Shown here: positions 1 to 38,156 of the stretch, piece after piece
How the letters are laid out: every line of letters starts with the position of its first letter
Position numbering within the stretch: position 1 is the first letter of the stretch
Assembly: GCA_002746935.1 (NCBI GenBank)
Contig: PDRW01000045.1
Span: 1 to 38,156, forward strand
Length of the DNA: 38,156 nucleotides
Reading direction: 5' to 3'
DNA from: Rhodobacterales bacterium
GTDB taxonomy: Bacteria > Pseudomonadota > Alphaproteobacteria > Rhodobacterales > Rhodobacteraceae
Translations under genes and position numbers: made by a program
The notes under the pieces: model-generated
Seen by the model: only the letters and a program-made list of their open reading frames with translations
Told to the model about the DNA's origin: nothing
Databases searched by the model: none

Positions 1-37
1 GGCAAAGGTGCTGACATGATCCATCCTCCCAAACAGG

Positions 38-436
38 ATGAATCACAGATCAGCGGTCATGGGAACCCTTGCGATTCAGGTTTTTGGCCGGACGCTTTAT
101 CGCACCACCGAGGCGCAGCCGACCTTCTTCAACCTCGATGACAACAACGGCTGCTCCTGCCCGGCGCCGCACGGCCGCACCTTCCCCACCGCGCTGGATC
201 CGCTGTTCTGCAACCGCTATGAGGTCGGCGCCTTTGCCCGCGACGCCCATGAGATCGGGGTGAACTACCTCGGCGTCTGCTGCGGCGCCAACCCGATGCT
301 GATCCGCGAAGTGGCCGAGGCCGTGGGCCGCACCACCGAAGCCAGCCGCTATTCCGAGCGGATGGAGAACCACTTCATGTATGGCAGCAACGAACGCCTC
401 CCCGATCACATCAAGGCCCTAGGCGACAAGGCCTGA
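38..436 (+). CDS. homocysteine S-methyltransferase (zinc/Hcy-binding) domain protein, C-terminal ~130 aa only; apparently truncated or frameshifted gene at window edge
   Basis: The translation contains ...GVNYLGVCCGANPMLIREVAEAVG..., the vicinal-Cys zinc motif of MetH/BHMT-type Hcy-binding domains. An in-frame TGA at 17-19 blocks upstream extension in this frame, so only the last third of such a domain is encoded. Confidence 0.4.
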   Translation: MNHRSAVMGTLAIQVFGRTLYRTTEAQPTFFNLDDNNGCSCPAPHGRTFPTALDPLFCNRYEVGAFARDAHEIGVNYLGVCCGANPMLIREVAEAVGRTTEASRYSERMENHFMYGSNERLPDHIKALGDKA

Positions 437-443
437 CCAGCCC

Positions 444-469
444 GTCCGGCGGGGGAGACCCCGCCGGGC
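444..469. terminator. GC-rich hairpin between convergent genes (gtccggcgggg-gaga-ccccgccgggc), no U-tract
   Basis: Inverted repeat read directly from the sequence. It lies between the stop of the 38..436 ORF and the 3' end of nrdF. No T-run follows, so it is a weak intrinsic-terminator candidate. Confidence 0.3.
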
Positions 470-623
470 ACCCCTGTGCCGTATCATCCCCACGCAGCCG
501 CGACAGACCCGGGTGATCGTGTTGCGGTTCGTACCGGTCAACCGCACCTGTGCGCGCGGTTCAGGAATGACGGGCGTGTCCCCCACAGGCCCTTCAAACG
601 CCCTGGGCCAGAGTGTCGCGCCC

Positions 624-1616
<993 letters not shown>

Positions 1617-3764
1617 TCAAAGCGTGCAGGAAACGCAGCCTTGCACTTCCGTGCCCTCAAGGGCGGACTGGCGCAGGCGGACGTAGTAGATGGTCTTGAT
1701 GCCCTTCTTCCAGGCCAGGATCTGGGCGCGGTTGATGTCGCGCGTTGTCGCCTCGGCGGGGAAGAACAAGGTCAGCGACAGGCCCTGATCCACATGCTCG
1801 GTGGCGGCGGCATAGGTTTCGATCAGGGCTTCGGGGCCGATCTCGTAGGCATCGCGGTAATAGTCAAGGTTGTCGTTGCCCATGAAGGCCGCCGGGTAGT
1901 AGACGCGGCCGATCTTGCCCTCCTTGCGGATTTCGATCTTTGACACGATCGGATGGATCGACGAGGTGGAATTGTTGATGTAGCTGATCGACCCGGTGGG
2001 CGGGACGGCTTGCAGATTGCGGTTGTAGAGCCCGTCCTTCATCACCGCGCCCCGGAGCGCCGCCCAGTCTTCTCTGGTCGGAAGCGCGACCCCGAAACGC
2101 TCCATGAGCGCCGCGACGGTGTCGGTCTCCGGCAGCCAGTCGCGGTCGGTGTATTTGTCAAAGAAGCTGCCGTCGGCATATTTCGACGTCCCGAACCCGT
2201 GGAAGGCCGCGCCCTTCTCCCGCGCGATGGCGTTCGAGGCGCGGATCGCGTGATAGGCCACGGCAGCGAAGTAGACGCGGGTGAAATCAACCCCTTCGGG
2301 TGAGCCATAGTGGATGCGTTCGCGCGCGAGGAAGCCATGGAGGTTCATCTGCCCCAGCCCCACCGCATGCGTCTCGTCATTGCCGCGCCGGATCGACGGC
2401 ACGCTGTCGATTGCGGACATCTCCGACACGGCGGTCAGCGCACGGATCGCGCTTTCGACCGTGGCGCCGAAATCCGGGCCATCCATGGTCATGGCGATAT
2501 TGAGTGAGCCGAGGTTGCAGGAGATGTCGGTGCCGAGGTGTTTGTAGCTCAGGTCATCGTTGAATTCCGATGCCTCGTTGACCTGAAGGATTTCGGAGCA
2601 GAGGTTCGACATGGTGATGCGCCCCCTGATCGGGTTCGCGGCGTTCACCGTGTCTTCGAACATGATGTAGGGATAGCCGCTTTCGAACTGGATCTCGGCA
2701 AGCGTCTGGAAGAAATCCCGCGCGTTGATCTTCGATTTGCGGATGCGCTTGTCGTCGACCATCTCTTCGTATTTCCCGGTGACCGAGATCTCCGAGAACG
2801 GCACGCCGTAGACACGCTCCACGTCATGGGGCGAGAAGAGATACATCTCCTCGTTGCGCTTGGCCAGTTCGAAGGTGACATCCGGGATCACCACGCCGAG
2901 CGACAGCGTCTTGATGCGGATCTTCTCGTCGGCATTCTCGCGCTTGGTGTCCAGAAACCGCAGGATGTCGGGGTGATGGGCGTTGAGATACACCGCCCCC
3001 GCGCCCTGCCGGGCACCGAGCTGGTTGGCATAGGAGAAGCTGTCTTCAAGCAGTTTCATCACCGGGATCACGCCCGAAGACTGGTTTTCGATCCCCTTGA
3101 TCGGCGCGCCGTGCTCGCGGATGTTGGTGAGCATCAGGGCAACGCCACCACCGCGCTTGGAGAGTTGCAGCGAAGAATTGATGGCCCGGCCGATGCTCTC
3201 CATGTTGTCCTCGACCCGCAGGAGAAAGCAGGAGATCAGTTCGCCCCGCGATTTCTTGCCGGCATTCAGAAAGGTTGGCGTCGCCGGCTGAAAGCGGCCC
3301 GAGATGATCTCTTCCATGAAGGACATGGCAAGCCCTTCGTCCCCCCGCGCCAGAGCGAGCGCGGTCATGACCACGCGGTCTTCGTAACGCTCCAGATAGC
3401 GCTGCCCGTCGCGGGTCTTGAGCGTGTAGGATGTATAATATTTGAACGCCCCGAGAAAGGTCGGGAAGCGGAACTTTCTGGCATAGGCCGCATCCCAGAT
3501 CTTGTGCAGGAAAGCCTTCGAATACTGGTCGAGCACGTCTGCTTCGTAATATCCCTCATCGACGAGGTAACCGAGCTTCTCGTCGAGCGAGTGAAAGAAC
3601 ACCGTGTTCTGATTGACGTGTTGCAGGAAATACTGCCGCGCGGCCATGCGGTCGGCTTCGAAGCGGATGTTGCCGTCCTCGTCATAGAGGTTCAGCATCG
3701 CGTTCAGCGCGTGGTAATCGAGTGTTTCGTCGAGCGCCTCCGCCTTCAGGCCGGTATCGAGCAT
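1617..3764 (-). CDS. nrdE: ribonucleotide reductase class Ib alpha subunit
   Basis: 715-aa product with N-terminus [24 protein letters not shown]… and a C-terminal redox-active Cys pair (…GCVSCTL). It sits between nrdI and nrdF in the canonical nrdHIEF order. Confidence 0.95.
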
Positions 3765-4171
3765 GTCTGCCTCCAGAAAGTGTCAAGCCCTGCGCGCACG
3801 CGGGCGCAGTCATTGTCCGTGCCGGCCAGTTCGAACCGATAGAGCACGGGCACATTGCATTTCTTCGAGATGACCTCGCCCGCAAGGGCAAAGGTCGGGC
3901 CGAAATTGCGGTTACCGCCCGCGATCACGCCGCGCAGCAGCCCGCGGCGGTCAGGATCGTTGAGAAAGCGGATCACCTGTTTCGGAACCGCACCGCGTCC
4001 GTCGCCGTCGGCATAGGTCGGACAGATCAGCACGAAAGGGCCGGCGGGGCTGGGCATGGACCCGTCGGAGATCGGGATACGCAGCGCCGGAAGCCCGAGG
4101 CTCCCGACGAACCGCGCCGTGTTGCCCGAACGGGAGGAGAAATAGACGATTCTGGCTTCAGGCCCCGTCAC
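3746..4171 (-). CDS. nrdI: flavodoxin-like RNR class Ib maintenance protein
   Basis: 141-aa product with a FMN-binding N-terminal loop [15 protein letters not shown]. It overlaps the nrdE start by 19 nt. Confidence 0.9.
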
Positions 4172-4175
4172 CGGA

Positions 4176-4397
4176 TCAGGCCAGCCGGCCGATCAGGTCT
4201 GGCCGGAAACCCGCCCAGTGATCTTCGCCCGCAACCACAACGGGCACCTGCCGATACCCAAGCTCCGAAACATGGCTCAGGGCCCTGTCATCTTCGGTCA
4301 GGTCGATCACCTCGTAATCAAGCCCACGCGCCTCAAGCGCCCGGGTCGTGGCCGTACATTGGACGCAGGCCGGTTTGGAATACACAGTGATGCTCAT
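4176..4397 (-). CDS. nrdH: glutaredoxin-like electron donor for class Ib RNR
   Basis: 73-aa product [14 protein letters not shown]… with a CVQC redox motif. The start codon is the reverse complement of cat at 4395-4397. The ORF-track extension to 4685 is rejected because it would read through the riboswitch. Confidence 0.85.
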
Positions 4398-4439
4398 GGT
4401 CTCGTTCCCTTGACTGCCCTCTCTGCCGGAGGGGTGTTT

Positions 4440-4732
4440 CTGCCGTTTTTCCGGGGGCACAGGACACGACGCGGCCGCGCACAAGCTTGCCACGGACCAC
4501 ACACGCACCCCAAGGCCCACCGCCTCTGGTTGTCGTCTTCCGTCACGGCAGGTCTCCTGGCTCGCGGGTCGTCGCTCGGCTGGCCTTCCCGGGCCCCGAA
4601 AAGGTCGGGTTCCCAGTGACATGTTCAGCGTCGCTTTCCGCTCACAGTTGCGGGGGCAGCGCCGGAGTTGGAGGTGTCTCCGCACCGGCTTCCCTGTTGC
4701 CTTCCCGGGTTTCCCCGGAAAACCATGACCTC
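4440..4732 (-). promoter_or_regulatory. cobalamin (B12) riboswitch in the nrdHIEF leader (aptamer ~4546..4732, expression platform down to the RBS)
   Basis: Reverse complement reads GGTCATGGTTTTCCGGGGAAACCCGGGAAGGCAACAGGGAAGCCGGTGCGGAGACACCTCCAACTCCGGCGCTGCCCCCGCAACTGTGAGCGG…GTCACTGGGAACCCGACCTTTTCGGGGCCCGGGAAGGCCAGCCGAGCGACGACCCGCGAGCCAGGAGACCTGCCG. AGCCAGGAGACCTGCCG matches the B12-box consensus rAGYCMGgAgaCCkGCcd exactly. The AGGGAA…CGGTG…GCTG.CCCCGCAACTGTgAGCGG core and the GCCACTG-like GTCACTGGG…GGGAAGGC element are also present. Confidence 0.85.
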
Positions 4733-4735
4733 GCT

Positions 4736-4764
4736 ACTTGGCCTCGAATCGCCGAGGTTGTCAA
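4736..4764 (-). promoter_or_regulatory. candidate sigma70-type promoter for nrdHIEF (-35 TTGACA; weak -10)
   Basis: TTGACA (reverse complement of 4759-4764) lies 17 nt upstream of a poor -10 (CCAAGT). The predicted TSS (~4728) coincides with the riboswitch 5' end (~4730). Confidence 0.25.
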
Positions 4765-4888
4765 CATGTAGTGTGCCCTGGTGCGTTTCTTGCAAGGGGT
4801 AGAGGTTGGCCAGCGGCTTTTCTGCAATCAAAACGGGCGGTCACGTCCGTCAAGGTGGTGTAAATCATCGGATTTCCTGAGGCCATGA

Positions 4889-5195
4889 TCAGGCGGCTCG
4901 GGTTGTGATGCTGAGAATTGGCCCGGTCTCCTCGTGGTCGATCCGGGCGACAGCGTCGAGCTTCACGTATCGGCTTGCGGTTTGCCATTCGTCGTTCTGC
5001 TCGAACAGCACAGCACCGATCAGGCGGGTGATCGAGGCTTCGTTGGGGAGGTGAGAGGATCAGAAATCCTTCCGGTGGAAGGATTTCCCGAACAACGCCG
5101 ACGACATCGGCACGGCGTTTCACCTGCTTGTCGAGGCGCTCGATCGGGGTGGTGCCGTGGAGCCTGGTGCGGTGCTGGCGGGGGGAAGGCCTCAC
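4889..5195 (-). pseudogene. IS256-family (mutator-type) transposase gene remnant, C-terminal ~100 codons only, frame disrupted by a palindromic insertion
   Basis: Minus-strand translation gives …TRLHGTTPIERLDKQVKRRADVVG[V…insert…]FPNEASITRLIGAVLFEQNDEWQTASRYV…*. This matches the C-terminal signature of IS256-family transposases (NxIERLNxxIKRRTxVVGIFPNExS..RLVGA.L.EQNDEW). No N-terminal or DDE region precedes it. Confidence 0.6.
5063..5087. repeat. perfect 11-bp-stem palindrome gaaatccttcc-ggt-ggaaggatttc inserted inside the transposase remnant
   Basis: Read directly from the sequence. It interrupts the conserved VVGIFPNEAS motif with a ~44-nt insertion that is not a multiple of 3. Confidence 0.9.
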
Positions 5196-5302
5196 GATTC
5201 AGGTTCAAACCGAAATGCTCTAACGGACTTCTGAACCAGCGGAGACCCATGCCCCGGGCAGGGACCGGCCCGGTGTCCCGGACCGGCCTTTCTTTCGCGC
5301 CT

Positions 5303-6454
5303 TCAGTCGCTCAGATGCACAAGGTCGTTCATCAGGCCCCCCGTCCCGTTATGGACCGTGAGGCGCTCGACCTTGCCCGCGATGGTCTCCAGCGCTTCCA
5401 GCTCTTTCAGCCGCAGCATGACGGGGTTTTCCGCCATGACCCTGGCCGTGTTGAGCAGGGCGCGGGTCGCGTTGGTTTCCTCGCGGCGGCGGATGACGCT
5501 GGCTTCGGCCTCCTTTTCCGCCGCGACGACGCGGTTGAGAATCTCGCGCATTTCGCCGGGCAGGATGACGTCCTTCAGCGCCACCTCGCCCAGTTCGATG
5601 CCGAACCGCGCCACCTCTTCGCGGGCCACCGCCGCCGCCTCTTCGTCGATCACGCCCTTCTCCGCGAGAAGCCTGTCGAGCGTGAGCGCGCCGAGCGAAC
5701 GGCGGAAGGCCAGTTGCAGCGCCCGGTGCAGGGCTTCGGCGAAGTCATGCACACGGGTCAGCGCCGCTTCCGGGTCCACCACACGGTACCGCGCCGTAAG
5801 GTTCACCCGGATGGTCACCCGGTCACGGGTCAGGATCTCCTGCCCCGTCACCTCGTGGCTGCGCATCCGCATGTCGACCAGCCGGATCTCGGCGCGCGGC
5901 CCCGCCCGCCAGAAGGCGTGAAGGCCCGGCGCGAGCCGTCCGGTGAACACTCCGTCGACACTCAGCATGCCCGTATGCCCTTCGGGCACTTCGGCATGGG
6001 TGAGCATCGCGCCATGTCCGGAGCGCATCAGCCGCCGCGTGAGCGCAGGCGGCACGGCAAGGCTCTCGCCCATGTCGAACCGCGCGGCCTCCCACGGGCC
6101 GGCGTCGGCCCAGAGCACCGCCCGCGCCTCGGGCGGCAGCACCACGGCCACCTCGCCGCCGGTGCGGGAGATCACCAGCACCTCGCCGTCGCGCGCGGCG
6201 AACTCCAGCAATTGCCCTTCCACGAGGTCGGGCCGCTCGGCGAGCAGCGCGCGTTCATAGGCAGAGTCGAAACGGGAAACCCCGATGTCATGGCGCTCGC
6301 AGATCGTGTCGCGCCGCTTCAGCCGGTGTTCGCCCGGCCCCAGAAGCGCGGCAAAGCGGCCATTTTCCAGCACGAGCATCCGCTCGGTTTCGGTCAGCGT
6401 CACCCGGATATGGCCGGTGACGAGGTCGAGAAGTCGATTGAACACATGAGTCAT
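5303..6454 (-). CDS. SPFH/band-7 (stomatin/slipin-like) domain protein with ~160-aa N-terminal extension
   Basis: 383-aa product. The C-terminal two-thirds carry band-7 hallmarks (…VTGQEILTRDRVTIRVNLTARYRVVDP… and …KDVILPGEMREILNRVVAAEKEAEASVIRRREE…). AAGGAGAG RBS lies 7 nt upstream, and no N-terminal TM helix is evident. Confidence 0.8.
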   Translation of the reverse strand: MTHVFNRLLDLVTGHIRVTLTETERMLVLENGRFAALLGPGEHRLKRRDTICERHDIGVSRFDSAYERALLAERPDLVEGQLLEFAARDGEVLVISRTGGEVAVVLPPEARAVLWADAGPWEAARFDMGESLAVPPALTRRLMRSGHGAMLTHAEVPEGHTGMLSVDGVFTGRLAPGLHAFWRAGPRAEIRLVDMRMRSHEVTGQEILTRDRVTIRVNLTARYRVVDPEAALTRVHDFAEALHRALQLAFRRSLGALTLDRLLAEKGVIDEEAAAVAREEVARFGIELGEVALKDVILPGEMREILNRVVAAEKEAEASVIRRREETNATRALLNTARVMAENPVMLRLKELEALETIAGKVERLTVHNGTGGLMNDLVHLSD

Positions 6455-6814
6455 TGGGTCTCTCCTTTTCGGTGCCTATCGTCGTCGCAAATGCGATCTC
6501 CTTTGGTTACAGGGGGTTGGGGCAAAGGCCCGCAGGTGTGGAAGAGCCCGGAACGCGCCGTTTCACCGGCCGGGGCGGAGGCGGAGCGAGAGGGGGCACG
6601 GGAGCCACGGTGCGCCTTGGGGCCTCTGCCCCGCGGCGGACCCGCGGCCCGGTGCTGTCCTTCATCTCTGCCCCGGCCCGGGCCGGAGTCAGCGGCGGCC
6701 CGGCGGCATCGCCCGAAAGCCATGCCGCGTGGAACGCCCCTGCCGGCCGTCCCGGACCCCGATTGAGACCGCCCGGAGGCGGTGCCGGACTGAAGGTCCG
6801 ATGTCCTTTCGGAC

Positions 6815-6890
6815 GGGTCAAATGGCGGGATTCGAACCCGCTACACTTCGATTATCAGTCGAATGCTCTACCCGAATGAGCTACATTTGG
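6815..6890 (-). tRNA. tRNA, anticodon GAU (nominally Ile), atypical: C1.A72 mismatch and A/T-rich acceptor stem
   Basis: The reverse complement folds as CCAAATG-TA-GCTC-ATTCGGGTA-GAGC-A-TTCGA-CTGATAA-TCGAA-GTGTA-GCGGG-TTCGAAT-CCCGC-CATTTGA-C-CC. It has a canonical D arm (G18G19), a GTTCGAATC T-loop and a 7-nt anticodon loop with GAT at 34-36. Acceptor pairs 2-71..7-66 are Watson-Crick but 1-72 is C.A. Confidence 0.7.
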
Positions 6891-7043
6891 AGGTGGCTGT
6901 GCGCCACCCGCCCGATCCCTGGCACCGACCCTGGCATACGGGGCCGGCAGCGCCGCCCGCACCGGGGGAGTGTGCACCTCCGCCCTCAAGGGTCCGGTCC
7001 GTCGCGACCGGGGCTGCTGGATAGGCGGTGGCGCCCGAGTCGC

Positions 7044-7059
7044 TCAACCATTTGGTTGA
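7044..7059. repeat. 16-bp AT-rich palindrome TCAACCA-TT-TGGTTGA in the trpB-tRNA intergenic region
   Basis: Read directly from the sequence. It is a candidate protein-binding site but was not matched to a known operator. Confidence 0.5.
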
Positions 7060-7166
7060 ATGTCGGGAAAGGCTGTGGCGCGCCCGCAACAAACCCGCAC
7101 CCTGCCGCAATGATCGGAAAGAAGTCCGCCCGTGGGCGCAGTGTTGCGCAAGTCCGTCATGGCGCG

Positions 7167-8420
7167 TCAGTCGGAAAACCTCCGCCCCTCGACCAACCCC
7201 GACATGTCGGTGCCGAGCGCTTTGGCGACGGTAAAGATGTCCTTGTCGCCCCGCCCGCAGAGGTTCATCACGATGATGTGGTCCTTCGGCAACCCGGGCG
7301 CGATCTTCATAACATGGGCGAGCGCATGGGAGGGTTCGAGCGCGGGGATGATGCCCTCGGTGCGGCACAGCAGTTGGAAGGCGTCGAGCGCCTCGCGGTC
7401 GGTGATCGCCACATAGTCCGCGCGTCCGGTATCGTGCAGCCAGGCGTGTTCGGGCCCGATGCCGGGGTAGTCGAGCCCGGCCGAGATCGAATAGCCCTCA
7501 AGGATCTGCCCGTCGTCGTCCTGAAGCAGGTAGGTGCGATTGCCGTGCAGCACGCCGGGGCGTCCACCGGTGAGCGAGGCGCAATGCTCGACCTTTTCCG
7601 TCACACCCTTGCCGCCCGCCTCGACACCGATGATCCTGACCGCATCGTCGTCAAGAAAGGGGTAGAACAGCCCCATCGCGTTGGATCCGCCGCCGATCGC
7701 CGCCACGATCGTGTCGGGCAGGCGGCTTTCGGCGGCGAGGATCTGCGCCCGGGCTTCCTTGCCGATGATCGCCTGAAAATCGCGCACCATCGCCGGATAG
7801 GGATGCGGCCCCGCCACGGTGCCGATGCAGTAGAACGTGTCGCGCACATTGGTCACCCAGTCGCGCAGTGCATCGTTCATCGCGTCCTTGAGGGTGCCGC
7901 GCCCGGAGGTGACCGGCACCACCTCCGCCCCCAGAAGCTTCATGCGGAAGACATTGGGCGCCTGGCGCTCGACGTCATGGGCGCCCATATAGACCACGCA
8001 GCTCAGGCCGAATTTGGCGCAGACCGTGGCGGTCGCGACACCATGCTGGCCGGCGCCGGTCTCGGCGATGATCCGGGTCTTGCCCATGCGGCGGGCAAGG
8101 ATGATCTGGCCCAGCACGTTGTTGATCTTGTGCGCGCCGGTGTGGTTCAATTCGTCGCGTTTGAGGTAGATCCTGGCGCCGCCCAGCTCGTCGGTGAGCC
8201 GTTCGGCGAAGTAGAGCGGGCTGGGGCGGCCGACGTAATGGGTCCAGAGATCGTCCATCTCGGCCCAGAAGGCGGGGTCGGTCCTGGCCTTTTCATACTC
8301 GGCTTCGAGATCGAGGATCAGCGGCATAAGGGTTTCGGAAACGAAACGCCCGCCGAAGCTGCCGAACCGGCCGTTTTCATCGGGGCCGTTCATGAAGCTG
8401 TTGAAAAGATCTTCGCCCAT
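7167..8420 (-). CDS. trpB: tryptophan synthase beta chain
   Basis: 417-aa product [33 protein letters not shown]… with a PLP-lysine region …HTGAHKINN… and GGGSNA. The start codon is cat at 8418-8420. The 92-codon N-terminal extension in the ORF track is rejected as non-homologous. Confidence 0.95.
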
Positions 8421-8466
8421 CGTGCTGTTCCATGCTGGTCTGTACACTCCTAGTCGGTGGGTGGCG

Positions 8467-8760
8467 TTACGGCAAGGGCGGCGCGGGCGCGCGCCCGCGG
8501 GAGGCGTCCGCGCGCGCGGACGAGGGCCCGGCCCGGACACGCCGGATCGGCTGCGCATTGCAGCATACGATGAAATGCCGGCCATTCTCGAGCGCCTGGA
8601 AGCCGCGGCGTTCGACCTCCGCGAGGAACACGTCACGCCCGACGATGCGCTCCACGTCGCGCACCTGCCGTTTGAAGACCCCGCCGCGGCGCACATCGCG
8701 CGACGAAAACACGCTCCGCATCCAGGTTTCGGGATTGATGGAAGGAGGCAGATTGGTCAT
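8467..8760 (-). CDS. hypothetical small protein (uncertain)
   Basis: 97-codon ORF ([40 protein letters not shown]…) that fills the 400-bp trpF-trpB gap. GC3 is moderately high, but no recognisable domain or strong RBS was seen. Confidence 0.25.
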
Positions 8761-8821
8761 GCGCGCACAGTCGCGCATTCACCTTAACGCCCGGTGAACA
8801 CAGGCTCGGATTTTGCACGGC

Positions 8822-9460
8822 TCACGACACCGCCGCGATGAAGGCCCGGATGAGGCCTTCGTCCTTCACCCCCGGCGCGCTCTCGACGCCGGACGACACA
8901 TCCACCTGCCGCGCGCCGGTGAGCCGCAGCGCCAGCGCCACATTTTCCGGCGTCAGCCCGCCCGCCAGCATCCACGGCCTGGCCCAGTGCCGCCCCGCGA
9001 TCAGCCGCCAGTCGAAGGGCACCCCCATGCCACCGGGAAGCGCGGCGCCCGTCGGCGGTTTGGCGTCAATGAGCAACTGATCGGCCACCGGGGCATAGGC
9101 GTCAATCCGGGCGACATCCCCGGGGCCGGAAATGCCGATGGCCTTCATCACCGGCAGCCCGTAGCGCGCGCGCAGTTCTGCCACCCGTTCCGGCGGCTCA
9201 TTGCCATGCAACTGAAGCATGTCGAGCGGGACGGTGGCGGTGATCTCGTCGAGCACCGCATCCCCGGCATTCACCACCAGCCCCACCCTGGCAACACCGG
9301 GCGGCACCCCGCGCGCCAGCGCCGCCGCCTTTGGCACCGACAGGTTGCGCGGGCTTTTCGCAAAGAACACAAAGCCAAGGTAGCGCGCCCCGGCGGCCAC
9401 CGCACAGGCCACCTGTCCGGGCGTGGTAAGGCCGCAGATCTTGACCTGGATGCCGGGCAT
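8822..9460 (-). CDS. trpF: phosphoribosylanthranilate isomerase
   Basis: 212-aa product [40 protein letters not shown]…[10 protein letters not shown]…, a typical TrpF TIM barrel. The start codon is cat at 9458-9460. Confidence 0.9.
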
Positions 9461-9490
9461 GATCCGGTTCCGTCGCGAAAGCCGAAGGCG

Positions 9491-9841
9491 TTACTTCACA
9501 TCCTCAAGCAGGGCGAGCACATCGTCGCTCCCGCCTGGCTGGTGCCGCTTGAGCTTGTGCACCTCGCGAGACAGGTTCACCGCCGCTTTCTCGGCGCGGC
9601 GCGCCTTGGAGCGGTGCTTGCCCTCGCGGAGCCATTCCCAGAAGAAACCGATCAGCAGGCCGAGGACGATCCCGGCGAAGATGACGATGAACAGTGGCAG
9701 CGTCACCTCCCAGCTGTAGCCGAGGAAGCCCGAGATTTCCGCCGGCAGCAGATGCAGGGTGACCTTTCCGAGATTGGCAAACGCCACAACACCAAGCACG
9801 ACGGCCAGGGCCGCCAGGAAGACAAATCGAATGATGCGCAT
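9491..9841 (-). CDS. LapA/DUF1049-family small inner-membrane protein
   Basis: 116-aa product with two predicted TM helices (…FVFLAALAVVLGVVAF… and …LPLFIVIFAGIVLGLLIGFF…) followed by a basic C-terminal tail. It sits between ihfB and trpF, as is common in alphaproteobacteria. Confidence 0.6.
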   Translation of the reverse strand: MRIIRFVFLAALAVVLGVVAFANLGKVTLHLLPAEISGFLGYSWEVTLPLFIVIFAGIVLGLLIGFFWEWLREGKHRSKARRAEKAAVNLSREVHKLKRHQPGGSDDVLALLEDVK

Positions 9842-9851
9842 GGAGCCTGCC

Positions 9852-10133
9852 TCAGTTACCGTTCAGCCGATCACGAAGATACTTGCCCGTCTTGAAGAAG
9901 GGAACATGCTTTTCCTCGACTTCGACCGCCTCACCGGTGCGCGGATTGCGGCCGATGCGGGCGTCGCGTTTCTTGACCGAAAAGGCGCCGAACCCGCGCA
10001 ACTCGACCCGGTCGCCGCGCGCCATCGCTTCGATGATCTCTTCGAATACCGTGCTCACGATGCGCTCCACATCGCGCTGGAACAGGTGCGGATTCTCGTC
10101 TGCGATCTTTTGAATCAGTTCCGACCGGATCAT
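9852..10133 (-). CDS. ihfB: integration host factor beta subunit
   Basis: 93-aa product [84 protein letters not shown]…. The start codon is cat at 10131-10133, and the ORF-track N-terminal extension is rejected. Confidence 0.9.
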
Positions 10134-10445
10134 GCAAATCCCCCTGGTGTCAATGCCGGCGCGCGCGTGACGGCACGTCGCACAATGACAACTATAGGCG
10201 GAAACCATTGATCGCGAAAGCCGTGTCGCACCCCGGGCGGACATGGTTTCGGCAGCTTTTTGCCCGATTTTTCATGGAAATCCCGAGCTTTAGGCAGACT
10301 CCCTTGTGGTATTCGAACCTCGCCGGCGCAGATCCGGCCTGAAGCGGCCTTTCACGTGATTCGCCCGAAGCGCCAGTCCCCGGCCCTTGCCATCGCCGGA
10401 GCCCGGTGTCACCTTTCCCGCATAACAGGAAAAAGGCCCGCAGCC

Positions 10446-11816
10446 ATGTCCGATTTTTCCACCGACATCGCCCGCCTCGCCGGATGTTTCGCCACCGGCA
10501 AGACCCGTTCGTTCTCCTGGCGCAAGGCGCAGCTGGCCGCTGTCGAAGACATGTGCCGCACCCATGAGGACCGGATTCACCAGGCGCTGGCCGAGGATCT
10601 GCACAAGCCCGACACCGAGGCCCTGATCCACGAGAGCGCCTATGTCGCCAGCCATGCCCGGCACGCGCGCCAGCACCTTGCCCGCTGGGCAAGGCCGCGG
10701 CGGCAGCCGGTAAACATCATCAACCGGCCCGGCAAGGCCTGGCTTCAGCCGGAGCCGCTGGGGCCGGTGCTGATCCTTTCGCCATGGAACTACCCCTGGC
10801 ATCTGGCGCTGATGCCACTGGTCGGCGCGCTGGCCGCAGGCAATCCGGCGCTGGTGAAGCCCTCCGAACTCGCGCCCGCCACCTCGCAGCTGCTGGCCGA
10901 GCTTGTGCCCGGCCATCTCGACCCCGACGCGGTGCGGGTCGTCGAAGGCGGGGCGGAGGTTGCCGCAGCGCTGCTCGACGACCCCTGGGGGCTGGTGTTC
11001 TTCACCGGTTCCAGCCGCATCGGCGCAAAGGTGGCCGAAGCGGCGGGGCGCACGCTGAGCCCGGTGGTGCTCGAGCTTGGCGGCAAGAACCCGGTGATCG
11101 TCGCGGATGATGCCGATCTCGACATTGCCGCACGGCGGATCGCCTGGGGCAAGCTGCTGAACGCCGGGCAGATCTGTATCGCCCCCGATCATGTGCTGAT
11201 CGGTCCCGGGCGCAGCGCAGCTTTCGGGGAGGCCTTCGGCCGCGCCGTCCGGCAGATGCTGGGCAATGACCCCCAGACGAGCCCCGATTTTGGCCGGATC
11301 GTCAACCGGCGCCATTTCGACCGGCTCGCAGCGATGCCCGGCGAGGGGCGCGTGGTTTTCGGCGGCGCGCAGGACGCGGATGATCTCTATATCGAGCCGA
11401 CCCTGCTCACCGACCTGCCCGACGGCGCCGCGGCGCTCACCGAAGAGGTCTTCGGTCCGATCCTGCCAATGGTCGAGGTTGCCGGAGCCGATGAGGCCCT
11501 CGCCCGTATCAACCGCGGGCCAAGGCCGCTGGCGCTCTATCTGTTCTCGAATGACCGCAGCTTGCAGCGGCGCGTCGTTGAAGAGACCAGCTCCGGCACG
11601 GTGGTGCTGAACGACGTGGTGATCCAGATGACCTCGCCCGATCTGCCCTTCGGCGGCGTCGGGGCGAGCGGCATCGGCAGCTATCACGGGCGCACGGGGT
11701 TCGATGCTTTCAGCCATCTGAAACCGGTGCTCACCAAAGGCACGCGTTTCGACCCGGCCGTGCGTTATCCGCCCTACACCGCGCGCAAACGCCGCTGGCT
11801 CCGGTGGTTTCTCTGA
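10446..11816 (+). CDS. NAD(P)+-dependent aldehyde dehydrogenase, class-3 / fatty-aldehyde dehydrogenase-like
   Basis: 456-aa product with ALDH motifs (…ELGGKNP…, catalytic Cys in …NAGQICIAPD…, …EEVFGPILP…). An AGGAAAAAGG RBS precedes the ATG at 10446. The 62-codon upstream extension in the ORF track is rejected. Confidence 0.85.
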   Translation: MSDFSTDIARLAGCFATGKTRSFSWRKAQLAAVEDMCRTHEDRIHQALAEDLHKPDTEALIHESAYVASHARHARQHLARWARPRRQPVNIINRPGKAWLQPEPLGPVLILSPWNYPWHLALMPLVGALAAGNPALVKPSELAPATSQLLAELVPGHLDPDAVRVVEGGAEVAAALLDDPWGLVFFTGSSRIGAKVAEAAGRTLSPVVLELGGKNPVIVADDADLDIAARRIAWGKLLNAGQICIAPDHVLIGPGRSAAFGEAFGRAVRQMLGNDPQTSPDFGRIVNRRHFDRLAAMPGEGRVVFGGAQDADDLYIEPTLLTDLPDGAAALTEEVFGPILPMVEVAGADEALARINRGPRPLALYLFSNDRSLQRRVVEETSSGTVVLNDVVIQMTSPDLPFGGVGASGIGSYHGRTGFDAFSHLKPVLTKGTRFDPAVRYPPYTARKRRWLRWFL

Positions 11817-11823
11817 CAGCGGA

Positions 11824-11838
11824 CGCGCGCGCGCGCGC
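11824..11838. repeat. (CG)7 alternating dinucleotide tract
   Basis: cgcgcgcgcgcgcgc read directly, 8 nt after the ALDH stop. Confidence 0.9.
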
Positions 11839-11881
11839 CCCGGGTTTCGCCGTTGCCGAAAGGCGTGTCGCCCCGTTTACG

Positions 11882-11913
11882 AAAAGGGCGGCCCCCGGAA
11901 GGGCCGCCCGAAA
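11882..11913. terminator. bidirectional intrinsic terminator hairpin (gggcggccc-ccggaa-gggccgccc flanked by A/T runs)
   Basis: Perfect 9-bp GC stem with a 6-nt loop between the convergent ALDH (+) and beta-barrel (-) genes. A-run upstream and AAA downstream. Confidence 0.6.
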
Positions 11914-11930
11914 CGCTCATTTCACAGCCG

Positions 11931-14900
11931 TCAGAACTTGCCGACCAGGTTCACGAACACGCCATGGCTGTCATATTCGATGTCGGTCAGGTCGTCCGAG
12001 ACATTGCCCCATTCGTAGCCGACACCAATCTTGGCATATTCGCCCAGGTGCCGGTACACGCCCAGAACCGCGCCGGTTTCGGTGGTATCGGTCTCGGGCG
12101 AGAACAGCACCCTGCCCTCACCGAAAATGTCCCACTCATGGACCACATGCCAGTCGGCACGGAGCGCCAGCAGCGCCGCGTCATTTTCGGTGAAGTCGTC
12201 GGTCCCACGGTCGGCGGTCTCCGCCATCCGGTAGCCGAGCTTGCCGCCGATCGTGATCTGCGGGTTCAGGTCGTAATTCGCATCGACCGAGAGCACATGG
12301 CTTTTCTGCTTCGGCCCGTTGCTGTTGCCATTGGCATCCACCTGGTCCTCGCCCGGAAGATCAATCAGCCGCGAGTACCTGAACAGCAGGTTGAGCCGTT
12401 CGTTGTCCACCGGCCGGTAGGCAAAGCCGAGATTGGCGCGCACATATTCGCCATCATGGTAATCGCCTTCGGCGCTGTCCGAGTAGAGCCCTTCGACATC
12501 CCCCAGAAGCGTCCAGTCGCGGTTCAGCGCGTTGCTGTAACCGGCGGAGAACATGTAGGTGTCGCGGTCGCGCGCGGTGCCGTCGCCGTCTTCGGTGCGG
12601 TATTCCAGCCGCAACCGGGCAGAGACCTCTTCGCTCGGCGACCAGGCGGCCCCGACCGAAGCCGCGATACGCTCGAAATCGCCGTCTTCCTTGTCGATCA
12701 CCTCGCCGTAGTCGAAGCTGCCCGAAAGGGTCCAGGCATTGCTGGGTGTATAGCTCACGCCGAAGGTGTTGGTCAGCGATTGCTGGCTCGCGCCCGGCAG
12801 ATCAAAAGCGCTTTCCCCGAAAAGGTTGACGCTTTCGGAAAGCTGGTAGCGCCCACCGGTGACGATCCGGCCCTTGTCGACCAGATCGCTGCCCGCGCCA
12901 TAGCGGGTCGGGTCGAGGGTGAAACCGATGTAGGCTTCACGCTCGGGGCTCGCGGCATAGGCAAGGCGCGCGTTCGCGGCTGCGCCCGACGTGCCGGTCG
13001 ACACCTCGCCGGTGGCGCGCAGCTTTTCGGTCAGCTGCGCTTCCACGCCCACGCCCACGCGGTGGTCGTTGTCCAGCCCGCCGCTGCGCTGAACCGTGAC
13101 CTGACCGAAGGTGTAGACCGTGAGGTCGTCGTTCGGATGCCAATCCACCCGCGCGCCGGCATCAAGCCGGGTGCCGGTCTCTTCAGGCTTGGCCGGGTCG
13201 GTCTTGTCGACATAGCTCGCCCCGACCCGCACGGACCACGCCTTCGAGAAGGCGTATTCGGCATGCGCGCCGACTTCGAGCTTTTCCTTGCCGCTGTCGG
13301 ACACGAAGCGTTCGCCGTCAGCGCCGATGCTCAGCCGGTCGGAAACATCGACCTCGACTTCTCCGCCAAACAGGTACTGGGTCTGATCAATGTCTTCGGA
13401 GACCGACCAGAACCCCGCCTCCTTGCGTTCGGCGTAGAATATGACATGGCCCGGAACCCCGATATTGGCATCTTCGAGGTCCACGAAACCGTCGAGCGCG
13501 TAGGCGTTGGCCGTGCCACTGTCGGCGCCGCCGGACGAAGTGATGGTCAGGCCGCCGTCGGTGGAGGTGGAGCGGGAAAACCCGGGGCCGGAGGTGCGGA
13601 CCGCCTCGACGGTGACATAGCTCTGGCGGCCGAATTCGTAGCGCGCATCAACCCCGGCAACGGTCTGCTCGCCCTGATCGGACTTTTCGCGCATACCCGT
13701 CGCGCCGATGCGCAGGTTGTTTGTCACCCAGGCTTCGGCCCGCCCGCCCAGCACGGTGTTGTCAGCGTCCATGTTGGTCGGGGTGTATTCGTATTGCACC
13801 ACCAGCGACTGGTCGAGACCGCCGGTCTGCGCCCCGGCAGGGCCGCTTGTGCCGGTGTACCACGACAGCGGTCGCGCCAGCGTGATCACGCCTTGCAGGT
13901 GGTCGATCGAATAATCCACCCCCTCCCTGAGCCGCACGCTGTCGACCACGCGCCCGGTGTCGCTGTCGGTAATCAGCACCTGCACATTGGTCGACCCGCC
14001 GGTGATGTCCTGACGCGACAGGAAATAGACCGACCCGCCGGTGCCGCGCAGCACATCGCGCTGCGCCATCGTGTCCGGCTGGGCGGCATAGAGCGTGGCG
14101 CTGAGGCGCGGATCACCGTTTTCGGTGACAGTCGCCGACTGATAGCGAACCTCGGCACCGTAAAGGTTACGCGCTGCGCTGATCAGGTTCGGACTGGTGA
14201 TCCCGGTCTCGAAATCGCCCCAGGTCACACGGGTGGTTTCGTTTTCGGCACGGAAATAGAAGGCCCCCGCGGTCGGGGTGTCGTCATACCAGGTCGAGTT
14301 GTCGCCGTAGGTCGGGTAAACGTCATCGGAATTGCGCAGCCGGTCGAGCACCCGGCGCGGATCCTTGTCGTTCAGACGGTCGAAAAGCTCGTCGATCGGG
14401 CCTTCCTGGCTGTCCACGCCTGCGGTGATCCGCCATCCGCTCTGGGTCTCGCCCTTGGCGTAGAAGGCAGCGCGGGCATCGACATAGCCCTCGTCCTCCA
14501 GCCCGCTGGTGCCGCCGAACCGGTAGCCTGCGGTGATGTCGATGATCCCGGTGGAGAACCATTCCGACGTCGGAATCTCGACATCGCGCACGAATTGCCG
14601 TCCGCCGGCCTTGACCGCGACCACATGGTCGCCGGCGGGCAGGATGCGGCTGACGACGAACTTGCCGGAGGCGTCCACCGGCACGGTCTCGCCCATCACC
14701 GATACCGTACCGCCCGGCGTACCGCGCCCGGCGACGGTGATCGTGCCGCCGCTGAGCGGGATCCGGCGGACGCGCAGGCGGCTTTCGCCCTCGCCCGCCG
14801 CGACCAGCGGCCCGCCGACGGTCTCGTGGCTGGCGAAATGTTCCGCCGTGCGGGTGAGCGTGAGCGGCAGGGTCTCGTCATAGCGCCCCCTGGCATCATA

Positions 14901-15533
14901 GACCCGGAGCGCATAGGCATAATCCCCTTCGCCGCCGGCCGGCATTTTCCACCGCACCTGACCGTTGGCCCGCGTCGGCAGCACCGCCACCGCCGGGTGC
15001 CCGGGTTCGGACAGATCGAGGATCCGCACTTCGGCGCGGCGGATGAAGCTCGGATAGTTTGCCGACGCCCGGAAGGTCACCGTCTCGCCCGCCTGGTAGG
15101 CGGCGCGCAGATCGGCGGTGGCAACGTTGAGCAGACGCGCCCCGCCCAGCCCGTCAAACCGCACGTCGAGCTTTGCCCGGGCGAGCGCAATGTCGGCACT
15201 GCGCTCGGGGTTGTAGGGCGGCAGCGCCCCGGCGAAGTGGGCGTTGTCCACCGAGATCGCAAAGCCGGTCTGGGCGAACTGCCCTCCCGGGGGGGCCTGC
15301 ACCGCTTCGGTGTTGGCGCCCACGGGCAGATCCACCGCAACCCCGGCATTGGCGTGCTGGCAGCCCGGCGCCAGCGGGATCGCCGCGGGGTCGCAACCGA
15401 CCCCCTGCGCGAGGCCCGCGAGTGGCAGCATGGATGCAGCCAGTCCGGCGAGTGCGGTGCTCCTGAGCAGCGCCCCATGGCGGGCGGCGGGCCTGGCGGG
15501 TTTCTTAATCGTCAACATGCTACGCTCCATCAT
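11931..15533 (-). CDS. large outer-membrane beta-barrel protein (1200 aa) with N-terminal periplasmic/Ig-like region; translationally coupled to upstream giant adhesin gene
   Basis: Start ATGATG at 15533/15530 has a GAGGG RBS 7 nt upstream and overlaps the upstream TGA (ATGA). Signal peptide MLTIKKPARPAARHGALLRSTALAGLAASMLPLAGLAQG is followed by a Cys pair and a prealbumin/Ig-like segment (…TITVAGRGTPGGTVSVMGETVPVDASGKFVV…). About 850 aa of amphipathic beta-strand periodicity then end in …HGVFVNLVGKF, the OMP beta-signal with terminal Phe. The opposite-strand 1350-aa ORF is low-complexity antisense. Confidence 0.8.
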   Translation of the reverse strand: MMERSMLTIKKPARPAARHGALLRSTALAGLAASMLPLAGLAQGVGCDPAAIPLAPGCQHANAGVAVDLPVGANTEAVQAPPGGQFAQTGFAISVDNAHFAGALPPYNPERSADIALARAKLDVRFDGLGGARLLNVATADLRAAYQAGETVTFRASANYPSFIRRAEVRILDLSEPGHPAVAVLPTRANGQVRWKMPAGGEGDYAYALRVYDARGRYDETLPLTLTRTAEHFASHETVGGPLVAAGEGESRLRVRRIPLSGGTITVAGRGTPGGTVSVMGETVPVDASGKFVVSRILPAGDHVVAVKAGGRQFVRDVEIPTSEWFSTGIIDITAGYRFGGTSGLEDEGYVDARAAFYAKGETQSGWRITAGVDSQEGPIDELFDRLNDKDPRRVLDRLRNSDDVYPTYGDNSTWYDDTPTAGAFYFRAENETTRVTWGDFETGITSPNLISAARNLYGAEVRYQSATVTENGDPRLSATLYAAQPDTMAQRDVLRGTGGSVYFLSRQDITGGSTNVQVLITDSDTGRVVDSVRLREGVDYSIDHLQGVITLARPLSWYTGTSGPAGAQTGGLDQSLVVQYEYTPTNMDADNTVLGGRAEAWVTNNLRIGATGMREKSDQGEQTVAGVDARYEFGRQSYVTVEAVRTSGPGFSRSTSTDGGLTITSSGGADSGTANAYALDGFVDLEDANIGVPGHVIFYAERKEAGFWSVSEDIDQTQYLFGGEVEVDVSDRLSIGADGERFVSDSGKEKLEVGAHAEYAFSKAWSVRVGASYVDKTDPAKPEETGTRLDAGARVDWHPNDDLTVYTFGQVTVQRSGGLDNDHRVGVGVEAQLTEKLRATGEVSTGTSGAAANARLAYAASPEREAYIGFTLDPTRYGAGSDLVDKGRIVTGGRYQLSESVNLFGESAFDLPGASQQSLTNTFGVSYTPSNAWTLSGSFDYGEVIDKEDGDFERIAASVGAAWSPSEEVSARLRLEYRTEDGDGTARDRDTYMFSAGYSNALNRDWTLLGDVEGLYSDSAEGDYHDGEYVRANLGFAYRPVDNERLNLLFRYSRLIDLPGEDQVDANGNSNGPKQKSHVLSVDANYDLNPQITIGGKLGYRMAETADRGTDDFTENDAALLALRADWHVVHEWDIFGEGRVLFSPETDTTETGAVLGVYRHLGEYAKIGVGYEWGNVSDDLTDIEYDSHGVFVNLVGKF

Positions 15534-18500
15534 TGCCCGGCCCTCACGATCGTGGTTTCGATCCGAAGCTGGGTGCGGCCCGCCTTGCGCCACTCGGCGC
15601 GTATGCGGTCTTCGACCAGTTTCATCAGCGCCCTGCCCTCGGTCACAGCTTCGGGCCCGGCCGTCGCCGGCAGATGCCAGGCGAGGCGCAGCACGATCGG
15701 CTCACCGGCAAGCGCCGGCACCATCCGGCGGATGCCGTTGTCCAGCGCCTGGCCGATGGCCATCTGGCCGTCGGCCCCCCTGGTGAAGGCGGCGCGGTTG
15801 AGGTCCACCCGCACGACCTTGCCGATGCTCGCACCGAAGTTGATCTCCGCCATCACGCCCGGGGTCAGCCGCACGACGCGCGGGTTTTCCGTGGTCGGGC
15901 GGTAGCCTGCGGGCAGGGTGCGCTCGTCAAGCTTGATGATGAAGTTCGAGCCACGGTCTGCCGGCAGCGCCGCGCAGGGCACCGAGTAGAGGCCGTTTTC
16001 GTCCGTGGTCACCACGGTGCCGTCCGGCGACACCAGCCGCACCCCCGGGATGCCGCGCTCGACCAGCGGTTCCGGCGTGCGGGCGAGCTTGCCCTTGCCG
16101 CCGCCATAATGCTGATCGGTGATACCTTCGGACCCGGAGCCGCCCGGCGGATCCTGGTAGCCGTTGCCGTTGTGGTCTTCGAACACCTTGCCGATCACGT
16201 CGGAGCAGTCGAACACCGCTTCCGGCAGGATCCGCACATCGGCGGTCGCCTCACCCACCAGCAGATCGTCGGTGTTGGCATCGAAAACCGAGACCGAGTT
16301 GGTGTGAACGCCGGAACGTGCGCCGTTGAGAACACGGGCGTCGATGCCCAGGGTCAGCGTCGTCTCGGCGGGAAGGATGACATCCTCCCAGGTGACCACC
16401 AGCCCCTCGACCGTGACCGTTACCGACGCGCCGTCGATCGTGGCGCTGGCCGGATCGGCCAGGAAATGGCCGGGCAGCGTGTCCACCACATCCACCGGAC
16501 CGACGACGAAGTCATTGTCGTTGGTCACGGTGATCGTGTAGGGCACCGTCTCCCCGCGCCGGACAATATCGGCCGGCGTGGTCTTGGTGAGCGTCAGATT
16601 GTCAGCCGTCGAGGTCTCCGTGAACACGAAACGCGTCGGGTCGTCTTCGGTGTTGCCATCGGTGTCGATGCCGTTGTCGGACAGATCCGAAATCGGCTCC
16701 GGTTCTCCCGGAACGCCCGGCACGAACACCGGCAGCGCCTCCGCCAGAACCTGGTTTTCGATCCCGCCGGAATTCACCGCCTGCACGGTAACGGTGATCG
16801 AGGCCGTGTAGGTCGCCATTTCACCGATCTGAAGCGCACCTTCCGCCGAGCCCATGCTGGCGCTGACAAAGTCCGGGCCAGAGGCAAGCGTCAGGGCGTT
16901 GCCGTTGAGGTCGACCGCGGTATCCGTCAGCTGCACGTCCTCCAGCGGCGTGTTGCCGGTGTTCTCGACCGTGATCGTGTAGTCGATCCGGTCACCGGCA
17001 TCGTGGCGGCCGTCGCCGTTGACGTCGACATAGGTCTGGGTCTTGGTCGCTTCGATCCCCGGCAGCGCCGCCTGCACCACGGTTTCGACCGCGGTATCGC
17101 ACAGCGTCGGGATGGCCTGCGAGCAGATCTGATACTCGACCGTATGCGGACCCGCCGGATAGCCCGGCGCCAGCGTGATGAGCGCCGTGCCCGGATCGAG
17201 GGTCACGCCCGGATCGGCGTTGAGCACCGTGATGGTCACATTGCCAAGCGTCGCCGGGCCGTTGTTGAGCAGATCCGAGTCCAGCATCGAGGTGGTTGTG
17301 CCACCATCGGTGGTGAACGGCGGGAAGGTCTCCGGGTTTGCGTCGATCGAGCCGACCTGAACCGTCTCGCTGTCGTTGTCGGTGACCTCTTCACCGGGGT
17401 TCGGGCCCCAGGTGCCGGTCACGCTGGCGTTGTTGACCACCTGATTGGCGAGCACATCCGCCTGGGTCACCGTATAGGTGGCCGTGTAGGTTGTGCTGTC
17501 GACATCGCCCGGGTTCATCACCGGGATCGGCCCGCCGTTCAGCACGATATTGGGCAGAAGATCGGTGACCGTGACATTGGTCAGGATCATGTTGCCGGTG
17601 TTGGTGACGGTGAAGCTGTAGGGGATCACGTCACCCGGAACCGCGCCGTTGGGCAGGCCGGAGGTGTCGGCCACCTTGTCGAGCTCGATCGCCGGCACCT
17701 GGGCAATCGGCACCACTGTCGGGGTGTCGTTGTCATTGGCGGTGCCGCTGTCGTCGGTCACCGGGTTGCCCCCCGGATCGTCGCCGCTCACCGTGGCCTG
17801 GTTGGTCACCTGACCGGCGATGATGTCGGCCTGGGTGAGCGTGTAGGTCGCGGTAAAGGTGGTGCTGTCGACCGCCCCCGGCACCAGCGAGGGAATCGGG
17901 CCGCCGCTGATCTGGATGTTCGGCAGGGTGTCGGTCAGCGTCACGTTGGTGAGCAACACGTTGCCGGTGTTGGTCACGGTGAAGCCATAGCTGATCACAT
18001 CGCCCGCCTGCGCCGGCGTGCCAAGCGCCGATGTGTCGGCGGTCTTCACCAGCGCGATGGCCGGACCTTGCACGATCGACGTGACCAGCGGCGTGTCGTT
18101 GTCATTGGCCGTGCCGCTCACGTCGGTGACATCGGTGCCGAACGGGTCGGTACCGGTCACGGTGGCAGAGTTGGTCACCTGGCCGGCGTTGAGATCGTCC
18201 TGGGTGATCGCATAGCTGCCGGTGAAGGTGGTGCTGTCGACGGCACCCGGAGCAAGCGTGGCAATCGGACCGCCGTTGAGCGTCATCCCGGGCAGGCTGT
18301 CGGCCAGGGTGATGCCCGTCAGCGTCACCGGGCCGGTGTTGGTCACGGTGAAGCCATAGGTGATCACGTCGCCGACGGCCACCGGGTTCGAGAGCCCCGA
18401 GATGTCGGAGGTCTTGATCAGCGCAATGGCGGGCGCAACGTTGTGGCTCACCGGGGTCGGGTCGTTTTCACCGTTTTCATTGGCCTGACCGTTGTTGTTG

Positions 18501-21500
18501 GGGTCCGGATTGGTGCCGTTGTCCGACTGGTCGGCAAGCTGCGGGTTGGTGGCCGAGGTCTGGCCGGACCACTGCCCTGTCGCATCGACCACGGCCTGGT
18601 TCTCGTAGTTCGCGGGCACAGATGTCGGCTTCACGCGGATTGTGAAGGCCAGGTTGCAGCTGCCCGAGATGCCGAGATTGAAGCCGGTGGCGACAACCGT
18701 ATTGCCTGCGCCGTTGAAACCAGCATTGAGGCCGCCACAGCTGCCCGAGGGTGCCGCGACGATCGCATAGGTGCCGTTGGCCAGCGGATCGGTGGCCGGG
18801 TTCCCCGGGGTGGCGAGGGTGCCGAACAGCGGAGCGGCCCCGGCGATCTGGTCGGTCACCGCGATATTGGTGAGCGGTTCCTGGCTGAAGTTTTCAACCA
18901 CCAGACCGAAGGTCACATTGAACGACCCGTCGTCATTCGCCGTCACCGCGCCCGACACCTGCTTGGCGATGCCGACACGGGCCTGCGAGATGAGCGCGAA
19001 GTCGTAGTCGACGCCGTCGTCGTCTTTCGGCACGTTGATCGTGCTGATCGTGGTGTTGTTCGTACGGTTACCGCCAAGATTGAGCGGGTTCGACGTCGGA
19101 CCGGTGGTGAGGTATGCGACATCCGGCACGGAGGACGGAATGACCTGGAGCCTCACCGTATAGGTGCCTTCCGGCAGGTAGTCGAAACTGTAGTCGCCGC
19201 TGGCATCGGTGGTGATGGTGCGGGAAACGGGGTTGCCGTTCAGATCCGTACCGTTCAGCGTGACCTGAACGCCCACAACACCGCTGTCGTTGTTGTTCAT
19301 CACCTCGTCTTCCGCGAAGTCGCGGAACACCGAGCCCGAGAGCGACGAGGAAACCACCTGCACCGTGGCGGTATCGGTATTGTCGCTCTCGTCGACATCG
19401 AAGCTTTCGGTCGAGACGGTCGCCGAGTTGGTGCGGCTGTAGGGATCGGCATTGGCGGCAGTCACGCGCACCGGCACGGTGATATTGATCTGGCTGCTCG
19501 CGTCGACGGTGCCAAACTCACAGTTGAACGACGTGCCTCCCGCGGCACCGGTGCAGCTGTTCTGGCTGGCATTACCGCTGGCCACCACAGCCGTGGGCGC
19601 GCCGGTCAGCACCATGTTGGCGGGCAGGCTGTCGGCCACCGAAACCACTTCGGCCTCGGCCGTGCCGCCAGCGGGAGCCGCGACAGTCACCCCGATGGTG
19701 AAGTTGAAGTCTTCCCGCAGCCCGACAGGCGCCGTCGGTCCGGTCTTGGTGAGCGAAATGTTGGTGCGGGTCCGCAGCGTGGTATCCGCCGAGGCATTGT
19801 TGTTGAGCAGGTTGCTCTCCCAGCCCTGGTCGGTCTCGTCGGACTTGACCGACACGTTGTTGACCGCCGTTCCCTTGGCCAGGCCACGCATGGTCAGGGT
19901 CACCTGTTCGGAGGAATTCGCCTTGATGAAGGGCCAGGTGCATTCCAGCGTGCCGCCAACGTCGCCGACCGCCGGAACCGTGCCGCAGCTCACGGGGCTG
20001 TTGTTCGAGGTCGCCGTGAAACTCTGATAGCTCAGCAGCGAGGGCGGCAGAGTATCGGTCATCACCACGTTTTCAGAGGTCGAGGGGCCGTTGTTGCGCA
20101 CCGTCACCGTATAGGTGACGTCGCCACCGACCGCGACCGGATCAATGTTGTCGGTCTTGTTGACCAGCAGATCGACCACCGGACGCTGAACCGGCACCGT
20201 GACCGCCGCGTTGTTGTTGGTGGGATCAATGTCGGTTGTGGTGGTGGTAATCGCGGCATTGTTGGTGATGTCGGTGCCGCGGGTGGCGTTGGTCGGCTGC
20301 ACCACGATGGTCACGGTCTTCTGGGCACCGTTGTTGATGCTGCCCATGTCGCAGGTCAGCGTCCTGTTGGCCGCGGTGGTCACCGTGTTTGCGGTGATCC
20401 CGGAGCAGCTGCCGCCGGGGGCATTGGCCGAAACGAACAGCACGTCCAGCGGCAGCTCATCGGTGATGGTCACACCGTCCGCCCGGCTGAGGCCGTTGGC
20501 AAGGTTGCTCGCGGCAACGACGTAGGTCAGGTTCTGGCCAGCGGCAACCGGGCTGGGGTTGGCGGTCTTGGTCGCCCGTATGTCGGCCCGCGCCTCAAGC
20601 GTGTAGTTCGCAACGTTGGTGTTATTGTTCAGGTCCGGGTCGGGCACATTGCCCGAATAGGCGTTGGCCCGGTTGTAATACGAACCGCCATTGCCGCCGG
20701 GGCGCACCTGGAAGGTGATGACCGGACAATCGTTGCCCTGAGTACAGACCGGCAGCGTCGGGATCGTGCAGACCAGATTCCGCCCGTTGGGATTGAGAGG
20801 CGAGGTCGAACAATTGGAGTCCGTGAAGGTATTGGCCGCGTTTCCGGCAACCGAGAGCGAGACGAAGCCCGGGTTCGGTCCGCTCGCCTGGTCGTTGATC
20901 AGGAAGCGGACCAGGTCACGCACCTGGACGTTGGTCGAGACGGCAGGGCCGTCGTTGACGACTTCGATCGTGTAGGTCAGCAACTCGCCCGCCGCAACCG
21001 TGGTGGGGTTCGCCGATTTGAGCGGATAGATGTCGGCCGAAGCTGCCGGCGTGCCGGAGGTCGAGGTGTGGGTGATGGTGTTGTTCGGCAGGATCGCAAC
21101 ATCTTCGGGGATATTGGAATCCGGCGAGCTGACGTGCAGCTGGTTGGCGATCGTGCCGGCCGCCGTCGCCGTGGTGGTGAAGGTCACCGAGGGCGTGGTG
21201 GCATTGGGCGGCAGCGGCGCGGCCTGGGTATAGACGCGCGTACAGGTCACCTGAATCGGACCCGCACCGCTGGTGGGATTGCAGGTCCAGCCGTTCGCGT
21301 TGACGATACCGTCGAGTGTGAGCCCGGCGGGGATCGTGTCGACCATCTCGATGGTGCCCCAGAACGCGGCATTGCCGATGTTCGAGGTCGAGATCGAGTA
21401 CTCATAGCCGCTGTTGCCCTCCACCATGAGCGGCGGATTAGGGCCGGTCTTGTTGGCGCGCAGATCGACCACCGGCTCGGCGATGGTGACAAGACCGTCG

Positions 21501-22780
21501 CTGTCGCTGTTGTTGGCCGGGTTCTGATCGGTCGGGCCGGTCGAGGAAACCGTGACGGTGTTCTGGGCATTGCCCGCACCCACGACGGTCGCTTCGACAA
21601 TGACATTGCCAAGGCTGGTGTTGTTGCCCGCACCCGACGGGTCGGGGCGGGTGCAGCTCACCTCCTGCCCGGAGGTCGTGCAGGTCCAGCCGCCCTCGAT
21701 GACATTGTCGATCTGGTAGTTGCCCGGAATCGTATCGTTGAGCGTGAGCCCGCTGGGCGCATCGCCGGTGTATCTGGGCGCAAGGGTGAAGGTCACCGTA
21801 TCGCCCACCAGCAGGTTGCCGGTGTTCGGGCTGCGACTCTTGCTGACCGCCACGTCGGTTCCCTCGGTGACGTCCAGAGTGCCGGTGGCGGTGTTGTTGT
21901 CGGCATTCGGGTCGGGCGGGTTCTGGTTGATGACACTCGCCGAGGCGGTGATGTCAGACCCGCCGATCGCGGCGACCTGGCCGGTGAAGGTGCGGGTGAC
22001 GGAGGCGCCAACCGGGATCGAACCGGGAATGTTGCAGTTCCAGGTGCCACCGCTCAGGCTGCATCCGGCGGGCGCCGACATGTTGGTGATGCCGGTGGGC
22101 GCAGGGAAGGAAATGGTGAAGCCGTCGCTGGGGTGCGGGCCGTTGTTGGTCGCCGTCCAGACGAAATCGACCATGCTGCCGGCGGCAGCGGAAGAAGGGA
22201 TCGTGAGATCAAGCTGAATTTCCGCACCCCGCGTCAAGGTGGTGGTTTCGAGGTCGGAATTGTTGCCGGTGTTGGTCTCGACACCGGCAACCGTCGCCAC
22301 CTCGGCACCGACCTGAATCGAGCCCTCGATGTCGCTGGTCACCTGGACGACCGGCGTGATGTTTTCGTCGGCGGCCAGGGGCGGCACGGTGCAGGTCACG
22401 GTCAGCGGACCGGCGCCGGTGGTGGGCGCGCAATTCGTCAGCGGCGCGCTGACACCGACCAGAGAGGCGTTGGCGGGCACGTCGAAGGTCAACTGCGTTG
22501 CAGGCGCGCCCTGCGTGCCCGCGTTGGTGATCCGCAGGGTGTAGTCGATCACCCCGCCTGCCGCGTAGGTTACTCCGCCGTTCTCGCCGTCTTCGATGGC
22601 AAGCAGCCAGTCCACATTCTGAGCCCGCGCCTGGCCGGCACCCGACAGCACCCCGAGACAGAGCGCGAAGGTGAGAACCAGAAAACGCGCAAGAAAACCA
22701 AAACGCCGCACGGAAACCGTCCGGGGCTCAATATCACCATTCCACATCACAAGACCGCCTGTTTGCATTTGCCGCCGCAT
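15530..22780 (-). CDS. giant secreted surface/adhesin-like protein (2416 aa): Sec signal peptide, multiple DUF11-type 'conserved repeat domains', two SdrD-B/Cna-B-type domains, unique C-terminal ~110-aa domain
   Basis: N-terminal signal peptide …[31 protein letters not shown]. More than 10 diverged ~120-aa repeats carry …DVI.[16 protein letters not shown].LP… motifs, including three near-identical tandem copies. Cna-B-like segments read …[43 protein letters not shown]… and …[24 protein letters not shown]…. The protein is Thr/Asn/Gly/Val rich. The start is uncertain (ATG at 22780, or ATG at 22747 preceded by AGGCGG). The 2522-aa plus-strand ORF over the same DNA is an antisense artefact. Confidence 0.85.
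   Translation of the reverse strand: [2416 protein letters not shown]
17360..18440. repeat. three tandem ~369-bp (123-codon) near-identical repeats inside the adhesin gene
   Basis: Period measured between gtcgttgtcattggc landmarks at ~17728 and ~18097. Protein copies are [10 protein letters not shown]…/[10 protein letters not shown]…/[10 protein letters not shown]…, each carrying …FTVTNTGN…GAVDSTTFT…. Confidence 0.75.
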
Positions 22781-23240
22781 ATTGCGGGCATCCTGACTGA
22801 TTCTATTTCCGTTTCCTATTCATTTTCCAAGCGATTTTTTCCAATTGGTGAACAAAACAAGGGGCAATCGTCGCGTCGTTGCCACACCGGCATCAGCCAG
22901 CACGGCGTTATCCACAGGCAAGGTTCCGCCGGGCCGCAAATTCCGCAGATTCTCTCACACCGCCACCTCTTCTCCCGCACCGCCACCTCCGCCCGGCCGA
23001 CAGCGGTTCGCGGACCGGCCGGACGGATCCAAATGCCACGGGCACCCCCCTTGCCGGTCCGGTTTCACCGGATTCCCTGGCCCCGATTTCTCCAAAACTG
23101 ACCGATCCGGGCGTGAAATGACCACAATCCGCACCGACAAGACCGGCAACGCGAAACGCACCGGCAGGATTGACACGCTGCCGGACCGGAGGGGAAAACC
23201 GGGCAGGGTTTGCAAAAGGCATTCGGGCAGGAAAGCAGCA
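22781..23240. promoter_or_regulatory. 460-bp divergent intergenic control region (adhesin operon leftwards, C-PCP-TE gene rightwards) with AT-rich island 22800-22860
   Basis: The only markedly AT-rich stretch in the window (gattctatttccgtttcctattcattttccaagcgattttttccaattggtgaacaaaacaa). On the minus strand it contains TAGAAT, and on the plus strand TTGACA at 23170-23175 with a poor -10. No precise sites could be assigned. Confidence 0.3.
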
Positions 23241-25778
23241 ATGAACGACATGAAGGTGTCAGGCTCAGACAACGTCGTCGCGACCTTCCCGGCGTCGATC
23301 ACCCAGAAACGCACCTGGTTCATGGAGCAGATCCACCCCGGCGACCGGGGCCTGATCATCGCGCTGCACTGGGAATTGCGCGGGTCCGTCACCAGTGATG
23401 CGGTGGAACGTGCCTTCCAGACGATCACCGACCGTCACGAGGTCTTCCGCACCCGGTTTCGCGAACGCGACGGCGAACCGGTGCAGGAGGTGCTGGCGCA
23501 TGTGGATTTCAGGCTCGCCCGGCTCGATCTGCGCAATGTGCCGGAGGCCGACCGCGCCCGCAAGATCAGCGAGATCGCCAGCGAACATGCCGGGGAACCC
23601 TTCGACATGGGGCGTGCCGGGCTGATCCGGGTGGCGATGGTCCAGACCGGACCCGACCGCGCCGCGCTGCTGATCGCGGTGCACAACAGCGTGTTTGACG
23701 GCTATTCCATCGGCGTGCTGGGGCACGAGCTCGGCACCCTGCTGGAGGCGGAAGCAAGCGGCCAGCCCGCCGAACTGCCGGAACTGGCGCTGCAATACGG
23801 CGATTTCGCCATGTGGCAGGCCGATTACGCCGCCAGCGGCGCCTTTGCCGGGGAAGAGGCCTATTGGGCGCAAAAGCTCGGCGGCATGGCCTGTTTCGAG
23901 ATCCCGCCCGACCGGCCGCGCAGCCCCGGGCCTACCGAAAGCCGCAACTACGCCCGCGATCTGCCGGCGGATTTCGAGCCCCGCCTGGCCGGGACGGCAA
24001 AGGCGCTCGAAACCTCGCTGTTCACCCTCGGCACCACAGCCTTCGCGGTTGCCCTCGAACGCTTCACCGGACGGCGCGACGTGAGCTTCGCAATCCAGGC
24101 CGCGGGCCGGAACGAGGTGGACCTCGAACCGCTGATCGGCATCTTCACCAATCCGATGGTGCTGCGCTTCGACATCGACCCGGAGGCCCCGCTCTCGGAC
24201 CATGCCCGGGCGGCGCGCGACATCATCAATGGCGCCCTCGCCCACCAGATGCTGCCCTTCGACAGGGTGGTGCAGGTGCTCAACCCGCCGCGCGACCCGC
24301 TGCGGATCCCGCTGGTGTCGATCATGTTCGGCCTGCAACCCGGCTTCCTGAAGACCCGCCGCTATGGTGCGATCGAACTGGTTCCGGAAATCTCGGATGT
24401 GCCCGGCACGCTCTACGATCTCAATGTCAACATTGCCGGGCACAAGACCGGCTGGCGGCTGGTGATCGACTACAACGCCAGGCTGTTCGACGAAGCGACG
24501 ATTGCGCGGTTTGCGGCGCTGCTGGTCGAGGTGCTCGACAGCCTGATGCACCACGCGGAGAGGCCGGTCGGCACGCTCCGGGCGGAGACGGAGCCCCGAC
24601 CGGAGGCCCGACCTGAGACTGCCGCCGGGGAAGCCCCGCTTGCGGTGGCGCCTTCAGAGGCGGCAGAGGAGGGAACCGCCGAAGGGGCAGCCACGATCGA
24701 AAGCCTGCGCGCGATCTGGTCCGATGTGCTCGCCATCCCGGCCGACAGTGCCACGGGCAATTTCTTCGACCTCGGGGGCCATTCGATCCTTGCGCTGCGG
24801 ATGCTGGCGATGGTCGCCGAAAGTTTCGGCCAGCGCCCGTCGATCCAGGCCTTCCTCGCCGACCCGACCCTTGAAGGACTGGCCGGCGTGCTCAACCCGC
24901 CCGCGCCCTCCCCTGCCCCGCAGACCGGCCCGGCGGCGGCGCCCGATACCGCCCCGAACCCGATCTGGGATCTCACCGAGCTGCGGGCGTCTTCGGCCGA
25001 CGCACCGGTGCTGATCGCCGTCAATCAGCCGTTCATGTTCCACGCCCTGGCGCGCGAGATGGTTGCCGATTGCGCCGTGGCGAGCCTGAGCGTTCCCGGC
25101 GCGGCAGAATTGCAGGCGCTCGAACAGGCCGGGCTCGATAAGGCGATCGAGGCCGCTCTCGCCCCGGTGCTTGCCCGCTACGCCGGGCGGCCGCTGATGT
25201 TTTGCGGCCTCTGCGTCGACGGGCTCGTCGCCCTCCGCCTCGCCCAGCGCCTGCGCGACGAGGGGCAGAACACCGCCCTCGTGGCGATGATCGACAGCTG
25301 GGCGCCCGGGTCCAGCCGGGCGTTTTCGCGGCTGCGCAAGAGCCTCGATCGCTGGCACATCCGCTTCCGGCGGATCGGCTATTATCTCGGGCTCCGGCGT
25401 CAGGGCGAGATCGGCTGGACCGATGTGCTGCGCCAGAACGATCTTGCCGCCGGGATCATCGCCCGGCTCACCGGGGTGCCCGCGAAAAACGAGACCGAGA
25501 CGCTGGTCGATGACACCGTCGAGGTGCTGGTCGGCCTGACCCGGGGCTATCGCTTCGCCCCCTATGATGGCGAGGTGGTGCTGTTCATCACCCGCTCGCA
25601 GGCGATGGTGCCGAAGGACGGCGTGCTTGGCTGGTCGGGCCTGCTGGCGGCGGATGTGACCGCCTATCCGGTCAACGGCTGGCATGGCGACGCACTGATG
25701 CGCAGCGGGTTCGAGCGGATCATCGGCGTGCTGGACGTGAAGGCACAGAGACTGCGCCGCGCCACGCCGCCGGGGTGA
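23241..25778 (+). CDS. stand-alone NRPS protein: condensation domain (variant HNxxxDG) - PCP - thioesterase (Cys nucleophile)
   Basis: 845-aa product. AGGAAAG RBS precedes ATG 23241, and an in-frame alternative ATG lies at 23118. C-domain motifs include …LIAVHNSVFDGYS…. The PCP reads …FFDLGGHSILALRM…. The alpha/beta-hydrolase TE reads …MFCGLCVDGLVALRLAQRL…IDSWAP…GWHGD…, aligning to GxSxG with Cys at the nucleophile position. Confidence 0.85.
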   Translation: MNDMKVSGSDNVVATFPASITQKRTWFMEQIHPGDRGLIIALHWELRGSVTSDAVERAFQTITDRHEVFRTRFRERDGEPVQEVLAHVDFRLARLDLRNVPEADRARKISEIASEHAGEPFDMGRAGLIRVAMVQTGPDRAALLIAVHNSVFDGYSIGVLGHELGTLLEAEASGQPAELPELALQYGDFAMWQADYAASGAFAGEEAYWAQKLGGMACFEIPPDRPRSPGPTESRNYARDLPADFEPRLAGTAKALETSLFTLGTTAFAVALERFTGRRDVSFAIQAAGRNEVDLEPLIGIFTNPMVLRFDIDPEAPLSDHARAARDIINGALAHQMLPFDRVVQVLNPPRDPLRIPLVSIMFGLQPGFLKTRRYGAIELVPEISDVPGTLYDLNVNIAGHKTGWRLVIDYNARLFDEATIARFAALLVEVLDSLMHHAERPVGTLRAETEPRPEARPETAAGEAPLAVAPSEAAEEGTAEGAATIESLRAIWSDVLAIPADSATGNFFDLGGHSILALRMLAMVAESFGQRPSIQAFLADPTLEGLAGVLNPPAPSPAPQTGPAAAPDTAPNPIWDLTELRASSADAPVLIAVNQPFMFHALAREMVADCAVASLSVPGAAELQALEQAGLDKAIEAALAPVLARYAGRPLMFCGLCVDGLVALRLAQRLRDEGQNTALVAMIDSWAPGSSRAFSRLRKSLDRWHIRFRRIGYYLGLRRQGEIGWTDVLRQNDLAAGIIARLTGVPAKNETETLVDDTVEVLVGLTRGYRFAPYDGEVVLFITRSQAMVPKDGVLGWSGLLAADVTAYPVNGWHGDALMRSGFERIIGVLDVKAQRLRRATPPG

Positions 25779-25801
25779 ACCCGGGTTTGAACGACCGGAG
25801 C

Positions 25802-25839
25802 AAAAGCCCCGCCCCGCTGACTTCGGGGGGCGGGGTTTT
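25802..25839. terminator. bidirectional intrinsic terminator (AAAA-gccccgcccc-loop-ggggcggggc-TTTT)
   Basis: 9-bp GC stem flanked by an A4 run on one side and a T4 run on the other. It lies between the convergent stop codons at 25778 (+) and 25842 (-). Confidence 0.7.
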
Positions 25840-25841
25840 CG

Positions 25842-28800
25842 TCAGATCCCCCGGCGCGCGCCGCGGCGATAGGATTTGAGCGTCGGTTTCTTCGCGGCAC
25901 CCTCACCGCCCTCACCGCCCTCACCGGAACCCCGGCTGTCGGCAAACCCCGCGAGTTCGGCGATCGTCGGATAGTCCAGCATATGGCGCGCCTCGACATT
26001 GAGGCCCGCGTCGATCATCCGCGCCGCAATGCGGAACAACGTGAGCGAATCCGCCCCGAGCGAAAACAGCGTCTGGTCGGTGCCGACCTCGTCGACCCCA
26101 AGCACCTCGCACCAGATGGCGGCCATCCGGCGTTCGGTCTCCGTCTCCGGCGCGGTATGCTGCACCGCCACACCGGCCGGAACCTCGGGCTCCGGCAGCG
26201 CCTTGCGGTCGAGCTTGCCATTGGCGGTCTGCGGCAGGGCATCAAGCCTCACCCAGGCCGTGGGCACCATATAGCCCGGCAGCCGCCCGGCGAGCGCGCG
26301 GCCGAGCGCCTCCGGCGCCGGCGCCTGCCCCGGTTCGGCCACCACATAGCCCACAAGCTGGTCGTCGCCGCGCGGCGACCTGCGCAGCGCCGCCGCCGCG
26401 GCGCGCACCCCGTCGAGCTCACGGATCCGCGCTTCGACCTCGCCAGGCTCGATGCGGAACCCCCTGAGCTTGATCTGCCCGTCGGTGCGGCCGAGCACCT
26501 GCAGCGTGCCATCGGCCAGCCGCCGGGCAAGGTCGCCGCTGCGGTAGAGCCGCTCCGCCTTGCCGTTCACCACCACTTCGCGGAAGGCCTGGCGCGTCAG
26601 CTCCGGCTGGCGGAAATAGCCTTTCGCGAGGCCCGCCCCGCCGATATTGAGCTCGCCCACCGCGCCCACGGGCAGAAGCTGATCCTGCGCCCCGAGCACA
26701 TGCAGCGTGGTGTTGGCCACCGGATGGCCGATGGTCACCGGCGCGCCGGGCGACACCCGCGAGATCGCCGACCAGATGGTGGTTTCGGTGGGGCCGTAGA
26801 CGTTCCACAGCGCCGCGCCCCCGGCGGTCAGACGCTCGGCCAGATCCTGCGGCAGGGGCTCGCCGCCCGCCAGCATGGTGAGCCCCGGCGCGGGCGCAAA
26901 TCCGGCCTCGGTCACCATCTGCCAGAGCGTCGGCGTGGCCTGCATATGGGTGATGTCACCCTTGCCGAGCCGCTCCACCAGCCGGAAGCCGTCAAGCACA
27001 TCCTCCGGCGCGGCAATCACCACCTTGCCGCCACGGATCAGCGGCAGGAACATCTCCAGCACGGAAATGTCGAACATCGTCGTGGTCACCGCGAGCAGCA
27101 CGTCGTCGGCCGCAAACCCCGGCTCTTCGGCCATCGAGGCCAGCAGGTTCACCACCGAGCGCTGGGAGATCTCGACCCCCTTGGGCGTGCCGGTGGAGCC
27201 GGAGGTGAAGATCACATAAGCGGTATCGTCGCCGCTGAACGCCACCGGCGCCGGCACCCCGCTGACACCAACCCCGGCGAGCGGAAGCGAGGTGAGGCCA
27301 AGCCCGGCGGCATAATCCGGCACCTCCGCCCGGTCGTGCACGATCGCCGAAACCTCTGCGGTTTCAAGGATCATGCGCAGCCGCGCGGGCGGCTGGGCGG
27401 GGTCTATGGGCACATAGGCATTGCCGCTCTTCATCACCCCGAGCAGGGCGACCACACATTCCATCGAACGCGGCAACGCCACCGCGATGCGCCCTCCCTC
27501 GCCGACGCCCGCATCCTGCAACGCCCGGGCGATGGCATCGCTCCCCGCGGCAAGGCCGCGATAGGAGATCCGCTGATCGCCGGATTCGAGCGCGATCCGG
27601 TCCGGGGTTTCGGCGGCCACATGGTCGACGAGCTGATGCACGGTTTCGAAATCCGGCAGCGGGGCTTCGGTGCGGTTGAGCTCATCGGCAAGCCAGGCCC
27701 GTTGCGCCGTACTCTGCACCGGCAGCGTGGCGACCGGTCGCGCGGTATCCGCCGCCATCTCCTCCAGCACGGTTTCCAGATGCCCGATCCAGCGCCGGAT
27801 TGTCTCCGGCTCGAACACATCGGCGTTGTAGTCGACATCGAGACGCAGACCGTCGCGGCGCTCGACGATGTTGAAGAACAGATCGAAATTCACCGCCGCC
27901 TTCGGGTTCGGCGCCGCCGTCATCCGCAGGGGCCCCATGTCGACGCTCTCGCCAAGGCGTTCGAGGTTGAACTGCACTTCGGTCAGCGGCACCCGGTCGA
28001 GCGCGCGCGCCACATCGAGCTCCCGCACCAGCGTGCCGAAGGTGTAATCCCGATGGTCGAGCGCGGCGGCGGTCCGTTCGGCGACGAACCGCAGATGCTG
28101 GGCAACCGTCGCCCCCGGCGCCACCCGGGCGCGGATCGGCAGGAAGTTGACGCAATGGCCCACGAGGTTCGGGTTGTCGAGCAGGGCCTGCCCGCCGGTC
28201 GGCACCCCGAGGACCACGTCGTCAGAACCGCTGAGCCGTCCGAGCACGATTTGCAGCGCGGCAAACAGGGTCGCGAACAGGGTACAGCCCTCCGCCGCCC
28301 CCGCCTTGCGCGCGGCCCGCATCACCTCGCCCGGGATCTGCGCGGTGACGGTGCCGCCGCGGTAGGATTTCACCGCCGGGTGCGGGTGGTCTGACGGAAG
28401 CTCCGGCACCTCCGGCACCTCGGCATATTCCTCATGCCAGAAGGCGCGCGCCTCAGGGGCCGGGCCCTTGCGCGCCTTTTCCAGCGCGTGGGCAGCGAAG
28501 GAGGGCGCGGGCACCAGCCCGGCGGGCGTGCCGCTGACCGCCTCGCGGTAGAGCGCGGCAAGCTCCTGCGTGAGCACATTGAACGACCAGCCGTCGCAGA
28601 CGATGTGATGCGCATCGAGCACCAGCACATGGTCTTCCGCCGAGCGGCGCACGAGAAAGGCGCGCAAGGGCGGGCCGGTGACGATGTCGATCTCGGTGGC
28701 GGAATCCTCGGCCAGAAGCGCGGCGAACGCCGCTTCCGGGTCATCCGCGCCGCTGAAATCATGCAGCGCGAGCGGCATCGGGAACGGGTCGAGAATGTCG

Positions 28801-31800
28801 AAGCTTTCGCCGTTGCGCGCAAAGACACAGCGCAGCCCGTCGTGGCGGGCAATGAGCCGGTCGAACGCCGCCTGAAGCGCGGGGACATCGAGCGGACCGT
28901 CGAGCGTGAAGGAGATGCTTTCGTTGAAGCTGCACGAGGCGGTGGCCCCCTGCTGGCTGGTCATCCAGATTTCGCGCTGCGCTTCGGTGAGCGGGATGGC
29001 TTTGGTGGGCGCGGGGTCGGCCCCGGGCGCGCCGTCAGGCTCCCCCGGCCCGTCACCCGGCCCGTCACCGGTCAGAATGCCGACGCCGCGCAGCGCATCG
29101 ACCGATTGTTCAAACACCTCGACCACCCGGTCATAGTCCGCCGGCTCATGCGCCGTGGTGAACAGGCAGGGGTAGCCGATCTGCACATGCACCCCCGCCA
29201 ACCGCATCAGCGGGAACAGCAATGCGGCGTTGGGGTCGTGGTCGGTCACCTGCGGCACGAACCAGCTCGAATAGCTCTCCACCAGCGGTGGCAGCCCGCG
29301 CGCGGCGAGGGCGGCGTTCATCCGCGTCACCGCCGCTTCGGTGCGCCGCGCGGTCTCGTCCCAGAGCTCGGGGCCATGGGCCTCCAGATGGTCGAGCGTG
29401 GCATCCACCGCCGCCAGCACCAGCGGGTGACGCACGAAGGTGCCGGCAAAGAAGGTCGGCATCGCTTCGGGCACCGACCCGTCGCCGAAGGACCACATGC
29501 CGCCGTCGAGCGCATCCATGAACCGCGCCGAACCCGCCAGCATGCCGATCGGCATGCCGCCGCCCATCACCTTGCCATAGGTGGCCATGTCGCCCTGGAT
29601 GTCCCAGACGCCCTGCATCCCCCTCGGGCCGACCCGGAAACCGGTCACCACCTCGTCCATGATCAGCGCCGCACCCGCCTCGCGGGTGATCTCGCGGATA
29701 TCCGCCACAAAGCCCTGCGGGCGCAGGTTGGGGTGACGGCTCTGCACCGGTTCGACCACCACACCGGCGAGGGTGTCGATATGGGCGCGGATCCAGTCGA
29801 GGCTTTCCGGCGCGCCATAGGGCAGCACCACCATGTTGGACAGGCTCGACCGCGGAATGCCCGGCGCGATCGGCAGCGCCGCCGGGTCGCCGCGTCTTTT
29901 GCCTTTCACCAGCACCTCGTCGAACTGGCCGTGGTAATCGTTGGAGAACACCACGATCCGCTCACGTCCGGTCACCGTGCGGGCCACCCGCATCGCCGCC
30001 ATCACCGCTTCGGAGCCGGTGTTGCAGAAGGTCGCGCGTTCATGGCCGACCATGCGCGCGAAACGCGCCGCCACCGGCCCGGCAAGGTCGCTCTGCGGTC
30101 CGATGGCGAAGCCGCGTGCCATCTGGGCGGTGACCGCCTCGATCACGAAATCCGGCGAATGGCCGAAGGCCGTCTGGCCGAAGCCGTTGACGAGGTCGAT
30201 ATATTCGTTGCCGTCGATGTCCCATATCCGCGCGCCCCTGGAGCGGTCGCAGACCACCGGATAGACCAGTTCCTTCCACTCGGCGCGGAATCCGGCGGCG
30301 CTGCGCGGATCGGCCAGCACCGCGCGGTGGGTCTGGACATAGGCCTTGGACTTCGGGCTGCGGGCGCTGTAGCGCGCGGCGAGGTCCTGGGCGAAGGCCA
30401 GTTGCGCAGGCGTCAGCGCGCCGCCCGCGGCATTGGTGGCCCGGCCGATGGAGAAGCCGCGTTTCGCCTCCGGTTCAGCGGCGGCCTCCGGCTCGGCCGC
30501 GGGGGCCGCCCTGGCGGCGGGCGTCTGCGGTGCGGGGCTGGGTGCGTCTGACACGGGGGTTTGCGCGGGCAATGCGGTACCACCCGAAAGCGCGGCAAGC
30601 TGTTTCGCAAACACCTGCTGCATGGTCGCAAGCTGCGCCTGCACCAGCGCCGCCACCGGGGTGTCGGCGGGCAGATCCCCGGCGCCGGGGATCATCGGCG
30701 CCCCGGTGATGGACGCGGGCGCGGCGGGCGCGGTCATCTGAACCGGTTCCGGCAACACGGGCGCCGCCGGCGCGGGGGCGGCGGCTTCGGGGGGAAGGGT
30801 CTCGTCGAGCCAGGCGGCCACCGCCTCGGCCGTCGGATAATGCGCGAGCAACTCACGGAAGGTCAGTTCGACGCCGTAATCCGCCGCCAGCCGCTGGCTG
30901 ACCTGGCCGAGAAACAGCGAGTCGAACCCAAGCTCGAGGAACGTGGCCCCGGCGTCCTCGGGGGTGAGATCCTCGCCGGAAATCTCGCCCAGAATGGCGA
31001 GCAATTCACCGACCAGACGCGGCTTGCGGTCGGCCGGTTCGGGGGTGGGCGCAGTGGGCGCATCGTTCATCGGGGGCACCTCCTGAGGGGTGGGGGGCGT
31101 GGTCTGAACAGCAGGCGCGGGCACCAAAGCGGCCGCACTCGCCCCGGCACAGGCGGCCGGCGCGCCTCCCGCGCCCGGCGCAGGCGCCTCGACCCAATGC
31201 CGCTTGCGCTGGAACGGATAGCCCGGCAGCGCGACCCGCCGGCTGCCGCGCGGCCCGAGCTTCGCCCAGTCCACCTCGGCCCCGGCGCTCCAGAGCTGTC
31301 CGAAGGCCTGCGCCATCGCCACCGCGTCGGGCTCCGCCCGGGTGTGATCGGGCAGCGACTGGACAATCGCCACCTCCGCCTCGCGCGGCAGGCTCTGCCG
31401 GGCGAAAGCCGACAGCGTGTTGCCCGGCCCCGCTTCGAGCAGGATCGCCGGGCCCGCGCCCGCGAGCGCTTCGACACCGGCCTGGAAATTCACCGTCGCC
31501 CGCGCCTGACCGGCCCAATAGGCCGGGTTGGTGGTCTCGGCACCGGTGACCCAGGTGCCGGTCACACAGCTCACATAGGGAATTCCCGGCGGCGCCAGCC
31601 GGACGCCGGAAATCGCTTTGCCCAGCGCATCGCAGACCGGATCCATCATCGCCGAGTGGAAGGCATGCGAGGTATGCAGCCGGCTACAGGCGATGCCCGC
31701 CGCCTTGAGCCGCGCTTCCATCCGGTCGATCGCCTCGAAACCGCCTGCGAGCACGTTGAGCCGCGGTGCGTTGCGGGCGGCGATGTCGACCGTGCCGTCG

Positions 31801-34800
31801 AGATGCGGCGCCAGATCCTCCATCGGCACCCGCACCGAGAGCATCGCCCCCCCGGGTTGGGCCTGCATCAACTCGCCCCGCCGCGCGATGATCCCGAGAC
31901 CGGTCTCGAAATCCATCACCCCGGCGAGCACCGCGGCGGTGAACTCACCCACCGAATGGCCGATCATCGCCGCCGGTCTCACCCCGCGCGTCACCCAGAG
32001 CCGGGCGCAGGCGAACTGGGTCAGGAACAGCGCGGGCTGGGTCAGCCGGGTTTCGCGCAGGGCGCGCGCCATGTCTGCGTCGGACGGATCGCCGAAACAG
32101 AGCATGGTCTTGACATCGAGCCCGAGGATCGGCCGCAGGATCTCGGCGCCGGCGTCGATCCAGCGGGCAAATTCCGGCTCGCTGGCGTAAAGCCCGCTGC
32201 CCATGCCGGGGTATTGCGACCCCTGCCCCGGAAACATGAACGACACCGGCGGGTTGCCCTCCATCGCCGGCCGGCGCAGGGCGGGGGCGCTGCGGAGCGC
32301 GGCCGCGAGGCTTGCGGGATCCGTCCCCGCCACCGCGCTCCGGCAGGCAAAACCGGGCCGCCCCTCTTGCAGCGTGAAAGCCGCATCGGCCGGATGCGGC
32401 GCATCGCCCGCTTCCAGCGCGTCGGCCAGGCGTTCCTGCATCGCCTTCAGCGCCTCCGGCGTCTTCGCCGACAGCGGCAGCACCTGCACCCCCCCGGGCG
32501 CGGCCTTCCGGGCCACAGCCGGGGCTTCTTCCAACACCAGATGCACATTGGTGCCCCCGACGCCGAAGGCGCTCACCCCGGCGCGCAGCGGCAACGGCCC
32601 GTCCCAGGGTTCGAGCCCCGCAGGCACCCGGAACGGGGTGCCGGTGAAGTCGATATTGGGGTTCAGCGCCTTGAAACTGGCAACCGGCGGCAGCTTGCGG
32701 TGGGCGAGCATCAGCACCGTCTTGATGGTGCTGACCACCCCGGAGGCGGCATCGAGATGGCCGATATTGCCCTTCACCGACCCGAGCGCGCAGCTTTCCG
32801 CGGGCAGACCCTCGCCGAAGGCGCGCGTCAGACCGCTGATCTCGATCGGGTCGCCGAGCGGCGTCGCGGTGCCGTGGCATTCGACATAGGAGATCGTCTC
32901 CGCCCCGACACCCGCATCCGCCTGCGCCAACCGGATCGCCGCCGTCTGGCCGGAGACCGATGGCGCGGTGAAAGAGATCTTGCCGGCGCCGTCATTGTTG
33001 ACCCCGGCGCCGCGGATGATCGCATGGATCTGGTCGCCGTCGGCCAGCGCGTCTTCGAGCCGGCGCAGCACCACCACGCCCGCGCCATGGGAAAACACCG
33101 TGCCGGAGGCGGCGGCATCGAAGGGGCGGCAGGTGCCGTCGTCGGAGGAAAGCCCCCCCTCCTGCGCCAGATAGCCACGCCGCTCGGGGAAGGTGATCGA
33201 CACCCCGCCCGCAAGCGCCATGTCGCATGTGCCCGCGCGCAGGTTCAGCACCGCCTGCGCAATCGCGGTGAGCGAGGTGGAACAGGCTGTCTGCACGGTC
33301 ATCGCCGGGCCATGCAGGTTGAGCTTGTAGGCCACCCGCGTGGCCAGACAATCGCCGAGATTGCCGGTCATCTCGGCGAATTTGCCGGTCTGGTAATTCG
33401 AGGTGAATGCCTCCGCCTCGCCGCGGTCGCCCAGCAGGTTGTGGATGAGATAGGTATTCATCGACGACCCGGCGAAGACCCCGACCGGCATGTCCATATG
33501 CAACGGGTCGTGCCCGGCCCGCTCCAGCGCGTGGTAGCAGATTTCGAGGAAGACGCGGGCCTGCGGGTCGGTCACCGCCGCTTCGCGCGGGTACATGCCG
33601 AAGAATTTCGCGTCAAACAGCGCCGCGTCGTCCAGCCCGGGGCGGACCGGCACATAGGCCGCGGAGGCGCGTTGTTCTGCCGTGAAGCTGTCTTCCAGTT
33701 CGTCGGCGCCAAAGGGGCGGATGAGGTTGGTGCCGCGCGCGACATGCTCCCAGAATTCGGCCAGCGATCCGGTGCCGGGAAGGCGCGCGGCCATGCCGAC
33801 GATGGCAATCGCCCCTTGCGGAAGCGCCGCCGGGGGCGCGGGTTCCGGCGCGGGCGCGGGTTTCGCCGGCGGCGCGGGTTCCGGCGCGGGCTCAGACGCG
33901 GCCACCGCTGGCGCCTCCGGTTCCGGCAGCCCCTGCCCGGCGATCCCGGCGATCCCGGCGAGCTTTTCGGCAAGCGGTGCAAGGCGGGGCACATCAAACA
34001 TCACTGTAATGTCGAAATGCACACCGAGCGCCTTTTCCAGCGTCGCATGGACATTGATCAGCTGAAGCGAGCTGCCCCCCGCCTCGAAGAAGGTCATGTC
34101 ACCCGGGACCGGCCCGCAGCCCAGCACCTCGTCCCAGATCCGCGCGATGATCCGCTCGACCTCTCTGGCGGTGACCTTCCCCGCCGCCGGTTCTGCCCGG
34201 GCCCCGTCGGGGGCCGCCGCTTTCTCTTCAAGACTTCGTACCAGCGCCTTGCGGTCAACCTTGCTGTTCACCGTCAGCGGGAAATCCGCAACCACACGGT
34301 TGACCCGGGGGTGCATCCCCTCGGGCAGGCGCGCGCCCAGCGCGTCCATCACCGCGCGAATGAAGCCGGGAGGGTCGGCGGGCATGGCGCCGGCGGGTTT
34401 CAGGAAAGCGGCAATGCGTTTCTCGCCGGTGCCGGCCGTGGTCAGCACCACGGCGGCATCGACCAGCATCGGCAGCGCGCGCAGGTTGTGTTCGATCTCG
34501 TCGAGCTCGATCCGCCGCCCGCCGAGCTTGACCTGACGGTCGGTGCGGCCATGAAACTCGTAGAGCCCGTCGGCGCGCCGCCGCGACAGATCGCCGGTCA
34601 GATAGACCAGCCCCTCACGCCCGGGCCTGGGGTCTTCGATGAACGCCTCCGCGGTGCGCTCCGGCTGGTTGAGATAGCCCAGCGCCACGCCGTCGCCGGC
34701 AGCCACCAGCTGGCCGATTTCTCCGTCCGGCAGAACTTCGTGGTCCTTGCCGACCACGAAACACTCGCAGAACCCCGTCGCGCTCCCGATCGGGAGCGCG

Positions 34801-35786
34801 CTGCCGTCGAGATCGTCCGGAGAGACCAGATGCTTGGTGGTAAAGACCGAATTCTCCGTCGGCCCGTAACCGTTGATGATCTCGATCTGCGGATCGGCCT
34901 GCATCAGCCGCCGCGCCAGCGGCGCCGACATCACATCGCCCCCCGCGCCAAACTGCCGCAGCCCCACCAGGGCATCGCGCTGATGTTCGATCATCAGATG
35001 CGCAAGCCCGGTGTAGAACCAGGCGACCGTGACCTGTTCCTCCCGGATGGTGCGCGCCAGCGCCTCCAGCGAGGGCTTGGGCTGGCACACCACGGCCACT
35101 GCGGCACCATTGAGCAGCGGGGCCCAGATCTCCCAGGTCGAAAGATCGCAGGCAATGGTGGAATTGGCGAGCGAAACATCGCCGGGAAGGATCTGCCCGA
35201 CCGGCTGGGCATATGCCAGCCGCGCGAGCGAGCGGTGCGGCAGCACCACGCCCTTGGGGATTCCGGTCGAACCGGAGGTGTAAAGGATGCAACAGGGGTC
35301 TTCGCCGCTACGCACCGGGAAACCGGCTTGCACCGCCGGTTCGTCGCGCAGCAAATCCGCCACGGCGGCACGGGGCACCGCGCCGGCGAGGCTTTCGGCC
35401 AGCGGGCCATAGGGCGCATCCCACAGGATCACCGAGGGGCGCGCATCCCCGATCACATAGCCCAGATGCTGTGAATCATAAGCCGGATCGAGCGGCACGA
35501 AGGCGCAGCCCGCGCGCATGATCCCCGCCATCGCCACAATCGCGTCCGGCGTCCGGTTGCTGATCAGCGCGATGTTGTCGCCAGGTTTCGCGCCGCTGGC
35601 GATCAGGTGCCGCGCAACCCTGTCAGCCGCCCGGGCCATTTCGGCATAGCTGTAGCGCCTGCCGCCGCCGGTGAGGGCGAGGTTGTCCGGGGCGATCTCC
35701 TTCGCACGCAGGAAACAGCTGTAAAGATCGAGCCCGCGATCATATCCGAGCTTGGCAAAACGGTCAGCCATGGCGTTGTGCGGCAT
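25842..35786 (-). CDS. hybrid NRPS-PKS megasynthase (3314 aa): A-PCP-KS-AT-ACP-aminotransferase(class III)-C-A-PCP
   Basis: Start ATG 35786 has a GAGGGG RBS. A1 carries core motifs (TSGSTGIPKGV, NGYGPTE, GRTDRQVKLGGRRIELDEIE) and PCP1 carries GGSSL. KS has TACSTS, HGTAT and GNIGH. AT has GHSVGE plus HAFHS (malonyl-type). The ACP reads LGFDSL. An embedded GSA-aminotransferase-like domain contains …DEVVTGFRVG…. The C domain has canonical AHHIVCDGWS. A2 has TSGSTGTPKGV and …FDISVLEMF…. PCP2 reads LGADSL. There is no terminal TE. This is the same domain order as MycA/ItuA beta-amino-acyl lipopeptide starter synthetases. Confidence 0.9.
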   Translation of the reverse strand: MPHNAMADRFAKLGYDRGLDLYSCFLRAKEIAPDNLALTGGGRRYSYAEMARAADRVARHLIASGAKPGDNIALISNRTPDAIVAMAGIMRAGCAFVPLDPAYDSQHLGYVIGDARPSVILWDAPYGPLAESLAGAVPRAAVADLLRDEPAVQAGFPVRSGEDPCCILYTSGSTGIPKGVVLPHRSLARLAYAQPVGQILPGDVSLANSTIACDLSTWEIWAPLLNGAAVAVVCQPKPSLEALARTIREEQVTVAWFYTGLAHLMIEHQRDALVGLRQFGAGGDVMSAPLARRLMQADPQIEIINGYGPTENSVFTTKHLVSPDDLDGSALPIGSATGFCECFVVGKDHEVLPDGEIGQLVAAGDGVALGYLNQPERTAEAFIEDPRPGREGLVYLTGDLSRRRADGLYEFHGRTDRQVKLGGRRIELDEIEHNLRALPMLVDAAVVLTTAGTGEKRIAAFLKPAGAMPADPPGFIRAVMDALGARLPEGMHPRVNRVVADFPLTVNSKVDRKALVRSLEEKAAAPDGARAEPAAGKVTAREVERIIARIWDEVLGCGPVPGDMTFFEAGGSSLQLINVHATLEKALGVHFDITVMFDVPRLAPLAEKLAGIAGIAGQGLPEPEAPAVAASEPAPEPAPPAKPAPAPEPAPPAALPQGAIAIVGMAARLPGTGSLAEFWEHVARGTNLIRPFGADELEDSFTAEQRASAAYVPVRPGLDDAALFDAKFFGMYPREAAVTDPQARVFLEICYHALERAGHDPLHMDMPVGVFAGSSMNTYLIHNLLGDRGEAEAFTSNYQTGKFAEMTGNLGDCLATRVAYKLNLHGPAMTVQTACSTSLTAIAQAVLNLRAGTCDMALAGGVSITFPERRGYLAQEGGLSSDDGTCRPFDAAASGTVFSHGAGVVVLRRLEDALADGDQIHAIIRGAGVNNDGAGKISFTAPSVSGQTAAIRLAQADAGVGAETISYVECHGTATPLGDPIEISGLTRAFGEGLPAESCALGSVKGNIGHLDAASGVVSTIKTVLMLAHRKLPPVASFKALNPNIDFTGTPFRVPAGLEPWDGPLPLRAGVSAFGVGGTNVHLVLEEAPAVARKAAPGGVQVLPLSAKTPEALKAMQERLADALEAGDAPHPADAAFTLQEGRPGFACRSAVAGTDPASLAAALRSAPALRRPAMEGNPPVSFMFPGQGSQYPGMGSGLYASEPEFARWIDAGAEILRPILGLDVKTMLCFGDPSDADMARALRETRLTQPALFLTQFACARLWVTRGVRPAAMIGHSVGEFTAAVLAGVMDFETGLGIIARRGELMQAQPGGAMLSVRVPMEDLAPHLDGTVDIAARNAPRLNVLAGGFEAIDRMEARLKAAGIACSRLHTSHAFHSAMMDPVCDALGKAISGVRLAPPGIPYVSCVTGTWVTGAETTNPAYWAGQARATVNFQAGVEALAGAGPAILLEAGPGNTLSAFARQSLPREAEVAIVQSLPDHTRAEPDAVAMAQAFGQLWSAGAEVDWAKLGPRGSRRVALPGYPFQRKRHWVEAPAPGAGGAPAACAGASAAALVPAPAVQTTPPTPQEVPPMNDAPTAPTPEPADRKPRLVGELLAILGEISGEDLTPEDAGATFLELGFDSLFLGQVSQRLAADYGVELTFRELLAHYPTAEAVAAWLDETLPPEAAAPAPAAPVLPEPVQMTAPAAPASITGAPMIPGAGDLPADTPVAALVQAQLATMQQVFAKQLAALSGGTALPAQTPVSDAPSPAPQTPAARAAPAAEPEAAAEPEAKRGFSIGRATNAAGGALTPAQLAFAQDLAARYSARSPKSKAYVQTHRAVLADPRSAAGFRAEWKELVYPVVCDRSRGARIWDIDGNEYIDLVNGFGQTAFGHSPDFVIEAVTAQMARGFAIGPQSDLAGPVAARFARMVGHERATFCNTGSEAVMAAMRVARTVTGRERIVVFSNDYHGQFDEVLVKGKRRGDPAALPIAPGIPRSSLSNMVVLPYGAPESLDWIRAHIDTLAGVVVEPVQSRHPNLRPQGFVADIREITREAGAALIMDEVVTGFRVGPRGMQGVWDIQGDMATYGKVMGGGMPIGMLAGSARFMDALDGGMWSFGDGSVPEAMPTFFAGTFVRHPLVLAAVDATLDHLEAHGPELWDETARRTEAAVTRMNAALAARGLPPLVESYSSWFVPQVTDHDPNAALLFPLMRLAGVHVQIGYPCLFTTAHEPADYDRVVEVFEQSVDALRGVGILTGDGPGDGPGEPDGAPGADPAPTKAIPLTEAQREIWMTSQQGATASCSFNESISFTLDGPLDVPALQAAFDRLIARHDGLRCVFARNGESFDILDPFPMPLALHDFSGADDPEAAFAALLAEDSATEIDIVTGPPLRAFLVRRSAEDHVLVLDAHHIVCDGWSFNVLTQELAALYREAVSGTPAGLVPAPSFAAHALEKARKGPAPEARAFWHEEYAEVPEVPELPSDHPHPAVKSYRGGTVTAQIPGEVMRAARKAGAAEGCTLFATLFAALQIVLGRLSGSDDVVLGVPTGGQALLDNPNLVGHCVNFLPIRARVAPGATVAQHLRFVAERTAAALDHRDYTFGTLVRELDVARALDRVPLTEVQFNLERLGESVDMGPLRMTAAPNPKAAVNFDLFFNIVERRDGLRLDVDYNADVFEPETIRRWIGHLETVLEEMAADTARPVATLPVQSTAQRAWLADELNRTEAPLPDFETVHQLVDHVAAETPDRIALESGDQRISYRGLAAGSDAIARALQDAGVGEGGRIAVALPRSMECVVALLGVMKSGNAYVPIDPAQPPARLRMILETAEVSAIVHDRAEVPDYAAGLGLTSLPLAGVGVSGVPAPVAFSGDDTAYVIFTSGSTGTPKGVEISQRSVVNLLASMAEEPGFAADDVLLAVTTTMFDISVLEMFLPLIRGGKVVIAAPEDVLDGFRLVERLGKGDITHMQATPTLWQMVTEAGFAPAPGLTMLAGGEPLPQDLAERLTAGGAALWNVYGPTETTIWSAISRVSPGAPVTIGHPVANTTLHVLGAQDQLLPVGAVGELNIGGAGLAKGYFRQPELTRQAFREVVVNGKAERLYRSGDLARRLADGTLQVLGRTDGQIKLRGFRIEPGEVEARIRELDGVRAAAAALRRSPRGDDQLVGYVVAEPGQAPAPEALGRALAGRLPGYMVPTAWVRLDALPQTANGKLDRKALPEPEVPAGVAVQHTAPETETERRMAAIWCEVLGVDEVGTDQTLFSLGADSLTLFRIAARMIDAGLNVEARHMLDYPTIAELAGFADSRGSGEGGEGGEGAAKKPTLKSYRRGARRGI

Positions 35787-36125
35787 AGTGCACCCCTCTC
35801 AATCGCGGTGGCCCTCTGCCGCCCGCGATCATGAAAATCCTTGCAAGCCGGAGCCCTGCCGGGCTGCCATGCCCGCTGCCTGCAACTCTCCGGGCGCTTG
35901 CGCTTCTCTGCCCTTGAACCCGAACTCTATGGCAAAGGTTGGAAAATTGTGAGTCAACCCCGACGAAATGCTGAAAGGCGCAGCGCTGGCCCGGCGCCCG
36001 CGGCGGTGGTAGCCTTCCGGCCGGGACAGAGGAGAGGCAAAACATGTTCGAGACCGCAGCCGCGCACCCCGCCATGCGCACCCTGCCCCGGTGCCGTCCC
36101 GGCCTCTTCCCCGCAGGAGGGACGG

Positions 36126-36824
36126 GTGTTTGATATCGGGCTTCACCTCTGGCTGCTCGACCCTTCGGACCATCTGTTGCCGGACCTCCGACGGCTGCTG
36201 TCGGAAGACGAGCGCGCCCGCGCCGCGCGGTTTGTCCGTCCGCTTGACCGTGACCGCTACATCACCGGACGGGCGCGGCTTCGCCAGATCCTTGCGGCCG
36301 CAACCGGTCGCGACCCGCGCGCCCTTCGCTTCAGTTACGGTGCCCACGGCAAACCCGCGCTCAAGGGGGGGCCTGCGTTCAACCTCAGCCATAGCGGACC
36401 GCTTGCCGCGCTGGCGATCGGCCCTGCGGCCACGCCCGCGATCGGGATCGGGATCGACATCGAACGGATCCGCCCGATCGAAGCCGCCGTTGCGCGGCGG
36501 CATTTCTCGCCAGCGGAACATGCAGCCCTCGGCCAGATGCCCGCCGCCGACTGGCTCACCGGGTTCTATCGCTGCTGGACCCGCAAGGAAGCCCTCGTCA
36601 AGGCGCAGGGAACCGGCCTGTCGATGCCGCTCGACAGTTTCGACGTTTCCCTGACAGACAACGCCCGGCTCGAGCGGATCGACGGTGACAGCCCCGGCAA
36701 CTGGCGAATGATCCATTTCAACCCCGCGCCCGGCTGGGTGGGGGCGGTTGCGGCGCGCACCGGCGGGCAGGAGATCGCTTTGAGCCTGCGCGAGACCGGC
36801 ACGCCGCCCCTGCCCTTCGGCTAG
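36126..36824 (+). CDS. Sfp-type 4'-phosphopantetheinyl transferase
   Basis: 232-aa product from GTG 36126, preceded by an AGGAGG RBS 5 nt upstream. Motifs include FNLSHSG, GIGIDIE and WTRKEALVKAQG. It is divergent from the megasynthase promoter. The ORF-track start at 35841 would lie inside the divergent promoter and give an implausibly long product. Confidence 0.8.
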   Translation: MFDIGLHLWLLDPSDHLLPDLRRLLSEDERARAARFVRPLDRDRYITGRARLRQILAAATGRDPRALRFSYGAHGKPALKGGPAFNLSHSGPLAALAIGPAATPAIGIGIDIERIRPIEAAVARRHFSPAEHAALGQMPAADWLTGFYRCWTRKEALVKAQGTGLSMPLDSFDVSLTDNARLERIDGDSPGNWRMIHFNPAPGWVGAVAARTGGQEIALSLRETGTPPLPFG

Positions 36825-37091
36825 TGCCGCGCCCTTTGGCGCGTGTTGTGGTTTCGGGAGATGCAGGCCTGAGACGACGCGGCAGTGGTCTGCGGAAGGC
36901 CGTTCACGCCCCCCCGCCAGGGCTTATCGGGCAGTGCCGACAGCTTCTGACGCGGCGAACGACACCGCCCTGGCATCTGTGCAGCGCCGTTTTTTCCGCA
37001 AATCACTTTGACATTACCCTACTGTTTTAGTAAGTCATTTCCACCTGCACGGCTCTGTATCACATGTTGCTTCGGGGGGCATTGAAGGCGA

Positions 37092-38156
37092 ATGTTTGGC
37101 TGCACTAGGAAGTCTGGGCTTTTTTCTCTGATTATCACTCTTTCGGTCGTTTTCTGGGGGGCGCTGGTGCAATCCGCCCGCGCCGATCTGGATTATGCCG
37201 ATCTGATCGGGCGTATCGACGAACGGCTGACCGGCGCGGCCGCCGCCTATCAGCAGGGCGACGCCGACACGGCGAAAGATGCCGTCCAGTCGGCCTATTT
37301 CGAGATCTTCGAGAACCTCGAAGGTCCGATCCGTGTCAATGTCTCGGCGGCCAGATCCTATGAGCTCGAGGCGGAATTCGGCGACATCCGCAAGCTGATC
37401 ATCGACGGCGCCCCGCCGGAGGTCGTGCAGGCGCGCATCGAGGCGCAGATTGCGGCGATTCGCGCGGTTCTGCCGGATCTCGAATCCGGTGTGCGGCTGC
37501 GCGGCGAGCCGGGCCGTTACGAGACCGGGGAAGCCGCGCCCGAGGCGGCGGCCGCCCCCGCTGCCGACGAGCCCATAGAGCCGGAATGGCAGGCCGTGGT
37601 GGACGGGATTGGCGAGACGATCGCCCAGGCTGCTGCCGTCTACGAACAGGGTGAGGCCGAACAGGCCGTCGATCTGGTGCTGAAGGCGCAGTTCGACGGA
37701 TACAAGAATTCGCTGCTGGAAACCGCGATCCGCCGTTATCGCGACAGCAACACGGATGCGGCGATCAACGGCGAATTCAGCCGTATCGTCGGGCTGATCC
37801 ACGATGGCCGCCCGGCGCGCATGGTCGCAGCGTCAGGCAAACAGATGGTGGTGGAGCTGACCGGTCTTCTGCCGGGCCTGCCGCTTCTGGGCGACAATGG
37901 CACCGCGCGGCCCGCGCCCGCACCGGTCGAGGCCGACAAGGACTGGGCACAGGTGGGGGCACAGGTCATGGCGGCGGTCGACCGCGCCATTGCAACCCAG
38001 GCCGGCGGCGACAGCAAGGCGGCGGTGTCCGACATTCAGAACACCTATTTCGACGTCTTCGAAGCCTCGGGGATGGAAGGTGCCATCGGGTTGCGCGATG
38101 CGGGCCTCAAGGCAGATATCGAATCGCATTTCTCGCACCTCACGGCGCTGTTCAAG
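37092..38156 (+). CDS. secreted/periplasmic protein with three internal ~90-aa repeats, 5' partial (runs off window end); function unknown
   Basis: ATG 37092 with a GAAGG RBS. Signal peptide MFGCTRKSGLFSLIITLSVVFWGALVQSARA|DL. Three repeats carry A..Y.QG(D/E)A…A(V)….YF(D/E).FE… motifs and GC3 is high. No stop occurs before 38156, which is why it is absent from the ORF track. The minus-strand ORFs across it are judged antisense. Confidence 0.5.
   Translation, partial: MFGCTRKSGLFSLIITLSVVFWGALVQSARADLDYADLIGRIDERLTGAAAAYQQGDADTAKDAVQSAYFEIFENLEGPIRVNVSAARSYELEAEFGDIRKLIIDGAPPEVVQARIEAQIAAIRAVLPDLESGVRLRGEPGRYETGEAAPEAAAAPAADEPIEPEWQAVVDGIGETIAQAAAVYEQGEAEQAVDLVLKAQFDGYKNSLLETAIRRYRDSNTDAAINGEFSRIVGLIHDGRPARMVAASGKQMVVELTGLLPGLPLLGDNGTARPAPAPVEADKDWAQVGAQVMAAVDRAIATQAGGDSKAAVSDIQNTYFDVFEASGMEGAIGLRDAGLKADIESHFSHLTALFK

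Follow-up and report, generated by a model that had tools for sequence, protein, structure and literature searches.

What carries a giant, Sec-dependent repeat protein to the surface of a Gram-negative cell, and is the outer-membrane barrel protein encoded directly behind it the machine that does so, its anchor, or an unrelated neighbor? The question is raised by two adjoining genes in the window (the whole stretch of DNA analyzed, 38,156 nucleotides, from a Rhodobacterales metagenome-assembled genome), which are arranged, with their flanking signals, as follows:

15530..22780, reverse strand: adhesin (passenger) gene, 2,416 aa (ORF, Pfam and NCBIfam)
11931..15533, reverse strand: barrel-protein gene, 1,200 aa when read from its ATG
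15530..15533, reverse strand: ATGA stop/start overlap (sequence ...caATGAtgg...)
22800..22829, reverse strand: promoter-like site TGGAAA-18-TAGAAT, shortly before the adhesin gene (consensus match only)
11886..11909, reverse strand: intrinsic-terminator-like hairpin, 10-bp stem with 9 G-C pairs, then TTTT (from sequence)

The stop codon of the adhesin gene (TGA, 15530-15532) overlaps the start codon of the barrel gene (ATG, 15531-15533) in a 4-base ATGA, as the initial annotation had noted and as can be read directly, suggesting that the two genes are translationally coupled. The promoter-like site is the only one of its kind in 11.7 kb, and the hairpin lies 22 bp past the barrel stop codon. 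Because these two signals bracket a pair of overlapping genes, the pair reads as one bicistronic operon.

The adhesin runs from a signal peptide through a long stalk of CLIPPER (DUF11), DUF7507 and SdrD-B Ig-like domains to a putative C-terminal docking module (the C-module):

22622..22780, reverse strand: adhesin N-terminal region with Sec-type signal peptide (...FLVLTFALCLGVLSGAGQARA/QN), read from sequence
15824..16228, reverse strand: first half of the C-module, an SdrD-B/CnaB-like domain with the invariant Cys pair C2192/C2269
15533..15823, reverse strand: second half of the C-module, a ~97-aa alpha/beta domain (beta-beta-beta-alpha-beta-alpha-beta; AF2)

Pfam recognizes DUF11/CLIPPER over 12 stretches (E 9e-111) and DUF7507 over four (E 8e-91), NCBIfam gives TIGR01451 (E 1e-72) and TIGR04226 (E 9e-19), and SdrD_B is also matched; the protein thus has the signal peptide and, after it, the tandem Ig-like domains, DUF11/CLIPPER and CLIPPER_2 (DUF7507), that define a CLIPPER stalk protein. 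Together with the ORF length and the N-terminal hydrophobic segment, these matches agree with the initial description of a Sec-dependent protein of repeat and SdrD-B units. Residues 30-47 form its strongest hydrophobic segment, and translation may in fact begin a few codons downstream of the assigned start. The cysteines fall into 12 sequential pairs, among them the pair that closes a loop of 77 residues within the C-module. CLIPPER domains are described as folding with covalent cross-links, and the Lys-Asn isopeptide bond as absent from some DUF11 domains (PMC12617251). From this architecture we infer a fibre-forming adhesive role, surface exposure included.

The end of the adhesin had been described as a unique domain of ~110 aa, and this part of the description has to be revised: the domain forms the latter half of a module of ~230 aa that is common to the whole family and consists of an SdrD-B-like domain followed by a small alpha/beta domain. 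The alpha/beta domain is modeled with high confidence (AF2 pLDDT 91-98); Pfam and PDB profile searches gave no family match for it, and no known plug or docking domain resembles it. That the last ~100 aa might be OmpA-like was considered and rejected, there being no OmpA_C match with the peptidoglycan-binding Asp/Arg motif, an hhalign probability of 2.4% against OmpA-C, and a negative PDB profile search. The make-up of the stalk differs from one locus to the next, one having 23 DUF7507 stretches and another CshA_repeat. The C-module is constant, and its alpha/beta domain always directly precedes the barrel module, whether the proteins are split or fused. Some C-module proteins are “short”, at 200-430 aa, and a separate class of short cargo was considered for them; most are contig-end fragments, those of Mesorhizobium amorphae derive from one gene split into three ORFs, and the class was dropped.

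The second protein is organized as follows:

15267..15533, reverse strand: signal peptide, Cys47-Cys58 loop and linker, residues 1-89 (AF2, low confidence)
14574..15266, reverse strand: two Ig-like beta-sandwich domains, residues ~90-320 (AF2)
11934..14573, reverse strand: giant beta-barrel region, residues ~321-1200, with the beta-signal-like end ...VNLVGKF (AF2, DSSP)
13854..14396, reverse strand: most conserved segment of the protein, residues ~380-560 (alignment, AF2)

All the elements first reported for it were found: the length from the ATG, the N-terminal hydrophobic signal-like segment, a Cys pair (47 and 58, its only cysteines), the ...LVGKF end, an Ig/prealbumin-like segment, which AF2 resolves into two beta-sandwich domains at about residues 92-320, and a very large barrel region, for which AF2 and DSSP give about 41 strands of at least 8 residues between 323 and 1199 (pTM 0.67). 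This DSSP output, the pTM and the literature suggest a single closed barrel of about 40 strands. K1199 and F1200 are nearly invariant among 58 homologues. The Ig-like domains are presumably periplasmic; where the window's protein has residues 1-89, which precede them, fused and gammaproteobacterial homologues have a short linker or OmpA repeats instead. The most conserved segment consists of two helices, a conserved loop (390-417) that is poorly placed by AF2, and a small beta insert. It is the segment that AF2 fails to place when the barrel protein is modeled alone, and it is a candidate plug or partner-binding element.

Could the second gene simply encode an ordinary transporter (a TonB-dependent receptor, LptD, usher or porin) beside an unrelated adhesin gene? 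Barrel matches in Pfam are weak (DUF7840, DUF2490, DUF481, OMP_b-brl), and a sequence search against PDB and a comparison with NCBIfam gave none. The systems that the initial annotation had looked for and not seen are likewise absent from profile searches, with no matches to POTRA/ShlB, Usher, Plug/TonB_dep_Rec, TonB-box, LptD, Autotransporter or Por_Secre_tail, no RTX nonapeptides in the adhesin, and no ABC/MFP or chaperone genes within the window. By sequence, the barrel appears to lie outside the characterized families (TonB-dependent transporters, LptD, ushers, Omp85/TpsB, autotransporters, T9SS parts). Adjacency in relatives, on which the proposed pairing depended, is also strongly conserved: among 75 informative loci, drawn from 79 genome loci in Rhodobacterales and Hyphomicrobiales, the barrel gene directly follows a giant repeat protein ending in the same C-module in 74. 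The gap between the two genes, in 70 loci, ranges from -29 to +52 bp, with a possible 4-base NTGA overlap in 28. No third conserved neighbor (chaperone, protease or regulator) was found around these loci. The same pair occurs in Gammaproteobacteria (one metagenome contig and Microbulbifer thermotolerans), where the barrel proteins carry three N-terminal OmpA domains. With adjacency extending across orders and classes, no transporter-type domain, and natural fusions of the two proteins, chance proximity to an ordinary transporter is very improbable.

The barrel family itself is large: with clustering at 50% identity, its profile matches 4,044 clusters at a cutoff of E<=1e-3 and 1,226 at the stricter E<=1e-30. 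Some homologues are barrel-only, with no adjoining adhesin (locus L057, and representatives of about 870-1,000 aa). Existing annotations of family members read “hypothetical”, “OmpA family protein” or “flagellar motor protein MotB”, and are uninformative or wrong.

In some homologues the two proteins form a single chain. There are at least 15 clusters of such fusions at 50% identity, 2,134-6,889 aa long and including one from cultured Deferrisoma, in the order signal peptide, stalk, C-module, a 20-150-aa linker or a ~535-aa stretch with OmpA repeats, and barrel module. The two fused genes with examined neighborhoods (P0290 and P0306) stand alone among unrelated, non-shared genes. One apparent fusion (L016) was rejected as an artefact of a 100-N scaffold gap; another (L058) is a genuine in-frame fusion containing no Ns. 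OmpA domains bind peptidoglycan, so where they lie between passenger and barrel this junction must be periplasmic, and the stalk of the fused chain has no way to the surface other than through the outer membrane in cis. The fusions, together with the gammaproteobacterial OmpA-bearing pairs, lead to a reading of the window's pair as a split form of an autotransporter-like architecture. Of the two logics initially proposed, the split-autotransporter-like one is thus upheld by the single polypeptides carrying stalk, C-module and barrel, and the usher-like one has nothing in its favor, there being neither chaperone nor pilin.

The same evidence bears on whether the barrel protein could be an anchor only, a docking base for the C-module of an adhesin that crosses the outer membrane through some other machine, such as a T2SS. 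A stoichiometric anchor would account equally well for the conserved pairing and the translational coupling, a cognate barrel holding adjoining cargo has a precedent in the SprB/SprF type of the T9SS (type-B CTD cargo, PorP/SprF-like barrel), and one locus (L059) has a C-module gene with no barrel gene of its own directly downstream. A separate exporter would, however, have difficulty with a stalk covalently joined to periplasmic OmpA domains and a barrel, which must cross in cis, and no other secretion genes are conserved beside the pairs or the fusions. An anchor without export function therefore seems unlikely.

The reading that we favor, with moderate confidence, is that the operon encodes a surface-fibre module made up of passenger and barrel and complete in itself, and that this is an uncharacterized autotransporter-like family in its split form. 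Both proteins would reach the periplasm via Sec, and the two Ig-like domains of the barrel protein would remain there. The ~230-aa C-module of the adhesin would dock on the periplasmic face of the barrel protein, or within it, and be retained there as stopper and anchor, while the ~2,100-residue stalk, its Ig-like domains disulfide-bonded and probably isopeptide-locked, would thread the wide barrel lumen and project from the cell. Export and anchoring of the fibre probably require nothing beyond the family's own two parts; we infer both that the C-module touches the barrel and that the stalk passes through the lumen. The 12 adhesin Cys pairs and cross-linked CLIPPER folding would fit a wide pore or a retained module.

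Another possibility is a chiefly structural role in the envelope: the barrel would be mainly a connector between outer membrane and cell wall, or a large pore (compare Deinococcus SlpA), and the giant protein an attached S-layer-like or scaffold component. Adhesin orthologues from many genera are colinear over their full length at 45-65% identity; over 2,400 aa this is more conservation than typical, quickly evolving adhesins show, and the role may be structural and not adhesive. In more distant loci, however, stalk length and composition vary widely, as in fibrillar adhesins, and the window's barrel protein has no peptidoglycan-binding domain by Pfam or hhalign. Such a role, which we consider improbable as the main one, also overlaps the surface-fibre model, as export and anchoring would still be needed.

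If the fibre-module reading is right, what would it explain? Fibrillar adhesins whose stalks are built of CLIPPER domains are, according to surveys, frequent among Gram-negative bacteria; the available portions of the literature searched give no route by which Sec-dependent CLIPPER adhesins cross the outer membrane. The giant-barrel family, for which literature searches found no named system or functional description, is a concrete candidate route, and one that a test could address with just the gene pair or a single fused gene. The family is widespread and unstudied, as two genes or as one fused protein, and occurs in such cultured, tractable bacteria as Yoonia, Celeribacter, Pseudovibrio, Microbulbifer and Deferrisoma. 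More tentatively, it may constitute a separate, self-sufficient outer-membrane secretion and anchoring route not homologous to type V, in which a single-chain barrel of ~40 strands passes folded, locked Ig-like domains and a C-terminal plug module holds the fibre; if so, it would explain the surface delivery of Sec-dependent CLIPPER fibrillar adhesins in Proteobacteria. A single pore of about 40 strands would surpass SprA as the largest known single-chain barrel, and its assembly by BAM would then need explaining. The module would also make a compact scaffold for surface display.

Among known systems, classical autotransporters (type Va) are alike in that a Sec-dependent passenger, at the N-terminus, is encoded together with an outer-membrane barrel at the C-terminus; the fused homologues show this order within a single polypeptide and occur as solitary genes, and the barrel ends in an aromatic beta-signal-like residue. 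The type Va barrel, however, has 12 strands against about 40 predicted over about 880 residues here, and its passenger is a beta-helix rather than a chain of cross-linked Ig-like domains. The present barrel lacks a Pfam Autotransporter domain and an alpha-helical linker, Ig-like domains, presumably periplasmic and in some homologues accompanied by OmpA domains, intervene between passenger and barrel, and these are separate genes in the window and a single polypeptide only in the fusion clusters. Two-partner secretion (type Vb) and ZirT/ZirS of Salmonella, a split inverse-autotransporter pair (PMC2270342), share separate, adjoining, co-transcribed passenger and barrel genes and a conserved recognition module in the passenger. 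That module is N-terminal there and C-terminal here, the product here appears to be retained rather than released, and no Omp85 barrel, POTRA, TPS domain or intimin-type barrel is present. Inverse autotransporters (type Ve) have the opposite domain order, and their intimin/invasin-type 12-strand barrel has no Pfam match here.

Other outer-membrane machines differ in their components. Chaperone-usher systems have an Usher domain (a 24-strand barrel with plug, NTD and CTDs), a PapD-like chaperone and pilin genes, TonB-dependent transporters an N-terminal Plug with TonB box inside a 22-strand barrel, and LptD its OstA/LptD N- and C-terminal domains and LptE partner, all lacking here. The plug-and-barrel complexes LptD/LptE and MtrB/MtrA show no sequence or family relation, and neither a lipoprotein partner nor haem motifs were seen; the partner here is instead predicted to bear a ~2,100-residue extracellular stalk. 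Nor is there a multihaem (CXXCH) partner within a 26-strand barrel, as in the MtrB/PioB sheath. Unlike T1SS adhesins (LapA/RTX), the adhesin has a signal peptide and no GGxGxD, and the window has no ABC/MFP genes. The T9SS pair SprB/SprF is alike in combining a giant repetitive surface protein with a C-terminal domain matched to an adjoining outer-membrane barrel, SprB-like type-B CTD cargo being anchored, according to the available text, by a cognate PorP/SprF-like barrel encoded beside it (PMC9143113). It depends, however, on a multi-protein, Bacteroidota-confined T9SS, its barrel is small, and no fused forms are known; no T9SS genes, Por_Secre_tail or type-B CTD were found here, and the host belongs to the Rhodobacterales.

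Two further groups are relevant here. An uncharacterized superfamily of single-chain outer-membrane beta-barrels with a predicted 38/40 strands, exceeding SprA (36 strands) and assigned no function in the available text (Solan et al. 2021, PMC8346858), may be the giant-barrel family, when compared by description alone; that text gives no account of an adhesin partner, C-module or fusions. Proteobacterial fibrillar adhesins of the CLIPPER/CshA type end in a C-terminal OmpA-like “anchor”, for which the available parts of PMC12617251 and PMC10952558 name no outer-membrane component. The window's adhesin lacks an OmpA domain; it is like them in its signal peptide, CLIPPER stalk and C-terminal periplasm-type anchor, and some of its fused homologues carry the C-module followed by OmpA repeats.

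In the Rhodobacterales MAG from which the window derives, the adhesin and the barrel protein are both labelled "hypothetical" (PIE06573.1 and PIE06572.1). Their minus-strand ORFs are in head-to-tail order, and the sequence at the junction is ...GCC GGG CAA TGA / ATG ATG GAG..., adhesin stop and barrel start sharing the four bases ATGA. The overlapping gene pair described in the initial annotation, with its ORFs and their lengths, was confirmed. The features of the window are:

624-1601 and 1617-3764, minus strand: ribonucleotide reductase small and large subunits
4176-4685, minus strand: glutaredoxin-domain ORF, adjoining the ribonucleotide reductase genes (region 624-4685)
10260-11816, convergent with the pair: aldehyde dehydrogenase, an unrelated flanking gene
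11909-11886, minus strand: terminator-like hairpin (10-bp stem with 9 GC, then TTTT), 22 bp past the barrel gene
11931-15533, minus strand: barrel-protein gene, 1,200 aa counted from its ATG
15530-22780, minus strand: adhesin gene, ORF of 2,416 aa
22829-22800, minus strand: sigma-70-like (promoter-like) site just upstream of the adhesin gene
22845-25778, plus strand: NRPS C-PCP-TE gene, divergent from the adhesin gene and unrelated
25842-35786, minus strand: hybrid NRPS/PKS of 3,314 aa, beyond the NRPS C-PCP-TE gene
35841-36824, plus strand: PPTase gene, after the hybrid gene

The promoter-like site is the sole one across the 11.7 kb scanned, and the same scan found no comparable terminator between the two genes. 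On one side the pair is flanked by a secondary-metabolite cluster (22845-36824), whose large hybrid has the domains acyl-ligase, ACP, KS, AT, ACP, class-III aminotransferase, C, A and PCP, an order that resembles lipopeptide starters of the iturin/mycosubtilin type. Further along from the ribonucleotide reductase region lie trpF and genes for a PALP-domain enzyme and HU.

The adhesin begins with a hydrophobic signal-like segment (...FLVLTFALCLGVLSGAGQARA/QN) and matches 12 DUF11 stretches, four DUF7507 stretches and one SdrD_B domain in Pfam, together with TIGR01451 and TIGR04226 in NCBIfam; DUF11 and DUF7507 have recently been renamed CLIPPER and CLIPPER_2. The 24 cysteines of the mature protein form 12 sequential close pairs, one of them spanning a 77-residue loop inside the C-module, the conserved C-terminus made of an SdrD-B-like and an alpha/beta domain; a motif scan of the mature protein found no RTX, LPXTG or CXXCH motifs. 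Its composition is rich in Thr (13.3%) and Asn (8.1%), with just 1.0% Lys.

The pairing of the two genes is conserved. A one-genome-per-species scan gave 166 confirmed barrel relatives, from which 79 loci were kept and searched by tblastn with the last 250 residues of the adhesin. In 74 loci C-module-type sequence (38-77% identity) ends right ahead of the barrel gene, or in 74 of the 75 having upstream sequence available, which supports the earlier proposal of a two-gene module. Five loci have no match: L032, L043, L056 and L068 hold no testable upstream sequence because their contigs begin with the barrel gene, and L057 (Paracoccus solventivorans) has a shortened, barrel-only gene of 883 aa with no adhesin upstream. 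This homologue (L057:9989-12640) matches from residue ~332 on and is preceded by an AraC-type regulator; several barrel representatives of 870-1,000 aa resemble it. At L059 the match lies on the opposite strand, in a second cargo-like gene, the barrel's own upstream sequence ending with the contig; there (3791-5999) the gene after the C-module gene encodes a PhyH dioxygenase and not a barrel, and the C-module gene is convergent with a barrel gene, an arrangement suggesting that one barrel might have more than one cargo. In all 70 loci measured, the distance from adhesin stop to nearest in-frame barrel start is -29 to +52 bp, with a 4-base overlap possible in 28, and no third conserved ORF was found in the neighborhoods of the surveyed loci.

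Upstream of the barrel, many genera encode a colinear adhesin orthologue (45-65% identity over ~2,400 residues), a degree of conservation unusual for a repeat adhesin. The stalk differs in remoter Hyphomicrobiales and other loci, with for example 23 DUF7507 stretches or CshA_repeat, and the C-module remains constant even where stalk composition changes. In Mesorhizobium amorphae (L080:1-12919) gene calling divides the adhesin into three overlapping ORFs (1,224+, 1,658 and 330 aa), probably reflecting draft-assembly frameshifts or a pseudogene, followed by a 1,309-aa barrel gene.

The barrel protein starts with a signal peptide, followed by a Cys47-Cys58 loop and a linker, both modelled by AF2 at low confidence (whole protein: pLDDT 74.9, pTM 0.67). 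The model then predicts two Ig-like beta-sandwich domains (residues ~92-320) and ~41 strands of at least 8 residues, up to residue 1199; the terminus, ...VNLVGKF, is nearly invariant among homologues. Two helices and a small insert, at residues ~380-560, break the strand series; this region is conserved more strongly than any other in the protein. Within it, the most conserved stretch (residues ~380-417, window 14283-14396) reads LNDKDPRRVLDRLR..DLYPTYGDDST.YDDTPT. Residues 390-417 are poorly placed (pLDDT <50), as would be expected in such a model of a segment folding solely against a partner.

When a profile built from 58 barrels was run against 1.84 billion cluster representatives, 4,044 clusters matched at E<=1e-3, and 1,226 still did at E<=1e-30: the module is far more widespread than a reader of one sequence could tell. 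Among the 149 best representative clusters, at least 15 are fusions, single proteins of 2,134-6,889 aa that carry the barrel module, Ig-like domains plus barrel, at the C-terminus and, in most cases, an evident N-terminal signal peptide. The alpha/beta domain lies 20-150 residues ahead of the barrel module in nearly all; in three it lies ~535 residues ahead, with OmpA repeats in between. One fusion, annotated "SdrD B-like domain-containing protein", is carried by a cultured Deferrisoma. The fused genes of representatives P0290 and P0306 each stand alone, with unrelated neighbors, none common to both, in the two neighborhoods examined. An alphaproteobacterial MAG has adhesin and barrel fused in frame without Ns (L058:2960-13309), the junction falling inside the alpha/beta domain and at ~residue 107 of the barrel; an apparent fusion at L016 was rejected as an artefact produced by 100 Ns. 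Directly upstream of a 5,031-aa fused member, on the same strand, are ExbB, two ExbD and TonB_C-like genes (L085:4588-7619), themselves preceded by TPR genes; the arrangement may be fortuitous, or may point to energy coupling for part of the family.

Since the architecture also exists as one chain, the window holds its split form, and the break point falls exactly between C-module and barrel-protein signal peptide. An autotransporter-like logic is hard to escape: the split-autotransporter-like reading of the initial annotation gains support from stalk, C-module and barrel occurring as single proteins, and its interpretation of the barrel as a dedicated translocator or anchor from both forms and the conserved pairing.

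A subgroup of ~1,700 aa, common in Gammaproteobacteria (e.g., Microbulbifer, Thiohalomonas), combines a signal peptide and three Pfam OmpA domains with the Ig-like and barrel regions. Its members (P0307, P0408, P0436 and relatives) are labelled "OmpA family protein" or "flagellar motor protein MotB" because of the OmpA repeats alone, ignoring the 1,100-residue Ig-plus-barrel part. Microbulbifer thermotolerans encodes a 3,864-aa CLIPPER/SdrD_B protein ahead of such a barrel, and a metagenomic contig has, upstream of an OmpA-type barrel, a gene that terminates in the C-module (HMM E 5e-113), its stop codon abutting the barrel start codon.

OmpA domains bind peptidoglycan, and the junction of C-module and barrel module, judged from the OmpA-bearing homologues, is therefore periplasmic. 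A stalk of 20-55 Ig-like domains, estimated at ~4 nm each, would be far too long for the periplasm; to reach the surface, a fused chain with such a junction would thus have to pass the outer membrane in cis, its own barrel being the sole evident conduit. In the working model, both proteins would be exported via Sec and the barrel inserted by BAM; the C-module would then dock at or in the periplasmic side of the barrel, a step in which the Ig-like domains and the conserved insert at 380-560 probably take part, the lumen would let the stalk through, and the C-module would stay behind as a stopper, the steps after insertion being inferred. Translational coupling at 1:1 would fit a stoichiometric complex; predicted disulfides, including the C-module loop, and the self-cross-linking CLIPPER fold would be compatible with a wide pore, with retention of the module, or with the two together. 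One main rival is that the barrel only anchors the adhesin and that other machinery exports it, on the pattern of SprB/SprF and the T9SS; the natural fusions speak against a separate exporter. The other is a primarily structural role, connecting membrane to wall like SlpA, which overlaps with the passenger/barrel model.

No functional description of the pairing was found in the literature searched. The module lacks the defining features of types Va, Vb and Ve, and those of ushers, TonB-dependent transporters, LptD, T1SS and T9SS. Solan et al. (PMC8346858) predicted a superfamily of barrels with 38 and 40 strands, uncharacterised and exceeding the 36 of SprA; the modelled strand count agrees with theirs, and their superfamily may be this one. 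For CLIPPER and CshA adhesins, OmpA-like "anchors" are reported in Proteobacteria, and no outer-membrane component is named, in the passages searched of PMC12617251 and PMC10952558. In having a Sec-dependent passenger and dedicated barrel, fused or split, the module resembles type V secretion, and its nearest analogies are ZirT/ZirS (PMC2270342), likewise a split passenger/barrel pair, LptD/LptE and MtrAB as plug-in-barrel complexes, and SprB/SprF as a giant adhesin with its cognate barrel encoded nearby.

Follow-up and report, generated by a model that had tools for sequence, protein, structure and literature searches.

Does a compact NRPS-PKS-aminotransferase locus in a Rhodobacterales bacterium make an iturin-like lipopeptide, or something else? 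The window considered here (the whole 38,156-nucleotide stretch that was analysed, on contig PDRW01000045.1) carries three genes, recognized by Pfam and motif scan: a megasynthase, a convergent gene for a C*-PCP-TE protein and a divergent gene for an Sfp/HetI-type PPTase (Table 1). A preliminary description proposed a small beta-amino-acyl peptide or lipopeptide. Its beta-amination, malonyl unit and A2 residue stand, but the lipopeptide does not, because A1 is an amino-acid adenylation domain. Judging from the domains and specificity codes, the product is most likely a small peptide of a diamino acid and glycine, not a lipopeptide of the iturin kind. On balance, we favor the view that the three genes form an intact locus belonging to a widespread Rhodobacterales and Hyphomicrobiales NRPS-PKS family without a known product, operating by the mechanism proposed below.

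Layout of the locus and its assembly line

Table 1. Features of the locus, with positions in the window.
Feature	Position	Strand	Basis
C*-PCP-TE protein, 845 aa, terminal module without A domain	23241..25778	+	Pfam Condensation, PP-binding, Thioesterase
C-domain motif HNSVFDG, second His of HHxxxDG replaced by Asn	23682..23702	+	motif scan, alignment
PCP of terminal module, GGHS	24702..24890	+	Pfam PP-binding
Thioesterase, Cys-Asp-His triad, GLCVDG; Cys codon 25212-25214	25035..25724	+	EntF TE alignment
Hybrid NRPS-PKS megasynthase, 3314 aa, A1-PCP-KS-AT-ACP-AMT-C-A2-PCP	25842..35786	-	Pfam + motif scan
PCP3, LGADSL, then 30-aa Gly/Glu- and Lys/Arg-rich tail	25944..26129	-	Pfam + motif scan
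A2, code DILQLGVIWK (glycine)	26214..27626	-	code extraction; TIGR01733 at 391 bits
Condensation domain, canonical HHIVCDG	27696..29000	-	Pfam + motif scan
PLP aminotransferase domain, MycA type, Lys in YGKVMGGG	29058..30413	-	PDB 6KFM match; Pfam Aminotran_3
ACP, LGFDSL	30807..31019	-	motif scan
AT, GHSVG + HAFH, malonyl-type	31281..32240	-	Pfam + motif scan
KS, Cys-His-His (TACSTS, HGTAT, NIGH)	32673..33812	-	Pfam + motif scan
PCP1, FFEAGGSSL	33897..34109	-	one of three Pfam PP-binding stretches; motif read in translation
A1, amino-acid adenylation domain, code DLWWGGGVFK	34227..35699	-	TIGR01733; code by 1AMU numbering
Divergent intergenic region, megasynthase/PPTase	35787..36125	.	
Sfp/HetI-type 4'-phosphopantetheinyl transferase, 232 aa	36126..36824	+	Pfam AASDHPPT_N (PF22624) + ACPS (PF01648)

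The domain order, gene orientations and coordinates first proposed all proved correct on Pfam search and inspection of starts and stops. Pfam domain E-values of 1e-45 to 1e-151 exclude chance matches. GC3 is 0.83-0.85 in the frames of the three genes, similar to the housekeeping genes of the contig, so these frames are coding and the long antisense open reading frames are GC artefacts. The C*-PCP-TE gene starts at an ATG (23241) with an AGGAAAG ribosome-binding site upstream, and its 845-aa product is identical to gene call P0121. The PPTase likely starts at a GTG (36126) preceded by an AGGAGG ribosome-binding site and stops at 36824. It is a two-lobed protein of ~230 aa with AASDHPPT_N and ACPS domains, and thus of Sfp type (group II). 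Its best NCBIfam match is HetI (128 bits, below the equivalog cut-off), and it is 67% identical to the PPTase of the closest relative (locus L002), where a CocE/NonD hydrolase gene sits between the megasynthase and PPTase genes.

Pfam resolves the 3314-aa megasynthase into two AMP-binding and three PP-binding domains, KS (aa 659-1038), AT (aa 1183-1502), Aminotran_3 (aa 1842-2153) and Condensation (aa 2263-2697), with the second A domain at aa 2721-3191 and the last PCP at aa 3220-3281. It finds no TE and no KR, DH or ER in this protein. The series therefore reads A-PCP-KS-AT-ACP-AMT-C-A-PCP. The 9.9-kb reading frame is intact, and a regular-expression scan recovered all of its catalytic motifs. 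In each relative examined, the assembly line consists of these domains and no others, so the line in the window is complete and not a fragment of a larger one. No MbtH-like motif occurs in any of the six frames of the window, and a domain search of the open reading frames found no transporter or tailoring gene adjoining the three genes, as the preliminary description had it.

Family membership and genomic setting

Ruegeria, Rhodobacter, Rhizobium/Sinorhizobium and Methylocella also carry this assembly line, the best relatives being in Ruegeria marina, Paracoccaceae, Sulfitobacter and Rhodobacter. Over its full length, the megasynthase has 72% amino acid identity to that of Ruegeria marina and 71% to that of a Paracoccaceae MAG, whose locus is 75.5% identical at the nucleotide level over 11.9 kb. 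As judged from such matches, the hybrid NRPS-PKS family is common in marine Rhodobacterales and soil Hyphomicrobiales. In the Hyphomicrobiales loci (Methylocella silvestris BL2, L013; a plasmid of Rhizobium sp. SL42, L008; Sinorhizobium chromids) domain content and order are unchanged, the megasynthase shares ~50% identity, the A2 Gly code and malonyl-type AT recur and a C-PCP-TE with a Cys TE follows. These loci differ in having the loading A-PCP on a protein of its own, most often with a Val code, and the Methylocella C-PCP-TE differs from that of the window in keeping an A-subdomain remnant. The known spread of the assembly line is thereby extended to Rhizobium, Sinorhizobium and Methylocella.

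Martens et al. in 2007 reportedly described a conserved hybrid NRPS/PKS cluster of the Roseobacter group, with original loci in Phaeobacter, Silicibacter and Oceanibulbus. This cluster consists of NRPS, PKS, glycosyltransferase and PPTase genes (PMC4337385, PMC5014874), was found in 28 of 57 roseobacter genomes (PMC4337385) and is reported as NRPS-T1PKS in Rhodobacteraceae genome mining (PMC10584327); genome-mining papers from 2015 to 2023 call its product unknown. Gene content and taxa, rather than sequence comparison, suggest that the window locus is probably this same cluster, given the shared Rhodobacterales host, NRPS and type I PKS parts and dedicated PPTase. In the window, however, the NRPS and PKS are fused in one protein and, unlike in the four-gene description (PMC4337385), no glycosyltransferase lies next to them; Pfam on the window's open reading frames and tblastn with the relatives' glycosyltransferases find none on the contig. 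The locus itself is not a new type of system but an orphan belonging to a known family. What this orphan family gains is a concrete prediction, from amino acid through malonyl extension and beta-amination to Gly, with a Cys TE on an A-less module. The chemistry is a prediction only, as no member has a known product. Having just three genes, the window copy is a convenient construct for heterologous expression and, if the prediction is true, its freedom from all accessory genes would make it the simplest entry to the product of an orphan cluster that is among the most widely conserved in marine Rhodobacterales.

The relatives are usually found within exopolysaccharide loci that include a glycosyltransferase gene and a gene for a CocE/NonD hydrolase or a GINT1_N protein; these genes and those for Wzx/Wzc/Wza are the extras conserved among them. 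Could the product normally be glycosylated or tied to a cell-surface polysaccharide, such that the window encodes an aglycone core with its partners elsewhere, or a copy that makes an unfinished intermediate? In Rhodobacter, Ruegeria, Aliigemmobacter, Rhizobium and several metagenomes, the assembly line lies among GT4/GT2, Wzx, Wzc, Wza and Bac_transf genes and adjoins the CocE/NonD hydrolase or GINT1_N-domain gene, and the Roseobacter cluster is itself described with a glycosyltransferase (PMC4337385, PMC5014874). We nonetheless consider this unlikely, if worth keeping in view, for tblastn with the relatives' genes gives no trace of glycosyltransferase, CocE/NonD, GINT1_N or polysaccharide-export genes in the window, the Methylocella silvestris copy is flanked upstream by housekeeping genes, and genes can lie together without belonging to one pathway. 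The term ‘minimal cluster’, applied earlier, is true of the contig, but relatives carry conserved extra genes, and just 1.3 kb of contig remains beyond the PPTase. Because the window is without the partner genes of nearly all relatives, the pathway may be incomplete, or these genes may be elsewhere in the genome. A broader and decidedly tentative proposal is that the family, this naturally minimal copy included, makes a beta,gamma-diamino acid–Gly chemotype by way of an unusual terminal module (no A domain, a His-to-Asn C domain and a Cys TE), and that its product normally has a cell-surface role in concert with exopolysaccharide machinery. Our literature search found no precedent for such a chain, in which an alpha-amino acid and malonate yield, by on-line transamination, a beta,gamma-diamino acid that is then joined to Gly.

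The absence of partner genes that relatives conserve, together with a terminal C domain without the catalytic His and a terminal module without an A domain, might also mark the locus as a decaying, non-functional remnant left by the loss of accessory genes. We view this as improbable. The megasynthase frame is unbroken with every catalytic motif, GC3 matches that of the housekeeping genes, and the HN motif and missing A domain are common to ~30 relatives that conserve the PCP Ser and TE triad, which makes them family traits rather than signs of decay. Among 50 homologues, the second-His position of the C* motif holds Asn in 29 cases, His in 11 and Gln in 8, and the first His, Asp and Gly are invariant. 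Since the PCP Ser, TE Cys and TE Asp are each conserved in 49 of the 50, the terminal module is under selection, not in decay. Indeed, the missing A domain, the HNxxxDG motif and the Cys TE are all three conserved among relatives of the terminal protein. Relatives keep, between C and PCP, what remains of an A subdomain, and those further removed are full C-A-PCP-TE proteins, so the terminal module descends from a normal elongation module.

Starter unit, beta-amination and the resemblance to MycA

The aminotransferase domain matches the MycA aminotransferase structure 6KFM over its full length (E 4.6e-116; query 13-464 on chain 8-459), with the catalytic Lys aligned; the match to HemL is weaker (6e-52). 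Together with the Pfam assignment, this identifies a MycA-type PLP aminotransferase, as had been supposed. Homology of the KS-AT-ACP-AMT-C-A-PCP segment to MycA is borne out by this match, and a conversion of beta-keto to beta-amino is predicted from it. The AT carries its HAFH motif in all relatives examined, five in number and spanning 50-72% identity; this motif and the lack of reductive domains agree with the single malonyl extension originally envisaged. One amino acid was expected from A2, and the extracted code now names it as Gly (9 of 10 code positions), a code kept in the same five relatives.

Does the resemblance extend to a fatty-acyl starter? MycA/ItuA-like initiation, with A1 a fatty-acyl-AMP ligase and the product a beta-amino fatty-acyl lipopeptide, finds encouragement in the domain order, in the closeness of the aminotransferase to that of MycA and in Ralstonia megaplasmid synthetases, presumably lipopeptide synthetases, that match the AMT-C region at ~40% identity. 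We judge it very improbable. In a search of NCBIfam profiles, A1 clears the cut-off of TIGR01733, ‘amino acid adenylation domain’ (350 bits vs 317), but reaches just 110-174 bits with fatty-acid ligase models (cut-offs 476-766). It retains Asp235 and Lys517, which in A domains bind the alpha-amino and carboxylate groups, its homologues carry Val codes (see below), and a PDB search places it closest to NRPS A domains. It follows that the chain starts with an alpha-amino acid, and the fatty-acyl-AMP ligase once considered for A1 is not supported. The A2 domain of MycA is Asn-specific; that of the window, by contrast, is Gly-specific. MycA/ItuA and puwainaphycin starters (PMC4219810) share with the window the KS-(AT)-ACP-AMT-C-A-PCP series that turns a carrier-bound beta-keto group into a beta-amino group, although the loading domain of the window is an amino-acid A domain where MycA/ItuA has a fatty-acyl ligase. 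In MycA-type systems, further multi-module NRPS subunits follow, with a TE at the end. Such subunits are absent downstream in the window, where the C-A(Gly)-PCP is followed only by a single A-less C*-PCP-TE with a Cys nucleophile, as in all relatives examined.

Which amino acid starts the chain? Homologues of A1 that are stand-alone A-PCP proteins carry DAFWLGGTFK, DALWLGGTFK or DAFWIGGTFK in 94 of 120 cases, which we take to be Val codes. One of them, P0302 of Methylocella silvestris BL2, is encoded directly upstream of KS-AT-ACP-AMT-C-A-PCP and C-PCP-TE genes. The window code has 6 of 10 positions in common with these codes and differs from those of its closest relatives (DGWFRGGVFK and DGWLRGVVFK); to our knowledge, it matches no established code. 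The first amino acid is accordingly uncertain, but the Val code as family consensus suggests that it is probably hydrophobic or aliphatic.

The preferred reading, a diamino-acid–glycine peptide, would proceed as follows. The PPTase would prime the four carrier domains, and A1 would adenylate the alpha-amino acid and load it onto PCP1. The KS would add one AT-supplied malonyl unit to give a gamma-amino-beta-ketoacyl-ACP, whose beta-keto group the PLP domain would transaminate, yielding a 3,4-diaminoacyl thioester. The canonical C domain would then join this unit to the Gly loaded by A2. Comparable ‘Nrp-Mal-Gly’ layouts (A-CP-KS-AT-CP-AMT) appear in a survey of PLP domains (Milano et al. 2013, PMC3870968), predicted for proteins of Pedobacter heparinus and Thiocapsa marina known from database entries only (PMC3870968). 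Likened to the window by layout description, they share an amino-acid starter, malonate, a GSA-type aminotransferase and then Gly; their hosts belong to phyla or classes other than that of the window.

Terminal module and release

From the megasynthase, the chain would pass to the separate C*-PCP-TE protein, the sole release candidate at the locus, as first suggested. For condensation, the second His of HHxxxDG is widely regarded as important (PMC13638107). Its replacement in HNSVFDG justifies the earlier ‘C*’ label, and a terminal C domain without this residue may therefore add no residue at all. Alternatively, one more residue might follow Gly, in which case the A-less PCP4 would most likely be loaded in trans, the Gly-specific A2 being the simplest candidate. 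The thioesterase aligns with that of EntF such that the Cys falls on Ser1138 (GLCVDG vs GYSLGG), the Asp (MIDSW) on the EntF Asp and the His (NGWHGD) on the EntF His, and this Cys-Asp-His enzyme is predicted to free a small linear or lactam-cyclised peptide.

A Cys nucleophile also occurs in the NRPS thioesterases SulM and ObiF (PMC11298585), where the triad Asp lies beyond strand beta7, at position II; the Cys of SulM sits in a Gln-Cys-Asn motif. By alignment, the window enzyme appears to differ in its Asp at the canonical EntF place and its Leu-Cys-Val motif, and the EntF alignment gives no sign of beta-lactam or beta-lactone formation. Closure of a strained beta-lactam in the manner of SulM/ObiF could draw on the beta-amino group installed by the aminotransferase and available in the predicted chain, but is extremely improbable given these differences, and a four-membered ring would be impossible at release because at least one Gly lies between the beta-amino carbon and the thioester.

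Genes and genomic setting

The window has a G+C content of 61-72% and long open reading frames (ORFs) on both strands, and real coding frames were chosen by third-position G+C (GC3). This choice places three genes within 23241-36824: an NRPS-PKS megasynthase, a convergent gene for a separate C-PCP-TE protein, and a divergent phosphopantetheinyl transferase (PPTase) gene. A preliminary description had already given their domain order, their orientations and the coordinates of the two ends correctly, as judged from Pfam matches, motifs and start sites. Translation from the ATG at 23241 yields a protein identical to the database gene call (P0121). The PPTase has AASDHPPT_N and ACPS domains, its top NCBIfam match is HetI, and its GTG lies seven bases past AGGAGG. 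Long ORFs antisense to real genes (15533-23101(+), 11853-15905(+), 30561-35474(+) and others, up to 2522 aa) are regarded as high-G+C artefacts because they have no Pfam matches, low GC3 and high GC1.

Features of the contig and their coordinates
Feature	Coordinates	Strand	Remarks
Partial gene at contig start	1-436	+	C-terminus resembles homocysteine S-methyltransferase (PF02574; weak, E 0.003)
Class Ib ribonucleotide reductase operon	624-4685	-	nrdH-like, nrdI, nrdE, nrdF
Outer-membrane beta-barrel-like protein	11931-15593	-	1220 aa; weak DUF7840, DUF2490 and DUF481 matches
DUF11/CLIPPER-repeat protein	15530-22780	-	2416 aa; at least 10 DUF11/CLIPPER and 4 DUF7507 repeats
C-PCP-TE	23241-25778	+	845 aa; convergent with megasynthase; ATG behind Shine-Dalgarno-like AGGAAAG
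Megasynthase	25842-35786	-	3314 aa; GC3 0.85
PPTase	36126-36824 (GTG at 36126 is the likely start)		Two-lobed; upstream of and divergent from megasynthase
ORF at contig end	37092-38156	+	Runs off contig; signal-peptide-like N-terminus

The window spans the entire contig; the recorded contig that carries P0121 is 38156 bases long. To the left of the cluster are the DUF11/CLIPPER-repeat protein, the outer-membrane-like protein and an aldehyde dehydrogenase, followed farther left by housekeeping genes (ihf/hu, lapA, trpF, a trpB-like gene, an SPFH gene and nrdHIEF). The same left-hand neighbours are also linked to the C-PCP-TE gene in a Logan assembly made independently from run SRR6011892, so the left junction is no artefact of assembly. 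The two giant genes are beside the cluster only in this genome and in none of the relatives, and for this reason we exclude them from it. The repeat-protein gene lies directly downstream of the outer-membrane-like gene, with a 64-base overlap, and the two products look like a surface adhesin and its outer-membrane partner. In the nrd operon, the glutaredoxin-like ORF, listed at 169 aa, seems to be extended by a long stretch at its N-terminus, and its start is probably mis-set. On the right, only 1.3 kb remain before the contig end, with the start of a secreted-protein gene; the encoded protein has no Pfam match and shows an internal helical repeat pattern, Y/F-F-[ED]-x-F-E.

Megasynthase domains and predicted substrates

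Pfam resolves the megasynthase into AMP-binding, PP-binding, ketosynthase, acyltransferase, PP-binding, Aminotran_3, Condensation, AMP-binding and PP-binding domains (A1-PCP1-KS-AT-ACP-AMT-C-A2-PCP3), and finds no thioesterase in it. A regular-expression scan recovered core motifs A3-A10 in both A domains, TACSTS, HGTAT and NIGH in the KS, GHSVG and HAFH in the AT, LGFDSL in the ACP, LGADSL in PCP3, DEVVTGFR and YGKVMGGG in the AMT, and a canonical HHIVCDG in the C domain. The GGSS of PCP1 was read from the translation.

Is A1 an amino-acid A domain or a fatty-acyl ligase (FAAL)? Its matches place it with the former. With TIGR01733 (‘amino acid adenylation domain’) its score of 350 bits exceeds the cut-off of 317, whereas its scores with all fatty-acid ligase models fall far short of theirs. 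In the PDB it matches NRPS A domains, LgrA and SrfA-C among them, and Asp235 and Lys517 are retained, so the FAAL assignment was rejected. Specificity codes were extracted by aligning the A domains to GrsA-PheA residues 234-526, using a fragment identical to 1AMU. The A1 code is DLWWGGGVFK, for which we know of no exact match; those of the nearest relatives are DGWFRGGVFK and DGWLRGVVFK. Among 120 more distant A1 homologues, all occurring as separate A-PCP proteins, 94 carry DAFWLGGTFK, DALWLGGTFK or DAFWIGGTFK, which are valine codes and with which the window code has six positions in common. In Methylocella silvestris BL2 such an A-PCP protein, with a valine-type code, is encoded directly upstream of genes for KS-AT-ACP-AMT-C-A-PCP and C-PCP-TE. 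This adjacency indicates that the separate A-PCP proteins are loading modules of the same pathway.

The A2 code, DILQLGVIWK, matches the glycine code at 9 of 10 positions and is shared, exactly or nearly so, by five relatives whose identity reaches as low as 50%; the AT of all five also has the malonyl-type HAFH. The AMT domain aligns along its entire length with the crystallised aminotransferase domain of MycA (6KFM; E 4.6e-116), with the PLP lysine in register, and matches glutamate-1-semialdehyde aminomutases far more weakly (E 6e-52). Beta-amination, as proposed in the preliminary description, is upheld by this alignment, as are a single malonyl unit by the HAFH motif and the lack of a ketoreductase, a single A2 amino acid by the glycine code, and release by a thioesterase in trans by the separate C-PCP-TE protein.

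The terminal protein and a proposed pathway

The terminal protein lacks an A domain, with only ~40 residues between C* (its altered condensation domain) and its carrier, PCP4. A 70-90-residue remnant of an A-domain C-terminal subdomain occupies this place in Rhodobacter sp. CZR27 and two metagenome relatives, and full C-A-PCP-TE proteins occur among more distant relatives. The terminal module thus derives from an ordinary elongation module whose A core was lost. In the C-PCP-TE proteins encoded at L005 15190-17910, L006 4779-7541 and L007 10343-13099, a vestige of this subdomain between C and PCP carries an A9/A10-like ‘LPR..G...R..L’ without the Lys. A TE His found in the window subclade is missing from these three proteins, so that the terminal module has two structural subtypes.

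The C* motif is HNSVFDG, its Asn being residue 149 of the 845-aa protein. Across 50 homologues its first His, Asp and Gly are invariant, and the second position varies (29 Asn, 11 His, 8 Gln); a His at this place is commonly regarded as important for condensation (PMC13638107). The PCP4 serine is kept in 49 of the 50. In the TE, GLCVDG aligns to GYS(1138)LGG of EntF, making Cys (residue 658) the nucleophile, and the Asp and His fall on their counterparts in the EntF triad; among the homologues Cys and Asp are each present in 49 and His in 39. Judged from these alignments, the terminal module is unusual, and its oddities are conserved. The C-PCP-TE of the Paracoccaceae MAG (L002 19988-21824) gives a two-piece tblastn match that misses the PCP region (aa 552-688), possibly owing to a frameshift in the MAG or a fault in its assembly.

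A Cys nucleophile is described as the less common choice in NRPS thioesterases, and is also found in SulM, which forms a beta-lactam, and ObiF, which forms a beta-lactone (PMC11298585). However, the Asp of these enzymes sits at another place, and a Gln-Cys-Asn motif is present in SulM (PMC11298585); the TE here shows neither feature. Given the Asp position, the flanking motif and the predicted chain geometry, with at least one glycine between the beta-amino carbon and the thioester, a beta-lactam-forming TE was rejected and no four-membered ring is proposed.

In the pathway that we propose, the PPTase would bring all four carrier domains into the holo form, A1 would load an alpha-amino acid, probably hydrophobic, and the KS would add a single malonyl-derived C2 unit. 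As there is no ketoreductase, the beta-keto group would be left for the MycA-type domain, and its transamination would yield a 3,4-diaminoacyl thioester that the canonical C domain would join to glycine on PCP3. The steps up to glycine coupling are those expected from the domain identities and the established chemistry of MycA-type modules. The chain may then be handed to the C*-PCP-TE protein, where conservation of the carrier serine suggests that PCP4 is probably in use. Its simplest loader would be A2, supplying a second glycine. With Asn in place of His, C* may act differently or serve only as a docking partner. Release by the Cys-TE could be hydrolytic, or one of the two free amines could attack to close a lactam.

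Relatives and affinity to known systems

The closest relatives of the megasynthase are in Ruegeria marina (72% identity) and the Paracoccaceae MAG (71%, with 75.5% nucleotide identity over 11.9 kb and the same convergent layout), followed by a Rhodobacter sp. CZR27 plasmid (56%), Rhizobium sp. SL42 and M. silvestris BL2 (both ~50%). Additional copies occur on replicons of Sinorhizobium, Ensifer, Rhizobium, Jannaschia and Loktanella, and many more in metagenomes from several phyla. Every relative examined has an assembly line of this same domain set and nothing beyond it, distributed over one to three proteins. The line in the window is therefore complete rather than a fragment of a larger one.

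The suggestion of a minimal cluster stands in part. The assembly line is complete, a motif scan of every frame of the window found no MbtH-like motif, and no transporter or tailoring gene lies beside the cluster. However, relatives have extra neighbours that are absent here, where the contig soon ends. These include either a hydrolase of the CocE/NonD type (peptidase S15) or, in the window's closest subclade, both a GINT1_N-domain protein and a glycoside-hydrolase-like protein, with at least one glycosyltransferase and an exopolysaccharide-type locus (Wzx, Wzc, Wza, Bac_transf). No remnant of the hydrolase, glycosyltransferase, Wzx or the other neighbours was recovered from the window by tblastn at better than E 0.05.

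So, is this a lipopeptide system? From the KS onward the working logic is that of MycA/ItuA, but the locus lacks two defining features of that family, a fatty-acyl loading domain and a downstream multi-module NRPS, and the lipopeptide analogy fails. The myxoglucamide system, which begins with a FAAL and lacks an AMT (PMC13638107), is unrelated. A conserved Roseobacter-group cluster of NRPS, PKS, glycosyltransferase and PPTase genes, recorded in 28 of 57 genomes, makes a product that is still uncharacterised (PMC4337385, PMC5014874), and Rhodobacteraceae NRPS-T1PKS clusters continued to be called unknown in 2023 (PMC10584327). Our locus fits the Roseobacter-group cluster by taxon and gene content only, and lacks its glycosyltransferase. 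A 2013 survey already listed A-CP-KS-AT-CP-AMT layouts with predicted ‘Nrp-Mal-Gly’ products (PMC3870968), and our literature searches found no characterised product or beta,gamma-diamino-acid assembly lines. We conclude that the locus adds a new, stripped-down member to an orphan family already known and does not represent a new kind of system. What it contributes is of practical and predictive use: it offers a three-gene construct with defined expectations for a cluster family that has been uncharacterised for nearly twenty years.

The GINT1_N domain (glucosamine inositolphosphorylceramide transferase 1, N-terminal) belongs to a ~510-550-aa protein encoded after the C-PCP-TE gene in Ruegeria marina, Rhodobacteraceae bacterium D3-12 and Aliigemmobacter aestuarii (L010, L011, L012) and in Rhizobium sp. 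SL42 (L008 22183-23844). Other relatives have the CocE/NonD hydrolase in the cluster instead, and the two proteins look like alternative partners.

Follow-up and report, generated by a model that had tools for sequence, protein, structure and literature searches.

The window, by which we mean the whole stretch of 38,156 nucleotides analysed here, encodes a stand-alone C-PCP-TE protein in which two active-site residues depart from the canonical ones: an asparagine stands in place of the second histidine of the condensation-domain motif HHxxxDG, and a cysteine in place of the serine nucleophile of the thioesterase. Judged from homologous sequences, both odd residues are real and conserved, and they characterise the entire gene family and a large Cys-TE clade. 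We propose with moderate confidence that the protein acts in trans as the last module of a three-gene orphan assembly line, in which the PCP would be aminoacylated, the LCL-type C domain would condense and the Cys TE would release the product. The features on which the analysis rests are collected in the table.

Table. Features of the termination module and its partner genes, in positions of the window.
Feature	Position	Strand	Remarks
C-PCP-TE termination module gene	23241..25778	+	ORF call, 845 aa, start ATG, stop TGA
Condensation domain, aa 15-446, LCL-like	23283..24578	+	Pfam; best PDB matches TycC6, DhbF, Txo1/2
C3 motif H148-N149-S-V-F-D153-G154	23682..23702	+	phmmer versus PDB chains; Asn on second His (Asn149 codon AAC, 23685-23687)
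Low-complexity Ala/Glu/Pro linker, 41 aa, at usual A-domain site	24579..24701	+	AF2 pLDDT <50
PCP domain, aa 488-550	24702..24890	+	Pfam; attachment Ser515 in DLGGHS (codon 24783-24785)
Type I TE domain, aa 575-845	24963..25775	+	alpha/beta hydrolase, helical lid about aa 691-767
Nucleophile elbow G656-L-C658-V-D660-G661	25206..25223	+	Cys nucleophile (Cys658, TGC, 25212-25214), Asp at nucleophile+2
Catalytic Asp685 (IDSWAP)	25293..25295	+	after beta6-equivalent strand, 'position I' as in EntF/AB3403
Catalytic His815 (GWHGD)	25683..25685	+	after last strand
G+C-rich hairpin flanked by A4/U4, between convergent genes	25803..25839	.	-37.4 kcal/mol, z = -3.3
Hybrid NRPS-PKS, 3314 aa, A-PCP-KS-AT-ACP-aminotransferase(class III)-C(HHIVCDG)-A-PCP	25842..35786	-	without own TE
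Sfp-type phosphopantetheinyl transferase (PPTase)	36126..36824	+	likely GTG start at 36126 after AGGAGG; ORF open from 35841

The start codon of the gene is preceded by AGGAAAG, and the NCBI record of the protein (PIE06574.1, 'hypothetical protein') begins 41 codons further upstream. Pfam bore out the stand-alone C-PCP-TE architecture called in an earlier, sequence-only reading of this DNA, with matches to Condensation (3.7e-79, spanning positions 4-444 of the 456 of PF00668), PP-binding (4.7e-14) and Thioesterase (residues 599-713, 2e-08); it found no AMP-binding domain in the 845-residue protein. Structures were predicted with AF2 for the full-length protein (pTM 0.61, with an uncertain inter-domain arrangement) and for the TE alone (pLDDT 94.1). 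A sequencing artefact or a pseudogene is ruled out, since both odd motifs recur in homologs. About 30 database homologs carry HN[SA][VI]FDG and GLCVDG together, and among 12 further genome loci with HN[SA][VI]FDG the GLCVDG elbow is present in 11, locus L009 being cut before the TE.

Because the neighbouring hybrid synthetase has no TE of its own, we regard it as the upstream partner of the C-PCP-TE protein, which holds the sole TE of the cluster. The hybrid, the C-PCP-TE gene and the PPTase are syntenic in nearly all of 80 loci, each from a species-level genome, and these genomes belong to families of at least two orders of the Alphaproteobacteria; the hybrid usually lies directly upstream and co-directional. 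All three genes are present in the window, where the C-PCP-TE gene is convergent with the hybrid and not downstream of it. The hairpin between the two is probably a bidirectional intrinsic terminator; a simple terminator scan missed it, its T run being only 4 long. A gene of roughly 520 codons for a GINT1_N-like 'glycosyltransferase' sits just downstream of the C-PCP-TE gene in 56 of the 80 loci. It had no tblastn match anywhere in the window and could lie elsewhere in the same MAG. The 2416-aa repeat protein, the OMP-like protein, the ALDH and the PALP enzyme were rejected as cluster members, none having a counterpart in any related locus.

The assembly line is kept across Rhodobacteraceae, Rhizobiaceae and relatives and is widespread in marine and soil alphaproteobacteria. 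At motif-anchored positions, the second A domain of the hybrid reads DILQLGVIWK in the window, and DILQLG[MVL]IWK in 72 of 74 loci, which we take to be the Stachelhaus code for Gly; the code of the first A domain varies among loci. In roseobacters, a cluster of NRPS, PKS, PPTase and 'glycosyltransferase' genes with an uncharacterised product has been described in 28 of 57 genomes (PMC4337385), and NRPS/T1PKS hybrids of Rhodobacteraceae had no MIBiG match as of 2023 (PMC10584327). Our literature search found no characterised product of the cluster.

In the condensation domain, the second His is the only point at which the core motifs are not intact. Alignment by phmmer to PDB chains places the segment 'liavHNsvfDGys' on 'lftdmHHsisDGvs' of TycC6 and 'lltmHHivsDGws' of Txo1, so that Asn149 falls in register with the second, catalytic His of HHxxxDG, as the sequence-only reading had claimed; the out-of-register placement that would have undone this claim did not occur. 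The comparison with defined C subtypes that it had called for, run here by sequence against the PDB, gave LCL domains as the best matches, and DCL, E and Cy domains scored much lower. The dehydrating C_modAA type (AmbE 7r9x, 3e-16 only), the X-domain, E and Cy subtypes were all rejected for matching far worse than LCL. As an internal control, the hybrid synthetase next door carries a canonical HHIVCDG motif.

The position of the second His is labile across the family. Counting the 80 orthologs and the window protein, it is occupied by Q in 51, H in 14, N in 13 and Y in 3, and R is found in P0032; on the ortholog tree it changed independently several times. H148, D153, G154, R65-H66-E67, R290 and N304 are invariant in the orthologs, and the C domain is the best-conserved region of the protein, with a mean pairwise identity of 54% (61% around C3) against 29-38% for the TE. 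The Asn is real, but it is one state of a Q/H/N/Y position and no peculiarity of this gene. Our literature search found no account of HN/HQxxxDG motifs. Replacement of the second His by Ala abolishes activity in several studied C domains, which counts against a fully active HN or HQ domain.

At the site usually taken by an A domain, the protein has a low-complexity linker. Because proteins of a sister clade keep a dead A_sub remnant (PF13193, with the A10 Lys lost) between C and PCP, the family must descend from a C-A-PCP-TE ancestor through loss of the A core. Relatives that contain an A domain, checked by eye, have HH; it is in the A-less family that other residues than His occur, and the lability of the second His began only in that lineage. 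The attachment Ser of the PCP is nearly invariant across orthologs, and charging of the PCP in trans is most likely. In the window and the related loci, the conserved cluster contains neither a spare A domain nor a SyrC-like shuttle, and MbtH is absent as well.

We propose that the hybrid would make X-[beta-amino, two-carbon extended]-Gly-S-PCP, with X differing between genomes, and that the A-less PCP of the termination module would be aminoacylated in trans, most simply with Gly from the neighbouring A domain. Loading of a PCP in trans has precedents in SyrE T9, AmbE T2 and the yersiniabactin synthetase. The C domain, of the LCL type, would then couple the chain to the PCP-bound residue although it lacks the classical second His; orienting the acceptor amine, the task of that His, may fall to Asn in the window protein and to Gln, His or Tyr in the orthologs. 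The peptidyl chain would pass to Cys658 as a thioester acyl-enzyme, and release would follow by hydrolysis or by attack of a free chain amine, which would yield a medium-ring lactam. At the level of the family, the higher reactivity of the thioester intermediate and the polar side chain at nucleophile+2 would be adaptations.

The lability of the second His in the A-less lineage would fit a non-condensing C domain equally well. Such a domain would dock the last PCP of the hybrid and pass the chain from thiol to thiol onto its own holo-PCP, and then to the TE Cys, with no residue added; we regard this as possible but doubtful. It would account for the pattern in which the catalytic second His alone is evolutionarily free while the structural residues of the motif are fixed, for the occurrence of non-His states in the A-less family, with HH in the A-containing relatives checked by eye and in the C domain of the hybrid, and for a conserved cluster that encodes no PCP-charging enzyme. 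Non-condensing C-like modules without the His pair also exist: the HtmB2-CT structure 8z0q, for which a literature search by PDB code returned no paper, reads RPWGIFDG at the C3 motif, and the teicoplanin X-domain is another. Against this stands the fact that we know of no C domain that catalyses PCP-to-PCP transthioesterification; moreover, the second PCP would be redundant if the TE took the chain straight from the PCP of the hybrid. HH is retained in 14 of the 80 orthologs and the replacements N, Q and Y can all form hydrogen bonds, which suggests that the position is still functional, and the 61% identity around the active-site motif argues for catalysis. A broader formulation, which we consider unlikely, is a distinct mode of termination that joins a C domain lacking the canonical His, acting by chain transfer or by His-independent condensation, to a Cys TE that would use the side chain at nucleophile+2 within its active site.

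Turning to the thioesterase, its elbow 'mfcGlCvDGlva' aligns with 'yllGySlGGtla' of EntF and 'flgGwCfGGaia' of AB3403, which sets Cys658 at the nucleophile position and Asp660 at the final Gly of GxSxG. The elbow GLCVDG therefore departs from GxSxG in both residues, Ser to Cys and the last Gly to Asp, in agreement with the sequence-only reading. The downstream Asp and His that it had pointed out align with the triad residues of EntF: 'miDsWaP' pairs with 'llDtWpP' at Asp685, and 'nGwHgd' with 'caHvd' of EntF and 'pGdHss' of AB3403 at His815. In the AF2 models, strand 652-657 leads into Cys658 and helix 659-673 follows it, Asp685 comes immediately behind strand 678-684, and strand 807-811 precedes His815; this predicted secondary structure places the triad as in EntF. 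All three residues are invariant in the TE-family alignment, and the check for a Ser elsewhere as the true nucleophile found no such residue.

Across the 80 orthologs the nucleophile is always Cys, and the residue at nucleophile+2 is always N, D, H or A and never Gly. It varies by clade, with Asp in the window protein, Asn in Rhizobiaceae and His in a third clade. In this last clade, whose elbow reads GxCVHG, the post-beta8 His is kept in 6 of 11 members and the elbow His in all 11, a pattern that would be consistent with a general base moved onto the nucleophile elbow.

A profile of the TE family, searched against the PDB, matched AB3403 from A. baumannii best (5e-22, over the full length, with all triad residues aligned). 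The alignment to ObiF and SulM proposed earlier gave little: ObiF matched at 2e-6 over the N-terminal third only, and SulM had no match at E <= 0.01. Foldseek was run with the TE-only model, a full-length search being dominated by the C domain; EntF, Pks13 and AB3403 came out on top with a probability of 1.00, and ObiF and SulM were absent from the top 50. The motif columns of the 150 nearest TE cluster representatives, read by hmmalign, have Cys in about 115. The marks of the AB3403-like clade (Cys, a post-beta6 Asp in xDxWxP and a His in PGxH after the last strand) are all found in the window TE. It has Cys658, His815 and Asp685 in the EntF/AB3403 arrangement and belongs to a large Cys-TE clade.

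These results bear directly on the suggestion that the Cys nucleophile betrays a strained-ring release of the ObiF/SulM type, yielding a beta-lactone or a beta-lactam. What speaks for a four-membered ring is the Cys shared with both enzymes (PMC11298585) and the aminotransferase domain of the assembly line, which installs a beta-amino group. ObiF and SulM are defined by Cys together with a catalytic Asp that has moved to position II, in the loop following beta7 (PMC11298585, PMC6668435); ObiF has Gly at position I (PMC6668435), and SulM has a Gln-Cys-Asn elbow and a positively charged pocket (PMC11298585). The window TE has an invariant Asp at position I and a Leu-Cys-Val elbow, and ranks with AB3403 by profile and by fold. 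The Gly code of the upstream A domain argues against a beta-OH or beta-NH2 on the C-terminal residue, since Gly offers no beta-nucleophile. The beta-amine would stand on the residue before the Gly module, and its attack on the terminal thioester would give a ring of at least seven members and not four. Nor does Cys by itself indicate this chemistry, as it is also used by the polymyxin TE for ordinary macrolactamisation and by BulbE for indole N-acylation (PMC11792885). We therefore reject the ObiF/SulM assignment as highly unlikely, while the offloading chemistry may be unusual in a general sense, as was first supposed.

That the module has decayed, with a dead C and/or TE domain and a chain released by other means, is scarcely credible: two non-canonical catalytic motifs, the missing A domain and the annotation as a hypothetical protein could suggest it, whereas the ORF is intact, the same partner genes accompany it in 80 species-level genomes of at least two alphaproteobacterial orders, the Cys, Asp, His and PCP Ser are invariant or nearly so, and the C domain is the most constrained region of a gene that carries the only TE of the cluster.

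The cluster is among the most widespread BGCs of roseobacters and rhizobia and is still an orphan. Its termination module is A-less, has no second His in most members of the family, and invariably carries a Cys TE whose elbow has a residue other than Gly at nucleophile+2; this trio of odd features provides handles for product discovery. The family also offers natural tests of the need for the second His of HHxxxDG in condensation and of the advantage that a Cys nucleophile brings to a thioesterase. Finally, a 'Cys TE' is a poor marker of beta-lactone or beta-lactam chemistry, Cys being dominant among the closest thioesterases.

Among known systems, AB3403 (ABBFA_003403; PDB 4ZXH/4ZXI) shares with the window TE the Cys nucleophile, the post-beta6 Asp and the PGxH His, at an identity of only about 19-20%. 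It ends a pathway that is itself uncharacterised, and its crystal structure includes glycine in the A domain (PMC10510592). Unlike the window protein, which is A-less, has HN and carries Asp at nucleophile+2, AB3403 has the full set of C-A-PCP-TE domains, a canonical HHxxxDG and a GWCFGG elbow (Gly at nucleophile+2). ObiF and SulM resemble the window protein in that their type I NRPS TEs use Cys as the nucleophile; they differ in their Asp at position II after beta7 and, for SulM, in the elbow Q-C-N, against position I and L-C-V-D in the window.

By analogy, the best functional precedent for the architecture of the window protein is module 9 of SyrE, a terminal C-T-TE that likewise has no A domain and whose carrier receives its residue in trans (PMC8949500). 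It forms the last part of a nine-module protein and relies on the dedicated SyrB1 (A-T) and the SyrC shuttle, whereas the window module stands alone in a cluster without such genes. The C motif of SyrE is presumably canonical, and its TE(s) presumably use Ser.

The closest counterpart at the level of the cluster is the four-gene NRPS/PKS cluster of Roseobacter (Martens et al.; summarised in PMC4337385), which occurs in the same taxa and likewise has a hybrid PKS/NRPS, a small 'NRPS' and a PPTase; its small 'NRPS' is the C-PCP-TE gene of the window. The window copy differs in having no 'glycosyltransferase' and in the convergent orientation of its C-PCP-TE gene and hybrid. The MycA/ItuA hybrids of iturin synthesis presumably share with the window hybrid the KS-(AT)-ACP-AMT-C-A-PCP logic, by which a beta-amino group is introduced before peptide extension. 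In the iturin family the starter is a fatty-acyl ligase and multimodular NRPSs with Ser TEs come after the hybrid, whereas the window hybrid starts with an amino-acid A domain and no more than one or two residues come after it.

The window comprises an entire contig of a Rhodobacterales MAG. NCBI annotates the C-PCP-TE gene on it as the 886-aa 'hypothetical protein' PIE06574.1 and begins it 41 codons ahead of ATG 23241 (extra stretch 23118-23240). The shorter protein of 845 aa is favoured by the orthologs and by the RBS-like AGGAAAG. Pfam detected no AMP-binding domain in this protein, and its NCBIfam matches were partial only, to large NRPSs.

Features of the window, of the C-PCP-TE protein and of related proteins and loci
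Feature	Position	Strand	Remarks
Class Ib ribonucleotide reductase (RNR) operon	624-4685	-	
RNR small subunit	624-1601	-	
RNR large subunit	1617-3764	-	with RNR_N
NrdH candidate	4176-4685	-	glutaredoxin-like
Secreted repeat protein, 2416 aa	15530-22780	-	N-terminal signal-like segment; many 'TNTGNxxLT'-type repeats
C-PCP-TE gene	ATG 23241 to TGA 25778	+	845 aa; AGGAAAG ahead of start
Condensation (C) domain	aa 15-446		Pfam, 3.7e-79
PP-binding (PCP) domain	aa 488-550		Pfam
Thioesterase (TE) domain	aa 599-713		Pfam
G+C-rich hairpin, probably a bidirectional terminator	25803-25839		strong; where C-PCP-TE and the hybrid gene converge; AAAA/UUUU flanks; -37.4 kcal/mol, z = -3.3
Hybrid synthetase	25842-35786	-	3314 aa; A-PCP-KS-AT-ACP-class III aminotransferase-C-A-PCP
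First A domain (A1) region of hybrid	aa about 150-560		
Sfp-type PPTase	likely start 36126		beyond hybrid
Vestigial A_sub	P0043 (database homolog) aa 471-539		PF13193; also in loci L061, L066, L068, L078
GINT1_N-like gene, example	locus L001, 12510-14069		'glycosyltransferase' of literature

The sequence-only reading had placed an Asn on the second His of the HHxxxDG motif. Asn149 lies exactly at this position, because a phmmer comparison with solved structures paired 'liavHNsvfDGys' with 'lftdmHHsisDGvs' of TycC6, 'lltmHHivsDGws' of Txo1 and 'lllmHHmivDGws' of DhbF. The TE elbow 'GlCvDG', likewise read as GxSxG with Cys for Ser and Asp for Gly, aligned to 'GySlGG' of EntF and 'GwCfGG' of AB3403, a termination module from A. 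baumannii. The proposed downstream Asp (IDSWAP) and His (GWHGD) also found their counterparts, 'iDsWaP' pairing with EntF 'lDtWpP' and 'GwHgd' with EntF 'caHvd' and AB3403 'GdHss'. In two AF2 models, one of the full-length protein (pLDDT 87.7) and one of the TE alone (pLDDT 94.1, pTM 0.91), the predicted place of Cys658 is a strand-turn-helix elbow; the strand that comes next ends immediately before Asp685, and His815 follows the final strand. Both deviations are real and are not a product of chance. The C-domain motif of the neighbouring hybrid is a normal HHIVCDG. Among solved structures, PDB 8z0q (HtmB2-CT, aligned to aa 128-194 of the window protein) is a 'special' terminal C domain with RPWGIFDG replacing HHxxxDG; its score of 1.8e-48 against the window protein makes it a fairly close relative in which both His are missing.

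Residues were counted in 80 orthologs plus the window protein. The first His, Asp and Gly of HHxxxDG were invariant, and the second-His position held Q (51), H (14), N (13) or Y (3). In an NJ tree, the Rhodobacteraceae half, whose starting state was likely HH with Asp on the elbow, showed a single change to N, in the window's clade, and a single change to Y; Q predominated in the Rhizobiaceae/Nitratireductor half, where H seems to have been regained. The TE nucleophile was Cys wherever that region was present, and the residue two positions after it (Nu+2) was N (42 proteins), D (25), H (11) or A (1), never Gly. Across this alignment, both deviations are traits of the whole family, and the textbook catalytic residue of the C domain varies freely among hydrogen-bonding side chains. 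Conservation peaks in the C domain, with a mean pairwise identity of 54% (61% around the motif) against 47% for the PCP and 29-38% for the TE; the domain is therefore under strong selection. All 11 C-PCP-TE orthologs of a sub-clade with a GxCVHG elbow (L059, L061, L066-L068, L070-L074, L078) have His at Nu+2, but only six of them keep the usual post-beta8 catalytic His (the others have R, T or N). The general base may have been relocated onto the elbow in this sub-clade, in which case side chains at Nu+2, such as that of Asp660 in the window protein, would reach the active site.

Between C and PCP, sister proteins (900-930 aa) have an AMP-binding_C subdomain (A_sub, PF13193) with A, G or E in place of the A10 catalytic Lys. 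By its sequence, this vestigial subdomain is a fossil of a lost adenylation domain. At the same place, the window protein is modelled with only a disordered 41-aa linker; together, the dead subdomain and the linker point to descent from a C-A-PCP-TE module that lost its A core. Since the attachment Ser of the PCP is kept and the A domain is gone, the carrier has to be loaded or fed by another source.

The best supported mechanism, to which we give even odds, is that this carrier would be charged in trans, as in SyrE, the precedent for such loading (PMC8949500). Condensation would then be genuine yet His-independent, and the chain would pass to Cys658 for release by hydrolysis or intramolecular aminolysis. 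The main rival, a C domain turned into a docking or chain-transfer domain with no residue added, is a less probable but serious alternative.

The strained-ring release of the ObiF/SulM type, previously proposed from the Cys nucleophile, is very improbable. This type is defined by Cys together with an Asp that has shifted to the loop following beta7 and, in SulM, a Q-C-N elbow (PMC11298585, PMC6668435); the window TE has neither the relocated Asp nor this elbow. The TE family profile matched AB3403 best (5e-22, full length), ObiF over its N-terminal third only (2e-6) and SulM not at all, and Foldseek ranked EntF, Pks13 and AB3403 first for the TE model, with neither ObiF nor SulM in the top 50. 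Cys TEs are also known to perform ordinary macrolactamisation (polymyxin) and indole N-acylation (BulbE) (PMC11792885). Nor did their supposed rarity hold: in a full phmmer search, the TE domain matched 948 representatives at E <= 1e-3, and in the best 150 (P0121-P0269) the nucleophile was Cys in about 115 and Ser in 28, so that Cys TEs dominate this neighbourhood of sequence space. Among these 150, Gly occupied Nu+2 in 27/28 Ser TEs vs 21/115 Cys TEs (Fisher p = 5e-15, uncorrected for phylogeny), the other Cys TEs having D, A, N, S, H, Y and others. The window TE is, by these comparisons, a member of an AB3403-like Cys-TE clade. The second A domain of the hybrid has the code DILQLG[MVL]IWK in 72/74 loci, which we take to be that for glycine, and a glycine upstream module adds to the TE evidence in making a four-membered ring unlikely. 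The sequence-only reading was therefore sound in its observations and only partly right in its interpretation. A decayed module is the least credible explanation, with hardly any probability left to it.

One genome per species was scanned, giving 80 loci, among them Ruegeria, Sulfitobacter, Rhizobium tropici, R. lusitanum, Agrobacterium albertimagni, Nitratireductor and Chelativorans. The trio of hybrid, C-PCP-TE and PPTase is common to nearly all of them, usually with the hybrid directly upstream of C-PCP-TE and co-directional; in the window, these two genes are convergent. Domain annotation of the window's hybrid found no TE. The A1 code varies by lineage (DLWWGGGVFK in the window, DA[FL]FLG[AV]VFK in Rhizobium, with further variants elsewhere). 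The cluster family therefore probably yields congeners with different first residues. In 56/80 loci, C-PCP-TE is directly followed by a gene whose product of about 520 aa bears a GINT1_N-like domain at its C-terminus; the window has no copy. A weakly GH-like secreted protein also stands beside C-PCP-TE in the Ruegeria/Sulfitobacter group, and none is found in the window. The related loci lack counterparts of the other window genes (class Ib RNR, 2416-aa repeat protein, OMP-like protein, ALDH and PALP enzyme). Opposite the repeat-protein gene runs a spurious ORF that is longer still (2522 aa), typical of high-GC DNA.

Our literature search found neither a later characterisation of the roseobacter NRPS/PKS cluster nor a description of the combination seen here, an A-less module in which the second His is labile although its C domain is highly conserved, and in which an invariant Cys sits on a non-Gly elbow. 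Rhodobacteraceae NRPS/T1PKS hybrids were still without a MIBiG match in 2023 (PMC10584327). The window gene belongs to a known, uncharacterised cluster family, the 'conserved NRPS/PKS cluster' seen in 28/57 roseobacter genomes (PMC4337385).

What the first reader, a model, noticed from the sequence alone, without database searches (positions are those of the whole stretch)
28950..30350. Embedded class-III (GSA-type) aminotransferase domain within the megasynthase
Seen: between the ACP (LGFDSL) and the canonical C domain (AHHIVCDGWS) lies ~450 aa with …[24 protein letters not shown]…DEVVTGFRVGPRGMQ…, typical of PLP fold-type I class III aminotransferases. Its position after KS-AT-ACP is the MycA/McyE arrangement, which installs a beta-amino group on the polyketide-extended starter.
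Basis: partly seen in the sequence, partly recalled or inferred. Interest (0 to 1): 0.5.

Follow-up and report, generated by a model that had tools for sequence, protein, structure and literature searches.

The report
Aminotransferase domain inside NRPS-PKS megasynthase
The finding is real but ordinary: a well-known type of amine-installing (PLP-dependent) domain sits inside a giant hybrid peptide/polyketide synthetase, with the small twist that here it probably acts on an amino-acid-derived chain rather than a fatty acid.

Summary
Confirmed. Window 25842-35786 (minus strand) is one 3314-aa ORF with the domain order A-T-KS-AT-T-AMT-C-A-T. The AMT domain is aa 1792-2243, window 29058-30413. It hits Pfam Aminotran_3 at E 2.5e-45. 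Its best solved relative is the aminotransferase domain of mycosubtilin synthase MycA (42% identity, E 5e-132), ahead of glutamate-1-semialdehyde aminomutases (E ~1e-51). The Schiff-base lysine (K2072) and the pyridine-binding aspartate (D2044) are present and nearly invariant in 201 homologues. The 12-residue insertion typical of assembly-line AMTs is also there. No KR, DH or ER domain follows the KS-AT, so the β-keto group is available for transamination.

The gene is on the minus strand. MycA itself lacks a cis-AT. The loading domain is an amino-acid-type NRPS A domain, not a fatty-acyl ligase. The predicted unit is therefore a 3,4-diaminoacyl residue, which is then joined to glycine (A2 code DILQLGVIWK).

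The same megasynthase + A-less C-T-TE + PPTase trio recurs across Alphaproteobacteria, usually inside polysaccharide loci. It is probably the orphan "roseobacter hybrid PKS/NRPS" cluster. The domain is a new member of a known kind; interest is modest.

The parts
25842..35786 (-). Hybrid NRPS/PKS megasynthase, 3314 aa, with the domain order A1-T1-KS-AT-T2-AMT-C-A2-T3.
   Evidence: It is a single ORF, and Pfam domains were assigned. The closest relatives are annotated 'hybrid non-ribosomal peptide synthetase/type I polyketide synthase'.
34218..35735 (-). A1, the loading adenylation domain (aa ~18-523). It is of the NRPS amino-acid type. Its 10-residue code is DLWWGGGVFK, with D235 and K517 retained.
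   Evidence: The best PDB matches are NRPS A domains (LgrA and others), not fatty-acyl-AMP ligases. The codes were extracted.
33951..34154 (-). T1 carrier domain. The phosphopantetheine serine is S573 in FFEAGGSSLQ (codon 34068-34070).
32673..33812 (-). KS domain (aa 659-1038). The active-site cysteine is C835 in TACSTS. HGT and GH motifs are also present.
31281..32240 (-). AT domain (aa 1183-1502). It carries GHSVGE (S1278) and HAFH (H1374), the malonyl-CoA-type motif.
   Evidence: The motif rule comes from established PKS knowledge.
30804..31019 (-). T2, the ACP that presents the β-ketoacyl chain to the AMT. The attachment serine is S1623 in LGFDSL (codon 30918-30920).
30414..30803 (-). Ala/Pro-rich, low-complexity linker of about 130 aa between T2 and the AMT domain.
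   Evidence: Seen in the sequence. No Pfam domain was found there.
29058..30413 (-). AMT, the class-III (fold-type I) PLP-dependent aminotransferase domain of the MycA type (aa 1792-2243). The Pfam core is aa 1842-2153 (window 29328-30263).
   Evidence: Pfam hit; PDB matches; BLASTP against MycA AMT gives 42% identity, E 5e-132.
29571..29573 (-). Codon of K2072, the predicted Schiff-base (PLP-binding) lysine in TYGKVMGGGMPIG.
   Evidence: It aligns with the lysine of the GK(I/V)IGGG motif in MycA AMT and in four GSAM structures. It is lysine in 200 of 201 homologues.
29655..29657 (-). Codon of D2044 in MDEVVTGFR, the aspartate that pairs with the PLP pyridine nitrogen.
   Evidence: It is invariant in 201 of 201 homologues. 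The role assignment follows PMC3870968.
27696..29000 (-). C domain (aa 2263-2697) with a canonical HHIVCDG motif. It joins the β-aminoacyl chain on T2 to the amino acid on T3.
26214..27626 (-). A2 adenylation domain (aa 2721-3191). Its code, DILQLGVIWK, is the glycine type.
25944..26129 (-). T3 carrier domain with attachment serine S3247 in LGADSL. It is followed by a Gly/Glu-rich basic C-terminal tail.
23241..25778 (+). Convergent partner gene encoding a C-T-TE protein with no A domain. The C motif is HNSVFDG, the T motif is GGHS, and the TE motif is GLCVDG with Cys as nucleophile. The mechanical ORF starts at 22845; the likely true start is the ATG at 23241.
36126..36824 (+). Divergent Sfp/HetI-type 4'-phosphopantetheinyl transferase. 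The likely start is the GTG at 36126, which follows an AGGAGG sequence.

Best explanation
The stretch encodes a catalytically competent, cis-acting, PLP-dependent β-ketoacyl-S-ACP aminotransferase (AMT) domain of the MycA type. It lies at the PKS-to-NRPS junction of a nine-domain megasynthase.

Proposed sequence of events:
1. A1 adenylates an α-amino acid of unknown identity and loads it on T1.
2. AT loads malonate on T2.
3. KS performs one decarboxylative condensation, giving a 4-amino-3-oxoacyl-S-T2. No KR, DH or ER domain is present, so the 3-keto group persists.
4. The AMT takes an amino group from a free donor and enters the PMP form. The donor is glutamine in MycA and is unknown here.
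5. The AMT transfers that amino group to C3, via the usual ping-pong mechanism through K2072. The product is a 3,4-diaminoacyl-S-T2.
6. The C domain couples this acyl chain to Gly-S-T3.
7. The separately encoded A-less C-T-TE(Cys) protein handles the last step or release. How it does so is unknown.

Shown here: the domain's identity and order, intact catalytic residues, absence of reducing domains, and the Gly code of A2.
Inferred: the chemistry on C3, the amino-acid nature of the starter, the amine donor, and everything downstream of T3.
For: - Pfam Aminotran_3 matches at E 2.5e-45.
- The MycA AMT crystal structures 6kfm/6kfu are the top PDB hits at E ~6e-116 over the whole domain. Identity is 42% with E 5e-132. 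GSAMs come second at E ~1e-51.
- K2072 aligns with the motif lysine of MycA AMT and GSAMs. K, D2044, E2045, G1924, H1952, E2012, R2051 and T2116 are each conserved in at least 200 of 201 homologues.
- The stretch aa 2041-2077 fits the class-III PLP-attachment pattern, PS00600, which I recalled from memory.
- There is a 12-residue insertion relative to GSAM at GGMWSFGDGSVPEAMP. This is the feature described for assembly-line Aminotran_3 domains (PMC3870968).
- Domain order is T2-AMT-C and no KR, DH or ER domain is found.
- MycA AMT was shown biochemically to aminate an ACP-bound β-ketothioester with Gln as donor (Aron et al. 2005, as summarised in PMC3870968; PMC11751314).
- A1 is an NRPS-type domain: its best PDB hits are LgrA and other amino-acid A domains. 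It keeps D235 and K517. Its orthologues carry canonical Val, Pro and Ser codes recovered with the same anchor positions.
- A2 carries the Gly code, which is conserved in most of the 80 related loci.
- The whole nine-domain order is conserved in more than 40 loci across several phyla.
Against: - There is no biochemical or product data for this protein or for any close relative.
- The A1 code DLWWGGGVFK matches no code I know. A non-amino-acid starter cannot be fully excluded.
- The domain's nearest non-assembly-line relatives are aminomutases, and sequence alone cannot separate transaminase from mutase chemistry.
- The amine donor and the stereochemistry are unknown.
Confidence: 0.85

Rival explanations
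1. The domain has the same AMT chemistry but works on a fatty-acyl or aryl starter, as in MycA and the iturins. Under this reading A1 activates a carboxylic acid that is not an amino acid, and the product is a β-amino fatty or aryl acid joined to Gly.
For: The window's A1 code (DLWWGGGVFK) is unlike any code I know. It has three glycines, which predict a large pocket. A1 also scores against long-chain acyl-CoA ligase models, but well below their cut-offs.
Against: The best structural relatives of A1 are amino-acid A domains. The α-amine-binding Asp235 is retained. Orthologous A1 domains carry canonical Val, Pro and Ser codes. I saw no sign of fatty-acyl-AMP-ligase-type similarity.
Confidence: 0.1
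2. The domain acts as a GSAM-like aminomutase rather than a transaminase. The amino-acid-derived 4-amino-3-oxoacyl-S-ACP is an α-aminoketone, formally analogous to glutamate-1-semialdehyde. The domain could shift the amine, converting 4-amino-3-oxo to 3-amino-4-oxo through a 3,4-diamino intermediate, with no external donor.
For: The nearest stand-alone relatives are GSA 2,1-aminomutases, at E ~1e-51. The predicted substrate has the vicinal amino/carbonyl arrangement that GSAM uses; this is my inference.
Against: The domain is far closer to MycA AMT, a proven transaminase (E 1e-116 against 1e-51). It also shares the insertion specific to assembly-line AMTs. Homologues of the same clade follow many different starter types. 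No precedent is known to me.
Confidence: 0.04
3. The AMT domain is a degenerate or purely structural remnant, and the β-keto group is passed on unchanged.
For: There is no direct evidence. Lys-less Aminotran_3 domains do exist in some assembly lines (PMC3870968).
Against: All cofactor-binding residues checked are intact and match the family consensus. The ORF is uninterrupted. The domain is conserved at 57-74% identity in orthologous clusters.
Confidence: 0.02

Closest known systems
Aminotransferase (AMT) domain of mycosubtilin synthase subunit A, MycA, and of iturin ItuA (PDB 6kfm, 6kfr, 6kfu)
   Same: It has the same fold and family: 42% identity over 452 aa, including the N-terminal extension and the ~12-residue insertion. 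The Lys and Asp catalytic residues are the same. It occupies the same position, directly after the ACP of a KS module that lacks a KR and directly before a C-A-PCP module. It is expected to perform the same β-keto to β-amino conversion on an ACP-bound thioester.
   Different: MycA and ItuA start with a fatty-acyl ligase and use a stand-alone malonyl transacylase, FenF/ItuD. Here the starter domain is an amino-acid A domain and the AT is in cis. The next residue is Gly rather than Asn. The assembly line stops after one or two residues instead of building a cyclic heptapeptide.
AMT domain of McyE (microcystin) and NdaF (nodularin)
   Same: The KS-AT-...-ACP-AMT-C-A-PCP layout has a cis-AT. The AMT converts the polyketide end into a β-amino acid.
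   Different: McyE receives a long, reduced and methylated polyketide (Adda) and contains a C-methyltransferase. The downstream residue is D-Glu.
A-CP-KS-AT-CP-PLP1 proteins catalogued by Milano et al. 2013 (for example Pedobacter heparinus C6XWU5, predicted Nrp-Mal-Gly)
   Same: They share the A-T-KS-AT-T-AMT order and the same predicted amino acid-malonate-Gly logic. Related Pedobacter loci were recovered here at 44-48% AMT identity.
   Different: They are known only from sequence surveys and no product is known. They are often Pro-primed and usually lack the C-T-TE partner.
The hybrid PKS/NRPS cluster conserved among roseobacters (Martens et al. 2007, as cited in PMC5014874)
   Same: The described gene content matches: a PKS/NRPS hybrid, an NRPS, a phosphopantetheinyl transferase, and a glycosyltransferase in relatives. 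The taxon (Rhodobacterales) also matches. The product was unidentified as of 2016.
   Different: Identity with that cluster is inferred from gene content only, because the original paper could not be read. The window copy has no adjacent glycosyltransferase.
Glutamate-1-semialdehyde 2,1-aminomutase (HemL)
   Same: It shares the Aminotran_3 fold, the GK(I/V)IGGG lysine motif and the DE(V/I)xTGFR motif.
   Different: GSAM is a stand-alone enzyme acting on a free substrate with intramolecular amine-shift chemistry. It lacks the N-terminal extension and the 12-residue insertion, and its similarity is much weaker (E ~1e-51 against 1e-116).

Membership tests
Class-III (Pfam Aminotran_3, fold-type I) PLP-dependent aminotransferases | A significant match to the Aminotran_3 profile above the curated threshold. 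| tested here: met
   E 2.5e-45, 155.3 bits against a cut-off of 30.5, at aa 1842-2153.
Class-III (Pfam Aminotran_3, fold-type I) PLP-dependent aminotransferases | A Schiff-base lysine in the conserved motif. | tested here: met
   K2072 in TYGKVMGGG aligns with the motif lysine of MycA AMT and of GSAM structures. It is lysine in 200 of 201 homologues. The stretch aa 2041-2077 fits the PS00600 pattern, which I recalled from memory.
Class-III (Pfam Aminotran_3, fold-type I) PLP-dependent aminotransferases | An aspartate that hydrogen-bonds the pyridine nitrogen of PLP. | tested here: met
   D2044 in MDEVVTGFR is invariant in 201 of 201 homologues. The role assignment follows PMC3870968.
Assembly-line (MycA-type) AMT domains | Closer to MycA AMT than to stand-alone class-III enzymes, over the full domain length. 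| tested here: met
   6kfm scores E 5.7e-116 against 7.6e-52 for the best GSAM. Identity is 42% over 452 aa.
Assembly-line (MycA-type) AMT domains | An insertion of about 12-14 residues relative to GSAM, plus an N-terminal extension. | tested here: met
   GSAMs show a 12-residue gap opposite GGMWSFGDGSVPEAMP. GSAM alignments begin about 50 residues after the MycA alignment does. The feature is described in PMC3870968.
Assembly-line (MycA-type) AMT domains | Fused in cis directly after an ACP loaded by a KS module without a KR, and followed by an NRPS C domain. | tested here: met
   The order is KS-AT-T2-AMT-C-A-T, and no KR, DH or ER domain was hit.
Assembly-line (MycA-type) AMT domains | Transaminates an ACP-bound β-ketothioester using a free amino-acid donor (Gln in MycA). 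| not testable with these tools
   This requires an in vitro assay. It is known only for MycA (PMC3870968).
Iturin-family lipopeptide synthetase subunit A (MycA/ItuA/BmyA) | An N-terminal fatty-acyl (AMP) ligase as the loading domain. | tested here: not met
   A1 is an NRPS amino-acid A domain that keeps Asp235 and Lys517. Its best PDB hits are LgrA and similar domains.
Iturin-family lipopeptide synthetase subunit A (MycA/ItuA/BmyA) | No cis-AT; malonate is loaded by a separate transacylase (FenF/ItuD). | tested here: not met
   A cis-AT is present at aa 1183-1502 with GHSVGE and HAFH motifs. The iturin arrangement is described in PMC11751314.
Iturin-family lipopeptide synthetase subunit A (MycA/ItuA/BmyA) | Followed by multi-module NRPS subunits that build a heptapeptide. 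| tested here: not met
   The only further NRPS gene in the window is one A-less C-T-TE protein.
Glutamate-1-semialdehyde 2,1-aminomutase (HemL) | A stand-alone enzyme of about 430 aa without carrier-protein context. | tested here: not met
   The domain is embedded in a 3314-aa synthetase.

The most novel reading that the evidence does not exclude
The window carries a copy of a widespread assembly line that appears to be still orphan: A(aa)-T-KS-AT-T-AMT-C-A(Gly)-T, plus an A-less C*(HN/HQ)-T-TE(Cys) protein, plus a PPTase. In it the AMT would make a vicinal 3,4-diamino acid from an amino-acid starter. In most alphaproteobacterial relatives the cluster sits inside exopolysaccharide or capsule loci. 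The small aminoacyl product might therefore be delivered onto a cell-surface glycan rather than released as a free metabolite. This would give a function to the 'conserved roseobacter PKS/NRPS' cluster known since 2007.
Probability: 0.2. Interest if true: 0.6.

Novelty: new member of a known kind. Interest (0 to 1): 0.3.

Why it matters
The AMT domain itself adds nothing new. It is a textbook MycA/McyE-type amine-installing domain, and more than 1500 homologues were seen in a single search. It matters only as a marker.

First, it identifies the megasynthase as a β-amino-acid-forming hybrid. Because the starter is an amino acid, it predicts an unusual vicinal-diamino building block coupled to glycine.

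Second, it places the locus in a large family of clusters across several phyla whose product I could not find described. This family probably includes the conserved roseobacter hybrid PKS/NRPS cluster. In annotated relatives it is co-located with polysaccharide biosynthesis genes.

If that link is functional, it would be an uncommon case of NRPS/PKS chemistry feeding cell-surface glycan decoration.

Tried and rejected
- **Exact look-up of the megasynthase in public assemblies.** It is not on record, so the source organism stays unknown. The best AMT identities are 74% to Aliigemmobacter aestuarii, and 69% to Thioclava and 84% over 72% of the query to an unnamed ENA fragment.
- **Plus-strand ORFs over the same DNA.** 28434-30551 and 30561-35474 are treated as high-GC antisense artefacts. 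These two were not scanned themselves. Comparable shadow ORFs elsewhere in the window gave no Pfam family.
- **Fatty-acyl-ligase starter (a strict MycA analogy).** Rejected on the PDB hits and specificity-code evidence.
- **Glycosyltransferase, Wzc, Wza, CocE-hydrolase or flippase genes in the window.** Relatives carry these next to the cluster, but tblastn found none here.
- **The GINT1_N-like gene.** It follows C-T-TE in Rhizobium and Aliigemmobacter but has no counterpart in the window.
- **Literature searches for a characterised product of this family.** Ten searches were made. They found only the statement that the roseobacter cluster's product is unidentified, plus unrelated iturin-like lipopeptides such as the flavipulchrins.
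- **Martens et al. 2007.** The paper could not be read.
- **Structure prediction and fold search.** Not run, because 42% identity to a solved structure already settles the fold.
Full report
**Observation**

The window has about 65-70% G+C, so mechanical ORFs appear on both strands. The real gene over the finding is on the minus strand. It is an uninterrupted 3314-aa ORF, 25842-35786.
- LGFDSL at aa 1619-1624
- WDIDGNEY...GHSP at aa 1855-1878
- DEVVTGFRVGPRGMQ at aa 2044-2058
- AHHIVCDGWS at aa 2392-2401

Pfam gives the following domain order:

| Domain | Residues (aa) |
|---|---|
| AMP-binding (A1) | ~18-523 (range from NCBIfam) |
| PP-binding (T1) | ~545-612 (my estimate, around S573) |
| KS | 659-1038 |
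| AT | 1183-1502 |
| PP-binding (T2) | ~1595-1660 (my estimate, around S1623) |
| Aminotran_3 | 1842-2153 (E 2.5e-45) |
| Condensation | 2263-2697 |
| AMP-binding | 2721-3191 |
| PP-binding | 3220-3281 |

No KR, DH, ER or MT domain was found.

**Identity of the domain**

A phmmer search of solved structures puts the aminotransferase domain of mycosubtilin synthase MycA (6kfm/6kfr/6kfu) first, at E ~6e-116. The alignment covers 452 residues. Glutamate-1-semialdehyde aminomutases follow at E ~1e-51, and other class-III enzymes rank lower. BLASTP against the MycA construct gives 42% identity, 61% positives and E 5e-132. This alignment sets the domain limits at aa 1792-2243, window 29058-30413 on the minus strand.

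GSAM alignments start about 50 residues later than the MycA alignment. They also show a 12-residue gap opposite GGMWSFGDGSVPEAMP. An N-terminal extension and a 12-14-residue surface insertion are exactly what Milano et al. described for Aminotran_3 domains embedded in NRPS/PKS proteins (PMC3870968).

**Catalytic residues**

In the HMMER alignments the lysine of TYGKVMGGGMPIG (K2072, codon 29571-29573) lines up with the lysine of GK(I/V)IGGG in MycA AMT and in four GSAM structures. From my own knowledge, this is the Schiff-base lysine, Lys273 in Synechococcus GSAM.

I aligned 201 sequences: the window, 80 genomic loci and 120 database proteins. K2072 is lysine in 200 of them. D2044 of MDEVVTGFR, the pyridine-nitrogen partner according to PMC3870968, is invariant. 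E2045, G1924, H1952, E2012, R2051 and T2116 are conserved in at least 200 of 201. Residues 2041-2077 fit the class-III PLP-attachment pattern, which I recalled from memory.

**How it most likely works**

KS has its Cys835 and its His motifs. AT carries GHSVGE and HAFH, which by established rule marks a malonyl-CoA-type AT. T2 has Ser1623. With no reducing domain present, one malonyl extension leaves a 3-oxoacyl thioester on T2.

MycA AMT has been shown to aminate such an ACP-bound β-ketothioester using glutamine as donor (Aron et al. 2005, summarised in PMC3870968; mechanism restated in PMC11751314). McyE does the equivalent in Adda formation (PMC2885083). By homology, the domain here converts 3-oxoacyl-S-T2 to 3-aminoacyl-S-T2. 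The canonical C domain (HHIVCDG) then couples this chain to the residue on T3. Fold-type I enzymes are dimers, which fits a KS-dimerised PKS module; this point is inference.

**Where it differs from MycA**

The loading domain is not a fatty-acyl ligase. Its best structural relatives are amino-acid A domains: LgrA, SrfA-C, PvdL and TycA.

I mapped the ten specificity positions from motif anchors. The same anchors return textbook codes in relatives, which validates the mapping:

| Code | Assignment |
|---|---|
| DAFWLGGTFK | Val |
| DVQFIAHVVK | Pro |
| DVWHLSLIDK | Ser |
| DILQLGMIWK | Gly |

With these anchors, A2 of the window reads DILQLGVIWK, a glycine code. A1 reads DLWWGGGVFK. It retains Asp235 and Lys517 but has an unfamiliar, glycine-rich pocket. 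The starter is therefore most probably an α-amino acid of unknown identity. The AMT substrate would then be a 4-amino-3-oxoacyl chain, and the product a 3,4-diaminoacyl unit followed by Gly.

MycA and ItuA also lack a cis-AT, so the KS-AT-ACP-AMT layout is closer to McyE. Milano et al. had already listed A-CP-KS-AT-CP-PLP1 proteins, for example Pedobacter heparinus predicted as Nrp-Mal-Gly. The layout is therefore not new.

**Rivals**

1. A fatty or aryl acid starter, as in the iturins (confidence 0.1). The odd A1 code allows it, but Asp235, the PDB neighbours and the orthologues' amino-acid codes argue against it.
2. GSAM-like aminomutase chemistry on the α-aminoketone (0.04). It is chemically conceivable because the substrate resembles GSA. 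However, the domain is far closer to a proven transaminase and shares the features specific to assembly-line AMTs.
3. A dead domain (0.02). The intact active site and conservation in orthologues contradict this.

**Wider context**

The best 80 include Aliigemmobacter aestuarii (74% AMT identity), Pseudooceanicola, Acidimangrovimonas, several Rhizobium species, Nitratireductor, Novosphingobium and Rhodospirillales. Bacteroidota, Gammaproteobacteria, Planctomycetota and cyanobacteria follow at 43-50%.

The nine-domain order A-T-KS-AT-T-AMT-C-A-T is kept in most of these loci. In some, A-T is a separate ORF. In most of them the residue after the AMT is predicted to be Gly, while the starter code varies among Val, Pro, Ser and others.

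In the alphaproteobacterial loci the megasynthase is accompanied by an A-less C-T-TE protein and an Sfp-type PPTase. The window has the same trio:
- C-T-TE at 23241-25778 on the plus strand, convergent with the megasynthase
- PPTase at 36126-36824 on the plus strand, divergent from it

Annotated plasmid or chromid copies were examined in Rhodobacter sp. CZR27, Jannaschia sp. M317, Loktanella salsilacus and Rhizobium sp. SL42. In all four the trio lies among glycosyltransferases, an initiating sugar transferase, a flippase, Wzc/Wza-type export genes, a pyruvyl transferase and a DegT aminotransferase. None of these genes is present in the window.

[quoted passage not shown] It is probably the same family. 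This is inferred from gene content only, because the primary paper was not available. I found no paper that assigns a product.

**Verdict**

The finding is correct, and the domain is a new member of a well-known kind. The modest extra interest lies in three points:
- the amino-acid priming, which predicts a vicinal diamino acid
- the unusual partner protein, with C motif HN/HQ instead of HH, no A domain and a Cys-TE
- the apparently orphan, polysaccharide-linked cluster family it belongs to

Noticed in passing
window 23241-25778 (+): The partner NRPS protein is C-T-TE with no adenylation domain. Its C-domain motif is HNSVFDG, so the second (catalytic) His of HHxxxDG is Asn. In 20 related loci this position is Q, N, A or H. 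Its TE has GLCVDG, with Cys where EntF TE has the nucleophilic Ser; this Cys is present in 19 of the 20 related loci (all but L022, the one locus with an A domain in this module). From memory, Cys-TEs are known from the obafluorin and sulfazecin pathways, which form strained rings.
   Followed up: partly
window 34218-35735 (-), and loci L001-L080: The loading A domain has an unfamiliar specificity code, DLWWGGGVFK. Orthologues carry Val (DAFWLGGTFK), Pro (DVQFMAQVVK), Ser (DVWHMSLVDK) or other codes, whereas the post-AMT A domain is almost always Gly. The variable-starter/fixed-Gly pattern spans several phyla.
   Followed up: partly
L081 (Rhodobacter sp. CZR27), L082 (Jannaschia sp. M317), L083 (Loktanella salsilacus), L084 (Rhizobium sp. 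SL42), L009: In annotated relatives the same three-gene NRPS/PKS unit is embedded in polysaccharide loci. These contain glycosyltransferases, a sugar transferase, a flippase, a Wzc tyrosine autokinase, Wza, a pyruvyl transferase, a DegT aminotransferase, GH16 and a TIGR04325 methyltransferase. A CocE/NonD hydrolase or a GINT1_N-like protein is often adjacent. The window copy lacks all of these.
   Followed up: partly
window 15530-22780 (-): A 2416-aa protein made of about 10 DUF11 and 4 DUF7507 repeats plus SdrD_B/CARDB-like Ig folds, which looks like a giant surface or adhesin-type protein. The region shows strong positive GC skew on the plus strand (up to 0.13). The 2522-aa plus-strand ORF over it has no Pfam hit and is probably an artefact.
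   Followed up: no
window 11931-15593 (-): A 1220-aa protein whose C-terminal part weakly matches outer-membrane β-barrel families (DUF7840, DUF481, DUF2490, OMP_b-brl). It lies directly downstream of the DUF11 giant and may be its secretion or anchoring partner.
   Followed up: no
window 624-4685 (-): A class Ib-like ribonucleotide reductase set. It comprises the small subunit (624-1601), the large subunit with an RNR_N domain (1617-3764) and a glutaredoxin-like NrdH-type ORF (within 4176-4685). This is ordinary housekeeping context.
   Followed up: no
window 25842-25943 (-) and 30414-30803 (-): The megasynthase ends in a Gly/Glu-rich then basic tail (GSGEGGEGGEGAAKKPTLKSYRRGARRGI) after T3. 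This may be a docking element for the separately and convergently encoded C-T-TE protein. Long Ala/Pro/Glu-rich linkers (for example AAEPEAAAEPEA) separate T1 from KS and T2 from AMT.
   Followed up: no
window 23241-36824 compared with the flanks: The three NRPS/PKS genes have 68-70% G+C, against about 64-65% for the flanking 1-22.8 kb and 36.8-38.2 kb. In the window and in Aliigemmobacter (L001) the C-T-TE gene is inverted relative to most relatives. Both facts are compatible with horizontal acquisition or rearrangement, or merely with Ala/Gly/Pro-rich composition.
   Followed up: no
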